DNA of 64,000 nt from Mobula hypostoma. Its lineage: Eukaryota. Below are positions 1-64,000 of the stretch, piece after piece. The notes under the pieces were generated by a model. The model searched no databases. It worked only from the letters and a program-made list of their open reading frames with translations, and was not told the origin of the DNA. The DNA lies in contig NW_026948139.1 in NCBI RefSeq assembly GCF_963921235.1, positions 124,001 through 188,000 of the forward strand, given 5' to 3'. How positions within the stretch are numbered: position 1 is the stretch's first letter; every line of letters starts with the position of its first letter. The translations under genes were made by a program, and so were the position numbers.

Positions 1-3000
1 AACCACATCCCTATCCCTCCATCCTCCTCACATCTGTGTGCTTACCTAAACCACATCCCTATCCCTCCATCCTCCTCACATCTGTGTGCCTACCTAAACC
101 ACGTCCCTATCCCTCCATCCTCCTCACATCTGTGTGCCTACCTAAACCACATCCCTATCCCTCCATCCTCCTCACATCTGTGTGCCTACCTAAACCACAT
201 CCCTATCCCTCCATCCTCCTCACATCTGTGTGCCTACCTAAACCACATCCCTATCCCTCCATCCTCCTCACATCCGTGTGCCTACCTAAACCACGTCCCT
301 CTCCCTCCATCTTCCTCACATCCGTGTGCCTACCTAAACCACATCCCTATCCCTCCATCCTCCTCACATCTGTGTGCCTACCTAAACCACATCCCTATCC
401 CTCCATCCTCCTCACATCTGTGTGCCTACCTAAACCACGTCCCTATCCCTCCATCCTCCTCACATCTGTGTGCTTACCTAAACCACGTCCATATCCCTCC
501 ATCCTCCTCACATCCGTGTGCCTACCTAAACCACGTCCCTATCCCTCCATCCTCCTCACATCTGTGTGCTTACCTAAACCACGTCCCTATCCCTCCATCC
601 TCCTCACATCTGTGTGCCTACCTAAACCACATCCCTATCCCTCCATCCTCCTCACATCTGTGTGCTTACCTAAACCACGTCCATATCCCTCCATCCTCCT
701 CACATCTGTGTGCCTACCTAAACCACGTCCCTATCCCTCCATCCTCCTCACATCTGTGTGCTTACCTAAACCACGTCCCTATCCCTCCATCCTCCTCACA
801 TCTGTGTGCCTACATAAACCACGTCCATATCCCTCCATCCTCCTCACATCTGTGTGCCTACATAAACCACGTCCATATCCCTCCATCCTCCTCACATCTG
901 TGTGCCTACCTAAACCACGTCCCTATCCCTCCATCCTCCTCACATCTGTGTGCCTACCTAAACCACATCCCTATCCCTCCATCCTCCTCACATCTGTGTG
1001 CCTACCTAAACCACATCCCTATCCCTCCATCCTCCTCACATCTGTGTGCCTACCTAAACCACGTCCCTATCCCTCCATCCTCCTCACATCTGTGTGCCTA
1101 CCTAAACCACGTCCCTATCCCTCCATCCTCCTCACATCCGTGTGCCTACCTAAACCACGTCCCTATCCCTCCATCCTCCTCACATCTGTGTGCCTACCTA
1201 AACCACATCCCTATCCCTCCATCCTCCTCACATCTGTGTGCCTACCTAAACCACATCCCTATCCCTCCATCCTCCTCACATCCGTGTGCCTACCTAAACC
1301 ACGTCCCTATCCCTCCATCCTCCTCACATCCGTGTGCCTACCTAAACCACATCCCTATCCCTCCATCTGTCCTCACATCTGTGTGCCTACCTAAACCACG
1401 TCCCTATCCCTCCATCCTCCTCACATCTGTGTGCCTACCTAAACCACATCCCTATCCCTCCATCCTCCTCACATCTGTGTGCCTACCTAAACCACGTCCC
1501 TCTCCCTCCATCCTCCTCACATCTGTGTGCCTACCTAAACCACGTCCCTATCCCTCCATCCTCCTCACATCTGTGTGCCTACCTAAACCACATCCCTATC
1601 CCTCCATCCTCCTCACATCTGTGTGCCTACCTAAACCACGTCCCTCTCCCTCCATCCTCCTCACATCTGTGTGCCTACCTAAACCACGTCCCTATCCCTC
1701 CATCCTCCTCACATCTGTGTGCCTACCTAAACCACGTCCCTATCCCTCCATCCTCCTCACATCTGTGTGCCTACTAACCACGTCCCTATCCCTCCATCCT
1801 CCTCACATCTGTGTGCCTACCTAAACCACATCCCTATCCCTCCATCCTCCTCACATCTGTGTGCCTACCTAAACCACGTCCCTATCCCTCCATCCTCCTC
1901 ACATCTGTGTGCCTACCTAAACCACATCCCTATCCCTCCATCCTCCTCACATCTGTGTGCCTACCTAAACCACGTCCCTATCCCTCCATCCTCCTCGCAT
2001 CTGTGTGCCTACCTAAACCACGTCCCTATCCCTCCATCCTCCTCACATCTGTGTGCCTACCTAAACCACGTCCCTATCCCTCCATCCTCCTCACATCTGT
2101 GTGCCTACCTAAACCACGTCCCTATCCCTCCATCCTCCTCACATCTGTGTGCCTACCTAAACCACGTCCCTATCCCTCCATCCTCCTCACATCTGTGTGC
2201 CTACCTAAACCACGTCCCTATCCCTCCATCCTCCTCACATCTGTGTGCTTACCTAAACCACGTCCCTATCCCTCCATCCTCCTCACATCTGTGTGCCTAC
2301 CTAAACCACATCCCTATCCCTCCATCCTCCTCACATCTGTGTGCCTACCTAAACCACGTCCCTATCCCTCCATCCTCCTCACATCTGTGTGCCTACCTAA
2401 ACCACGTCCCTATCCCTCCATCCTCCTCGCATCTGTGTGCCTACCTAAACCACGTCCATATCCCTCCATCCTCCTCACATCTGTGTGCCTACCTAAACCA
2501 CGTCCCTATCCCTCCATCCTCCTCACATCTGTGTGCTTACCTAAACCACGTCCCTATCCCTCCATCCTCCTCACATCTGTGTGCCTACCTAAACCACGTC
2601 CCTATCCCTCCATCCTCCTCACATCTGTGTGCCTACCTAAACCACGTCCATATCCCTCCATCCTCCTCACATCCGTGTGCCTACCTAAACCACATCCCTA
2701 TCCCTCCATCTTCCTCACATCTGTGTGCCTACCTAAACCACATCCCTATCCCTCCATCCTCCTCACATCTGTGTGCCTACCTAAACCACGTCCCTATCCC
2801 TCCATCCTCCTCACATCTGTGTGCCTACCTAAACCACGTCCCTATCCCTCCATCCTCCTCACATCCGTGTGCCTACCTAAACCACATCCCTATCCCTCCA
2901 TCTTCCTCACATCTGTGTGCCTACCTAAACCACGTCCCTCTCCCTCCATCCTCCTCACATCTGTGTGCCTACCTAAACCACATCCCTATCCCTCCATCCT

Positions 3001-5110
3001 CCTCACATCTGTGTGCCTACCTAAACCACGTCCCTATCCCTCCATCCTCCTCACATCTGTGTGCCTACCTAAACCACATCCCTATCCCTCCATCCTCCTC
3101 ACATCTGTGTGCCTACCTAAACCACGTCCCTCTCCCTCCATCCTCCTCGCATCCGTGTGCCTACCTAAACCACGTCCCTATCCCTCCATCCTCCTCACAT
3201 CCGTGTGCCTACCTAAACCACGTCCCTATCCCTCCATCCTCCTCACATCTGTGTGCCTACCTAAACCACGTCCCTATCCCTCCATCCTCCTCACATCTGT
3301 GTGCCTACCTAAACCACATCCCTATCCCTCCATCCTCCTCACATCTGTGTGCCTACCTAAACCACATCCCTATCCCTCCATCCTCCTCACATCCGTGTGC
3401 CTACCTAAACCACGTCCCTATCCCTCCATCCTCCTCACATCTGTGTGCCTACATAAACCACGTCCATATCCCTCCATCCTCCTCACATCTGTGTGCCTAC
3501 CTAAACCACATCCCTATCCCTCCATCCTCCTCACATCTGTGTGCCTACCTAAACCACGTCCCTATCCCTCCATCCTCCTCGCATCTGTGTGCCTACCTAA
3601 ACCACGTCCCTATCCCTCCATCCTCCTCACATCCGTGTGCCTACCTAAACCACGTCCCTATCCCTCCATCCTCCTCACATCCGTGTGCCTACCTAAACCA
3701 CGTCCCTATCCCTCCATCCTCCTCGCATCTGTGTGCCTACCTAAACCACGTCCCTATCCCTCCATCCTCCTCACATCTGTGTGCCTACCTAAACCACGTC
3801 CATATCCCTCCATCCTCCTCGCATCTGTGTGCCTACCTAAACCACATCCCTATCCCTCCATCCTCCTCACATCTGTGTGCCTACCTAAACCACGTCCCTA
3901 TCCCTCCATCCTCCTCACATCTGTGTGCCTACCTAAACCACGTCCCTATCCCTCCATCCTCCTCGCATCTGTGTGCCTACCTAAACCACGTCCCTATCCC
4001 TCCATCCTCCTCACATCCGTGTGCTTACCTAAACCACGTCCATATCCCTCCATCCTCCTCGCATCTGTGTGCCTACCTAAACCACATCCCTATCCCTCCA
4101 TCCTCCTCACATCTGTGTGCCTACCTAAACCACGTCCCTATCCCTCCATCCTCCTCGCATCTGTGTGCCTACCTAAACCACGTCCCTATCCCTCCATCCT
4201 CCTTGCATCTGTGTGCTTACCTAAACCACGTCCCTCTCCCTCCATCCTCCTCACATCTGTGTGCTTACCTAAACCACGTCCCTATCCCTCCATCCTCCTC
4301 ACATCCGTGTGCCTACCTAAACCACATCCCTATCCCTCCATCCTCCTCACATCTGTGTGCTTACCTAAACCACGTCCCTATCCCTCCATCCTCCTCACAT
4401 CTGTGTGCCTACCTAAACCACATCCCTATCCCTCCATCCTCCTCACATCTGTGTGCCTACATAACGACGTCCCTATCCCTCCATCCTCCTCACATCTGTG
4501 TGCCTACATAACGACGTCCCTATCCCTCCATCCTCCTCACATCTGTGTGCCTACATAACGACGTCCCTATCCCTCCATCCTCCTCACATCTGTGTGCCTA
4601 CCTAAACCACGTCCCTATCCCTCCATCCTCCTCACATCTGTGTGCCTACATAACGACGTCCCTATCCCTCCATCCTCCTCACATCTGTGTGCCTACCTAA
4701 ACCACGTCCCTATCCCTCCATCCTCCTCACATCTGTGTGCTTACCTAAACCACATCCCTATCCCTCCATCCTCCTCACATCCGTGTGCCTACCTAAACCA
4801 CATCCCTATCCCTCCATCCTCCTCACATCCGTGTGCCTACCTAAACCACATCCATATCCCTCCATCCTCCTCACATCCGTGTGCCTACCTAAACCACATC
4901 CCTATCCCTCCATCCTCCTCACATCTGTGTGCCTACCTAAACCACGTCCCTATCCCTCCATCCTCCTCACATCTGTGTGCCTACCTAAACCACGTCCCTA
5001 TCCCTCCATCCTCCTCACATCCGTGTGCCTACCTAAACCACGTCCCTCTCCCTCCATACTCCTCGCATCTGTGTGCTTACCTAAACCACATCCCTATCCC
5101 TCCATCCTCC
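1..5110. repeat. 48-bp minisatellite, about 106 copies in window (unit aaccacRtccctatccctccatcctcctcacatctgtgtgcctaccta); continues beyond the left edge
   Basis: Period of 48 seen directly (aaccac at 1, 49, 97...), with few variant positions; runs straight into a CR1 fragment at 5111. Confidence 0.98.
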
Positions 5111-5370
5111 TTGAACCTACCCCCTCTCACCTTCAATCCATGCCCTCTGGTATTAAACATCTCAACCCTGCAAAACAGATACTCTCTGTCCACTCTATCT
5201 ATGCCTCTCATAATCTTGTAAACCTCTGTCAGATCTCCCCTCAGCTTCCAGCACCCCAGAGAAAACAACCCAAGTTTAACCAGCCTCTCGTGATAGTGTA
5301 TGCCCTCTAAACCAGACAGCATCCTGGTAATCCTCTCCAAAGCCTCAACATCCTTCCTGAGGCATCCAGA
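5111..5370 (-). mobile_element. CR1 LINE 3' fragment
   Basis: Minus ORF 5077-5469 reads KDVEALERITRML...LRGDLTEVYKIMRGIDRVD...TRGHGLKVRGGRF, the typical CR1 ORF2 C-terminus. Confidence 0.85.
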
Positions 5371-6374
5371 ACTGTACACATTACTAAACATTAACAGAAC
5401 GCGGGCTAAAGTGTGACAGTTACACAGAAAGTGCAGTGCAGGGAAACAATGGGTGCAAGGTCCTAACAAGGTGGATTATAAGGCCAAGAATCTAACTTGT
5501 CGTTCCAGGGAACCATTTAATAGTGTTATAACAGCGGGCAGAAGCTGTCCTTCATCCTGGTGGTCCATGTTTTCAGGCTTTTGTATCTCCTGCCCGACGG
5601 GAGAGGCGGGAAGTGAGGATGCCAGGGTTGAGTGAGGGATTTGATTAAGCTGGCTGCTTAGCCGAGGCAGTGAGAAGCGTTGACAGAGTCCGTGGAGAAG
5701 AGGTTAGTTTCTGTGGTGCACTGAGCTGTGTCCACAACTCTGCAGCTTCCTGCAAGAGAACGCTGGTTTAAGGGAAGGGTTAGAGGATGTGGAGGGGACT
5801 TGGGGCAGAATTCTTATTACCCAGAGGGTGATCGGAATGAGGGGCTGGTGGAGGCAGGGACTCTCAAGGTTAAGATGCGTCTTGGTCAGTAGAACCAGCA
5901 CGGTTAAATACGATGGCCAGCATGGATGTGATGGGTCGAAGAGCCTGTTTCTGTGCTGTACACCCCTATGCAATTCCTGATTTCCACCAGAAATGGGAAT
6001 GGTTCCTCTATTTTCTCCCTTAAATCCCTCCGCCAAATTTCCTCCCTCCCACAGAGAAACAACCCGCAGTTCCTCATCCTGGACCATAGGTGGCGAAGTG
6101 GTCAGCCGGAGACACGGGTTCAGTCCCTGCTTTCTGCATTGTCTCTGTAGAGTTTGCACACTCCCCCGTGGGTCGTCCATGTAGCACAACATCTTTCCTT
6201 CCACCCGTCTCCCAGGAGATGGTGTGGAGAGGAGGGGGTATAGTGGAAAAGGGAGGAAGGGTAAAGGAGAGGGAGAGAAATGGAAAGATGGGCAGAAAGA
6301 GACAAAGAAGAGAGAGAAGAAGATAAAGAGAGAAACGTACAAAAGAGGGAGAGACACAGCAGGTAAAAAGCAAG

Positions 6375-6750
6375 TCATGAACACTGAGATGCTGGAAATC
6401 CAGAGCAACACACTCAAAATGCTGGAGGAACTCAGCAGGTCAGGCAGCATCTATGAAGGGGAATAAACAGTCAGTGTTTAAGATCAAGACCCTTCATCAG
6501 TACTGGACAGGAAGAGGTCAGAAGCTAGAATGTAGTGGGGGAAGAGGAGGAAGATGCCCATCTTTCCCCTCACCTGGTCTCACGTATCACCTGCTGGCTT
6601 GTTCTCCTCCATCATCCCCTCCCTCCACCTTTTTATTGCAACTTCTTCCAATCCTGATGAAGGGTCTCGGCCTGAAGCATCCTCAGTTTATTCTCCTCCA
6701 TAGATGCTGCCTGACCCGTTGAGTTCCTCCAGCAATTTGCGTGTGCTGCA
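6375..6750. mobile_element. Foldback Penelope-like (pLTR-derived) non-autonomous element, degenerate
   Basis: Inverted arms (gctggaggaactcagcaggtcaggcagcatctatg / catagatgctgcctgacccgttgagttcctccagc); degenerate ctgatgaagggtctcggcctgaag core near 6655. Confidence 0.7.
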
Positions 6751-7299
6751 GGTGAGAGGGATTGCCAGAGAGCGAGAGAAGGAGATGAAGGAATGCTAAG
6801 AGAAAGACAGATGTGACAGAGAGAGAAAGTGGGACAAAATAAGAGGAAGAGAGAGAGAGATGGATGAGAGAGAGTGTGGGACAAATAGAAAATATGTGTG
6901 AGAGGGATAGAGAGACAGAGAGGGTGGAGGGAAGAGGTGGGGTGATGAAGGACAGAGAGAGAGACCGGTGAGAGTGTGGGACAAAATAGAAAGTGTGTGA
7001 GAGAGAGGGATAGAGAGACAGAGGGGAAGAGGGGAAGATGAAGGAGAGATAGAGATAGAGAGGGAGAGTGGGACAAGCTGGATTGCATTCATCTGCAGTT
7101 GCAAGAGATGAGGAACTGCTGCGGGCTTGTTCTTGCAGAAACATGGCTCCAGGGCAACATCCCATCACCATCGACCTACAGGCCATGACACTCAGTGACT
7201 TAGACCCTATTATTTTTATTTTAAATATGCATTTTGTAATGATGTTTTTCTGTTATATTAATTATATATGCTATATGGTCTTATGCTATATGCCATATG

Positions 7300-10200
7300 G
7301 AAGCTTAAAGGTCTGAGGTGGATAAATCTCCTGGACCTGATGGAATACACCCTCAGGTTCAGAAGGAAGTAGCTGGAGAGATTGTGGAGGCATTAACGAT
7401 GATTTTTCAAGAATCAATAGATTCTGGCATTGTACCAGATGACTGGAAAACTGCAAATGTTACTCCGCTATTTAAGAAGGATGGGAGGCAGCGGAAAGGA
7501 AACTATAGACCTGTTAGCCTGACATCAGTGGTTGGGAAGTTGTTGGAATCATTTGTTAGGAATGAGATTATGGAGTACTTGGAGGCAAATGACAAAATAG
7601 GCCAAAGCCAGCATGGTTTCCTGAAAGGAAAGTCCAGCCTGACAAACCTACTGCAATTCTTTGAGGAAATTACAAGCAGGGTAGACAAAGGAGATGCAGT
7701 AGATGTGGTGTACTTGGATTTTCAGAAGGTCTTTGACAAGGTGCTGCACATGAGGCTGCTTAGCAAGATAAGAGCCCATGGAATTACAGGGAAGTTACTA
7801 GCACGGGTGAAGCATTGGCTGGTTGGCAGAAAACAGAGAGTGGGAATAAAAGGATCCTATTCTGGCTGCCGGTTACAGGTGGAGTTCCATAGGGGTCGGT
7901 GTTGGGACCGCTGCTTTTTACGATGTATGTCAATAATTTGGATTATGGTATTAATGGATTTGTGGCTATATCTGCCGATGATACAAAGATAGGTGGAGGA
8001 ACAGGTAGTGTTGAGGAAACAGGGAGCCTGCAGAGAGACTTAGATTGTTTAGGGGTATCGGCAAAGAGGTGGCAAATGAAATACAATGTTGGAAAGTGTG
8101 TGGTCATGCACTTTTGTGGAAGAAATAAACGGGCAGACTATTATTTAGATGGGGAGAGAATTCAAAATGCAGAGATGCAAAGGCACTTGGGAGTTCTTGT
8201 GCAAGGTATCCTAAAGGTTAACCTCCAGGTTGAGTTGGTTGTGAAGAAGGTGAATGCAATGTTGGCATTCATTTCTGGAGGTATAGAATATAAGAGCAGG
8301 GATGTGATGTTGAGGCTCTATAAGGCACTCATGTGACCACATTTGAAGCATTGTGTGCAATTTTGGGCTCCTTATTTTAGAAAGGATATACTGACATTGG
8401 AGAGGGTTCAGAGAAGATTCATGATACCCCCACAAATGAAAACAATTCAATTATATTCTGAAGTACCTGGTTATAAAATCAACTGCAATAAATCTGAGGC
8501 TATGCCAGTGTCAAAGTTGTGTTATTCAAATTCAGTATCTCAGTTTAATTTCAGATGGGTGCCAGTTGGAATGAAGTATCTGGGGGTCAAACTCAGTCAG
8601 AATTTGGATGAAATAATCACTTTAAATTATGACCCATTATTGAGTAGGATAAGAAATAATCTGGATAAGTGGGGGGCACTGAGACTGTCACTCTGGGGTA
8701 AAGTCAATGTAGTTAAAATGGTCACAGCACCTCAGTTTAATTATCTTTCTATGAAGCTTCCTTTAAGTATATCAGATTTGATCTACAAGCAATACAACAA
8801 AATTATCAGTAATTTTCTACGAGATAAGAAGAAGCCCAGAATTAAAATGAGTAAGATGTGTATGTCCAGGGACATGGGTGGGCTCAGTCTACCAGACGTC
8901 AGGGCATATAAATTATCCTTTGAAATGACAAAATTAGCTAAACATTGGGACAGGGCTGATATTGATTTAGATTGGGTAATTATAGAATGGAGCCTGGCTG
9001 CACAACATTCACCCCTTACATCCTTTCACAACATGTGGAAAACAAGACTAATCTAAATCCTGTACTCTTTCACTGAAGGAGTGTGTGAAGTACAATTCAT
9101 AAAGCTAGTAGAATGTCACATTTAAACCAGTTATACTCCTCGCTCTGGAATAACCCTGAGATATGCATTGGGAAAAGAATGGTGTACTGGAAGGAATGGA
9201 AGTTTAGAGGTGTAAATACAGTCGGTGATCTCTATAAGAATGGGATTTTTATGTCATATGTGGATCTGCAGAGGAAATATAACTTTGTAGATAAAGGGAA
9301 TTTTTAGAAGTATTTGCAAATAAGACATTGCGTTAGTTGCATATTCAAGAATGGTGACCCACAAAGTAACTCTTTAACTGAATACTTACGTTACCACGGT
9401 AAGTTCATAAAGCATCTGTGTTTCATAAAATATCCAAGCATTCTGTGGGTGAATCGTGTAACAATCTCAAAGCAGTGTGGCAGAAGGATCTTGGAAGCGA
9501 TATTGAAGATATCAATATATCAAGTGGTCAAATATTTTATCAAATGTGGGTAGACATATTAGGGAAGCGAGAGGGAAATTTATTCAGTGTAATGTAGTAC
9601 ACTGATATTATTGGACACCAGCTAAACTCTACAAAATGCGGACTGTTAATAATAATTTATGCTGGAAATGTAAAAATGAGGTGGGCACATATTTTCACAT
9701 GATTTGGGAGTGTTCTATGGTTCGTCCATTTTGGTGTAGAGTTCTTGATCTATTGGGGAGTTGGTCGGGTTCCACACTGCCCATGGCTTTGTCTCTTGGG
9801 TGATGGGACAATGATACCTAATGTAAACAATGATAAATTTACTATTTTAAAGGTGGGTCTCATCACAGTTGCAAGAATTATATTGCAAAACTGGAAAAAA
9901 AACGAGATGTCCCACTGTGAGGGAATGGACTGAGGAAATGATTACGATTTCATCATATGATCACGTGTTGGGAAGAATTAACAGTGAGGGGAAAAGTGCA
10001 AGATGCATGGGATCAATTTTGGTTGTATGTTAATTTAAACTTAAATTAGAACTTCTTTCTGTTTCTAAGTTTTATTTGTTTCCCTGTCAGGGGATGGCTG
10101 TGTAAATATGCTGTACTGTATCTGCTCTATGATATGCTGTGCTGCTTTGGAAAATAAGAATAAATAATAATAAAGTTTGAATTACTAAAAAAAAAGAGAA

Positions 10201-10655
10201 GATTCACGAGAATGTTTGTAAGAATGAAAGGGTTACTGTATGAGGAACGTCTGGCAGCTCTTGGGCTGTACTCCCTGGAGTTCAGGAGAATGAGGGGGGA
10301 TTCCGAATGTTAAAAGGCCTGAACAGATTAGATATGGCAAAGTTATTTCCCATGGTAGGGGATTTTAGGACAAGAGGGTATGACTTCAGGATTAAAGGAC
10401 ATCCTTTTAGAACTGAGATGTGGAGAAATTACTTTAGTCAGAGAGTGGTAAATCTGTGGAATTTGTTGCCACTAGTGGCTGTGGAGGCCAAGTCATTGGG
10501 TGTATTTAAGGCAGAGATAGATAGATTTTTGATTAGCTAGGGCATCAAAGGGTATGAGGTGAAAGCAGGGGAGTGGGGATGACTGGAAGAATTAGATCAG
10601 CCCGTGATTGAATGGTGGAGCCTACTTTTGCTCCCATACCTTATGGTCTTATATG
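7300..10655 (+). mobile_element. CR1 LINE ORF2 (reverse transcriptase) remnant, split by an L1-like insertion at 8425-10195
   Basis: KSPGPDG, NYRPVSLTSVVGK, QHGF, YLDFQK.FD and ADDTK motifs in ORFs 7318-8336; the CR1 resumes at 10196 and ends in a ttatggtctta tail. Confidence 0.92.
8425..10195 (+). mobile_element. 5'-truncated L1/Tx1-clade LINE with poly(A) tail and target-site duplication
   Basis: GYKINCNKSEAM, KYLGV, LSLWGKVNVVKM, GGLSLPD and a CWKC...HMIWEC zinc knuckle; aataaa plus A-run ending at 10195; TSD gagaagattcaYga at 8411-8424 and 10196-10209. Confidence 0.9.
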
Positions 10656-12130
10656 TTCTGAAAGAGGTGGCTGAAAGAGTTTGAAGAGGCATTAGTAAGG
10701 ATCGTTCAAGAATCACTAGATCCTGGAACAGTTCCAGAAGACTGGAAAATTGCGAATATCACTCCACTCTTCAAGAAGGGAGAAAGGCAGAAGAAAGGAA
10801 ATTATAGGCCAGCTAGTCTGACCTAAGTGGTTAGGAAGATGTTGGAGTCAATTGTTAAGGATGTGGTTTCAGGGTCATTGAAGGCACCTGATAGAATAGG
10901 TCATAGTCAGCGTGGTTTCCTCAAGGGAAAATCTTGCCTGACAAATCTGTTGGACAAACAGGATAGACAAATGATGCTGTGTACTTGGATTTTCAGAAGG
11001 CCTTTGTCAAGGTGCCACATCTGAGGCTGCTTAAGTTAAGAGCCTTTGGTTTTACAGGAAAGATACTAGCATGGGTGAAACATTGGCTGATTGCAGGAGG
11101 CAAGGGATGGGATTAAAGGAAGCCTTTTCTGCTTGGCTGTTGATGACTAGTAGCGTTTCACAGAGGTTTGTGTTGGAACTGCTTCCATTTGCATTATATG
11201 TCAATGACTTGCACGAGGCAATTGATGGCTTTGTGGCCAAGTTTGCAGACAATGCAAAGATACGTGCAGGGGCAGGTCGTCTTCAGGAAGTAGAACAGCC
11301 ACAGAAGGGCAGATTAGGAGAATGGGCAAAGAAATGGCTGATGGAATACAGTGTTGGGAAGTGTATGGTCATGCACTTTGGCAGAAGAAATGAAAGGGTT
11401 GAGTATTTTAAATGGAGAGAACATTAAAAAATCTGAGGTACAAACGGACTTGGGAGTCCTTGTGCAGGATTTCCTGAAGGTTACTTTGCAGGTTGAGTCT
11501 GTGATGAAGAAGGCAAATGCAACGTTTGGCATTAATTTCAAAAGGACTAGAATATAAAAGCTAGGATGTAATGTTGAGACTGTATAGAGCACTGGCGAGG
11601 CCTCACTTGGAGTATTGTAAGAAGTTTATGTAAAAAAAGGATATGCTGAAACTGGAAAGGGTTCAAAGGAGGTTCGCGAAAATGATTCCAGGATTGAAAG
11701 GCTTGTCATATGAGGGTTTTTCTACTCACAGGAATTCAGAAGAATGAAGGGTAGCCTCATTGAAACCTATGGAGTGGTGAAAGGCCTTAACAGAGTTAAT
11801 GTGGAGAGGATGTTCCCTGTAGTGGGCGAGTATATGACCAAAGAATAGAGGGGTGTCCTTTTTAGAACGGAGATGAAGAGGAATTTCTTCAGCCAGAGAG
11901 TGCTGTATCTGTGGAATTCGTTGTCACAGGTGGCTGTGGAGGCCAAGTCGTTGTGTACACGTACAGAAAGCCCAAGCTGATAGATTCTTGATCGGTCAGG
12001 GCATGAAGGGGTAGTGGGAGAAGGCAGGAGAGTGGGGCCGAGAGGGAAAATGGATCGGCCATGATGAAATGGCAGAACAGACTGGATGGCCCAAATGGCC
12101 TGATTGTGCTGCCATATCGTATGGTCTAAT
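10656..12130 (+). mobile_element. Second CR1 LINE remnant, head-to-tail with the first
   Basis: Degenerate RT motifs (NYRPASLT, KFADNAK) and a tatcgtatggtctaatg tail. Confidence 0.85.
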
Positions 12131-12449
12131 GCTGAGTGTGACTGTCGGTGCGGTGTTTGCAGGCTAGCTGTAAGCACGGGTACGGTGAAATATCAATTAA
12201 ACGAACAAAATAGAAAGGGGGGGACGAAAAGCAAGTGAGAAACGGGAGGATGTTTGAGCCAGAAAACAGAGAAAGGGGGGCTGGGAGAGGGGGCTAGAGT
12301 GGGGAGAGAGAAGGAGGTGGGGGGAGAGGAGGGTGTGCGGCCAACCCTGCTGTAAGAGACGGCGTGGAGATTGGGCGCCGTCCTCTCTCCCTCGATGCGT
12401 TGATGCGAAGATGCTGGTGGGGGTAGGGGGAGTGGCGCCCCGACCTTAC

Positions 12450-12942
12450 CTGGGGGTGCTGGGGGTCCCCGACGCTGCGTTGGAAGAGTTCCCGCAGCCT
12501 CTCCGTGTCCAGGGCCACGGGTTGCAGCCCGTCCCAGATGGTGGCGGGTCCGAAGCGGCTGAACTTGGGCTGGGCGGGCAGCTCGGCGATGCCCTTCCAG
12601 TGCAGCCTGCGGGTGCCCCTGCCTCCGCCGGTCCTGGGGGTCGCGCCGGCGAGGGGAGGGGGGGGAGGGAGAGGGGGAGGGGGCGGGGGTCCGTTCCCCT
12701 GCGTCGGGCACGGAGTGGCGCCGTCGGACCGGGGGTGTCCTTCGCCCTCCTCTTCCTCCTCCCGCAGGTCGCTAAAGTCCAGGGTCTTCAACCGCAGCTC
12801 CCTGGCGCTCCCCAGCAGGACGTCCCACAGCTGTTCCAAGCCTCTCCTAGCCTCGGGCACCCCATCTCCGTCCTGGGACTCGGCAGCCCCCGTCTTCATC
12901 CTGGCCAGGATCGGGAATGGAGTGCTGGGGTGTTGACAGAGG
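12450..12942 (-). CDS. Exon of an FHOD-family formin (FHOD1/FHOD3-like): DFSDL motif, short FH1 and start of FH2
   Basis: WDVLLGSARELRLKTLDFSDLREEE resembles FHOD3 WDQLMANPRELRIQDMDFTDLGEED; polyproline FH1 follows; then TRRLHWK...IWDGLQPVALDTERLRELF resembles the FHOD FH2 entry. Acceptor ccttactccag (phase 2) and donor CAG|gtaagg (phase 0). Confidence 0.85.
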
Positions 12943-14539
12943 CTGGAGTAAGGTGGAGGGCGAGGAGCCTATTGGGCGGGGAAATGGTGGCGGGATGGGG
13001 GGGAGGCGCGGTGGTTCTCGCCGCCGGTTTACATCAGTCCGATGCGTTTTCATCCTCTCCCCTGGGGTTCCCAGAGACTGCTAGCCCTCCTCCCTGTGAT
13101 TCGGGAAGCGCGGGTGGTCTCGGAGGTGGTTAAGGTTTCCTGTCTGCCGGGGCACACCCGCTCCGTCTCCATCACTAGCGTGTGTGAGACCGGGGACAGG
13201 GCTGGTCACTCACACATCTTCACCACCCACAACCCCCCTCCCACACACACACACAGACACACACTCCCATACACACACATACCTACACACTCACACTCAC
13301 TCTCTCACACACACACTCACACTCCCACACACACACTCACATATACACTCACACNNNNNNNNNNNNNNNNNNNNNNNNNNNNNNNNNNNNNNNNNNNNNN
13401 NNNNNNNNNNNNNNNNNNNNNNNNNNNNNNNNNNNNNNNNNNNNNNNNNNNNNNNNNNNNNNNNNNNNNNNNNNNNNNNNNNNNNNNNNNNNNNNNNNNN
13501 NNNNNNNNNNNNNNNNNNNNNNNNNNNNNNNNNNNNNNNNNNNNNNNNNNNNNNNNNNNNNNNNNNNNNNNNNNNNNNNNNNNNNNNNNNNNNNNNNNNN
13601 NNNNNNNNNNNNNNNNNNNNNNNNNCCCACACACACAGAGAGACTCACACACACACTCACACTCTCACACACACACTCACACTCTCACTCACANNNNNNN
13701 NNNNNNNNNNNNNNNNNNNNNNNNNNNNNNNNNNNNNNNNNNNNNNNNNNNNNNNNNNNNNNNNNNNNNNNNNNNNNNNNNNNNNNNNNNNNNNNNNNNN
13801 NNNNNNNNNNNNNNNNNNNNNNNNNNNNNNNNNNNNNNNNNNNNNNNNNNNNNNNNNNNNNNNNNNNNNNNNNNNNNNNNNNNNNNNNNNNNNNNNNNNN
13901 NNNNNNNNNNNNNNNNNNNNNNNNNNNNNNNNNNNNNNNNNNNNNNNNNNNNNNNNNNNNNNNNNNNNNNNNNNNNNNNNNNNNNNNNNNNNNNNNNNNN
14001 NCACTCACATTACCTCTACCCGTGCGTCTTTCTATCTCTCTATGCCTCTCTCCTTCTTAATCCTTGTGTGTTCTCGTTTTCCTCTCTCTCCTTCACCATT
14101 TCTCTATCCAGCTCTGTGTCCCTGCCCCTTTCTCGTCACTCTCTGCACGTTTCTCTCTCTCTATTTGCCCCTCTCTCTCCATCTACCTTTCCACTTTTCT
14201 ACCTAGTTTTCCTCTCTTCTCTCTCTCTCCTTCCCCTCTTTGTTTCTCCATCTCCCGCTCTCTCTCTCCATATCTCATCCTCTCCCCCTCACGCTACCTC
14301 CGCTCATCGCCCCTCACTCTATCTCGCCCTCTCGCTCATCTCCCCTTCCTCCCACCTTTCCCGTGTCTCCCTTCTCTCCTCCTTTTATCCTTATCTGTCC
14401 TCCCTCCCTTTGTCTGCTCTCTCCCCTCACTTCCAGTCCCCCCCTCTCTCTCTGTTTCTCACACTCCCCACCGTCGCCTCTCCTTCTCTCTCCCTTTGCT
14501 CATCAGCCTGTTCCTCCAGAAACATTGCCTCCATCCCAC

Positions 14540-14582
14540 CTGCCTTCTCTCTCCGCAGAGCCAGGGAGGTCGGGTGGGGGTG
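14540..14582 (-). CDS. Candidate small upstream exon of the FHOD-like gene
   Basis: Acceptor ctaccttactgcccag and donor CAG|gtggga; a phase 1 to phase 2 reading (PPDLPGSAEREG) chains onto the 12942 exon. No homology support. Confidence 0.25.
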
Positions 14583-15629
14583 CTGGGCAGTAAGGTAGAC
14601 AGTGACTGACCGGGTTGTGGGGGGGAGTGAGGGGGAGGGGAGATAGGAGAACGGAGAAGGGCGAAAAGGAGGGGAGGGGAAATGGAGGAACGAGCAGTGG
14701 GGAGAGAGAGGAATGGAGATGGAAAGGGACGGGACAGAATGAGAGGCATCCGGGATAGCCAGTGAGGCGTAGGGATGAGGAGGGCAGGGAAGGTGGGAGT
14801 GAGAGGGTTAAAGTTGAGGTGATTTCAGCAGCTGGGAGAAGGTCACACTTTGGCACAGAACACTGATAAGCAGTGAGTAAACAGGAGGGAACAATAATTA
14901 CACCATCCATCACAGATAATGGCCTAAATTACTCTCACGGCAGTAAACACACCCTCTCAAGGGACGGGACAGAGAGAGGCCGGGACACGAAAACAGACTC
15001 GCTCCTTCCCTCCCTCTCACTCGTTCCATCTTCCTCTCTCTCTGTCTGTATCGTCCTCTCCAACTCTCTCCCTGAGTTCCTCTCTTATCTCCCTTTCCCT
15101 CCCTCGCTCCCTGTCTTTTCTTCATGTATCCCTCCCCGCCTCTTCATCTCTACTCCTCCCCCGTTCATTCTATCCCTCTCCCGTTCATTCTCCCTCTCCC
15201 TCTCCCCGTCATACTCACTCTGTCATACTCTCCCTGTCCGTCTCTCTCTGTATCCCTCTCATTGTCTCTCTCACACTCCCCCATTCATTGTTAGTCCCCA
15301 CCTCCCCCTCCCTCTCTCACTCTCTCACACACACATACACACACACACACATTTTCTGCTTCACCCTCCCTGTCCCTCTCTCACACCGCACCTCTGTACC
15401 CTGCCTTTCCCTCTACCTTCCCCACTCTCTCCTCCACACACAGGGCTGTGGACTGATCGCCCGTGACTGAGTCCAGTCCTCGGCTGGAGTTATATCACGA
15501 AGTAAATCAGTACTATCTGCCTGTTCTAAACACGGGCAACCCGCTCTTACGCGCCCGCTGCCCGTTTCACCGCTGGCGATTGGGGCAGCAATGAACATCC
15601 TCCATCTCATGGCTTCCTTCACCCTGTCA

Positions 15630-15925
15630 GTAGCTCCCTCGCGGTTTTCACTGCTGTCAGTCAGGCAAGTCCCGGGCGGAGACTCGGGAAGGATTCTTCA
15701 CTGCTGTTTCCACAACAGTTTTGTTTCACCAGTCGGGGTTGTTAGCCCGGAGCTGAACCCCCGAACCTGGAAGACCCGTGGACCGCTCTTACTCTGGCCT
15801 CTGCCCTTTGACCTGTTTGCCACGGGTGACCCCAGCAAGATCCAAAGCACAAAGCCCTGACTCCAGCCAACATAGCTCTCCGGGTTATTGAGACACGCGA
15901 GCCCTCAAAGACTATGACAAGTTTG
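15630..15925 (-). mobile_element. RTE/BovB-like LINE 5'UTR-derived fragment
   Basis: Minus strand cttgtcatag...gggctcgcgtgtctcaataacccggagagctatg...ggtcacccgtggcaaacaggtc resembles recalled RTE 5'UTRs. Confidence 0.5.
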
Positions 15926-16085
15926 TGGTCCCCTTGCAGGGCAGAACCCGCTAACATTTGCTTTATTGTTGGAAAATGCTAACCCAGATTTAAAATGGAG
16001 CCCAAGTTCTCCTACGTTAATGGGACACCCCACCTCGGCAGGGCCTGCTAATTCCCTGGCTAAACCTCTGCTATGCTTCTCGTAC

Positions 16086-16136
16086 CTGTCCTGCCTCCTC
16101 TTGAACCCCTTCTTCCTCCGAGCCCCGGGTCGGTGG
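16086..16136 (-). CDS. Candidate 51-nt exon of the FHOD-like gene
   Basis: Acceptor cccccgtgatctccacag, donor CAG|gtacga, purine-rich and frame-preserving. No homology support. Confidence 0.3.
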
Positions 16137-16894
16137 CTGTGGAGATCACGGGGGTCGGGGGTGGGGGCCTTCCTGAATGGGAATCTTTTCCTAAAACTGT
16201 GACCTCGTCACCGACAAGAAGCTGATCCTGTTGAAGTTCACTTTTTCGGGGTGTGAATCTGGCCCGGAGCTGAGAGCTGGCAGATTCGTGTCCCCCCACT
16301 CCTACACACCGTAGCGGCCCGATCTCTCTCTCTCCCACCCCGGCTCCTGGCCATCCCCGCCGGCACTCATTGTCCCTGGACGCTGACTCTCTGTGTCCCT
16401 GTCTGAGGGGTATCATATCCCTGCGTGTGTTGGGTGTGGGTGAAAGTGGGGAGCACCAGTGCCCGCAGATGCCCCCCCCCCCACCTCCACCATCGCCACT
16501 GGCAAAAGCTCTCTTTCACTATGCCGGACGCCGGCTCACCGTTCTCAGGGGGATTAATGTATCCGGATTACATTCCTCCCGGCGTTATGCAGGGCATTTC
16601 AGAATCACGGGATCAGTGCTGCAGTGAAGGGATTCATCTCCTTCCCCCCGCCCCCCGAACCCGTTCTCCTCGCCCCCATCCTCCCACATCCCCAGATCCC
16701 CCTAGGGAGGGACCGGAGCCCTTAGGGGAAACCCCACGAGGGTCACAGAGAGACTGTGGCGAGCAGCTTCAAGTTCATGTGACAATGTCTATCCGGGTCC
16801 AGTACATGGATACAACCTTGAGCAAGGCGCCCCTTCCTCTCTACTTTCGTACAGCTTGATCTCCACCGCCATCAGATCCCGGAATCTCCAAATC

Positions 16895-17205
16895 CTCAAC
16901 CCTCCTTCTCCCTTTCCCCCTTTCTCTTCCCCTCATCCTCTCTCACTCCTCTCCCTCACTCTCCTCTCTTTTTCTCCCCTTCCCCTCTCTTCCTCTCCCC
17001 TCTGTCTTCCCCTCTCCCCCTCCCTTTCTCCTCTCCTCTCTCTCTTCCCCTCTCCCTCCCTCCCTCCCTCTCTTTCTCCCCCTCCCTCTCTCCCTTTCTT
17101 TCCCTCTCCTCTCTGCCTTTTCCTTCTCTCCCTCTCTTTTTATCTCCCTCTCCGCCCTCTCTCTCTCTTTTCCCCTTTCTCTCTCTCTTCCCCCTCTCCC
17201 TCTCA
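16895..17205. repeat. Polypyrimidine (CT-rich) low-complexity tract; similar tracts at about 6760-7075 (GA), 14020-14500 and 15000-15440; CA-rich tract at 13210-13693
   Basis: Seen directly in the sequence. Confidence 0.9.
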
Positions 17206-17927
17206 ATCTTGCTGTTTATTTATTTATAAACTAGTACTGTTTATTTTGCTCGTTGGCAAATTGCATATAATTAATATTAATCTAAGTTTACGTTACCATG
17301 TTTGTCCTCTTAATTTGCTGTTCATATAAACCTAATCTTCTCGACATTCTTACCCTGATCGTGGTATGCTGCAGCAACAATAAACTTAGAAGGCGCTGTT
17401 GGAAGTGTCCCTGCTCATTACATCACGGCCTGGTATGCGCAGAGAGCGGCTGAATTTGCCCCGGTATGTCATGGGCATGCCCCGTGATGTACTGGGCAGA
17501 ATCTCCTGCCGGTGGAGGGCAGATACCACCCCGCCCCCTCCCCCTCCATCTGTAGTATCTACAAAGGGGCATGGTCTCATTGTAGATCCCCACCCCCGGG
17601 CCGCGCCATCTTCTCACTGCCACCATCGGGCAGGAGATACAGAAGCCTGAAGTCCCATTCCGCCAGGTTCAGCTACCCCCCCCGCCCCACCACTGCAACC
17701 ATTCGGTTCCTGAACCAGCCAGCACAACCCGAATCACTTCCTCAGCACAGCCAGACTTTGCACTAAAATGGACAGCTTTCTGTTCTAATTGTGTACTTCT
17801 TTTGTAAAAAAAAAGTGTATTATTGACGCAACCATGAGGAGATCTGCAGATGCTGTAATTTCAAGCAACACACATCAAAGTTGCTGGTGAACGCAGCAGG
17901 CCAGGCAGCATCTCTAGGAAGAGGTGC

Positions 17928-17963
17928 AGTCGACGTTTCGGGCCGAGACCCTTCGTCAGGACG
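17928..17963 (-). ncRNA. Minimal type I hammerhead ribozyme motif (left arm of the Penelope-like element)
   Basis: Minus strand: cGUC-CUGACGA-a-GGGU cucg GCCC-GAAAC-GUC^GAC. Confidence 0.65.
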
Positions 17964-18958
17964 AACTGAAGGAAGAGTGAGGAAGGGATTTGAAAGTTGG
18001 AGGGGGAGGGCGAGATCCAAAATGATAGGAGAAGACAGGAGGGGGAGGGATGGAGCCGAGAGCTGGACAGGTGATAGGCAAAAGGGATATGAGAGGATCA
18101 GGAGACAGGAGGCCCAGGGAGAAAGACAAGGGGGGGGGAATACCCAGAGGATGGGCAAGGGGTATAGTCAGAGGGACAGAGGGAGAAAAAGGAGAGTGAG
18201 AGAAAGAATGCGTGTATATAAATAAATAACGGATGGGGTACGAGGGAGAGGTGGGGCCTTAGCGGAAGTTAGAGAAGTCAATGTTCATGCCATCAGGTTG
18301 GAGGCTACCCAGACGGAATATAAGGTGTTGTTCCTCCAACCTGAGTGTGGCTTCAACTTGACAGTAAAGGAGGCCGTGGATAGACACATCAGAATGGGAA
18401 TGGGCCTTCTATACATTGGCGAGACCCGACACAGACTGGGAGATCGTTTTGCTGAACACCTACGCTCGTCCGCCAGAGAAAGCAGGATCTCCCAGTGGCC
18501 ACACATTTTAATTGCACGTCCCATTCCCATTCTGACATGTCTATCCACGGCCTCCTCTACTGTAAAGATGAAGCCACACTCAGGTTGGAGGAACAACACC
18601 TTATATTCCGTCTGGGTAGCCTCCAACCTGATGGCGTGAACATTGACTTCTCTAACTTCCGCTAATGCCCCACCTCCCCCGCGTACCCCATCCGTTATTT
18701 ATTTATATACACACATTCTTTCTCTCACTCTCCTTTTTCTCCTTCTGTCCCTCTGACTATACCCCTTGCCCATCCTCTGGGTATTTCCCCCCCCCCTTTC
18801 CTTCTCCCCGGGCCTCCTGTCCCATGATCCTCTCATATCCTCTTTTGCCAATCACCTGTCCAGCTCTTGGCTCCATCCCTCCCCCTCCTGTCTTCTCCTA
18901 TCATTTTGGATCTCCCCCTCCCCCTCCCACTTTCAAATCTCTTACTCTTCCTTCAGTT

Positions 18959-18994
18959 AGTCCTGACGAAGGGTCTCGGCCTGAAACGTCGACT
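18959..18994 (+). ncRNA. Minimal type I hammerhead ribozyme motif (right arm)
   Basis: AGUC-CUGACGA-stem II (agggtctcggcct)-GAAAC-GUC^GACU. Stem I is AGUC/GACU, a palindromic ACGU replaces helix III, and the predicted cut is after 18990. Confidence 0.75.
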
Positions 18995-19249
18995 GTACCT
19001 CTTCCTAGAGATGCTGCCTGGCCTGCTGTGTTCACCAGCAACTTTGATGTGTGCATTATTGATGCCTGTGTCCTTCTGAATGCTCTTTATCTGATGCCTT
19101 GCGCCTGTGATGTTGCTAAGGTGTTTTTTCTTGTACGGACAGAAAATGCTGGGGGGTCCACCTGTACGTTGCTTTAGATTTCCATCATCTTAAGACTTTC
19201 TCAAGTTTTTTTTTCTGAACGAACTGAAGTTTGAAGTGGGACCGGCTCG

Positions 19250-20160
19250 GGAGAGCTCTGTTTCCGGGGTGCACAACTCTGAGTCTGTGACCTCCGTCCA
19301 TCGTCCGCTGCGTGCGGAGCCCACACCTGCCCTTACCGAGGGGTCGGCGGTGGAAAGGGCCTGCAGCTTCAAGTTCCTGCTGTCAACATCACGGGGTGGG
19401 GGGTGGCGGGGATCAGTCCTGGGCCCAACACCCGGCACTCGCGAAGAAGGCGATCCAGAATTCGGTTCGTCCTGCAGACTTCTGCGGACGCCCGGTGGGG
19501 AGGATTCCGGCCGGTTACGCCGCCGCCCGGGATGAAAGCTCCAGGCCCGGGATCATGAGGGCTGATGACTCCGCCAGCTCCGACACGGGCAGCAGCCGCC
19601 ACTCTGTCGAGGACATCTTCCCAATGCGCTGCCTCGAGAAGGCGCCGTCCGTCACTGAATCACCCAGGACGTGCCCCCTTCTCATCCCTATCATCCGGGA
19701 GGGGCTGCAGGAGCCTGAAGACCCCCATCACCCAGGACGTGCCCCCTTCTCATCCCTATCATCCGGGAGGGGCTGCAGGAGCCTGAAGACCCCCATCACC
19801 CAGGACGTGCCCCCTTCTCATCCCTATCATCCGGGAGGGGCTGCAGGAGCCTGAAGACCCCCATCACCCAGGACGTGCCCCCTTCTCATCCCTATCATCC
19901 GGGAGGGGCTGCAGGAGCCTGAAGACCCCCATCACCCAGGACGTGCCCCCTTCTCATCCCTATCATCCGGGAGGGGCTGCAGGAGCCTGAAGACCCCCAT
20001 CACCCAGGACGTGCCCCCTTCTCATCCCTATCATCCGGGAGGGGCTGCAGGAGCCTGAAGACCTACACTAAATGTTTTAGGGACAGTTTCGTCCCCTCGC
20101 CATCAGATTTCTGAAGGTTCAATAAACACTACCTGTCTCCGCTGTTTATTTTGTATGTTA
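19250..20160 (+). mobile_element. GC-shifted Rex/Babar-like LINE 3' remnant
   Basis: VERACSFKFLL and VEDIFPMRCLEKAPS motifs; homologous to 59380-59800. Confidence 0.7.
19661..20064. repeat. 68-bp minisatellite, 6 essentially identical copies
   Basis: cacccaggacgtgcc... recurs at 19661, 19729, 19797, 19865, 19933 and 20001. Confidence 0.97.
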
Positions 20161-20256
20161 CTCTGGCTCTGTATTTGGGCTGGGGGGGCGCGAAGGGGTA
20201 GCTCTGGGGTGGGGGAGGAGACCTCTCGCTCCCTCTAATCTCACACCAGCACAACT

Positions 20257-20309
20257 ATGAATAATTATCCGGACTTTGGACTGCTTACGACGGGATCAAA
20301 GTCCAGGAT
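20257..20309 (+). promoter_or_regulatory. Putative CIDEB liver-type promoter: two inverted HNF4 DR1-like sites plus a weak HNF1-like site
   Basis: ggatCAAAGTCCA at 20293-20305 (plus strand), agtcCAAAGTCCg at 20270-20282 (minus strand) and atgaataattatc at 20257-20269; 105-150 bp upstream of the ATG. Confidence 0.6.
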
Positions 20310-20410
20310 CTCGCTATCCTCCCTCTGCTCGCGGACGCCCTGCACTGATTTGATCTTCCAGAGACCTGACCTGCGTTTCCTGTCGAAACCCGGCGGCTGG
20401 AAGGAGCACC

Positions 20411-20526
20411 ATGTCTCTCTGTGGGCCGCGTCCCGACGAAGGCTCGGTATCCAGGCGTGCCAGCGAGGATCAGGCCGGCTTCCTGGGGTCCCGGGGTTAC
20501 ATATCCTCGGCCTCCTCGCTGATCAG
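20411..20526 (+). CDS. CIDEB: CIDEB coding exon 1
   Basis: gcaccATG; ...GYISSASSLIR ends AG|gttagt and joins A-TCA-GTG to give LIRSV (human LLRSV). Confidence 0.75.
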
Positions 20527-23500
20527 GTTAGTCCGGGAGGGAGGCGGAGCAACCCCCCACCTCCCAGCCGCCGTGAAACCGCCGTGTAATTTCCCACCCT
20601 GATCCAATCGCCCTCTCCCCTCGGCGACCCCTAACCCCGAATATTTCTGGTATCCGGACATCCCCAGCGCTCTGGGAGGGGTGAGGTGAGGAGATTCCGC
20701 GCTCCTCCCACACAAGGAATCCCTCCTCATCTCCGTCTTAACGGGACGGAGACTGTTCCCCCTCCCCCCTTGGTTCTGGATTCTCCCACCAAGAGAACCA
20801 TCCTCTCAGCATCTCCCCCGTGGCGTCCCTCTCCCCGCGAAATCCCCCCTCCCTCATCATCTCCACCTTTCAATAAGATCACCTCTCCTTACCCTGAGTC
20901 CCAACGAGAAAACCCAACCTGCCCGTTCCTTCCCGGTAAGGGAACCCTTTCCCCTGAAACGACCCAGCGACCCCCTCCGCATCGCTCTGCAATGAATACG
21001 GGACCCCCCACCATTCCTGATGTCACCCAACCCCCACCCCCGTCCTATCAAACCAGGACTGACCCCCTGCCTCAGCCTCACCCCCTGCACTGACCCTGTC
21101 TTCCCTTCACGTCCAGAACTCACCGATCCCCCTCCCTCTGTGCTGGGGGGTAGAATTCCAGAGATTTACTTTCCTGGGGGCGGAAGGGAGGGCAGGGGAT
21201 AGAAAGCTCTCTCTGAACAGCTGACCTTCTATTCTGGGACGGTGACCCACCACCCCCTCCCAGCTCTGGGACATCCCAGTCAGGGGGAAAATGTGCCCCG
21301 TCACGCCCGGGAGAGTTTTCCCAAACTCTCGTTGCTCTCGTTCTCCCAAACCCCAGAGGTCCCATCTGCTTAATCCCTCCTCAGAGGAAAATCCACGCCC
21401 ACCACACCCGTTCCAGGGACGGATGCGATGAACCTTCCCCCCCCCCCGACCCCCGATGTCACACACCTCGCATTCTTAGAGTCACGAGACCAGTGCTGTG
21501 CACAATGTTCCTGGGGTGGTCTCGCTGGGACTCGTCACTGGATCAGGATGTCTTGTGTTGCTTTCTCTGGAGCGTCTCAGGCCGAGGGGAGACCCGATTG
21601 AAGGTTATAAAATTGCGGCACAGATAGGGCAGACAGTCAGAATCTTTCTTCCCCAGGGCGCAAATGTCAAATACCAGGTGATATGGAGAATAGCTTAAAG
21701 GAGATTTGGAAGGCAGGGTTTTTTTTTCTGCACGGAGAGAGGGGGATGTCCGAGACGGGCTGCCGGGGGGGGGGGTGGGGTGGAAGCAGATGACGTCACG
21801 ATGCTTTTAGACAGACGGGTGAACAGAATGTAGATCACGTGCAGGCAGATGGCATCAGTTGGGTTGGCCCACCGGGTCTCGCTGATCTGATGAAGCTGAT
21901 GGCAGCTAATCCTATTTACCTGGGTAGGGTCCATATTCAGAATCAGGTTCATTATCACTGAATAGAACCTGCCCTTCGGACCACTGCGTTGCGCTGACCT
22001 GCTCCAAGACCAATCTAACACTTCCTTCTCACTTAACCCTCCACTTCTCTATCATCCATTTCATATCGTGACATTGTTACTGTAAGCGACACACATAAAT
22101 ATACCCAGTGACCATGTTACAGGCACACCTGTACACCTGCTCGTTAATGCAAATATCCAATCAGCCAATCATGTGGCAGCAACTCGAAGCATAAAAGCAT
22201 GCGGACTTGGTCAAGAGGTTCAGCTGTTGTTCAGACCAAACATCAGAATGGGGAAGAAATAAGTGATTTTGACTGTGGAATGATTGTTGGTGCCAGATGG
22301 GGTGGTTTGAGTATCTCGAAGACTGCTGATCACCGTATTCCTCGACTTTTCCATCCATGCTCACTGTTCAAATGGGAACGTGCGTTCCAAAAGAGAGAGT
22401 GTCACAGATTTAATCCTCGTCGCCACTGCTGCAATTAAAGAGCATTTATCGTGACCAGTGCTGCTTGTCACCTGGAAAACCATGAACACGTTCACAAGGT
22501 CGGAATGAGTAGGTTAGACGTTAATTGATAGACGGTCAAGCCCGCGGGACCGACCAATCCCGTGATGTCACATGACAGACCAATTAAACACTCACCCGGT
22601 GGACAGGACAATTTTCACACACGATACTCTCCAGGTTTTACAGAGAATGGTGCGAGCACAACATTCAGTGAAGGAACATTTTTTTCTGTGGGCGAAAACG
22701 CCTTGTTAATGAGAGAGGTCAGACTCGAAGGCGACAGTGACTCAAATACACACGTTTTGCAACAGCGGTGTGCAGAGAGCATCTCTGAAAGCACAACACG
22801 TCGAACCTTGAAGTGGACGGGTACAGCGGCTAGTTTATTCGGTGCAGTCCTAACGATAGTGTTCGAAACAAACTCGGACAGCTCCCCCTTTCCGCAGGCT
22901 TCGTAGACAGAATCAGAGTCATTTTATCGCTGGTATGTGTGGAGAAATTGTAGTAGAACGCAAGGCATTAAGCTACAATGATAAGTGAATGAATGGATGA
23001 CTAGCTAGGTAGAGCGACAGAGAGATAGTGAGCTAATGTTCATGGGTTTGGAAGTCTGATGACCGTGGGGAAGAAGCTCTCCCTCAAACACTGAGTGCGG
23101 GTCTTCAGGCTCCTGTACCTCCTCCCTGAAGGTAGCAATGGGAAGAGTCTCGCTATTGTATCTACTCCCCCGACAGCCCGCCGAGGGTGTTGCTGGAACA
23201 GAGGAACGTGGTTGTAAGGGGAGCTTGCACAGGCTGAGATTGTTCTCACTGGAACGTGGGAAGCTGAGGGGTGACCTGATGGAATTATAAGGGGGGGGGG
23301 TAAATAGGGTTCCTTAGGGTTGTTACAGCCAGAGGTGGGGGTGGTAACAGGGATAAGCTCCCACTACCCGTTAAATGCTCTCAAATAGCCCCCGACAGCC
23401 GCCCGGCACCCGGCCTTGCCGCAACACACAGGAAACGCTGCAGCAACTCAGCAGGCCAGGCAGCATCGACGAAAAAAGTACAGTCGCCGTTTCGGGCCGA

Positions 23501-25932
23501 GACCCTTCGGCAGGGCTCACGTGTGGCTTGGCTACTAAGCCCGGCGGAACCGTTTCCACTGACCGGAGACGGGGCAAAGGCGGGTTACTGGCGCCTTACA
23601 AACAGTCGCTTCGGGCAGGTGGGGCTCGTCAGCCCGTGGTTGGCAGCTCATCAGGGAGAAGGAAAACTCTGATCTCAAGTCTCCGCTGCCTTGTGACGAT
23701 ACCCACTCATGGGGGAGGCTTCGGGAGTAAACCCCGAGGTAAAATTCCGGAACTGCAATCCCTGAGGCAGTCCGACATTGAGTCCAATGCCGACTGGCAA
23801 CTCCTGAGAGAGCGCTAGTACCAAACTGCGTGGGTCTCTGCCGTTTCGTTGGGTTCATCAGCAGGGCGGAGAGGGGGAGTCTGCTACTTGGGCAACAGCT
23901 TGCTCTCCAGGCTCGCGTCTCTAGACAGCTAGGACACAACATCCATGGCCAACCCTGTCCGACAGAGGCCCTCAGATAGGATAGTCTTTTCCCAGAAATA
24001 AAGGCACGGGATTAAGGTGAAAGGGGACCTTGAGAGGGGCAATTTTTCACACAGAGGGTGGTGGGTGTGTGGACCGAGTTGCTAGGGGAAGTGGTAAAGG
24101 TGGGTGTAAAGATTCTTGGACAGATACTTGACAGGAAAGGTGTATTGGGAGTTGGGCCAAAAGCAGACCCCTCTCCCACTCAGCGTAACTGGGCAATTTA
24201 GTCAGCATGAACGAAATGGGCCGAAGGGCCGGTTCCTCTGCTGTACGTCAATGATTCCAATCTCTGTGTAGCACAGTAAGGCCCTTCGGCCCACCGTGTT
24301 GCGCCAGCCTTTTCACCTATTCCACGGTCAATTTAACACTTCCCTCCCACACAGCCCGTAATCTCCCGTTTTTCTTTCATCCTTGTGCCTGTCCAAGAGC
24401 CTTTTAAACGTCCCTCTACCGGCAGTCTCGCTGTGTAAAAACTTACCTCGGACATCTCCCCTAAGCTCCCCTCCGCTCACCTTAGAAGGATGTCCTCTGC
24501 TGTGAACCATTGCCATCCCGTGGAGAAAAAGAGACGCTGCCCGTCCACCTAACTTGTGCCCCTCATCTTGAAACACCTCGATCAAGTCTCACCCTCCTTC
24601 GCTCCAAAGGATAAAAGCCCCAGCTCGCTCATCCGTTCCGTCTAAAACAGATTCTCTAACCAGGCAGGACCCTGGCAAATCTCCTCTGCGCCTCCTCTAG
24701 AGCTCCCAGATCCTCCCCAGGGCGAGGTGACCAATATCCCAAGTGTGGTCCAGCCAGAGCTGTGACTTTACATCGCAGCTCTGGAACTCAATCCCCGCCT
24801 AATGAGGGCAAACACCACCACCACCACCCCGCACGGCTTCGTAATCGCCCCCGTCGGGTTCCGTGGCAATTCTGAGGGGTCTGTAGATGCGGACACTTGC
24901 TGGCCGCAGTTTCTCCTAACCCGCCGATCGGTAGGGGAGACGGGGATGGGGGGCGGTTGCGGTGTGCGTGCGTAACCAGGATTTTAGAGACGCCGAGCGA
25001 GCTGCAAAAGTCGTAGTCCGATTACGACGGAGACGCTGGTGGTGGGTGGGGTGGGGTGGGGTGGGGTGGGGGCGGTGGCAGGAGGGACTTCTCCCTCTCT
25101 CGGAAGGAGGGGCGGGGCTTTGGGACCCCCTTCCTAAGCGAATGAGGCTGGGGGTGGGAGGGATTCCCCATAAATGAGTATGTGTGGCGTTGGGGGGGGG
25201 GGGAGTGGAGCGAGTTTGGGGATTAGGGGTAAGTAGGGTGTGGGGTCAGGATACCCAGCCGGAGTGGGAGAGTGGAAGAGAATGGCCGAGAGGCGTCCTC
25301 CTGCCCCTAATCTGCGCGCAGGTGTCGGTCCTCCGGTCTCCGGGGGTGGGGCTGAGTGAGGCGGGACCGGTGTTTGACCTTCCCCCACCCCTCACCCACA
25401 GATCAGTGACGACGGCCAGCGCCGACCTGACCAGGAGGTGGTGGAACTCCGAGCCCCCCCAGCGGCCCTTCCGCGTCTGCAACCACGACCGCTCTCGCCG
25501 CAAAGGCCTCACCGCCGGGACCCTGAGGGAGCTCGTCAACAAGGTGCGTCCGGAGGGGCAAGGGGAGGTGGAGGTGGGAGTCCACGGGACGTTGCATCAC
25601 AGAGACCATGTGGTGGTGGGGGGGGGGGTGCGGGCGCGTTTAATCAAATCATGTTACACACACACACACACACCACATATGATTACCACACATGCATCCA
25701 AACACGCACACGCATGTCATCCATACCTGCACCATCCAAACACCCTGAGTACACACAAATGTCACACACAATCTACCAACACGTATGTCAATTCACACAT
25801 ACACGCCAAACACTCGATCCACATACAGTCACCATTCATGCTATCCACACACACACACCACTGTCTAACCCTCATACAATCACCACGCACGTCATCCACA
25901 AACATCCAATCACTACTCACACACTCTCTTTA

Positions 25933-25965
<33 letters not shown>

Positions 25966-28900
25966 TGCACTTACACCAACACACACACATTCTGTCTCAC
26001 ACACAAGCATTCAGGGCGCAGGCCTGGGCAAGGTTGTACGGAAGACCAGCAGTTGCCCATGCTGCAAGTCTCCCCTCTCCACGACACCCATGTTGTCCGA
26101 GGGAAGGGCATTAGGACCCATACAGCTTGGTACTGGTGTCATCACAGAGCAATGTGTGGTTAAGTGCCTTGCTCAAAGACACAACATGCTGCCTCAGCTG
26201 GGGCTCGAATTTACAACCTTCAGATTGCTAGTCAAATGCCTTAACCACTTGGGCGGGCGGGCACACACACACACACATTCATTCTCTCTCTCTCTCTCAC
26301 TCACGCACACCAGGAATCCCCATCGGAATATCCTCAGCCCTACTGCCGCATTCCCACTGTTCCACACCAAGATGCACCCCACACTCCTTGCATCAACACC
26401 TAACGTCCCACTCCCCTTTCCGAACCTGGGGAGGGCGGAGTGCATCTCCTCCTGCACCGCTAGCCTCTCTGCATTTGAATGGCGCCGGGTGACAGTCTTC
26501 CCATTGCTCCCCCTGCAGGCCCTCGACGCTCTGCTCATCACCGGGGTGGTCAGCATGGTTCTGGAGGAGGACGGCACCGCTGTGGACACCGAGGACTTCT
26601 TCGATCACCTGGACAATGACACCGTCGTGATGGTTCTGGAGAAGGGCCAGCGATGGACCTCACAGGTCAGTCCATCAGATAGACGCGCGGGTCAGGGTGC
26701 CGTTCACGAAACTGTGCTCTCCAAAGGATGTGTCTGGGTTGGAGAACCAATGTTCACTATCACCGACACACAGAGCCTATAAAAAGTAGTCCTCCCCCTG
26801 CCCCCGGAAGTTTTCATGTTTTATTGTTTTACAACATTGAATCACAGTGGATTCAATTTGGCTTTTTTTTACACTGATCACCAGAAAAAGACTCTTTTGT
26901 GTCAAAGTGAAAACAGATCTCTACAAATTGATCTAAATTACAAATATAAAACACAAAATAACTGATTGCATAAGTTTTCACCCCCTTTAATATGACACAC
27001 CAAATCATCACTGGTACAGCCGATTGATTTCAGAAGTCACATAGTTAAATGGAGATCACTGTGTGCATTCAAGATGTTTCCATTGATTGTAGTAAAAATA
27101 CACCTGTATCTGGAAAGTGAGTCAGTATCCCGGCAAAAACTACACCATGAGGACAAAAGAACACTCCAAGCAACTCGGTGAAAGGGTTATTGAAAAGCTC
27201 AACCCCGGAGAATTTGAGGCTGGACTTGAAACAGGTAGTTCACTCACGATCCCCGTGCAATCTGACAGAGCTTGAGCAGTTTTGTAAGGAAGAATTGGGG
27301 AAAATTGCAGTGTCCAGATGTGCAAAGCTGATAGAGACCTATCCATGCAGAATCAAGGTGTAATTGCTACCAAAGGTGCATCTATTAAATACTGACTTGA
27401 ATGGTGTGAATAATTATGCAATCAATTATTTTGTGCTCTATATTTGCAATGAATTTAGATCACTTTGTAGAGATCTGTTTTCACTTTGACATGAAAGAGA
27501 ATTTTTCTGTTGATCAGTGTCAAAAAAGCCAAATTAAATCCCTTGTGATTTAATGTTGCAAAAGAATAAAAGATGAAAACTTGCAAGGGAGGTGAGCACT
27601 TTTTATAGGCACTGTACATTGCAAAATTTGTAGTTTGGTGGCAGCAGTGCAGATCAAAACGTTTTTTTTTAAATTATTGTTACAATGTGAAATCGATATA
27701 AAATATAAATAGTGCAAAAGGAGATTACAATAGTGAGGTAATGTTCATGGGCCGTCAGGAATCAGATGGTGGAGGGGATGAAGATGTCCTTAAACAGTTG
27801 AGTGTGTATTCTTGGGCTCCAGTACCTCTTTCCCGATGAGAAGAGGGTATGCCCTCGGTGGTGAGGCTCTTAATGATGGATGAAGACGTACTCAGCGGGG
27901 AGGTGGCTAGTTGCTGTGATGGAGCCTACAGTCCTCAGCTGCTATTTGTGCATTCGAGCCTCCACACCAGCCGGTGACGCAGCCAGTCAGAATGCTCTCC
28001 GCCATACAGCTGTAGACATTTTCTAAATTTGTCAAGGAGGTTCCCCTCGGTGTCACCTGGATTAGGTACAGGGAGAGGACTTTGATAAGGTCCCTCGTGG
28101 CAGGCTAGTCTAGTGCAGGATCCGGGATGTAAAATGGATTGGGTTCACCGTTTGCTCATTGAAGCAGAGGGTCATTCGAGGGTTGTTGCACAGACTCGAG
28201 GCCTGTGCCTGGTGGTACGGTATGTCACAGGGGTCAGTGCTGAGACCTTTGATGTTTGTAATTTATGTAAATGATTTGGATGTAAACATACGAGGCATGG
28301 TTGGTAAGTTTGGAGAAGTTTGGTAAGCTTAAAGAAGGTGGTGTTGTAGACAGTGAAGAAGATTATGAAAATTATGGGGAGATCTTGGTCAGCTGGATAT
28401 GTGGCTGAGAATTGATCGGTAAAAGGCTTTCAATCTAGATAAATGGAAGGTATTGCACTTTGGGAGACCAGGTCAGGGTAGGATTCACACAGTGAATAGT
28501 AGGACCATGGGGAGTGTAATGGAACAGAGAGATCGAGGGCTGCAAGTGCAAACTTTGCTGAAAGCAGTGTCTTGGGTGGACGCAGTGGTGAAGAAGGCAT
28601 TTGGTTCACCAGCCCTCGTCCGTCAGGCACAGAGTTGGGAAGTTTTGGAGCAGTTGTATAAGTTGCTGGTGAGTATTATATACAGTTTTATCATCCAGTT
28701 GTAGGATAGTGCTAATCAAACTAGAAATGATAATGAAAAGATTTACCAGGGTGTTGCCTGGACCTGGTCTGATCTACCCAGAGAGGGTGTGTAGTCTTCC
28801 TGGACTGTAGGAGATTGGGGGAGGGAGGATTGGAGTGATGATAGAAGTGTACACGATCATGATGACATAGACAGGGTGAAAGTACAGGGTTTTTTTTTCC

Positions 28901-31900
28901 AGGGAGAGGCTGCTAAAACAAGGAGGCAAAGCTTTAAGATCAGAGGTCAGAGATTTAAAAGGGAGACCTGGAGCAACTACTTCATCGATTTCTCCAATTT
29001 CCAGTAAAACTTCCACCTCGCTTCACACCCCTCCCCTTACCTCCTCTTTTCTCCTCACCCACCTATCACCTCCTCCTGGTGTTTCTTATCCTTCCCCTTC
29101 CTCTCCGATGATCCCTTCTTCTCCAGCCCTTTACCTTTTCCACCCCCCCGCCACCTGGCTTCACCCATCGCATTCTAGTTCACCCTGTCCCAGACACAGG
29201 GTGAGGCTCCCTCCACACCATCCCGTCACACACTCCCAGGGACAGGGTCAGACACAGGGTGAGGCTCCCCCCACACCGTCCCGACACACACTCCCAGGGA
29301 CAGGGTCAGACACAGTGAGGCTCCCTCCACACCGTCCCGTCACACACTCCCAGGGACAGGGTCAGACACAGGGTGAGGCTCCCTCCACACTGTCCCATCA
29401 CACACTCCCCAGGACAGGGTCAGACACAGGGTGAGGCTCCCTCCACACCGTCCCATCACACACTCCCGGGGACAGGGTCAGACACAGGGTGAGACTCCCT
29501 CCACACCGTCCCGTCACACACTCCCAGGGACAGGGTCAGACACAGGGTGAGGCTCCCTCCACACCGTCCCATCACACACTCCCAGGGACAGAGTCAGGCA
29601 CAGGGTGAGGCTCCCTCCACACCATCCCGTCACACACTCCCAGGGACGGGGTCAGACACAGGGTGAGGCTCCCTCCACAGCATCCCATCACACACTCCCA
29701 GGGACAGGGTCAGACACAGGGTGAGGCTCCCCCCCACACCATCCTGTCACACACTCCCAGGGACGGGGTCAGACACAGGGTGAGACTCCCTCCACACCGT
29801 CCCATCACACACTCCCAGGGACGGGGTCAGACACAGGGTGAGGCTCCCTCCACACCGTCCCGTCACACACTCCCAGTGACAGGGGTAGACATAGAGTGAG
29901 ACTCCCTCCACCTACTAGTTCTGGCTTTTCCCCCCTTTCTTTCCTGTCCTGATGAAGGGTCTCGGCCCAAGACGTTGACTGTTTATTCATTTCCATTGCC
30001 TCACCTGCGGAGTTCACAGAATCTGCAAATCTCTCGTGTTCATGCAAATGGTGGTGCGTATTTGGAATGAGCTGCCAGAAACTGTGTGCGATGCAGGCCG
30101 TGGATTCGAGGGATTCAGAGGGTTACAGAACAAATGCAGGTGGATGGGACTAGCTCGCTAGACAACGTGGTCAGCATTGACGAGCTGGGTGAAGGCACAT
30201 CTCTAAGTATCTGTGACAATGAGAGAGTGGGCTTGTTTTACCTGGGGCGAAGGAGGTTGAGAGGTGAAGAGATTTAAGTCAAAGAGGGCACAGAGTCGGG
30301 AGGTAGCCAGACTTTCTCTCCAAGGTGGAGGCATCAAAAAGAGTATAGGATTAACGGGAGGTGACTAGAGGGGTAAATCTTTTACACACACAGAGAGGGT
30401 GATGGCATCAGAAACAACTAAGAGGCATTTAGACAGGGACTTCAATAGGTACCATGTAGGTGAAATACTGGCTTAACGTAGAAATGGGAAGCTAGCATGG
30501 ATGTGATGGGCTGAAAGACCTATTTCTGTGCTGGAGGGTCACAGGCACCTGAGGGTTTCTGAAAGTGGAGGCACCAGTGCTGCCATTGGCACAGAAACAG
30601 AAACATCCAACCTCAGCTCCAGCAGCAGGGATAACTCCCAGTTTCTTGGCTAGGGAAAGGTGTATGTGGATTGGGAGCAGAGATGGTGTGGAGGGAGCCT
30701 CACCCTGGGTCTGACCCTGTCCCTGGGGGTGTGTGACGGGACGGTGTGGGGGGAGCCTCACCCTGGGTCTGACCCTGTCCCTGGGGGTGTGTGACGGGAC
30801 GGTGTGGGGGGAGCCTCACCCTGGGTCTGACCCTGTCCCTGGGGGTGTGTGACGGGACGGTGTGGGGGGAGCCTCACCCTGGGTCTGACCCTGTCCCTGG
30901 GGGTGTGTGACGGGACGGTGTGGGGGGAGCCTCACCCTGTGTCTGACCCTGTCCCTGGGGGTGTGTGACGGGACGGTGTGGGGGGAGCCTCACCCTGGGT
31001 CTGACCCTGTCCCTGGGGGTGTGACGGGAGCCTCACCCTGTGTCTGACTCTGTCCCTGGGAGTGTGTGACGGGAGCCTCACCCTGTGTCTGACCCTGTCC
31101 CTGGGGGTGTGTGACGGGACGGTGTGGGGGAAGCCTCACCCTGGGTCTGACCCTGTCCCTGGGAGCGTGTGACGGGACGGTGTGGGGGGAGCCTCACCCT
31201 GTGTCTGACCCTGTCCCTGGGGGTGTGTGATGGGACAGTGTGGAGGGAGCCTCACCCTGTGTCTGACCCTGTCCTGAGAGTGTGTGACGGGACAGTTTGG
31301 AGGGAATCTCACCCTGTGTCTGATCAGTTTGCCGATGTTTTACAGAGGGGAATGGTATCCTATGCTCTGACCCAGAAACCAAAAAACAGCAAAGACATCG
31401 CCCGGATCACCTTTGACATCTACAAGCTCAACCCCAAGGACCTCTTTGGTTCTGTCAACATCAGGGCTACGTTCTACGGACTTTACTCCATGACCTTTGA
31501 CATCAAGTGTCTGGGGCCTAAGAAGGTCATAAGGTAATGCGGAGAAGCCGATTTGGTGGTGGGGGCGGGGGAGTGGGGTGCATCTGAGGACAGGGTAATG
31601 GAGACATCCGTATGGCCTCCACGGTAATAGTAAGGTGTGACACCTCAGGAACGGGTAGAGGATGGATGCCTCAGGGTATTCCCAAGTCTGGAGAGCTGCA
31701 TTCTCGGCAGACGCTGTCCCGAAAGTTCAGCCACTCCATCCATGCCCGAAGAGTGGCAGGGTGGGGTGGGCAGAGGGTGAAAGTTTTATCGAGCAGTGGG
31801 GTGTTACGGGTTTGATAGGACAGCAGTGTTTTTTTTTCCCAGAGAGGTCATTATGCAGAAAAGGAGACTTCCTTGGCCAGAGAAGTCATTATCCAAACAA

Positions 31901-34900
31901 AACGGTCAAGGTTAGTTGGATAGTCATAGTCATAGTCATAGTCAGACTTTATTGATCCCAGCGGAAAATGGTTTTCGTTACAGTTGCACCATAAATAATT
32001 AAATAGTAATAAAACCATAAATAGTTAAATAGTAATATGTAAATTATGCCAGGAAATAAGTCCAGGACCAGCCTATTGGCTCAGGGTGTCTGACCCTCCA
32101 AGGGAGGAGTTGTAAAGTTTGATGGCCACAGGCAGGAATGACTTCTGCAGAATGACTATGACTAACCAACTGACCTTGACTGTTTTGCCTGGGTAACGAC
32201 TTTTCTGGCCAAGAAAGTCTCCTTTTCTGCATAAACGACCGAGATTGAAGTGGGGGTGAAAATGAGCTCACTGGATGAGTGATTGGGGGGGCAGCAGTAA
32301 AGGGAAGACACCACATCCCTATGCACAGGATGGCGTGCCCAGAGCAGAACAAAACTCCCACAATAAGGATCAATAGCAAAGTGTGCATTATCCTGTATGT
32401 GTAGCTGGGGGCGGGGCAGGGTGTGAGTCCCATACTCGATTATTTATTAACCACCTGGATGCGGGGGTAGAAGGGTGGGTTGGCAAGTTTGCAGACGACA
32501 CAAAGGTTGGTGGTGTTGTAGATAGTGTAGAGGATTGTCGAAGGTTGCAGAAAGACATTGATAGTTTGCAGAAGTGGGCTGAGAAGTGGCAGATGGAGTT
32601 CAACCCAGAGAAGTGTGAGGTGGTACACTTTGGAAGGACAAACTCCAAGGCAGAGTACAAAGTAAATGGCAGGATACTTGGTAGTGTGGAGGAGCAGAGG
32701 GATCTGGGGGTACATGTCCACAGATCCCTGAAAGTTGCCTCACAGGTGGATAGGGTAGTTAAGAAAGCTTATGGGGTGTTAGCTTTCATAAATCGAGGGA
32801 TAGAATTTAAGAGTCGCGATATAATGATGCAGCTCTATAAAACTCTGGTTAGGCCACACTTGGAGTACTGTGTCCAGTTCTGGTTGCCTCACTGTAGGAA
32901 GGATGTGGAAGCATTGGAAAGGGTACAGAGCAGATTTACCAGGATGCAGCCTGGTTTAGAGAGTATGCATTATGATCAGAGATTAAGGGAGCTAGAGCTT
33001 TACTCTTTGGAGAGAAGGAGGATGAGAGGAGACATGATAGAGGTGTACAAGATAATAAGGGGAATAGATAGAGTGGATAGCCAGCACCTCTTCCCCAGGG
33101 CACCACTGCTCAATTCAAGAGGACATGGCTTTAAGGTAAGGGGTGGGAAGTTCAAGGGGGATATTAGAGGAAGGTTCTTTACTCGGAGAGTGGTCGGTGC
33201 GTGGAATACACCGCCTGAGTCAGTGGTGGAGGCAGATACACTAGTGAAGTTTAAGAGACTACTAGACAGGTATATGGAGGAATTTAAGGTGGGGGCTTAT
33301 ATGGGAGGCAGGGTCTGAGGGTCGGCACAACATTGTGGGCCGAAGAGCCTGTACTGTGCTGTACTATTCTATGTTCTATCTACCACATTACCATGTGGAG
33401 AACGTGCTCCTTCAGATTTGGGAATAAATTCTGGGATTATTTCACATCCACAGTGGAGGAGGAATTGGGTGAACAAATATAGATATATGTTCTACGTCTA
33501 GCCTCATGCTGTTCCTGGGAGTGTGTGATGGGACGGCATGGAGGGAGCCTTGCCCTGTGTCTGAACCTGTCCTTCAGAATGTGAGATGGGATGGCGCGGA
33601 GGGAGCCTCATGCTCTCCTTAGGAGTGTGTTACGCGACACAGCAGAAGGAACCACACACTGCACTTGGGAGTGTGTGATGGAGGGAGCCTCACGCTGTCC
33701 TTGGGTGTGTGTGATAGGAGCCTCACTCTGCCTTTGTGAGTTTGTGATGGGACGATGTGGAGCGAGCAGGTCCTTAGTCCCTAGGCATGTATAATGGGAT
33801 TGTGTGGAGGGAGTCTTACCCTGTCCTTGGGAGTGTGTGATGGGACAGCATGCAAGGACGCTCAATCTGCACTTCGGAGAGTGTGATGGAGGGACCCTCA
33901 TCCTCTACTTTGGAGTGTGGGGTGAGATGGTGTGGACAGTTTCACCCTGTCATTGGGTGTCTGTGATGGGACAGTGTAGAAGGAGCCTAGCTCTGTCCTT
34001 GGGAGTGTGTGATAGGACAGTGCTGATGGATCCCCATAGGAGATCTTGGAAGTGGGTGATTGAGCAACCTGGAGAGAGCCTCACCCTGCACTTGGGAGTG
34101 GGTGATGGGACAGTGTGGATGGAGCTTCACTTCTCCTTGGGACTGTGTGATTGGCTGTATGGAGGGAGCCTCATCCTGTCCTTGGGAGTGTGATGGGACT
34201 GTGTGATGGGCTGTATGGAGGGAGCCTCACCCTGTCCTTATGAGTGTGATGGGACTGTGTGAAGGGAGATGCACCCTGTCCTTGGAAGTGTGTGTTGGGA
34301 TAGTGTGGAGGGAGTGTCAGCCTGTCCTTGAGTGAGCCTTATTCTGCCCTTGGGAGTGTATGATGGAGGGAGCCTCACTAGGTCCTAGGGAGTGCGTGAA
34401 GGGACGGTGTTGAGGGAGCCTCACACCATCCCTCGAAGTGTGTGACAGAATGGTGTGGAGGGAGACCCACCCTATTCTTGGGAGTGTGTAATGGCACAGT
34501 GTAGACAGAGCCTCACCCTGTCCTGGTTTTGGGATGCGTAGGGGGAGCCTCACCTGCCTTTGGATGTGTGTGATGGGGGGAGCCTCACCCTGCACTTGGA
34601 AGTGTGTGATGAAGTGAGCCTCACCTGCTCCTTGTGAGTGCATGATAGGTGGGCCTGGGGGGAGCCTCATACTTTCCTAGGGAGAGCGTGATGGGATAGT
34701 GCAGAGGTAGCCTCACCATGTCGTTGGGAGAGCACGATGGGAAGTCATGTTGGGAGCCCCAGCTTGTGCTTAGAATTGTCTGATGAGAAGGTGTGGAGGG
34801 AGCCCTTCCCTCTCCCTCAGAACCGTGAGATGGGACATCATGGAGGGGCCTCACCCTGTCCTTGGGAGTGTGTGTTGGGACAGTGTGGAGGGAGCCTCAC

Positions 34901-37859
34901 CGTGTCCTTGGCTGATGTGATGGGAGCCCCACCATGTCCTTGGGATTGTAGGATGAGACGGTTTGGAGGGAGCCCTACACTGTGCTTATGATTGTGTGAT
35001 GAGAAGGTGTGGAGGGACCCCCACCCTCTCCTTGCAAGTGTGTGATGGGACAGCGTGAGGGAACCTCACTCTGTACTTGGGAGTCGGTGATGGAGGGAGA
35101 CTCACTCCGTCCTTGGGAGTGTCTGATTGTTCGGTCTGGAAGGAGCCTCACACATTCTTGGGAATGTGTGATAGGAAGGTGTGGAGGGAGCCTCGCCCAG
35201 TCCTTTTGAGTGTGTGATGGGACAGTGTGGAGGGAGCCTCACTCTGTCCTTGGGATTGTGGAGGGAGCCTGCCACTATCCCTCCAAGTGTGTTACGGGAT
35301 GGTGTGGAGGCAGCCTCACCCTATTTTTGGGAGTATGTGATGGGATAGTGTGGAGGCAGCCTCACGTCCTTTGGAGTGGTTTTTGGGATGTGTGGGGGTA
35401 GCCTCACCCCATCTTTGGGAGTGGGGTTTTCGGATGGTGTGGAGGGAGCCTCAGCTGCCCTTGAAAGGGTGTGATGGGGGGAGCCTAACCCTACCCTTGG
35501 GCGTGTGTAATTGGACTATGCAGAGGGAGCCTGACTCTGCACTTGGGGTGTGTGATGGGGGCCCTTGGGCGTGTGTGTTGGCATCATATGGAGGGAGCCT
35601 CACCATGCCCTTTTGAGTTTATGATGGGATGGTGTGGAGGGAGCTTCAGCCTGCCCTTGGGAGTGTGTGATGGAGTGAGCCTCACCCGCTCATTGTCAGT
35701 GTGCAATGGGTCGCCCTGGAGGGAGGCTCCCACTTTCCTAGGGAGAGTGTGATGGGGGTGTGCAGAGGTAGCCTCACCATACCATTGGGAGACTGTAACG
35801 AGAACCTCACCATATCCTTCGGATGGGAAGTCATGTTGGGAGCCCCACCCTGTGTTTAGGATTGTGCGATGAGGGTGTGGAGGGAGCCCCACCCTCTCCT
35901 TGGGTGTGTGTGACAGGACAGCATGGAGGGTCTTCATCCTGTCCTAGGGGGTGTGTGATGGGTCAGTGCGGATGGAGACTCACTCTGCACTTGGGAGTGT
36001 GTGTTTGAATGGTGTGGAGGGAGCCTCACCATATCCTTGGGATTGTAGGATGGGATGTTTTGGAGGGAGCCCCACCTTGTGCTTAGAGTTGTGCGATGAG
36101 GGTGTGGAGGGAGCCCCACCCTCTCCTTGCGATGGGACAACGTGGAGGGAACCTCACTCTGCACTTGGGAGTGGGTGATTGTTCGGCCTGGAAAGAGCCT
36201 CACCTCATCCTTGGGAATGGCGGATGGGACCCTCACCCTGTCCTTAGGAGTGTGAGTTGTGTTGGTGTGGACAGAGCCTCTCCCTGTCCGTTTGAGTGTG
36301 TGATGGGATCTGCGGAGGGAGCATCAGCTTGTCCTTTTGAATCTGTGATGGGATGGTGTGCAGGGAACCTCATTCTGCACTTGGGAAGGTGTGGAGGGAC
36401 CCTCACCCTGTCCTTGGCTGCGTGTGTTGGGATGGTGTGACACAGCCTCGCCCTATCCGTTTGAGTGTGTGATGGGACAGTGTGGAAGGAGCCTGACTCT
36501 GCCCTTCGGATTGTGTGACGGTATGGAGTGGAGGGAGCCTTCCACTATCCCTCCACGTGTGTGACCGGATGGTGTGGAGGGTGCCCCACCCTATCCTTGG
36601 GAGTGGGTGATTGTTCGGCCTGGAAAGAGCCTCACCTCATCCTTGGGAGTGTGCTATGGGTCAGTGCAGCAGGAGTCTCACCAGGTCCTTGGGATTGTAG
36701 GATGGGACAGTGTGGAGGGAACCCAACCTGTCCTTGGGAGTGTGTTATGGGATAGTGTGGAGGGAGCATCACTATGCCCTTGGGAGATTGTGATGGGAGT
36801 CTCACCATGACCCTGGGATTATATGATGGGAAGGCATGTTGGAAGCCCCACCCTGTGTTTAGGATTGTGTGATGAGGGTGTGGAGGGAGCCCCACCCTCT
36901 CCTTGGGTGTGTGTGACAGGACAGCATGGAGGGTCTTCATCCTGTCCTAGGGGGTGTGTGATGGGTCAGTGCGGATGGAGCCTCACTCTGCACTTGGGGT
37001 GTGTGTTGGGATGGTGTGGAGGGAGCCTCACCATGTCCGTGGGATTGTATGATGGGACAGTGTGGAGGGAACTCACCCTGTCCTGGGAGTGTGTGTTGGG
37101 ATGGTGTGGAGGGAGCCTCACCATGTCCGTGGGATTGTATGATGGGACAGTGTGGAGGGAACTCACCCTGTCCTGGGAGTGTGTGTTGGGATGGTGTGGA
37201 GGGAGCCTCACCATGTCCGTGGGATTGTATAATGGGACAGTGTGGAGGGAACTCACCCTGTCCTGGGAGTGTGTGTTGGGATGGTGTGGAGGGAGCCTCA
37301 CCATGTCCGTGGGATTGTATAATGGGACAGTGTGGAGGGAACTCACCCTGTCCTGGGAGTGTGTGTTGGGATGGTGTGGAGGGAGCCTCACCATGCCCTT
37401 GTGTGTGATTGGACAATGCCGCAGGAGACTCAGTCCGCACTTGGGAGTGTTTTACGGGACAGCGTGGAGGAAGCGTCGGCCTGTCCTTCAGAGTGGGCAA
37501 CGGGACAGTCTGGAGGGAGCCTCACCCTCTCCTCTTCAGTCTGTGATGGGATAGTGTGGAGGGAGCTTCACCCTGCATTTGGAGTGTGTTGGAAGGTGAG
37601 GTGGGAGCCTCACCCTGTTCTTGAGAGTATGTGATCATGCACCGTGGAGGGAACCTCACCCTGTACTTGGGAGTGAGTATTGGGATGTTGTGGAGGGAGC
37701 CCCTACCTGGTATCTCATTGCCAGTTTTACTTTCCCAGAGAGCTGCTGCGAGCAATGTCTACGCTTCTGTATGGGATTGGCCACCTCCTGCTCACCGCCT
37801 CCTCCTTCACTCGACGGGCCGTGGAGGGGAGCGCCACGCTGGTGGAGTACTACGACTGA
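20411..37859 (+). CDS. CIDEB: Cell death-inducing DFFA-like effector B (lipid transferase CIDEB), 5 coding exons, 237 aa
   Basis: join(20411-20526,25402-25543,26519-26665,31346-31533,37739-37859). All introns are GT-AG with consistent phases 2,0,0,2; CIDE-N and CIDE-C motifs are present; the gene is adjacent to NOP9 as in human. Confidence 0.95.
22105..22850 (+). mobile_element. Tc1-like non-autonomous DNA transposon remnant, interrupted at about 22331-22610
   Basis: Tc1 HTH-like SDFDCGMIVGARWGGLSISKTAD, then SISESTTRRTLKWTG after the interruption. Confidence 0.7.
23325..23970 (+). mobile_element. Dispersed non-coding repeat (probably LINE 5'UTR-derived); second copy at 51224-51750; contains a Penelope pLTR fragment at about 23420-23515
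   Basis: Shared blocks ggtggtaa..aagctcccactacc, ctaagcccggcggaaccgttt and ctgatctcaa..ctccgctgccttg in both copies. Confidence 0.7.
24270..24810 (-). mobile_element. CR1 3' remnant
   Basis: LRGDVRGKFL...FKRLLDRH in minus ORF 24328-24585. Confidence 0.7.
25402..25543 (+). CDS. CIDEB: CIDEB exon 2 (first half of CIDE-N)
   Basis: SVTTASADLTRRWWNSEPPQRPFRVCNHDRSRRKGLTAGTLRELVNK; cacag| acceptor, |gtgcgt donor. Confidence 0.96.
26010..26252 (-). mobile_element. tRNA-derived SINE; second copy at about 44635-44915
   Basis: Minus-strand head with A box (ccaagtggttaaggc) and B box (aaattcgagcc), then a CORE-like tgtgtctttgagcaaggcacttaac; both copies are closely similar. Confidence 0.8.
26519..26665 (+). 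CDS. CIDEB: CIDEB exon 3
   Basis: ALDALLITGVVSMVLEEDGTAVDTEDFFDHLDNDTVVMVLEKGQRWTSQ, carrying the CIDE-N EDGT motif. Confidence 0.97.
26771..27614 (+). mobile_element. Internally deleted Tc1/mariner transposon with long terminal inverted repeats
   Basis: About 200-bp imperfect TIRs (cagagcctataaaaagt... / ...actttttataggcactg|ta); transposase relics MRTKEHSKQL and ENLRLDLKQVVHSRSPCNLTELEQFCKEE...KLIETYP. Confidence 0.88.
28060..28980 (+). mobile_element. Degenerate CR1 RT fragment
   Basis: QGSVL and LHFGR...VVKKAFG motifs. Confidence 0.75.
28985..30045 (+). mobile_element. Penelope-like 3' remnant split by the 58-bp minisatellite
   Basis: atcgatttctccaatttc...taa (GIY-YIG end) at about 28985; pLTR ctgatgaagggtctcggcccaagacgttgactg at about 29949. 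Confidence 0.65.
29190..29912. repeat. 58-bp minisatellite (about 12 copies), C-rich strand on plus
   Basis: gggacagggtcagacacagggtgaggctccctccacaccgtcccgtcacacactccca at 29239, 29297... Confidence 0.95.
30683..31323. repeat. Same 58-bp minisatellite in inverted orientation (about 11 copies)
   Basis: gagcctcaccctgKgtctgaccctgtccctgggggtgtgtgacgggacggtgtgg is the reverse complement of the 29.2-kb unit. Confidence 0.95.
31346..31533 (+). CDS. CIDEB: CIDEB exon 4 (CIDE-C)
   Basis: RGMVSYAL...SKDIARITFDIYKLNPKDLFGSVNIRATFYGLYSMTFDIKCLGPKKVI; ttacag| acceptor, AG|gtaatg donor. Confidence 0.97.
31846..32240. mobile_element. Foldback/MITE-like hairpin (about 88-bp arms) with a Rex-like LINE 3' end inserted at its apex
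   Basis: 31846-31933 is the reverse complement of 32152-32240; gaga flanks both ends; the insert at about 31934-32145 matches 60960-61172. Confidence 0.8.
32440..33379 (+). mobile_element. Young 5'-truncated CR1 LINE with an uninterrupted RT C-terminal ORF
   Basis: KFADDTKVGG...LVRPHLEYCVQFW...FKRLLDRYM, open to 33318; ttctatgttctat tail. Confidence 0.93.
33500..37705. repeat. Degenerate array of about 45-bp monomers related to the 58-bp unit, including a homogeneous 90-bp higher-order repeat at about 37001-37395
   Basis: Recurrent gtggagggagcctcaccctgtccttgggagtgtgtgatgggaca; 90-bp period at 37001, 37091, 37181, 37271 and 37361. Confidence 0.92.
37739..37859 (+). CDS. CIDEB: CIDEB exon 5, with stop codon
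   Basis: ELLRAMSTLLYGIGHLLLTASSFTRRAVEGSATLVEYYD* versus human ELLRWTSTLLQGLGHMLLGISSTLRHAVEG; acceptor tttcccag. Confidence 0.95.
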
Positions 37860-38028
37860 TGGGCCTCCTCTTCCCCCACCCCTGGAGCACGTGTGTCTGC
37901 ACCCACAACCCGGGATCGCTCAGAGGATACAGACAGACCGGCAACGCTTACAGACACAGACCGATATTGACACCTGCACGCACACACCTACACCCACCCA
38001 CGCGGTCCCCTGCTTGTAATTTGCAATG

Positions 38029-38034
38029 ATTAAA
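38029..38034 (+). terminator. Probable CIDEB polyadenylation signal ATTAAA
   Basis: 170 nt after the stop codon and followed by GT/T-rich sequence. Confidence 0.5.
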
Positions 38035-38699
38035 TCTTGAGTCTAGTTCGGCTGATCGTCTGACTCCTGTTTGTTGCAACGGCTGTGTGCTTCCTCAGGT
38101 TCTGTCCCGCACACACACTAGTGACGGATCATTAAACAGGGAGTTTCAATCCTCTTCCTCGTCAGTCCCACCTATCCGCTCATTCCCCTGTTGCTCAACC
38201 AATGACCCTCTCTGTCAGACGCCAACACCCACACACTGGCCGATTAACCCACCGTACGTCTCTGGGACGTGGGAGGGAACCACACACCCCGCGGTAAACC
38301 CACCGGCGTCAGAGGGAGAACGTGCAAATTCCAACAGAGATTCGTGGGAGATGCCCCGTCTCCACCCCGTTGTGGGGAACCCGTGGAGGCCGGCTAATTA
38401 GATACCTTGAAATTGGACGTACTGATATTAGACAGATACGGAATGTGAGGAGATTGGTGGGATCTGCGCCAGGTATGGATCAATGTGGCTCGGCAAGATT
38501 AACGGCTTGGCACTGACTAGATGGGCCGAACGGCCTGTTTCGGCACCGTATTAGTCTGACTTTATGTTGCCCTTAAGTCTTCCAACTTACGCTCTAAACC
38601 CATGGCCTCCAGTTCTACAATACTTTCACCCGCACCTCTACGGAAAAAGCCTGCTTGCATTTACCCTATCCACTCATAATTTTGTAAACCTCTATACCT

Positions 38700-39335
38700 C
38701 TGGCCTTCATAACTAGGGGAATTGAGTATAAGAGCAAAGAGGTCCTTCTGCAGTTGTACAGGGCCCTGGTGAGACCACACCTGCAGTACCATGTGCAGTT
38801 TTGGTCTCCAAATTTGAGGAAGGACATTCTTGCTATTGAGGGAGTGCAGCGTAGGTTCACGAGGTTAATTCCCGGGATGGCAGGACTGTCACATGTCAAA
38901 AGATTGGAGCGACTGGGCTTGTATACTCTGGAATTTAGAAGGCTGAGAGGGGATCTTATTGAAACCTTTAAGATTATTAAGGGATTGGACACGCTGGAGG
39001 CAGGAAGCATGTTCCCGCTGATGGGTGAGTCCAGAACCGGAGGTCACAGTTTAAGAATAAGGGGTAGGCCATTTAGAACGGAGTTGAGGAAAAACTTTTT
39101 CACCCAGAGAGTGGTGGATATATGGAATGCTCTGCCCCAGAAGGCTGTGGAGGCCAAGTCTCTGGATGCTTTCAAGAAAGAGATGGATAGAGCTCTTAAA
39201 GATAGCGGAATCAAAGGTTATGGGGATAAGGCAGCAACTGGATACTGATTGTGGATGATCAGCCATGATCACAGTGAACGGTGGTGCTGGCTCGAAGGGC
39301 CGAATGGCCCACTCCTGCACCTATTGTCTACTGTC
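38700..39335 (+). mobile_element. Young CR1 3' fragment nested in an older minus-strand CR1 (about 38570-39690)
   Basis: ORF 38754-39248 YRALVRPHLQY...FKKEMDRAL; ctattgtctactgtc tail; the flanks read as antisense CR1. Confidence 0.88.
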
Positions 39336-40849
39336 AAACCTCCCCTACACTTCAGGGAATAAAGTCTTAATCTGTTTATCTTTCCCTAAAATTCAGGTCC
39401 TCAAGTCCCGGAAACCTCTGTAAATTTTCTCTGTACTCTTTCAGCCTTATTGATATCTTTCCTGTAGGTAATTGACCAGAACAGCACACAATACTCCAAA
39501 TTCGGCCTCACCGATTTCTTACACATCAACAGAACATCCTAACTCCTGTACTCAACACTTTGCTTTATGAAGGCTTTATGACCCTAGCTACCCACTACCT
39601 CACTTTGAAGGTACTGTGGATCTGTATTCCCATTTTCCTGTTCCACCGCTCCCCTCAGAGCCCTACCGTCCACCGTGCAAGTTCACCTCACACTCGCCTG
39701 CATTCGGTTAGACACAAGCCGCACTTCTCCAGGATCCTAATTCACTCGCCAAAGTCCGAGGAGGGCCCTGCCAAGACTGAGTCACAGAGTACCGTTCCTC
39801 TGAAAAATGCTTAAAATTATGAGGGGCGCAGGGAAGGAGAATGTGCAGCGCTCTCTCCATGGCTTTGGGAATCCAAAGGGTGCCCAGCATATGGATCGAA
39901 CAGCCGGAGGAAGTGGTACATGAACATTTAAAAAGGTACTCGGATAGGAAAGGTTTGGGCCAAGCGCGGACAAGTGGGACTGGCTCGGATAGGAATCTCG
40001 GTCGGCAGCGACTGGTTGGGGCGAAGGTCCCATTTTCACGCTCTGACACACTCATGGAGGGAGAGATCAGGGAAGTGAGGACACTGGCGATCTGGGACAG
40101 TACGAGGTGGCTGGGTCAGCACAGATTAGTCACCATTGTACCAGCTGACAGGACAGTTCTGAAAGGCCGAGTGGCCTTCACCTGCTCCCGTTTCCCTCTT
40201 GGACACCTCACCCAAGGAAGGTGTGCGGGAACGGAGAGACAGGAGCCAGGGTCAGATTCCTGAGGGTGTATGTAAAGATCATACAAGTCAGTGGTTATGT
40301 GCAGAGGAAGCAGCTGAGAAAGGTATTTTTAAAGGGCATTTGAACAGGGTCATGGAGGGATGCGGGCCAAACCTGGTCAAATGGAATTAACAAGAGACAT
40401 CAGGGCCTGAATGAGCCCTTTTCCCTGGTGTACAGTTCTGATTGAACAGTTCTACGTAGGGAGGGCGATAGTCTCACAGACATGACAAGCTGCACACATA
40501 GATACGGAGTTATGGAGATGAGGGGTGCCTCACTCCCCACCGTGGTACAATTAAACCATCGAACCATTGGCAACCAGCCAGCAGCCCGGCTGATGGCTGG
40601 ACGCAGAGTGGAAACCGACTGAGACGGAACAACATACGGGCCAGACGCCTCACCCACCACTGCCCCTTTTGTGACTGACCGGAGTGCAGGGTCCGAGGGC
40701 ACTGCCACGTGGTCACATGGCCTGTTCCTTTAACACCAGTCATCTCTGGCTGCCCAGTGGGAGGATTTACTTGTGGGGCAGGGAGAATGCTTGGGACCAG
40801 GGGCAGTGGGTGGGGAGGGGTTAGGGGGGAAAATACCTCTTCCAAAATC

Positions 40850-41230
40850 TAACCCTTCCCTCCCACACAACCATCCATTTTCTATCACCTGTGTGCCTAT
40901 CTAAACATCTCTTACATGTTCCCCCACCCCACCCTGTACTTTCCCCCAATCACCATAACAAAATAACATTACGCCGTCCCGTATTAGCCATTTGTGGCCT
41001 GGGGAAAAGTCACTGTCTGTCCACTCTGACTGTGCCTCTTATCATCGTATATGCCTTCCATCCTCCACTTTAGAGAAGAGCCCCAGCTCGTTCAATCTAT
41101 CTTGATAAGACAGGCTCTCTGGTCCAGGCAGCATCCTGGTAGATCTCCTCTGCCCTCTCTCTAAAGCTTCCACATCCTGCCTCTAATGAGACAACCAGAA
41201 CAGAACGCAATGTTCCAAGTATGGTCTAAC
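40850..41230 (-). mobile_element. CR1 3' remnant
   Basis: LVRPYLEHCVLFW on the minus strand, plus CR1 3' UTR-like sequence. Confidence 0.7.
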
Positions 41231-42624
41231 AAGGGGGAAGAGAGGGGCGAGGGAGTGAGCACAAGTGACCAGCCTGTATGCTCCAGCCTTTAGCAGCAAG
41301 GTTAAATGCTGTAACAGTGCTTCATGCTCGAGGACGGTGGTCCCACAAATAATTGTTGAGAAACACAAAGGATTTAAAACCAGGTTGGTGCCCCTGTTGT
41401 TTCAGACCAGACAAGATGAGATTTAAGGTCTGGAAATGTTTACAGGGCAGGACGACTAGCGATGAAATAGCACTGGCCAAGACTAGGGCCACAACAGTGA
41501 AGACTCTCTAACCCAGGCAGCATCGTCGTAAATCTCTACACACATCCTTCCTATGATGAGAGACACATCACATACGAGATCTGAGAGGAGCAGTGTTGAT
41601 GTTTGCAGAGGGAGAAGCGGGAAGAAGAGGGAAAAAGCACGCTGACCTGCAGGGAAGGTGGGAGAGGAGGGAAGGGGATGGGTCCATGGGGGTTAAGCTG
41701 TAAACAAGTTGACCTGGTCAATAGCTGAATGGGAGCAGTCAGAGGCAAAACGGAGACCAAGGAAGGTAGATGTTGTGAAAAGCAGAGCAGGGAGACGTGC
41801 CGGGCAGGTCAGCCTGGACATGTTCCCCACTCCCAGAGGGGGTGAGGGAAACACAGAGAAGCTGAGCCAGAATATTTTCCCCATTTATTGACCAGAGAAT
41901 ATTATTTACATCTCACTCCCTACCGCTTTCACCCATCAGAGACACCACCACCACCTCCCACCTCTCATCTCCCTCCCAGTTCTGACGGGTGGGGGGGGGG
42001 AGGAGGGATGGGGGTCCTTGTCCTGAATCACCGACGCTTGTGCCACATCACAAAGGCATGGACTGACCCGCCGAGGATTTCCAGGCCCTTCCAGTTTCAC
42101 CGAGGACGGTCACAATAACAAATCTGTTTGTTTCTTCACGGGGGGTGACAGGGTGGCGGGGTAGTGGGGGGGGCAACATCTGACAAACGACTGCGTGACA
42201 AGTTTGCACGGGGCAACAAAGCTAAAACCTTTATCCAGAGCAACACACAAGGGAGCCGGAGGAAGCCAGCAGCGTTAACCCCAACTCCCCGGCATCTGCA
42301 GTCTCTCTCCTTCAGGGGCTTCGCTCCTACTCACACGATTCTGTTTTCGAAAAGTGGCCGTGGTTCTGTTGACATTGTTGGCTAATGTTCTAATTTCTGA
42401 AATAAGTTTTTAACACAAAGGACTTGGTGGTCTTGCCCCGAAACATTGACTGTTTATTCCCCACCACAGATGCTGCCAGTCTTGCTGAGTTCCTCCAGCA
42501 TTTCACAGGCTGCTCTGGATTTCCACTATCGTCAGAACCTTCAGTACACGGATGCCACACCCTTTAACGAACCAAGCGGTCTGAGCCCTGAGAGTGGGTG
42601 ACTCTCAGTACTGGCACCTGCGTG

Positions 42625-42630
42625 TTTATT
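42625..42630 (-). terminator. Probable NOP9 polyadenylation signal AATAAA
   Basis: First AATAAA noticed on the minus strand after the stop, about 590 nt downstream. Confidence 0.5.
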
Positions 42631-43221
42631 GTTCTCCTTTTTTAAAAAAAACTTACTTTTAAACCATTCTTGGTTAAAACCTTTACGGACAATCGATGCA
42701 GGTGAGCTCGAGAAGACCAAAAATGACAAAGTTCTTCCAGCGTTTGACCTTAGATTGTTACCCCGATGGCCACAAGGGGTGGGGAGGGGGGCACAGTCTG
42801 GGAGTACACGTTCAGCCGTACAGGAGGATGGAAGTTCTCCACCCGGAGGACGGTGCAACTTCGGAATTCCGTCCCCGAACTCAAACGCCACGCCGGAGTC
42901 TAGTCTGTTCACAGACTAACAGATTTCTGGTTATTGAGGGAAGGGGATCTCAGTGATGGGGGGCCAGGGTAGAAACGGGGGACAGACTGTCTGCCCCGCC
43001 TGCCCCACCACCCTGCTCCGAAGTTGCAAGTGTCTGAGTGGCCCGGTCATGGCAGATACCGGGAATTCCAACCGCCGGCAGAGGATTCCGACGGCCATTC
43101 CGGACTAGATTCCCCTTGGCAGGTGCCTCCCCCTCTGCCCCGACCGGATTAAGTCACACCCAGAGGGAACGCCGGGAGAGACGGACCGGAGCAGGGGGTG
43201 GGGGTTTGGGGGAAAGAAGCC

Positions 43222-43403
43222 TCACGGCGTTTCCGGCATTCCAGCTTCAGTCTCCAGGATGTCGGAGACCGCCTTGCGCTTCCTGGTTTCTGACTCCTGC
43301 AAACTCTCCCAGTCCTCTAGCTTCCTGCGGAAGGTCCCCAGGTCCATTTTCCGGATAGCACGGTGTCCATAGCGGCTGGCCTTCAACAGTTCCCTCTTTT
43401 CAG
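43222..43403 (-). CDS. NOP9: NOP9 exon 10, with stop codon
   Basis: EKRELLKASRYGHRAIRKMDLGTFRRKLEDWE...DILETEAGMPETP*. Confidence 0.92.
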
Positions 43404-46400
43404 CTGGAGGTAGTGGGGGAGGGGAGGGGGGTTTGTGTAGGTAGGGCCAGGAGGGAGGCATAAGGGGGACAAAGAGGAGGAACGTCAGCTAGTGAGGGTT
43501 ACCAGCTGCTGCCCTATTGCCCATGGCACCTCCCTCCCCCAGAGCATGAAATGCCATTACCTCGCTCAGTCTCCCACAATGACCCGGGACACACTTTCAA
43601 CCTCCAACCCCACCACTTCTAACCCTTTGGCCCCTACACCGCCCCATCTCACTTTCCAGGGTCTCAGAATCCCCTTACACCCACTCCCAGCCACTGGGCC
43701 TACTCTCCACCACCCCGAGCCCACTAGAGTCCACACCAAGGGTCCCACCGTCCTAAACAACCCCTCCCCTCCAAATGCCTTACACAACTACTGACCCTGG
43801 GACACCTAACCTCTTCCTATCCCAGGGTCCCCATCTTAACACGACCCTCTCTGCCTCTCTCCCAACCCTGCAATACATGGACACCTCCTTGCCCACAATC
43901 TGCCGGGAGCCGGTTGCCCGTGATGCTCTCCTCCTTCTCTGGACCGACAGCACCCCCCTCTGTCAAAACACATGCACTGACGTGGTGACCCTCCCAGCCC
44001 AGGGAGAAGGGGAGACTCACACAGCTCCTGGGCGATACTCCGTCGCATCTCGAGCGGTGCAAAGAGCCAGATCTGGTCGAAGACCCGGCTGCCATGCTTG
44101 CTACAGGCCAGCTGGAAGAAGTGACCCTGTGGGGAGAGGAAGTGGGAGGGAGCAAGGATCGAGAGGGGAAGAAAATATAGATTCCAAGGTAAAATTTGGG
44201 GATTTTCAGATTGGTTGAAGAGGGAGAGCGATGTGGTTACAAACAGGACGGGAGTGAAGAGCACAACAATGACATTCAGTGCCCATACTTGCCCCCACCA
44301 CCCACCCACAAACATCTCATCCCTGGTACACCCACTACCCTCGACTCCAGGCCAACAGTCCCCTTCCCCTTGAAGCACTGACTTGTACTGTAGGAGGTAG
44401 CCATTCGGTCCACAGCTTCCTGCTAGTTCACAGTGACCTGGTCTCCTTTCCGGTTCACAGGCTCTCCTGGAATCCTCTGGGGAGAGTCTCTGCCTGCTGC
44501 AGCCCACTCTGACCCAGGTACTGAGTCCGAACCCACAGCCAGTTACACGCCCCCCACCCCCGACACACTCTCCTTCATAACTTACCCTTGTTAACCCTCT
44601 CTGTCCCATTTAATATCTCACTACCCTTTGATATAGGCATCCATTAGCCTCATGAGACCATGGATTTGCACCTTGGAAGGTTTCCAGGGCGTTGCCTGGG
44701 CAAGGTTGTATGGAAGACCGTCAGCTGCCCATGCTGCAAGTCTCCCCTCTCCACGCCACCAATGTTGTCCAAGGGCCGATACAGCTTGGCACTGGTGTCA
44801 TCGCAGAGCACTGTGTGGTTAAGTGCCTTGCTCAAGGACACAACACGCTGCCTCAGCCAAGGCTCAAACTAGTGACCTTCAAATCACTAGACGAACGCCT
44901 TAACCACTTGGCCACTTGCCAACACCCCTTGATAAGACTGATGATAACCCCTCTCACATTGAAAATGAACCTCCTTCCCCCAATCAGGACACTCTGTCCA
45001 ATTTAGTAAACCACCCCCCAGAATCAGGACCCCAGTTAACCCCCACCAATAATACATTTAATAACAGTCCTTTGATTGGACCCTCATTAATCCCATCAGT
45101 CCTATTTAATATTAACCCACCCCCACAGCAAGACTCTTGTTAACCCATCCCATTTAACAACCTATCCCTTTGATCAAAACCTCACTTCCCCTCTGTCCTG
45201 TTTAATATCCACCACTTCCCTAATGGAATCCAACTGAACCCCGTATGTCCTATTTAATAGTAATCCTCCTGCTAAAGGGGTTCCCAACCTTTGCTATGCC
45301 ATCGATGCTTCTGTGGACCCTGGTTGGGAACCCCTGCTCTTGATGGACCCCCATAAGCATCCTGCCCACGCCCAGTTCGTTCTCGTTCTTGTTCATGTTC
45401 GTTCTCTCACAGAGACACACACACGCGCACGCCCTGCTGGCTCCCTTTCTCCTTCGTGTTCGTTCTCTCACAGAGACACACGTACACACACGCACGCCCA
45501 GTTCGTTCTCGTTCGTTCTCTCACAGAGACACACGTACACACACGCACGCCCTGCTGGCTCCCTTGCTCGTTCGTGTTCGTTCTCTCACAGAGACACACA
45601 CACGCACGCCCAGTTCGTTCTCGTTCTTGTGTTTGTTCTCTCACAGAGACACACGCACGCACAGTTCGTTCTCGTTCTTGTTTGTGTTCGTTCTCTCACA
45701 GAGACACACACACACGCACGCCCAGTTCATTCTCGTTCTCGTTCGTGTTCGTTCTCTCACAGAGACAAACGTACACACACGCACGCCCTGCTGGTTCCCT
45801 TTCTTGTTCGTGTTCGTTCTCTCACAAACGTACACACACACGTACACACACGCACGCCCTGCTGGCTCCCTTTCTCGTTCGTGTTCGTTCTCTCACAGAG
45901 ACACACGTACACACGCGCGCCCTGCTGGCTCCCTTTCTCGTTCGTGTTCGTTCTCTCACAGAGACACACGTACACACGCGCGCCCTGCTGGCTCCCTTTC
46001 TCGTTCGTGTTCGTTCTCTCACAGAGACACACGTACACACGCGCGCACGCCCTGCTGGCTCCCTTGCTCACCGTAAACTTGCGGAGCACGGCTTTCTTCT
46101 GCTTTTCGGACACGGTGGTGCTGTCGATGAGGGAGTCGAAGACGTGGCTGCCGGCGGGGTTACAGGCCAGGACGAGGAGGTCATCCACCGGGCTTTCTGC
46201 CATGCTGCGCACTAAGGTGATGGGCTTCTCGAAATTCAGCAGGTGCTGCGCCAGGAGGGTGCCATGGTAGTTCACCAGCTTGAGTCGGGCAACACCAGAC
46301 GGCTGCGGGCGAGAGAGAGGGAGAGTCAGTCCCAACGGTATCACAGGCAGATGATTGCCCTGGGTCAGAGACACACAGGGACTCACTGAGGGTGTGGAAT

Positions 46401-49400
46401 ACAAAATGGATCCCAATCTACGGGCAAAATATTAAACTGGACAAGAGATCCCTATCAAGGGGTAAAATATTAAACAGAACGAGAGATCCCGATCGAGTGG
46501 TAAAATATTAAACTGGACAATAGACTCAGATCGAGGGGTAAAATATTAAACAGGACGAGAGATCCCAATCTATGGGTAAAATATTAAACAGGACGAGAGA
46601 GACCCTGATCAAGCAGTAAAATATTAAACGGGATGAGAGATCCCGATCGAGTGGTAAAATATTAAACTGGACAATGGACTCAGATCGAGGGGTAAATATC
46701 AAACTAGTAAAAGGGATCCTGATTGAGGGGTACAATATTAAACCGAACAATGGACTCCAATCAAGAGGTAAATATTAAAGGGACAAGGGGGATCCGATCA
46801 AGGGGTAAAATATTAAACCGGAGAAAAGGGATCCTGATCAAGGGATAAAATATTAAATGGGACAATGGACTCGAATCGAGGGGTAAATATTAAAAGGGAC
46901 AAGGGGGCTCTGATGAGGCATAAAATATTAAACGGGATGACAGCAATCCCGATCAAGGGGTAAGATATTAAACGAGACAAGGACAAGGTTCAGAGGCTTA
47001 CTAGCCCATGGCAGAGGTCTAATCCCACCCTCAGGGCAGTGTGGGGCTGTTATTTGGTCCCAATGCCTTCCTACCACCCACAAGGTGGCACAGCCCAGTG
47101 CCACGAACCAGTTTCCCCCCCTGCCTCGCCACTGACCTCGTACTCGGACTTGGAGTCCTGCTCCGGCAGCTGGAAGAACACCTGGTAGGTCTGGAGGGAG
47201 ACCAGAAGCAGGAAGCAGGATCGCTTGCGTGAGACGGGTTTGTCACAGTGGAACGCCTGGAGACAGAGAGGGGGAAAGGAAGCAAGGTGGGGTGGGAGGT
47301 TGTGAGCAGACAGAAGGGTAGACCTTAAGATCAACATTATCTGGTCGCCACCCCAGCCCATGCTCACCCCCTCCACCCCCACCCGATTACCCTAGGCCCT
47401 ATGAGGAGCATCCCCTCACCCAAAACCAAGCCTAACACACCTGACCCCTCTCCCTCCTGCTCTACCCCCTTTGCCAAAGTATATTCCCTCTCTTCATCTC
47501 TCCCACACCTCCTCAGGCCTAAAAACCCCTTCCTGCTGTGCCTTGGCCCCCTTCTCTTGCCACGCCTTCAGTCAGGACTCCTGCCGCACCCCTTCACCCC
47601 ACCATCTGGTGCTGCATCTTTCTACTGTCCCTTCCCTTACCCCCCGGGCACCTCCTTCCCCCATTCCTTCCTCCCTGCTTCCCTCTCGTGTCCTCTCAAA
47701 CCATAAGCCCCCCTCCCCCATTCCCTCCCTGTGCAAGGGCCCACCCCTCACCTCCAAGAGGTGGTTCATCATCTCTGCCTGGCCGCTGCTGTGCCGGACG
47801 CAGCCCGACACCATCTCCACGACCACACCCAGGTGACCCTCGGCCAGGACATCCTCCACACTGGGCAGCAGCTCCCCACATATCTCCGAAAACTGCGGAA
47901 GAGTTGGCAGTCAGCCACTGGAAGAAGAAAGGGTGGGCCGAAAACAGCGGAGGGTTGGAGGCCACGCTGAGGAGGCGCGAGGGCAGGTTGGGAGGGGCAG
48001 GCAAGGATGCAGAGTGGGCCAAGGAACGGAGAAGGGGGAGGTGAGGAGGTAGAAGGGGTTGGGGAAAGAGGGGGCCGAGGGGTAGGGAGTTGAGTTCTCC
48101 ACCCCACCCCATTTGGATCTACTCACCAGAGAGGTGGGGGCCACTGCCAGAGCTCGCTGCACAGCAAAGTTGGCCATGGGGTGGAGGGCCAGCTCCTCCA
48201 GTCTGCCCTTCAGGTTCGAGGTGTAGAATTCGGTGAAGAGCTTGGCGTCCATCACTAGCACCACCGCCTCCAGCAGCCGACTGCCCGTCCTGTCCTTCAT
48301 GAATTCCAGGAGCGAGCTGGGAGAGCAAGGCAGGAGGCCATGAGAGGGGTAGGGAGGCTTCTGTGTACCCTCAGCCCTGTCCCCTCTGAACTGGGTACCA
48401 GGCCCATGCCTCAGTCCAACGCGACCACCACCACCCCCACGCCCAGCTCTCTCTCGTCCATTCCCAACCCAATTACTGTGCCCTTCCTAGCGACGTTCAC
48501 CCTTCCTCCGTTTCCCACCCTCCACTGCCCATGTCCCCTTCAACCCTCGCCATGTTTATCAAGGCCTCTCCGTATGGATCACGGCTTGACACAGCAACAG
48601 GTCTGCACATGACAAGAAACTGCAGAGAGTCATGGACACAGCTCAGCTCATCGCGTTAACCAGCCTCCCTCTTCACAGCTCCATCTACACTTCTTGCTGC
48701 CTCGGTAAAGCACCCGGCAGATTCCAGAGCCCTACCCACCCCAGACATTCTCTCCTCTCCCTGATATACAAAAGCCTGAAAGCACGTACCAGCAGGCTCA
48801 AGGAGAACTTCTACCCCCCACCCCATTCTAAGACTACTGAACTCCAGTACAGTAAGTTACACTCATGACCTCACAATCTACCCCGTTATGATCTGCCCAC
48901 ACACGATCTGTATTCCTCCACTCCCTATACACTCTTCAGTCTATCCAAATACCTCTTAAACCACCATCGGTCTGTTTCCACCAGTTGCCCTGGTAGGCCA
49001 TTCCAGGGACCCAATGCTCAATAAACTTTCCCTCAATGTCCCCTCGTATTTGGTGTCTGTGGTGGGAAAAAGACTGTCTACACTTAGCAACACACACAAA
49101 ATGCTGGGGAAACTCAACAAGTCGGGTAGCATGTATGGAGGGGAATAAAGGACATATCGGGCTGAACCGTCAACTGTTTATTTCCCCCCACAAGTGCTGC
49201 CTGACATGCCAAGTTCCTCCAGCATTCTGTGTGTGCTCCAGCCCTTGCAGAATCTCTCCTGTTACTGTCTACCCTCATTCTGCTTCTCGTGATGTTGGAA
49301 ACCTCGGACAGGGTCTCCTGTCAGCAGGAGAGGCCTCGAGACCAGTGTAGGTCACTCACATTGAACACCGGGGCAGACGAGGAGCCATGGCCCATTCCTG

Positions 49401-52400
49401 CTCCGGTTTCATTGTGTTCTTTCTTCTTCACAGAGTCTGCAACCCGCTCCAGCCCTGCCTCAGTCTCCCGTCTCCGCGGCCTCCTCGGTGCCACTCCGAG
49501 CCCTCACCCCCCGAGCACCCTGCCTTTCGGTGCTGGGCTCCTGGGCTCTGGAGCCCCCCAGAGTCCCTCCAGCAGACTTGCACTTTGTTTTCACTCTCAT
49601 TCTCGTGGGCAATTTGATGACCACAACACAGATCAGGGGACTCTGCTCTTTCCCATGCAAAAGGCAGGACCTCCCAGTGACTAACCAGTGCAATTCCACT
49701 TCCCATTCTGACATATCAGTCACGGCCATGATGAGACCAAACTCAGGATGGAGCAGGAACACCTGTCTGGGTAGCCTCCATGCTGATTGCATGAACATCG
49801 ATTTATCCAGCTTCTCTCCACCAACCCCCCCCCCAGTTACTATTCCCCATTCTGGTGACCTCTCGCCCCTCCTCTGCTCCTGCTATCATCTCCCTCTGGT
49901 TCCTTTCCTCTTTCCCTTTATTCCACGGTCCACTGTCCTCTCCTACCAAATTCCTCCTTCTTTAGTGCTTGACCTCTTCCACCTGTCCCACCCCAAACTT
50001 CTTTCTTCATCCTACCTCCCCACCCTGCCACAACCTTCCCCCTCACCTATTACCAACCAGCTTGTACTCCTTCCCGTCTTCCTACACTGGTTTCTGCCCC
50101 TTTACTCTTCCAAATGAAGGGTTTTGGCCCGAAATGTTGACTGTCTCTTCTTCTCCGTAGGTGCCACCCGACCTGCTGTGTGCGTTCTCCTCAAGATCTC
50201 CAGCATCGGCAGAATCTCGTGCTTCTAATCACAGTGGTAGTTTTATTTCATGCTTAGTTTTTCCCGATGTGGCAGATGGAATTTAAAGCAGACCAACTAT
50301 TGCACTTTGGGAGGACAAACCAAGCAAGTCTTCCACCAACAACAACAGGAATTCCGCAGATGCTGCAAATTCAAGCAACACACATCAAAGTTGCTGGTGA
50401 ACGCAGCAGGCCAGGCAGCGCCTCTAGGAAGAGGTACAGTCGACGTTTCAGGCCGAGACCCTTCGTCAGGACTAACACCGTCTTACGCCGTGAATGGCAG
50501 GGCATTGAGGAGTGCTGTAGAACAGAGGGATCTGGGAATACAGGTCCATAATTCATTGAAAGTGGTGTCACAGGTAGACAGGGTCGTAAAGAAAGCTTTT
50601 GGCACATTGACCTTCAAAAATCAGGGCACTGAATATAGGCATCTGGATTATATTTTGAAGTTGTACTGGAGGGGGAATATAGAATATTTTGTGCAGTTCT
50701 GGAAAGTTATCAATAAGCCTGAAGGAATTTATAAGGATGATGCCGGGACCTGAGGGCCTGAGTAATAGGGATGGTTGGATAGGCTGGACTTCATTCCTTG
50801 GAGCACAGGTGAACAAGGGGATCTTATGGAGGTATACAAACTGACCAGCAGGATAGGAAGAGTGAACGCACAGCCTTTCCCCCTCAGCTTGGGTGCAACT
50901 GGAACTTGTGCTCATAGGTTTAGGATGAAAGGTGAAATATTTAAGGAGAGGAAATCTCTTCACTCAGAGGGTGCTCCAAGTGTGGAACAGGTTGCCAGTG
51001 GGAGTGATCGATGTGGATTTAGTTGTAACATTTAAAGCAGCTTGGACAGGTCCATGGATGGGAAAGATTTGGAGGGGGATGGGAAGGGTGCAGGTCGATG
51101 GGACTGGGCAGGAGATTAGGTGGGTATTAACAGAAAGGGCCGAATGGCCACCTTGGATGCTCTAGTGCTGTATAGCTTTGTGTGCCTCCCCGACAATGAC
51201 TGTACAGAGAACAGGTTCTTACAGCCGGGGGTGGTAATGGGGACAAGCTCCCACTACCTATTAAATGCTCCCAACGGTGCGTGTCCCAAATAGCCTCTGA
51301 CAACCAGTCCAGCTCCTGGCCTTCACATGTGGCTTGGCCGCTAAGCTAGGCGGAACCGTTTCTACTGACAGGAGATGCGGCAAAAGGCAGTTTTCCAGCA
51401 CCTTAAAACCAGTCGCTTTGGGCAAATGGGGCTTGTCAGCTCATCTGGGAGGAGGAAAATTCTGATCTCAAACCTCCGCTGCCTTGTGGCGATACCAACC
51501 CATGGGGAAGGCTTCAGGAGTGAACCCCCAGGGGAAAGTCTGGAGCTGGAGTCCCTGAGGCAATCCTACATTGAGTTCAATGCTGACTGGCAACTCCTGC
51601 GACACTGCTGGTGCTAAAACCGTGCTGGCCTCTGCTGCTCCTCTGGGGTCATCAGCTGCGTGGAGCGGGCGAGCCTGCTCTCCATAGCGTGCTACCCTGG
51701 CTTGCGTATCACATAGACAACATATCTATGGTTCAGCCCAACCAACAGAGGCATCACAAAGAACCACAAGACAAAGGAGCAGAATTAGGCCGTTCAGCCA
51801 CACGAGTCTGCTCAACCATTCAATCGTAGCTGATTTATTATCCCTCTCAACCCCATTCTCCTGTCTTCTCCCTGTCACTTTTGACAGCCTAACTAATCAA
51901 AAACTTATTAATCTCCGCTTTAAATGTACTCAATGACTTGGTCTCCACAGCCGAATGCACCCTCTAGGTTAAAGAAATTTCTCCCCTTCTCTGTTCCAAA
52001 GGGACGTCCTTGTATTTTAAGTCTGTGCCCTCTTGTCCTAGACTCTCCCACTATGGGAAATATCTTTTCAAAGTGCACTCTATCTAAGCCTTTCAATATT
52101 CGATAGGTTTCAATGAGATTGCCCCTCATAAATACGTTCTGACCAGTGCCCGATAAATCCTCAGCAGTAGGTCATTGCTTCTATATTCTAGTCCTCTTAA
52201 AATGAATGCTAACGTTGCATTTGCCTTCCTTACCAACGACTCAATTTACAAAAGTTTACCTGCATTACGACTCCCAAGTCCCTTTGCACCTCTGATTTTT
52301 GAATTTGCTCTCCAATTAGAAGATAGTCTATGCCTTTATTTCTTCTCCCAAGGTGAATGACCTCCCCACACTGTATTCCATCTGCCACTTCTTTGCCCAT

Positions 52401-55400
52401 TCCTTAAGTCAGGCTAACTGGCCTATCACTTCCCGTCTTTTGCCTCCCTCCCTTTTTAAAGAGTGACCTCGGCAACTGTCCAGTCCTCTGGAAATGAAAT
52501 CTAGTGATTCTTGAAAGATCAGTTCTAATGTCTCCACAATCCCTTCAGCCACCTCTTTCAAATTCAAGCTTAAGCTTATTGTCACTCAACCATATCTACA
52601 TAAACCGCCGAACGCAATAACCTTCCCTGGACCAAGTGCACAACACCGTACGTATAAATCAAACACAAGATAATACTGCCACAAATAAATTAACAAATAA
52701 GGTGCACTTACGTCAGAAGTTAAAAAGTAAACAGTATAACTCCACTGGCTCCTCATACGTGATGAGACCTGGTGGCGGCAGGGAGTTCCGTCGTCTCCCT
52801 GCCTGGGGGAAGAAGCTGTTTCTCATTCTAACAGTCCCAGCGCCTCCTGTCTGATGGTGGAACCCTGGGGTGCAGTCCGTCCGATCTAGCAGACTTGTCT
52901 ATCTTTAGGCCTTTCAGCTTCGCAAGCACCTTCTCCTAAATAAACACTCACTTCCGCCGCCAACACTCTCAAATTCCTGGCACAGGCTGGTACAGCACGA
53001 GAACAGGATCTTCAGCACACCATGTCATGGTGAACTAATTACATTAAAGGGTTAACTAGGCGCTTCTGCCCACACAATGTTCCTATCCATCCATTCCCTG
53101 TCAAAGAACCACACAAATACCTCTATCGTATCTGCCTCCACCACCACCCAAGGCTCACACCGCTTGCCCTGCCCATCTCTTTTGAATAATCCCCCTCTCA
53201 CTTCAAATGCATGCCCTCATATATTAGATATTTCAGCCCGGGATGGGGTTGGGGGGCGGGGGGTGGGAGGAGATACCAACTGTCTACTCTATCTACACCT
53301 CTAATAATCGTATAAATGTCTATCAGGTCTCCCCTCAGCCTTTGACGTTCCAGGGAAAACAACCCACGTTTGTCCAACCTCTCCTTACAGCTCCCGTCCT
53401 CCCGTCCGGTGATTTGCTGCTGTATCCTCTCCACACCCTTCCTGTAAAGGGCCGACCAGACCCCAACACAATCCTCTAGTTGTAGCAGGGGGCGCAGACT
53501 GAAGGTGAGAGGGGACCCGAGGGGCAAGCTTCTCCCCCACAGTGGGTATGTGGAATGAGCTGTCGGAGGTCAACAGCAACACCACTGGCTCCCTCACACA
53601 GAGTGGGTGGGGGCACTGAAGTCAACTGTAACCTCACCCCCCGCTATAAACCGAGATGTGCCTGCACGTGCTGGTGCACAGTGTGTACACGTTGGCACGG
53701 TGCACGCCTGTGGCCATAAACGGAGATGTGCCTGCACGCGCTCGTGCACAGTGTGTACACATTGGCACGGTGCACGCCTGTGGCCATAAACGGAGATGTG
53801 CCTGCACGTGCTGGTGCACAGTGTGTACACGTTGGCACGGTGCACGCCTGTGGCCATAAACCGAGATGTGCCTGCACGTGCTGGTGCACAGTGTGTACAC
53901 GTTGGCACGGTGCACGCCTGTGGCCATAAACGGAGATGTGCCTGCACGCGCTCGTGCACAGTGTGTACACATTGGCACGGTGCATGCCTGTGGCCATAAA
54001 CGGAGATGTGCCTGCACGTGCTGGTGCACAGTGTGTACACGTTGGCACGGTGCACGCCTGTGGCCATAAACCGAGATGTGCCTGCACGCGCTCGTGCACA
54101 GTGTGTACATGTTGGCACGGTGCACGCCTGTGGCCATAAACGGAGACGTGCCTGCACGTGCTCGTGCACAGTGTGTACACGTTGGCACGGTGCACGCCTG
54201 TGTCTATAAACGGAGACGTGCCTGCACGCGCTCGTGCACAGTGTGTACACGTTGGCACGGTGCACGCCTGTGGCCATAAACGGAGACGTGCCTGCACGCG
54301 CTCGTGCACAGTGTGTACACGTTGGCACGGTGCACGCCTGTGGCCATAAACGGAGACGTGCCTGCACGCGCTCGTGCACAGTGTGTACACGTTGGCACAG
54401 TGCACGCCTGTGGCCACCGGCGTGGTCGTGCTCTCCGAGGATGGCAGGACACAGACACCATCAACAGGCCTCACGTGCCTGAGCGCGCGAGTCACATGGA
54501 ACCGTGAGACAGACTACGGCCAGGGCAGGGGAAGCGGAGACGGCGGGAGACGAGGGTTACCTGTTCTGCCCATCCTGGCTTGGCTCCCCGAGGGACTTGA
54601 GAATGGCTGAACACAGCTCCTGAGCCACGTCCGGCAGCCTCCGCCCCAGGACGCGGGCCGCCACCTGCAGCACCGCGCTGGCCGTGGGGTTGGTCAGGAA
54701 CTCTGTGGAGAGATGAGGAGGGTGAGAGAGGCAACCTCTGCAGATCGTCCCTTCCCTCGCTGGCCCCCTCGAACCTCGCAGTGGCGAGGGACCTCACCTG
54801 TCATGTTGTCTGCCAGCAGCTGGGCGTAGTCACGCAGCTCGTCCAGGAACCCTTCCGGGACGCTGAACTCCTTCACCTGTCCGGCACGGAGGTCCAACCC
54901 TCTGTCGAGGTCAAAGCCTGTCGGAGAGGGGCAGAGCAGGTCACAGGCCGTAGGCGTGTATGAACGGACGGACCGTGGGAGCAGGAGGAGGAGGGAGGAC
55001 TGGACTGGAACGTTATCAGGGATCAGATGATTTTATACAGGTCGACCTTCACTAATCCGGCACCATTGGGACCTGAGGAGTGCCCGATTAGTGAAAATGC
55101 CGAATTACAGAAGGATCACATTAAGCATAATCAGTGCCAGATTAACAAAGGAACCGAATTACAGGTAGTCGGATTAGTGAAGGTCGACTGTACTAAATAC
55201 GGAATCAGGAATGAGTGAAACGCTGGATTTAAACCAGGGATTCCAGCAGTTTATATAATGCCTGGGTGTCAGCCACAGGTTGGAATCAAACCCTGAAGTC
55301 CGGGGTGTTCATCTGGAATATTGCATTCCCGGAAGTGGGTTACAGGCTGGGATCTAACCCTGAGGTTTGTGGGGGGTGGTGTTCATTTGGAATACTGGAT

Positions 55401-57428
55401 TCCCGGAAACCCGGTTACAGGTTGGGATCCAATCCTGAGGCTTGGCTTGGGGGGGGCGGGGGTGCAGGAGACAGCGTTCATTTGGAATATTGGATTCCCA
55501 GAAGTGAGTTACAGGCTAGAATCTAATTCAAGGATTCAGGAGGTTTACATATAGAATAAGTGACTCTCAAGAGTGAGTGAAATCCAATCCAGAGGTTCAG
55601 AGTTCAAAGAACATTCACTAACAAAGTACAGCCTGATATTCACTTCCTTACAGACAGCCACAAAACAAGAAATCCGAAAGAACCCATAAATTAAAGACCC
55701 CGACAAACACCCAAGGGGGAGGGGAGGGGGAAAACAAACAATAGACGGTAAATGACCTACAGAGTAAAAGTGAGTCCTCCGACACGAAGCCTGGAGCAGG
55801 AACACAGCCTCAGACTCAGAGCAGAGTAAAGCTAACAGAGCAGCAAGCAGAACCGGTCCTGACACATGGCCATTCCAATCCATCCGGCCCAGCGTTTCTA
55901 TCATCCATACGTCAGTCGTTCCTCGCACCAGGACCCAGGCCACGTAGCATCGATACGCTCAGAACCTGGACAACGCCTCCATGTTCCGGCCCATACCCGA
56001 GCTTTCCAAACCGGCCCAGCGCTTAGATTGACCAAACCTCACTCTGGATTTCCTCCGTCTCCTGCACGCCTCAGTGCCCCCCCCTTCCCACTCCATCTCA
56101 CACCCATGTACCTCAACTCTTGACTCAGCCTCCTCTTCACATGCCTCTTCACCGTTCACAGTGACAGTTTACCATAATGGTTTTTTTTAAAAACAGAAAA
56201 AGCATTGTAAATATTTCTTGCTCTGGGAACCACGAGTAAGTTGTCACCTGAAATGTTTGGAATGAGATCCCCAGTTCTGAGTTACAGGCTGGGATCTAAC
56301 CCAAGGGCTCAGCGTTTTTACGTCGAGGATGACAGATCCCTGTGAGTGAGTTACAGGCTGGTATCCAAGCTACAGTCTCAGGGATTGATAACTGAAATGC
56401 AATATTCTTGGGAGTGGGTTGCAATCCAGAGAGGTTGTGATGTGGAGAACATTTGAGTGGTTGTCCCACCGGATGGTGCGAAAGTGCTAGACTCACCCTT
56501 GGGTGTGTCCTTGTGGGTACTCCTCCGCAGTTTGCTGGCACAGGGCACCACTCCCCCCAGCACCTGCAAGAGATCCCGCACGAAGAGATTGCCCTGCGCG
56601 TCCCTCACGTATTTCAGGAGGTCGCTGCGCACACAACTGCTCAGCTGCCGGACCTGCCCCTCCAGGGTTCTGCCCTCGCCCCCTTCTTCCTCCTCGCCCT
56701 CTGCGTCGTCATCGTCCTCCTCCTCCTCCTCCTCCTCCTCGCCCTGCTCCTGCAGGTTGCTGGCGAGCTGGGTCACCTGCAGGAGGGCCGCCTGCATCAC
56801 GCGGGCCCCACACCGGTGGCTGGCCACGAGCCACAGGTGGGGCTGGAGGGCGGCGAGGAAGCGTCGCAGGGCAGGAACGTCGCACTGGTCCACCAGCCGC
56901 ACCAGGAAGATGCTGCCGTCGGGGTTGGTGCAGACCCGCACCTCCCTGCCCTTGATCTCTGTCAGCACGTTGGAGAGGAACAGCCCTGGCCGGGGAGAGA
57001 GGAGGAAGAGGATGGTTAGCAAGTCCGAGGCCACAGTTCCACCACCCATTCCCTCCTCTCCCCTCCCCAGCCCACCACTCACTCCGTCCTCCCACCCCTC
57101 CCACTATCGGCCTTCAATCCCCCTCTGGCGTCACATTCTGTCCGATTCTCCCCTCCCCCCCAGGTGACACTGACGCCAGTCCCTCACTCTTTTCCTCCTT
57201 GTCCGGAAAGCCGTTCATCAGCGTGGGCATCAGCTGCTGACAGTAGACAAGGACGCCACGGACTGAGTGGTGAGGAGTATCGTTCTCCTCCACCACGCTG
57301 CCCAGTTCCCCGATCGGTCCGCCACCGGAAATCGATCCGCTCCCACGTCGGTTCCTCCGCTGTCTCTGTCGGGTGCGGCGGTCATATTGGTAAGGGCGGC
57401 GGCGATGCTTCGCCCCTGCGGCGGCCAT
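43222..57428 (-). CDS. NOP9: Nucleolar protein 9 (Pumilio-repeat 18S rRNA processing factor), 10 coding exons, 653 aa
   Basis: complement(join(57188-57428,56497-56985,54798-54917,54561-54702,48127-48316,47752-47892,47137-47256,46072-46302,44021-44126,43222-43403)) = 1962 nt. All introns are GT-AG with consistent phases; PUF-like motifs ASHRCG, DRTGSRLLE, HPMANF, NPAGSHV and LACSKHGSRV are present. Confidence 0.95.
44021..44126 (-). CDS. NOP9: NOP9 exon 9
   Basis: GHFFQLACSKHGSRVFDQIWLFAPLEMRRSIAQEL. Confidence 0.96.
45362..46069. repeat. Irregular 50-62-bp minisatellite abutting the NOP9 exon 8 donor
   Basis: Recurrent gttcgttctctcacagagacacacgtacacacgc...ccctgctggctccct. Confidence 0.92.
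46072..46302 (-). CDS. NOP9: NOP9 exon 8
   Basis: PSGVARLKLVNYHGTLLAQHLLNF...LACNPAGSHVFDSL...KKAVLRKFT. Confidence 0.95.
46410..46980. repeat. Degenerate AT-rich minisatellite of about 37 bp (core ggtaaaatattaaac), about 15 copies
   Basis: The core recurs with a regular period. Confidence 0.9.
47137..47256 (-). CDS. NOP9: NOP9 exon 7
   Basis: AFHCDKPVSRKRSCFLLLVSLQTYQVFF (human AFHCAEPSSRQVAC). Confidence 0.95.
47752..47892 (-). CDS. NOP9: NOP9 exon 6
   Basis: FSEICGELLPSVEDVLAEGHLGVV...NHLLE. Confidence 0.95.
48127..48316 (-). CDS. NOP9: NOP9 exon 5
   Basis: SLLEFMKDRTGSRLLEAV...LALHPMANFAVQRAL. Confidence 0.96.
49590..50222 (+). mobile_element. Degenerate Penelope-like 3' end (GIY-YIG C-terminus plus pLTR); a short foldback copy lies at about 49085-49265
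   Basis: KRQDLPVTNQCNSTSHSDIS...LGSLHADCMNID, homologous to 18475-18660. Confidence 0.75.
50270..51175 (+). mobile_element. CR1 remnant with an inserted Penelope pLTR fragment (about 50340-50476)
   Basis: WQMEF..LHFGRTN is interrupted and resumes as VNGRALRSAVEQRDLG. Confidence 0.8.
50438..50473 (-). ncRNA. Minimal hammerhead ribozyme motif (intact copy)
   Basis: Minus strand: AGUC CUGACGA agggucucggccu GAAAC GUC GACU. Confidence 0.7.
51760..52560 (-). mobile_element. CR1 remnant
   Basis: MRGNLIETYRILKGLDRV...TRGHRLKI. Confidence 0.8.
53645..54416. repeat. 70-bp minisatellite, 11 copies, palindrome-rich
   Basis: ataaacggagatgtgcctgcacgtgctggtgcacagtgtgtacacgttggcacggtgcacgcctgtggcc; ORF starts recur every 70 nt. 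Confidence 0.97.
54561..54702 (-). CDS. NOP9: NOP9 exon 4
   Basis: EFLTNPTASAVLQVAARVLGRRLPDVAQELCSAIL (human VFITDKISSFCLQVALQVLHRKLP). Confidence 0.93.
54798..54917 (-). CDS. NOP9: NOP9 exon 3
   Basis: FDLDRGLDLRAGQVKEFSVPEGFLDELRDY (human DFEVPETFLNRLQDL). Confidence 0.92.
55038..55190. mobile_element. Tc1/mariner-pogo type MITE
   Basis: TIRs caggtcgaccttcactaatccg / cggattagtgaaggtcgactg, flanked by TA on both sides. Confidence 0.85.
56497..56985 (-). CDS. NOP9: NOP9 exon 2 (includes the acidic tract)
   Basis: LFLSNVLTEI...VASHRCGARVMQAALLQ...EEEEEEEEDDDD...FVRDLLQVLGG. Confidence 0.96.
57188..57428 (-). CDS. NOP9: NOP9 proximal exon 1
   Basis: aagATGGcc start, basic N-terminus, ...YCQQLMPTLMNGFPDKEEK, phase-1 donor A|gtgagg; a further in-frame ATG lies at 57506. 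Confidence 0.8.
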
Positions 57429-57655
57429 CTTGTTAAGGGCAGCGGCAATGCGTTCCTCCCTGCTGCGGCCATCGCGGTAAGAGGAGACAGGGAGCGCGTG
57501 CGCCATGCCTGACCAGCGTCCATCTTGGGAAGGTAAGACCGGCGTGGACAGAGTGGGAAATGCCCACCTTGGGAAGGCAGCTCCTGTGTGAATGGAGAAG
57601 ACACTATCTTGGTAAAGGATGTTTGGGATTGATAGGATTTTTAAAGTGCTTTGCC
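57420..57655 (-). promoter_or_regulatory. NOP9 proximal promoter copy (YY1 and NRF1-like motifs)
   Basis: gccatctt near 57424, gcgcgtgcgc at 57494-57503, ccatcttg near 57520; CpG-rich. Confidence 0.6.
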
Positions 57656-58455
57656 TGTCCCTCCCCTCGCTCCCTCCTCCAGCTCATCCCTCCCTCACTC
57701 CCTCCTCCAGTTCCCTGTCCGTCCCCTCGCTCCCTCCTCCAGCCCCCCCGTCTCTCACCTTGCTCCCTCCCCACTACCCTCCCCTCACTCCCTCCTCCCT
57801 CCCCTTCTGCTTCCCTGCACTCACTCCAACCCCACTCCTTTCCCAACCTACACCAGCTCACTCTCTCCCACAGCTTCTTCCATAGTCACAGTCATACTTT
57901 ATTCATCCCGGGGGAAATTGGTCCACCAGGCCATCAGACTGCTTAATTCATCAGGCACAGCCGTATTTCTATGTTATATTGACTATCCTGCAGTACGTAA
58001 TATTTAGTATAAATTATTATAGTTGCACCTGCACATTTGAACAGGTAAGGTAAAGATTTTACTCCTCGTGTACATGAAGGATGTAAATAATAGTCAATTC
58101 AATTCCCCTTCACACTCCTCCTCCGGCCCCTTCCACTCTCTCCCCAAACATTCCTCCTTGTTACTCCTCTTCCTCCACCCTCAACTACAACCCTTCACTC
58201 ATCTACCTCTCCCGAATGATTGCCTAATCGCTTTGCCTCTCCTCCCCTCGCAATGCCCCCAGCCCACTCCCTCTCCCTTCCCTCACTCCCCTCAATCCCT
58301 ACCCCCTCACTCCCCCAGCCCTTCTGCCCCCCCTCCCCCATTACCCCGTCGCGCTCCCCTCTCCCCTCACTCGCTCCCTCTCCCCGCCTCCTTCCTTCAC
58401 TCCCATTTTCCCTCCCCCTCTGCCCCCGGGGGCACGGAGGCCGGCTTCTCCTCAC

Positions 58456-58564
58456 CCTTCTCCTCCTTGTCCGGGAAGCCGTACATCACCCTGGGCATCA
58501 GCTGCCGACCGTAGCCGAAGTTGTCGCGGTCCGAGCGGCCGGAAGCCGCGCTCCGCTCCGCCAT
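58456..58564 (-). CDS. NOP9: NOP9 distal (duplicated) alternative exon 1
   Basis: aacATGGcg Kozak; MAERSAASGRSDRDNFGYGRQLMPRVMYGFPDKEEK; phase-1 donor G|gtgagg compatible with exon 2. Confidence 0.6.
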
Positions 58565-58875
58565 GTTGCTCCGTTGCTGTTTCCACGCGCCGGAAGCAGT
58601 CATTCGTCGACCCGGTTGCTCCTTTGCCCCGGCTGGGCGCGACGTCCATCTTGGTAAGTGTGGCTTCAATTCGTCCCCGCCAAGGCGGCCATCTTGGGAA
58701 AGGGATACAAGAAGCGCATGCGCCTTATTTGACTACCTTCCATCTTGCAAAGGTACGACCTCGGTAAATAACATGGAAACGGCCATCTTGCTAAGGTATT
58801 GGTCGGGTGGCTGGGAAAGCGACCATCTTGGTAAAGGATACTGGGATTGTTTGGGTTCGGTTTAAAGGACTTTGC
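58535..58875. promoter_or_regulatory. Distal CpG-island promoter copy, probably bidirectional (ETS, YY1 x5, NRF1)
   Basis: ccggaag at about 58539 and 58590; ccatcttg five times; GCGCATGCGC at 58714-58723. Confidence 0.7.
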
Positions 58876-58959
58876 ACATAACAATAACTCCACCATACAG
58901 TGGACTACTAATGCAGCGTGGGCAACGCTGTGGAGCCAAACTAGTTGGAATGGGAGGAA

Positions 58960-60305
58960 AAAGAGGTTTGGAGTGCATTTGTTGACTGTAGTTAATTTGA
59001 AACTAATCAATAAGCTCCAAGACCTTCGTCTCAGTGTCTTCTAGTGCAATTGGATCCTGGATTTCCTCACGTGTAGACCCCAATCAGTTTGGATTGGCAA
59101 CGACATCTCCTCCACAATCCCCATCAGCACAGGTGCACCATGAAGCTGTGCTCGGGCCCCTGCTCTGCTTGCTTAACACTTCCGACCGCGTGGCCAATCA
59201 CAGCTCCAGTGCCATATTCAAGCTGGCTGACGACACCACTGTCAAAGGGAGTGACAAGTCAGCACTTAGGAGGGAGATTGAAAATCCAGCTGAGTGGTAT
59301 CATAACAACAACCTCTTACTCGATGTCGGCAAGACCAAGGAGCTGATTATTGACTTTGGGAGGAGGAAACCAGAGGTCAATGGTCATCGGAGGAACTTTA
59401 AATTCCCCAATATTATTACTTCGGAGGACCTGTCCTGAGCCCAGCACAAGTGGAATTACAAAGAAAGCCTGGCAGTGTCTCTACTTCCTTAGGAATTTGC
59501 AGAGATTCAGTGTGACATCTAAAACTCTGGCAGACTTCTATAGATGCTACATCACCGCCTGGTGTGGAAACGCAATGTCCTGAATGGAAGATCTAACAAA
59601 AAGTGGTGAATACAGCTCAGTCCATCACGGGTAAAGCCCTCCCAACTATTGAGCACATCTACATGGAGCGTTGTTGCAGGAAAGCAGCATCCATCATCAG
59701 GGACCCCCACCACCCAGGACACGCTCTCCTCTCACTGCTGCCATCGGGAAGAAGGTACAGGATCTCAGGACCCACACCACCAGGTTCAGGAACAGTTATT
59801 ACCCCTCAACCATCAGGAAGGAGGTACAGGAGCCTCAGGACCCACACCACTAGGTTCAGGAACAGTTATTACCCCTCAACCATCAGCAAGAAGGCACTGG
59901 AGCCTCAGGTCCCACACCACAAGGTTCAGGAATACTTATACCCTCTCAAACATAAGGAAGGAATGACAGGAACGTTAGAACCCACACCACCAGGTTCAGA
60001 AACAGTTATTACCATCAGACCTTTGAACCAGAGGGTATAACTTCACTCGCCCCCGTCACTGAACTGTTCCCACAGCCGATGGACTCACTTTCCAGGACTC
60101 TTCATCTCATGTTCTCAATATTTATTGTTTATTTCTTTATTATTATAATGATTTATTCTTGCTCTATTTGCAGAGTTTGTTGTCTTCTGCACTCTGATTC
60201 ATTGATTGTGCTATGGCTATTATTCTAAATGTTTATTGAATATACCACAAGAAAATGATTCTCAGGGCCGTACAAGTACTTAAATAATAAAGTTATTTTG
60301 AATTT
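58960..60305 (+). mobile_element. Rex/Babar-like LINE RT 3' remnant with internal 70-bp tandem duplications
   Basis: LINKLQDL, IFKLADDTTV, KTKELIIDF and PHHPGHALLSLLPSGRRYR motifs. Confidence 0.85.
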
Positions 60306-60959
60306 TGAAATTTCAGTGTCTTCCCCTGCAGCACCGAGCTGCCGAGAGAATGGCTGTCCAACACCTTTTCAATATTTGTTATGGCCAGAGCCCTGGAAAA
60401 TAAGTTAAACAAAGATCTATTATTGATGTGCTTGCAATTAATTTTAAAATATCAGGATTATACTCAGTGTGGTTATTATGTAAGAGCTCTGGAGCCTTTG
60501 GAGAGGGTGTAGAAAAGGGTTACGAGGACTTTGGAGAGGGTTTGGATGATGTTGACCAGGACTTTGGAGAGGGTGTGGAAGGGCCAGGACTTTGCCTGGG
60601 TTGGAGAGTTTAGCTGTGAAGAAAGTTTAGACAAACTTGGATCTTCTTCTCTGGGGCATCAAAAGATCACAGGTGTTGCATCAGTTATTGAGGGAGAGTG
60701 CAGAGCACAGCAGGACGCCAGCATGCAAGAAACTCGACCGGTTTATTGATAACTCTGCTTGTACAGAATGTGAACTCCTCCCATGTGGCAGTGGCTAACA
60801 GGAATATCACTATTAACTACCACTACAACAGGCATACAGTACTGTACAAAAGTCTTAGGCAAACATATATAGATAGGATGCCAAACACCTTTACACAGTA
60901 TTGCAGTAATTTTGTATATTGCATTGTATTGCTGCAGCAAAAATAACAAACTTTATGAT

Positions 60960-61515
60960 ATAGTCATAGTCATACTTTATTGATCCCGAGGGAAATTGGT
61001 TTTCGTTACAGTTGCACCATAAATAATAAATAGTAATAATACCATAAATAGTTAAATAGTAATATATAAATTATGCCAGTAAATAAGTCCAGGACCAGCC
61101 TATTGGCTCAGGGTGCCTGACCCTCCAAGGGAGGAGTTGTAAAGTTTGATGGTCACAGGCAGGAATGACTTCCTATGACGCTCTGTGCTGCATCTCGGTG
61201 GAATGAGTCTCTGGCTGAATGTACTCCTGTGCCCAACCAGTACATTATGTAGTGGATGTGAGACATTGTCCAAGATGGCATGCAACTTGGACAGTATCCT
61301 CTTTTCAAACACCACCATCAGAGAGTCCAGTTCCATCCCCACAACATCACTGGCCTTACGAATGAGTTTGTTGATTCTGTTGGTGTCTGCTACCCTCAGC
61401 CTGCTGCCCCAGCACACAACAGCAAACATGATAGCACCGGCCACCACAGACTCGTAGAACATCCTCAGCATCGTCCGACAGATGTTAAAGGACCTCAATC
61501 TCCTCAGGAAATATA
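60960..61515 (-). mobile_element. Rex1-like LINE 3' fragment with a (GACTAT)n tail
   Basis: Minus ORF LRSFNICRTMLRMFYESVVAGAIMFAVVCWG...HPLH...RKSFLPVTIKLYN. Confidence 0.88.
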
Positions 61516-61894
61516 GAGACGTGAGTGATGATAAACCTGATTCTGATATGTGTCTCTTATGTGGACTGGGAGTGGGAAGGGGGCAGGGAGAGGGGAATCA
61601 TGATTGGGAAATGGAGAATGGAGAGGGGAGGAAGTGGGAAGCACCAGAGGGACATTCTGTAATGATCAATAGGCCAATTGTTTGGAATCAAATGACCTTG
61701 CCTGGTCTCTCAGGTCTGGGTCTTTCTGCACCTGAGCTACCCCCACCCCTGGCACTTTTCTGCCACCTGTCCCACACCCCTCCCACGGTGCCCCACCCTA
61801 GCCATTCCCAACATCCTTTGCTCCCGCCACATTTACAAACTCGCTCTCCGCTTCACGTTGACAAATACACGTTTACACAGTTAACATTTGCACT

Positions 61895-62904
61895 GCTATG
61901 CTGTGAGGTAGGTTATATTAGCAGTTTTCTCTAAAAGCAAACAACAGGAATTCTGCAGATGCTGGAAATTCAAGCAACACAGATAAAAGTTGCTGGTGAA
62001 CGCAGCAGGCCAGGCAGCATCCCCAGGAAGAGGCGCAGTCGACGTTTCAGGCCGAGACCCTGATGAAGTGTCTCGGCCTGAAACGTCGACTGCGCCTCTT
62101 CCTGGGGATGCTGCCTGGCCTGCTGCGTTCACCAGCAACTTTGATGTGTGTTTCTGTAAAAGCAGTGTGTTCTGCTGGTAAGAGTGTTTCGGTTTCAGCT
62201 AAAGATAAGGAGTCACATTGTCCAACTTAGGAATGTGTGTCAGCCAATCAGGATTGTGCGATGTGAGAGAAGGTTCTAGAGGGCTGTGGGGAAGAGTTTT
62301 CTGAAGGACAGTGGTCTGGGTTTTGGGTCTTTTGGAGGGAGCTGTGGAGCAGGGAGCAAGGTTAGATGCCTCAGGATGCCATTGGAAAGAGAGCCCCCGT
62401 TGCAAGAAGTGCTTTGTGCAGATGAATGCCTCAAAGAGGAAGGACCGATACTCCTGAGAGAGAGCCAGTTTGTTTGAGATGGACTGGGAGAGAGGTTCGG
62501 AATGTGTCGGGTGCTTTCAGACAAACTGTGGGTCCAGCGCGTGAGTAAAGAGATACACCCCCGACTACTCCAGTATGATCTTCATTGGACTGGTCCAACA
62601 GAAATGGGCCCTTTTTTTTTTCTGTAACTGTTTGTTAAAGTTGAAAAGTTGGTGAATATATGGTCTTTATAATCTTATGCCAGTGTTCAATCTGTCATTT
62701 CTGAGCTATCGATAACTGTGTATGGGCGGTATTTACACAGCATTCGCTTAAATTGAGGTTCCTGTTTGGTTAAACCCCAAATCATACCGAGCCTAGACAT
62801 ATATAGTTTATGAAAGGTTGCCTTCTTACTGCTGAGTCATGTGGCTGTTAGCAGAGTTCTCCAACAAGCCAGCTCTGTATGCAAGCCCTGGCGAGAGGGT
62901 TACA
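61895..62904 (+). mobile_element. Probable 5' LTR of a Gypsy-type element (left boundary uncertain)
   Basis: Ends in gggttaca, followed 4 nt later by tgggggctcatctgaggt (62909-62926), resembling a tRNA-Pro primer-binding site, and then gag. Confidence 0.6.
61940..62150. mobile_element. Short foldback Penelope pLTR derivative with a hammerhead core at the hairpin apex
   Basis: Arms about 61976-62058 and 62070-62152; TSD tttctStaaaagca at 61926-61939 and 62151-62164. Confidence 0.85.
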
Positions 62905-63047
62905 TTTGTGGGGGCTCATCTGAGGTTGCTGTGTGAATGCTTTTTAACGATTGATTAAGCGATTTATTTGTGTGTTTAAATCAGTGTTTCAACTAGTACT
63001 TGTGAAAGTGAGGTACGTTGTAATTAAGGTACTTTATTGTGGATACC

Positions 63048-64000
63048 ATGGGGATTAAAGTTTGGTGCGATTCAAAAAGAGTATCCATAAGTAATGCTTG
63101 TGTTCTGATCGGGGTGGACGTCCGAGTTCCCAATGAACTGCTACTTAGAGTGCTGAGTTCTGTAAAGGGTTTGGGGACCATTATGCTGATTGAACGGTGT
63201 TTTGACCAATCAGCTGTTAGTGCAGGCTGGCAGTGTCATGACTGAAGTCATGCTGCCCAATAGGATAGGAGCACCTGGAGAGGCGGGGCCATGGGCAGTT
63301 CATATCTCTAGAGAAGCGGGGGGGGGATGCAGCTAAGGGTAAAGACTTTAAAGACAAGTTGTTCTCGTTTCTGCAAAGTGGGGGAAGAGAGTTGTCGGAT
63401 GTGAAAGGTCTAATGGGTCCTTCGGTGGTTGATTTAAATTCTGAGCTGGTTTCAGTAATTACGTCACTGGTTGATAAATACCGAAGTGTACCTGCGGAGA
63501 GCCGAAGTGATTGTAGGCTGGGAGTGCTCTCTGGGGTCAAGCCTACACCCAATGGGGAAGAAGAACGTGAGGCTTAGGCTCAGCAGACACCTTAGTCACT
63601 GGATGAATGGCAGAGCTCAGGTCATATGAAAATACTGAAACTGATAGAGAGTTTAAAGGGACTGGCAGCTGATAAAGGCAGAAAACCCATTGGCCACGTC
63701 AGCTAATTACTTGCAAGCTCTGGAAGATGCGGAAAGTGCAGCCGACCTGATGACGAAGTTCGAGCACACATTCCAGGAGGAAGGAGAGAAGTTGTCTGTC
63801 GACAATTTCAGGTTTGGAGAAGCTGCTGCACTGTTTGTCCCACAAGGGGGGAACTCAGCCGCCTGTGAGAAATCGTTTGAGGGTGGAGCAAGTTGTGAAG
63901 GGCACACGGTCACGTGACCTGGTTGCTCTACATATTTGAATGACCCGCAAGATGCGCCCTCCCCCATCTTTTACCGAGTTACTCAGAGAAGGTAGAGAGG
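63048..64000 (+). pseudogene. Disrupted PNMA-like gag of a Gypsy LTR retrotransposon
   Basis: WCDSKRVSISNACVL.., RLGVLSGVKPTPNGEEE, LIESLKGLAAD and FEHTFQEEGEKLS are spread over several frames with stops. Confidence 0.8.

Follow-up and report, generated by a model that had tools for sequence, protein, structure and literature searches.

The minus-strand segment 12450-12899 of the DNA analyzed here is best explained as the first coding exon of a devil ray (Mobula hypostoma) formin gene that represents a third gene of the FHOD subtype in jawed vertebrates. We put the probability of this reading at roughly 0.85. The DNA, which we call the window, is a stretch of 64,000 nucleotides, and all positions refer to it. 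The devil ray gene is represented in it by exon 1 alone, and the architecture of the protein is taken from orthologues, hereafter the short family. Judging from the stingray orthologue, the protein would be about 555-570 amino acids long and would consist of the FHOD acidic motif, a short FH1, a complete FH2 domain and a short tail.

Published accounts recognize fewer genes of this subtype. A 2014 review of FHOD proteins credits vertebrates with "at least 2" genes, fhod1 and fhod3, and states that functions "were split between 2 genes" (PMC4601495). A 2025 zebrafish preprint gives two FHOD genes for most vertebrates and three for teleosts (fhod1, fhod3a and fhod3b), and in the accessible portion of a 2016 formin phylogeny no further FHOD gene is named. 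In our literature search for an existing name of the short paralogue, the names returned proved to be FMNL aliases or to denote the FHOD3L isoform, and no paper was found that joins FHOD, teleost, tetrapod and phylogeny. The gene appears to be present in databases as automatic models without being recognized as a distinct paralogue. A third conserved FHOD paralogue, if confirmed, changes the count of vertebrate FHOD genes.

An FHOD-type first coding exon

Read on the minus strand, the segment is a single open frame of 150 codons that extends from an ATG to a splice donor (Table 1). The initial annotation, made from the sequence alone, had noticed here an FHOD-type motif, an FH1 and the entry of an FH2 domain, and had assigned the gene to the FHOD subtype; all of these readings held up. 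The LEQLWDVLL segment occupies residues 21-29, and ELRLKTLDFSDL with its acidic run occupies residues 34-51. This FHOD-subtype arrangement before FH1 (W..L, then L.I/L..LDF[ST]DL and an acidic run) is common to the window exon, insect, hagfish, FHOD1, FHOD3 and short-family proteins. The lone polyproline track, PPPPPPLPPPPP, lies at residues 71-82, and the FH2 entry follows 13 residues later, at residues 96-140, with the pattern RRLHW...FG..IW...P..LD...L..LF, including LRELF. In full-length orthologues, Pfam calls FH2 from the same point onward, and the window exon keeps 100% of the invariant columns of the short-family alignment. When the exon alone was submitted, Pfam made no FH2 call, just about 45 FH2 residues lying within the exon, and Pfam and PDB sequence searches gave proline-rich noise only. 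Open reading frames on the plus strand that overlap the exon are by-products of high G+C content.

Table 1. Features of the window around the formin exon and the neighboring genes
Feature	Position	Strand	Basis or comment
Intron 1, at least 12.4 kb, runs off the window; 48-bp satellite and LINE fragments	1..12447	-	tblastn, repeat detection
Splice donor GT, context CAG/GTAAGG, phase 0	12448..12449	-	Sequence read
First coding exon, short FHOD-type formin	12450..12899	-	Open frame from ATG to donor; 88% identity to stingray P0167
FH2 domain start (lasso region)	12480..12614	-	tblastn with FHOD1, FHOD3 and short-family proteins
FH1, one polyproline track PPPPPPLPPPPP	12654..12689	-	Translation
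FHOD pre-FH1 motif: short helix LEQLWDVLL, then ELRLKTLDFSDL and acidic run	12747..12839	-	Conserved across FHOD proteins
Start codon, protein begins MKT...	12897..12899	-	MK aligned across orthologues
Upstream region up to divergent CIDE gene	12900..25465	.	N gaps 13355-13625 and 13694-14001
CIDE-N exons of neighbor, head-to-head with formin	25466..26659	+	Pfam CIDE-N, E=6e-23
NOP9 gene, PUF_NOP9 exons	43839..57082	-	Four ORF pieces with Pfam PF22493 matches

At the core of the pre-FH1 motif is D-F-(S/T)-D-L with acidic flanks (12765-12779, residues 41-45), which is conserved from insects to rays in all FHOD proteins compared. LC3-interacting motifs have the form aromatic-x-x-aliphatic in an acidic setting, and it may be speculated that this core fits their general shape.

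The position of the start codon bears on the kind of transcript to which the exon belongs. MK occupies the aligned position in rays, sharks, coelacanth, bichir and teleosts, the lungfish model having 7 further residues ahead of it. The segment had originally been bounded at 12450-12942. These bounds do contain the exon, but the upper one coincides with a possible acceptor AG at 12942, and the orthologue-conserved ATG is at 12899. Such an acceptor would be expected if the segment were an alternative first exon internal to a canonical FHOD gene, with GBD and FH3 exons farther upstream that gene models have missed. Possible acceptor AGs indeed occur 25 and 43 bases 5' of the ATG, the frame above the ATG is open for 24 codons before the nearest in-frame stop, and the sequence immediately upstream of the exon is interrupted by two N gaps. 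However, tblastn across the 64-kb window, including the 51 kb upstream of the exon, found no match to a GBD or FH3 exon, and a divergent CIDE gene begins at a distance of about 12.5 kb, with a similar arrangement in the stingray. Moreover, the retrieved orthologue models begin at this MK or close to it. An assembled teleost transcript of 2,419 nt has an intron-free ORF of 561 codons and an AATAAA near its 3' end, and its 544-nt leader is interrupted by stops in every frame, including one that precedes the ATG by 2 codons. The short form thus exists as mRNA and is not a clipped gene model, and we regard an alternative first exon of a canonical gene as very unlikely.

Family membership and distribution

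In a pairwise comparison, the exon matches residues 1-157 of the stingray (Hypanus sabinus) protein P0167 with 88% identity (E=7e-76). P0167 is a RefSeq model of 555 amino acids named "FH1/FH2 domain-containing protein 3-like". The sole difference in length is an in-frame run of 7 prolines in FH1, which is longer in the stingray, and the exon-2 residues of the stingray protein begin exactly where the window exon stops. Exon 1 has a like extent in the genes of pufferfish (L001) and paddlefish (L002), in which it contains the start codon and FH1 and ends a short distance past the conserved LF in the FH2 entry. Because of the stingray identity, the shared junction and this common extent, the window segment is exon 1 of the devil ray orthologue.

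When used as a phmmer query against 1.84 billion representative proteins, the exon gave 63 matches, 20 of them at E<=1e-10, which is far beyond chance. In the best full-length matches, which are proteins of about 500-610 amino acids, the exon aligns at the extreme N-terminus and FH2 is the sole Pfam domain. The weaker matches include full-length FHOD proteins of psyllids, hagfish and a catfish, and these carry FH3, plus GBD in complete models, upstream of the aligned part. All of the named fragments among the exon-1 matches are from teleosts.

The distribution of the family was established from two profile searches and one single-sequence search, among the best 120 matches listed. The rays are represented by Hypanus and Narcine, and the sharks by Heterodontus, two Scyliorhinus species, Hemiscyllium and Mustelus. 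Further members occur in coelacanth, African lungfish, bichirs, paddlefish and gar, and teleosts contribute more than 100 clusters, including a zebrafish gene with RefSeq models of 489 and 549 amino acids. The initial annotation had proposed a paralogue retained in cartilaginous fish; retention is not special to them, since coelacanth, lungfish and ray-finned fishes have the gene too. At NCBI, the teleost and gar members are labeled "FHOD1", and those of sharks, rays, coelacanth and lungfish "FHOD3-like".

Species with several paralogues are informative about the status of the short gene. In both Amphiprion ocellaris and Anabas testudineus, the short gene occurs together with an FHOD3b and with an FHOD1 that has GBD and FH3. 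Because each of these species carries all three genes, the short family is an additional gene and not a renamed orthologue. Origin as a retrocopy is ruled out because the paddlefish gene has at least 8 coding exons.

Among the stingray models, isoform X1 (P0286) has a 15-residue insert in a conserved FH2 helix. The insert is absent from other family members, including P0167, and is probably the product of a retained intron or of mis-splicing in the model.

Phylogenetic separation from FHOD1 and FHOD3

The stingray protein scores 455-494 bits against FHOD1 and FHOD3, as against 40-72 bits for the other formins that we tried (mDia1, DAAM1, FMNL3, INF2, Bni1 and Cdc12). Within the subtype, we inferred a maximum-likelihood tree of FH2 domains under LG+C20 by PMSF, with 60 sequences and 369 columns. 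It is restricted to FHOD proteins, other formin subtypes being left out, and it is without elasmobranch FHOD1 and FHOD3, mammalian FHOD1, amphioxus, tunicate and lamprey.

In this tree, the short family forms its own clade with support of 100/100, and the branching within it follows the species tree: rays and sharks, then coelacanth and lungfish, then ray-finned fishes. The short family lies outside the FHOD1 clade (100/97), which holds the chimaera Callorhinchus, frog, birds and teleosts, and outside the FHOD3 clade (100/97). FHOD proteins of arthropods (insect and mite) fall outside all three vertebrate clades (100/99). The hagfish sequence and a second one, which we take as cyclostome from its tree position, group with FHOD3 and not with the short family. 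An extra FHOD paralogue had been proposed for this locus, along with an FH2 phylogeny as the means of checking it. The proposal is borne out by the three gnathostome clades (starred in the tree) and by the occurrence of all three genes in single teleost species, and the short family nests in neither of the known clades.

The alternative that must be weighed against an additional gene is that the exon belongs to the ray's own FHOD1 (or FHOD3) orthologue, which has diverged rapidly. The database names of the family would fit such an explanation, no elasmobranch FHOD1 or FHOD3 is among the proteins that we retrieved, and the maximum-likelihood tree places the short clade as sister to FHOD1 at 96/92. 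However, this alternative conflicts with the full support for a short clade that excludes canonical FHOD1 and FHOD3, and with an FHOD1 clade that already contains a cartilaginous fish, Callorhinchus. When the short family was forced to group with teleost FHOD1, the arrangement cost 20 log-likelihood units and was rejected by the AU test (p=0.013). The presence of all three genes in Amphiprion and Anabas also argues against a rapidly diverged orthologue, and we assign that alternative only a minimal probability, favoring a separate third gene.

Where this third clade attaches is less constrained than its separateness. AU tests rejected neither a position outside FHOD1 plus FHOD3 (p=0.24) nor one beside FHOD3 as a whole (p=0.13). 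Mean FH2 identity within the short family is 60%, compared with 80% for FHOD1 and 87% for FHOD3, and a shark and a teleost member of the short family are 49% identical in FH2, compared with 79% for chimaera and teleost FHOD1. Because the short clade is long-branched and fast-evolving, its placement may be open to long-branch effects.

One sequence in the tree draws attention to database naming. Alligator mississippiensis P0215, which is called "FHOD1 isoform A" at its source, falls inside the FHOD3 clade, and this name looks wrong. P0295, called "isoform B", is on the same contig as P0215.

Domain content and predicted structure

Canonical FHOD proteins have regulatory elements on both sides of the FH1-FH2 core. 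In Pfam scans, GBD (PF18382) was in none of the short-family proteins scanned. FH3/DID (PF24959), which FHOD1, FHOD3, hagfish and insect proteins carry, was likewise found in none of them. On the C-terminal side, the canonical FHOD tail contains two elements C-terminal to FH2. The first is an HENMK motif with a small basic cluster; the DAD core DDA.DEIMDR.VKS and the basic stretch RKRSR.NRKSLRRTLKSG together make up the second. Comparison of orthologue tails indicates that the short family keeps just the first element (HE.MKE.L..PE...LPR.R.K) and then ends; the DAD core and RKRSR.NRKSLRRTLKSG are absent from these tails and are present only in FHOD1, FHOD3 and the cyclostome protein. Both partners of the FH3-DAD lock are thus gone, since the orthologues have no FH3 at the front and no DAD core in the tail.

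In the orthologues, the FH2 domain itself is complete. Pfam detects it (PF02181) in their full-length proteins with E=1e-59 to 5e-77. The hallmarks KRSN.INI.L, GNFLNG and VKDT are conserved, and 95 conserved columns are common with FHOD1 and FHOD3. The stingray protein as modeled by AlphaFold has a pLDDT that exceeds 90 for most of residues 165-485, and the model matches the crystal structures of the mDia1 and DAAM1 FH2 domains with target TM-scores up to 0.88. The pre-FH1 motif of this orthologue is modeled, with low confidence, as a short helix at residues 19-30. On the strength of its conservation and the predicted fold, the short-family FH2 looks functional.

Locus and neighborhood

The gene is incomplete in the window, in which tblastn found no match to orthologue residues 158 onward. 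This raises the alternative that the gene is dead in the devil ray, with exon 1 surviving as a well-preserved remnant of a locus that has decayed or been rearranged. In addition to the lack of exons 2 onward within the 12.4 kb to the left, where there is satellite and LINE debris, no devil ray protein is among the matches listed in our protein searches, and the residue after DFSDL, a nearly invariant tryptophan, is R in the devil ray. However, the stingray has also lost this tryptophan (it has Q) and yet has a complete model of 555-570 amino acids. Because the stingray gene model is complete, the change is read as one of the ray lineage and not as decay. The remainder of the exon also speaks for an active gene: the ATG and the frame are intact, the donor fits the consensus, and the sequence retains 88% identity to the stingray with no change in length other than the in-frame proline run. 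Long introns are normal for the gene, orthologues of which span 55-75 kb in sharks and stingray. We consider it unlikely that the locus is a relic.

Facing the formin head-to-head is a CIDE gene on the opposite strand, with CIDE-N exons at about 25.47 and 26.52 kb, and NOP9 lies beyond it (Table 1). The stingray has the same head-to-head CIDE neighbor, with about 9.3 kb between the genes. In other lineages, a C2H2 zinc-finger gene is downstream of the short formin in both sharks, and the pufferfish gene is flanked by KLHL33 on one side and by a gene for a 318-residue RRM protein on the other. In one eel-relative gene model, KLHL33 is fused to the formin. No CIDE homologue was found in the flanks of the gar, paddlefish and pufferfish genes, and the CIDE neighbor is established for rays only.

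We take CIDEB, NOP9 and KLHL33 to be on human 14q11-q12, FHOD1 on 16q22 and FHOD3 on chromosome 18, and we further assume that the NFATC and CBLN families link human chromosomes 14, 16, 18 and 20 as paralogous regions. The neighbors of the short gene, which are CIDE and NOP9 in rays and KLHL33 in pufferfish, suggest a link with the region of human chromosome 14. Origin of the short gene by whole-genome duplication is therefore plausible, in that the presumed paralogy among these four chromosomes fits it.

Apparent absence from tetrapods

The gene had been proposed to be absent from mammals. That much agrees with our searches, but the apparent loss is wider: in ranked searches with profiles and with a single sequence, no tetrapod orthologue is among the best 120 matches listed, and the loss would be on the tetrapod stem and not just in mammals. 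A profile built from non-teleost members alone gave 704-946 bits for the known non-teleost orthologues. Below about 700 bits, teleost orthologues are mixed with tetrapod proteins named FHOD1 or FHOD3, and these tetrapod proteins are 650-1,060 amino acids long, many with FH3 and/or GBD. Because lungfish and coelacanth have the gene, its loss on the tetrapod stem is the simplest reading.

Comparison with known formins and possible function

The short family shares with FHOD1 an FH2 domain of about 52% identity with the same hallmark motifs, the pre-FH1 motif W..L...L.I/L..LDF(S/T)DL with its acidic run, and the first tail motif HENMK, in keeping with the sister position of the two clades in the maximum-likelihood tree. 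Unlike FHOD1, it has no GBD, FH3/DID, DAD core or basic ROCK-site tail. Complete FHOD1 models that we retrieved are about 1,000-1,400 amino acids long (human FHOD1 has 1,164), whereas short-family proteins have about 560. The FH2 domain of the short family also evolves markedly faster than that of FHOD1, and its gene has CIDE and NOP9 or KLHL33 as neighbors. Likeness to FHOD3 (FHOD3a and FHOD3b in teleosts) is similar in degree, with about 52% identity in FH2 once more and both the pre-FH1 and the HE.MK motif in common. However, FHOD3 is a separate (starred) clade, and the short family lacks its regulatory N-terminus, DAD core and basic ROCK-site tail.

These differences concern the parts through which FHOD1 is controlled. 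FHOD1 is activated by removal of the DAD or by mutation of FH3, and ROCK phosphorylation of its tail releases it (PMC4601495). The short protein resembles the constitutively active FHOD1 constructs (DAD-deleted and V228E; PMC4601495) in being without parts that form the FH3-DAD lock. In contrast with these constructs, it is natural and conserved and is without both partners of the lock.

By analogy with other FHOD proteins, the short protein may be expected to dimerize through FH2, to act on actin barbed ends and to bundle filaments, and its single proline track would feed profilin-actin to FH2. Since it possesses neither half of the DID-DAD lock, it would presumably be neither autoinhibited nor released by ROCK in the manner of FHOD1 and FHOD3. 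With no such lock, control would probably be exerted by expression level or by partners. A natural FHOD protein without the GBD-FH3 and DAD control parts would help in studying how the FHOD core behaves by itself.

The history of the gene can be sketched in the same conditional terms. It would have arisen by duplication before the split of cartilaginous and bony fishes, most likely in the vertebrate genome doublings, and an early loss of the 5' exons and the tail would have been followed by a later loss of the gene on the tetrapod stem. With moderate confidence, we favor an account in which there were three ancestral FHOD genes in jawed vertebrates. In this account, the third shed both halves of the DID-DAD lock early; cartilaginous fishes, coelacanth, lungfish and ray-finned fishes have retained it for over 400 million years, and stem tetrapods lost it. 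The same account includes an unrecognized fourth zebrafish fhod gene, which could compensate in fhod1, fhod3a and fhod3b mutants. A 2025 zebrafish study found no single fhod gene essential, and the short-family zebrafish gene was not considered in the fhod mutant work.

A precedent for such a history is PHCF, the "lost human formin" (Pruyne 2016, PMC5047451), which was likewise kept in fishes, is missing from a large vertebrate group, and was overlooked with model mammals lacking the gene. Unlike the short FHOD gene, which is beside CIDE and NOP9 and is in no tetrapod match listed, PHCF has PH domains and is still found in birds and marsupials (PMC5047451). If our account is true, the short FHOD gene is the second formin, after PHCF, to have been lost from a large vertebrate group. 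PHCF was also considered as an identity for the window gene and was rejected, because it is of another formin subtype and lies between MC3R and CBLN4 (PMC5047451).

Repeats in the window

Within intron 1 of the formin, positions 1-5111 consist of a 48-bp satellite (106.6 copies, 96% matches) that generates long spurious ORFs in several frames. ORF fragments resembling LINE reverse transcriptase occur within formin intron 1 and in the vicinity of the CIDE gene, at 7318-9056, 10300-11600, 32383-33318 and 38754-39248.

At 18285-18639 there is a near-perfect palindrome of about 340 bp, recognized because ORFs of both strands begin with MEATQTEYKVLFLQPECGF. Related pieces (LVNAAGQAASLGRG...) recur near 17.9, 18.9, 50.3 and 62.0 kb, so that the element may be a dispersed SINE-like repeat. 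A 68-bp unit is repeated six times at 19659-20063 with 100% identity, which points to a very young array.

Long degenerate repeat arrays occupy 29000-37600, between the CIDE gene and NOP9, and contain proline-rich and histidine-rich ORFs on both strands. A further tandem repeat, at 53594-54495, lies in a NOP9 intron and produces long repetitive ORFs (CTHCARARAGTS...).

Follow-up and report, generated by a model that had tools for sequence, protein, structure and literature searches.

The 5' end of the NOP9 gene of the devil ray Mobula hypostoma was analysed in a stretch of 64,000 nucleotides (contig NW_026948139.1, positions 124,001 to 188,000), referred to below as the window. All NOP9 features described lie on the minus strand (Table 1). 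Public annotation holds a single NOP9 protein model, 'nucleolar protein 9 [Mobula hypostoma]' (P0001), which is 754 aa long and carries no isoform label. The promoter and the first exon of this gene are present as a real, old tandem copy. The upstream copy is termed distal and the downstream copy proximal. Intron 1, which separates them, contains purine-rich low-complexity sequence with a 32-nt period at 57654-57798, and a high-copy repeat is inserted at about 57881-58100.

Table 1. Features at the 5' end of NOP9 in the window (slashes mark splice junctions)
Feature	Position	Strand	Remarks
Distal module, promoter/5'UTR part	58565..58875	-	Five same-strand CCAAGATGGCCGC-type boxes, NRF1-like and ETS-like elements
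Exon 1 (distal copy)	58456..58603	-	Donor AGG/GTGAGG after 58456, phase 1
Intron 1	57584..58455	-	872 nt, GT..AG
Exon 2, first 287 nt	57297..57583	-	Former promoter/5'UTR of the proximal copy, exonised and in frame
Exon 2, last 109 nt	57188..57296	-	Duplicated former coding part of exon 1; ends with QLMPTLMNGFPDKEEK
Intron 2	56986..57187	-	202 nt, GT..AG, G-rich
Exon 3	56497..56985	-	First exon of the PUF_NOP9 domain; common exon ('exon 2' of the initial annotation)
Distal boxes, CCAAGATGGCCGC type (13-mers)	Starts 58831, 58791, 58748, 58697, 58654	-	
Proximal boxes in exon 2	57572, 57528, 57477, 57433, 57390	-	
First proximal box, in intron 1	57612	-	Core spoiled to AAGATAG
ETS-like CTTCCGG, distal	58596..58590	-	
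ETS-like GGATCGATTTCCGGTGGCGGA, proximal	57338..57318	-	

The two modules were compared by blastn (57750..57100 against 59000..58380). A single colinear match of 513 columns was obtained, with 62% identity and an E value of 6e-42, and a global MAFFT alignment of both modules gave the same picture. The copies are offset by 1,268 nt, without gaps across the exon part. The exons end with the peptides QLMPTLMNGFPDKEEK (proximal) and QLMPRVMYGFPDKEEK (distal), each followed by a GTGAGG donor; one coding base is left at both exon ends, so both donors are in phase 1. Over the peptide and the donor the copies are identical at 48 of 54 nt, against 46 of 75 directly upstream and 13 of 32 directly downstream. 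Compared with the 62% background this gives a binomial P of 1e-5, so the local conservation is considered real. The adjacent exons are thus homologous beyond chance, as in an in-frame tandem exon duplication. The initial annotation had proposed this duplication from the sequence, with donors compatible with the common exon, a peptide and donor kept better than their flanks, and alignable upstream blocks. Each of these points was upheld, and both donors are functional in RNA contigs. The upstream blocks consist of a tandem array of units of about 43 nt that carry the box CCAAGATGGCCGC, an organization which had been overlooked.

In the NOP9 loci of Narcine and Rhinoraja, exon 1 is single and a second copy was not found. 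The Y..GF..EEEK peptide occurs once in the shark and ray orthologues. Protein searches found no other myliobatiform NOP9; one of these searches was swamped by a poly-Glu stretch in the query. The available Chiloscyllium contig holds only 96 nt of upstream sequence. The IMPDH-family neighbour of the Narcine gene gave only a repeat-derived match to 59000-64000 of the window. In the devil-ray lineage, a tandem duplication probably affected a block of about 1.27 kb that comprised the CpG-island promoter of NOP9 together with exon 1 and the beginning of intron 1.

Transcripts were examined in four sequencing runs, from two studies and two organism labels. The runs are made up of assembled contigs rather than reads; such contigs are blind to transcript starts, isoform ratios and rare isoforms, and their RNA nature was deduced from canonical splicing. 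In every run, one spliced contig joins the distal donor at 58456 to an acceptor at 57583, and then 57188 to 56985. This single contig covers 58455-58589, 57187-57582 and 56496/56755-56984 (runs X1-X3, organism A, study P1; run X5, organism B, study P2). In X1-X3 it extends to 54798-54916, which in X5 is covered by another contig, the break being at a skipped repeat (56692-56754). All contig joints are of the GT..AG type. The acceptor (cacag/g at 57585/57583) lies inside the proximal module and had been overlooked in the initial annotation. Exon 2 measures 396 nt, is of phase 1-1 and is in frame with the distal ATG at 58564. The frame opened by this ATG stays open because the exon length is divisible by three and the donors are both in phase 1. 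The public model has the same serial structure, and the serial translation from the in-frame ATG at 58603, where that model starts, is identical to it over the first 384 residues. Joints, open frame and this 384-residue match together place both copies in one mRNA with the frame kept. Sequence words of exon 2 were found in runs of four organism labels, and DNA runs of two labels have the exon.

The contigs thus show the two exon copies spliced serially into one mRNA, with part of a former promoter probably read as protein. The mRNA runs from exon 1 (to 58456) through exon 2 (57583..57188) to exon 3 (from 56985). The distal copy supplies the 5'-most exon seen in the contigs and presumably acts as the promoter, and the proximal copy is an internal exon, its 3' splice site (cacag/G at 57583) lying within the former proximal promoter.

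Other readings of the locus were weighed against serial splicing. The initial annotation had treated the copies as alternative first exons, mutually exclusive and with their own promoters, each spliced straight to 56985 to give two N-termini. Both phase 1 donors fit the common exon, both modules are promoter-like, and translation confirmed that skipping the proximal exon leaves an open product of 609 aa. However, the distal donor joins 57583 and not 56985 in all four runs from two studies, the public model is serial, and k-mer assembly is unable to create the 58456-to-57583 junction from the two proposed isoforms. The 58456-to-56985 joint proposed as a check is absent from the joint table of the four contig runs. 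The other proposed joint, 57188 to 56985, does exist, but only within the serial transcript and not as a separate isoform. Direct splicing of each first exon to the common exon was thus not seen in the four runs, whose contigs can miss rare forms. Alternative first exons are ruled out as the major form by the 58456-to-57583 joints, and the mutually exclusive arrangement as a whole is very unlikely. A milder version, in which exon 2 is a cassette exon skipped in some tissues so that an ancestral-type 609-aa protein exists beside the long form, is improbable, though less so. Skipping 396 nt of phase 1-1 would preserve the frame, the pyrimidine tract of the acceptor is weaker than that of exon 3, and the donor (AGA/GTGAGG) has A at -1. 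Against it, there is one public protein model only and no skip joint in the four runs, which counts for little as contigs drop rare variants. A false duplication or an uncollapsed haplotype in the assembly deserves practically no credence: the copies are only 62% identical, a single mRNA contig contains them both under either of two organism labels, and exon 2 is present in DNA runs of two labels. Identity and the shared mRNA contig rule out such an artefact.

For the serial mRNA, translation is expected to begin at 58564 (or 58603), because this is the first strong AUG. The context of ATG 58564 is strong, with A at -3 and G at +4 (caacATGg), and the ATG at 58649 is out of frame with it; the initial annotation was correct on both counts. 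The annotated starts of Narcine and Rhinoraja align with ATG 58564, and at the same place the proximal copy has GTG (57296..57294). By this comparison, the ancestral-type start codon is retained in the distal copy and lost from the proximal one. The polarity proposed earlier is therefore reversed, as it is the distal and not the proximal copy that keeps the outgroup-aligned ATG.

The Arg-rich stretch is encoded by 57410..57345 and has 12 Arg in 22 residues. Given the position of the outgroup starts and the GTG of the proximal copy, this stretch appears to be translated former promoter/5'UTR. The initial annotation had called it a plausible nucleolar-targeting signal. That it is an ancestral signal which the distal copy has lost was ruled out: in both outgroups the counterpart of the region lies upstream of the start codon and is non-coding, and the ATGs of its boxes are out of frame with NOP9 or soon followed by a stop. 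The protein would have gained 132 residues, about 96 from the former promoter/5'UTR and about 36 as a second copy of the exon-1 peptide. The net charge is +1 for exon 1 and +14 for the first 91 residues of exon 2, that is, nearly all of the former non-coding part of about 96 residues. In other NOP9 proteins a basic N-terminus directly follows the Met; the new basic stretch may supply the one that Mobula exon 1 lacks. Among the proteins retrieved, an N-terminal insertion was found in Mobula only. Nothing specific on NOP9 N-terminal signals was found in the literature. Between organism B and the window, exon 2 has eight differences, of which five are synonymous (one-sided P 0.04 against neutrality, on 8 sites only). 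The open frame across exon 2 was set aside as weak evidence of selection: the sequence is GC-rich and a second frame is open over most of the exon.

Pfam PF22493 (PUF_NOP9) matches residues 194-708 with an E value of 1.2e-79 (269 bits against a cut-off of 27), and the yeast Nop9 structures 5WTY and 5SVD (E about 5e-19) align over residues 161-731 of the 754-aa model, including the proximal peptide. In the AlphaFold model the fold begins with a helix at 154-173 and residues 1-88 have a pLDDT below 50, a result biased by the underlying alignment, which puts the orthologues on the proximal copy. The proximal peptide would then form the first helix of the PUF fold and the distal one a disordered appendage. 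The Mobula protein shares domain and fold with the PUF-like 18S pre-rRNA binding protein Nop9/NOP9 (5WTY, 5SVD, 5WTX; PF22493) but has a 132-residue insertion before the fold and a displaced second first-helix peptide.

The promoters contain same-strand tandem arrays of a YY1/TISU-like box (core AAGATGGC), found in both modules and in the NOP9 promoters of Narcine and Rhinoraja. Of the eight exact CAAGATGG sites in the 64-kb window, seven are inside the modules, and each of these seven is on the gene strand. Among the six proximal boxes, those at 57528, 57477, 57433 and 57390 are at most two mismatches from the 13-mer; the AAGATGG core is kept at 57528 and 57433, and 57477 keeps only GATGGC. 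The box around the start codon at 58564 reads caacATGGCGGa. It is 20-25 nt from the contig 5' ends (58584-58589), which cannot show transcript starts, and the upstream distal boxes lie beyond these ends. The last two boxes before the start codon have, in the outgroups, ATGs that either do not share the NOP9 frame or meet a stop within a few codons. The NRF1-like site GCGCATGCGC, previously noted in both modules, was recovered in each: it is perfect in the distal copy (58723..58714) and decayed, one base off, in the proximal copy (57503..57494). In its published description, TISU is one element located between +5 and +30, with the invariable core AAGATGGC and a short 5'UTR, in genes enriched for RNA processing (Elfakess and Dikstein, 2008; PMC2518114). 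The NOP9 boxes have this core in gene orientation, as required of a TISU/YY1 element, and the start-codon box, the only one at a suitable distance from the contig ends, is in a short-5'UTR-like setting. Unlike TISU, the boxes are repeated in tandem, with 5-6 units in Mobula, 14 in Narcine and about 22 in Rhinoraja, and extend over hundreds of nt upstream; YY1 binding is putative. Upstream of NOP9, a same-strand minisatellite of such boxes is seen in rays of three orders and apparently also in a shark.

CpG islands were defined by a GC content above 0.5 and a CpG observed/expected ratio above 0.6 over at least 200 nt, values reached by 58400-58800 in the distal and 57200-57600 in the proximal module. 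The ratio is 0.95-1.22 in the distal region (0.99 over 58565..58875) and 0.82-1.13 in the proximal one (0.95 over 57297..57583). Between the copies it is 0.32-0.58 (0.3-0.4 in the intron), and the window mean is 0.44. The proximal ETS-like element matches Narcine at 19 of 21 positions, more closely than the distal element does, amid flanking sequence that hardly aligns. To judge from these sequence features, the retained CpG-island signature and the Narcine-like ETS element argue for a role of the proximal module at the DNA level, possibly as a start site. The proximal island might then fire beside the serial mRNA and give a shorter transcript that starts inside exon 2. According to the start site, its protein would begin at ATG 57428, and so include the Arg-rich stretch but not the distal peptide, or at ATG 57230. 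Such a live internal promoter is compatible with serial splicing and would keep part of the idea of the initial annotation. It is a possible arrangement, but we hold it to be rather doubtful. In its favour, the proximal CpG ratio (0.95-1.13) is as high as in the distal promoter and falls to 0.32-0.49 between the copies, the ETS-like element and four of the six boxes have been kept as described, and ATG 57428 lies inside a box in a strong context. On the other side, no contig or joint demands a start inside exon 2, only a single public model exists, and the ancestral ATG, an intact NRF1-like site and two of the box cores are gone from the proximal copy. Retention of CpG may also reflect a factor-bound intragenic element or the Arg codons. 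A combined reading can be put forward tentatively and is somewhat unlikely as a whole: 287 nt of CpG-island promoter/5'UTR would have been exonised into an Arg-rich, nucleolar-signal-like segment that functionally replaces the basic N-terminus, the same DNA staying unmethylated and factor-bound as an intragenic element or second start.

Serial splicing of the two NOP9 copies can be set beside two known arrangements. Tandem exon duplication with both copies in the mRNA, which yields an internal protein repeat, is a general phenomenon in animals. NOP9 resembles it in having two adjacent homologous exons of conserved phase, both included, with the peptide repeated. It differs in that the duplicated unit is a first exon with its promoter; in that a 3' splice site had to be gained by the downstream copy; in that 287 nt of former promoter/5'UTR became coding; and in that the peptides are 132 residues apart and not adjacent. 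In genes of the protocadherin or UGT1A type, several alternative first exons are arrayed, every one under a promoter of its own. NOP9 likewise has promoter and first exon in tandem copies that precede a common exon and whose donors are compatible in phase, but in the four runs the first of these exons is joined to the second copy, and the two are not mutually exclusive. Nothing specific on promoter or first-exon duplication of this sort was found in the literature.

The gene model is already in public annotation, and the gain is one of interpretation rather than gene discovery. As a promoter architecture, the box array is conserved and amenable to testing, and it could account for the proneness of the locus to unequal recombination. 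On the serial reading, the devil-ray NOP9 gene would show, as a dated natural case, one outcome of duplicating a promoter with its first exon: absorption into the transcript instead of use as an alternative start. An essential ribosome-biogenesis factor would owe about 96 new residues to what was once regulatory DNA. Should nucleolar targeting depend on the basic stretch, the gene would clearly exemplify the origin of new coding sequence from a promoter.

The two modules, an upstream (distal) and a downstream (proximal) copy of the NOP9 promoter and exon 1, were visible on reading 59300..56800, NOP9 being a minus-strand gene. Their duplication, noted in the initial annotation, was confirmed. 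They were joined by a single colinear local alignment (513 columns, 62% identity, E 6e-42), and the global alignment was concordant. The peptides quoted for the two exon ends were encoded there, a single coding base remaining before the GTGAGG in each case, and the spacing of the copies across the exon part was 1,268 nt, gap-free. Peptide and donor were, as had been claimed, better kept than their surroundings: 48/54 positions (16 codons and the donor) were identical, versus 46/75 upstream and 13/32 downstream (P 1e-5 for 48/54 against the 62% background).

Splicing was read from sequencing runs containing about 0.4 of the words in 56400-58900. Four were placed on 54650-59300: X1-X3 (organism A, study P1) and X5 (organism B, study P2). 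These runs are assembled contigs whose RNA origin was inferred from canonical splicing and whose ends do not show transcription starts. In all four, one contig spanned 58455 to 58584-58589, 57187-57582 and 56496/56755-56984. The same contig extended on to 54798-54916 in X1-X3; in X5 this part lay on a second contig, the break falling at the skipped repeat 56692-56754. The joints were 58456>57583, 57188>56985 and 56497>54917, all GT..AG. The initial annotation had each first exon spliced directly to the common exon at 56985. For the distal exon this was not borne out: its donor at 58456 joined 57583 in 4/4 runs, and the joint 58456>56985 was absent from the joint table of the assembled contigs in all of them. 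Because k-mer assembly cannot invent 58456>57583 from the two proposed isoforms, the distal exon is truly spliced onto the proximal module, which supplies exon 2. The exon 2 acceptor (ttcacacag/G) sits in sequence aligning to the distal-copy promoter; the aligned distal position has no AG in the global alignment.

Exon 2 is 396 nt long, and the frame from ATG 58564 (A at -3, G at +4) is open across it into the PUF exons. The in-frame ATG 58603 would add 13 residues; its use is uncertain, since the contig 5' ends fall downstream of it. Serial translation from 58603 was identical to residues 1-384 of P0001, the public 754-aa protein named 'nucleolar protein 9 [Mobula hypostoma]' at NCBI, with no isoform label. 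The remainder of P0001 mapped to window exons as far as 43225 (tblastn). The serial exon structure is thus already in public annotation, which does not call it a duplication. Domain PF22493 covers P0001 residues 194-708, and the alignment to yeast Nop9 structures starts at residue 161, so taking in the proximal peptide. In an AlphaFold model made with 32 orthologues (pLDDT 78, pTM 0.73), the fold begins with a helix at 154-173 and pLDDT is <50 at residues 1-88, including the distal peptide, and 105-152; this result is biased because the alignment puts the orthologues on the proximal copy.

The organism B contig had identical joints and differed from the window at eight exon 2 positions, five synonymous and three not. 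The synonymous excess (one-sided P 0.04 vs about 27% synonymous sites, 8 sites) is only suggestive of coding constraint. Four organism labels had runs containing exon 2 words (A 1.00, B 0.50, J 0.33, C 0.25), so exon 2 is present in several close relatives.

The exon 1 end is single-copy in the shark and ray orthologues (Mustelus asterias, Narcine bancroftii, Rhinoraja longicauda and Chiloscyllium punctatum), in the form Y(F/C)RR...GF..EEEK/G-LF..NVL. At the loci of Narcine (L001) and Rhinoraja (L002), exon 1 is single, and neither intron 1 nor the rest of the locus contains another copy. The duplication is absent there and its copies differ by about 38%; it postdates the split from both lineages, yet is not recent. 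In the alignment, the shared layout from the last repeat unit of the promoter (the box) to the start codon is the box, about 45-60 nt, the ETS-like element GGATCGATTTCCGGnGGCGGA, 20-55 nt, then gcaNcATGGcgg. Mobula ATG 58564 aligns with the start codons annotated in Narcine and Rhinoraja, and the proximal copy has a GTG (57296..57294) at this position. Of the two boxes nearest the start codon in each outgroup, the last has an ATG out of frame with NOP9, and the one before it has an ATG that meets a stop within a few codons. Together with the ATG alignment, this indicates an ancestral promoter/5'UTR origin for the opening 287 nt of exon 2 (57583..57297).

The exact box CAAGATGG occurs at eight sites in the 64-kb window (3.9 expected); the two modules contain seven of these, each on the gene strand. 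A search tolerating mismatches gives five distal and six proximal units CyTTa-CCAAGATGGCCGC at a spacing of 40-51 nt (TRF period 43 nt), and a related box lies around the start codon. The Narcine and Rhinoraja arrays, directly upstream of NOP9, are larger than those of Mobula; the 3 kb preceding NOP9 in the teleost Chanos (L003) and the gecko Paroedura (L004) had no box sites. The TISU element, which matches the YY1 consensus and is YY1-bound, has a single orientation and a position of +5 to +30, and it is over-represented in RNA-processing genes (PMC2518114). The box core AAGATGGC is its invariable core (PMC2518114), making the box a candidate YY1 site. The array has the look of a minisatellite conserved in elasmobranch promoters, its core YY1/TISU-like, and unequal exchange within so repeat-rich a promoter could plausibly have produced the 1.27-kb duplication. 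P0002, the partial NOP9-like protein of Mustelus asterias, has two FTKMA motifs and a PDQDGG in its predicted N-terminus (residues 1-150), and these may be the box in translation. Met, basic run and the usual LD..T.SYFRR motif come only at about residue 150; the model is probably over-extended into promoter/5'UTR.

Coordinates of repeats and other elements at the NOP9 loci (window positions unless a Narcine, L001, or Rhinoraja, L002, locus is named)
Feature	Location	Strand	Description
Narcine bancroftii array of box CCAAGATGGCCGC	L001:5153-5866	gene strand	14 units, twelve at exact 36-nt period
Rhinoraja longicauda array of box CCAAGATGGCCGC	L002:4766-5896	gene strand	about 22 units at 42-52 nt
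Narcine NOP9 exon 1	L001:6001-6260		own 24-nt coding tandem repeat, MGKGKVRK x3
Short intronic element right after exon 1 donor	57150-57187 and 58420-58455; also L001:6400-6420, L002:6160-6185	minus (window positions)	TTGGCCTCAGTA in outgroups; partial in both Mobula copies (ctggcgtcagtg, ccggcctccgtg)
AT-rich high-copy repeat inserted in G-rich intron 1 between modules	57881-58100		summed contig depth up to 20,000; many loose ends at 57881 and 57922
5'-truncated LINE reverse-transcriptase fragment	59020-59700	plus	adjoins upstream edge of distal module; FADDT-type motif in translation; summed contig depth very high in RNA-like runs
Long tandem repeat in NOP9 intron	53600-54460	minus	all three minus-strand frames open; Cys/His-rich pseudo-peptides recurring in ORF list; probably minisatellite, not gene
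Second NOP9-intron tandem repeat	45250-46070	minus	directly after coding exon; ...CERTNTNEKGSQQG... pseudo-peptides recurring in ORF list

A conserved role in splicing, or as a downstream promoter element, is possible for the sequence following the exon 1 donor. The search for a divergent partner gene upstream of NOP9, as far as 64000, found none.

In alternative-first-exon arrays each first exon is spliced directly to a common exon, a feature not seen at Mobula NOP9; the locus behaves as an in-frame tandem exon duplication. Among such duplications it is unusual in that the duplicated exon is the first and its promoter was carried into coding sequence. The promoter switch between isoforms proposed in the initial annotation survives only in a weaker, hypothetical form: exon 2 might contain an additional start or might now and then be skipped. 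The promoter of the proximal module is not clearly dead. The module no longer has the perfect NRF1-like site, the ancestral ATG or two of its box cores. Its CpG observed/expected ratio (0.95-1.13) is the same as that of the distal promoter, against 0.32-0.58 between the copies and a window mean of 0.44, and its ETS-like element matches that of Narcine at 19/21 positions, closer than that of the distal copy. This argues for continued methylation protection and DNA-level constraint on the proximal module, and would fit either an internal start site or regulation from within the gene.

The Arg-rich stretch (57410..57345) was rejected as an inherited signal; it corresponds to translated CGC-rich box flanks, ancestrally promoter/5'UTR. 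Net charge is +1 for Mobula exon 1 and +14 for exon 2 residues 1-91, which make up nearly the whole of its formerly non-coding part. The N-terminal coding region of NOP9 is repeat-prone in more than one ray lineage. In other NOP9 proteins a basic run directly follows Met, and the new basic stretch of exon 2 may supply its function in Mobula.
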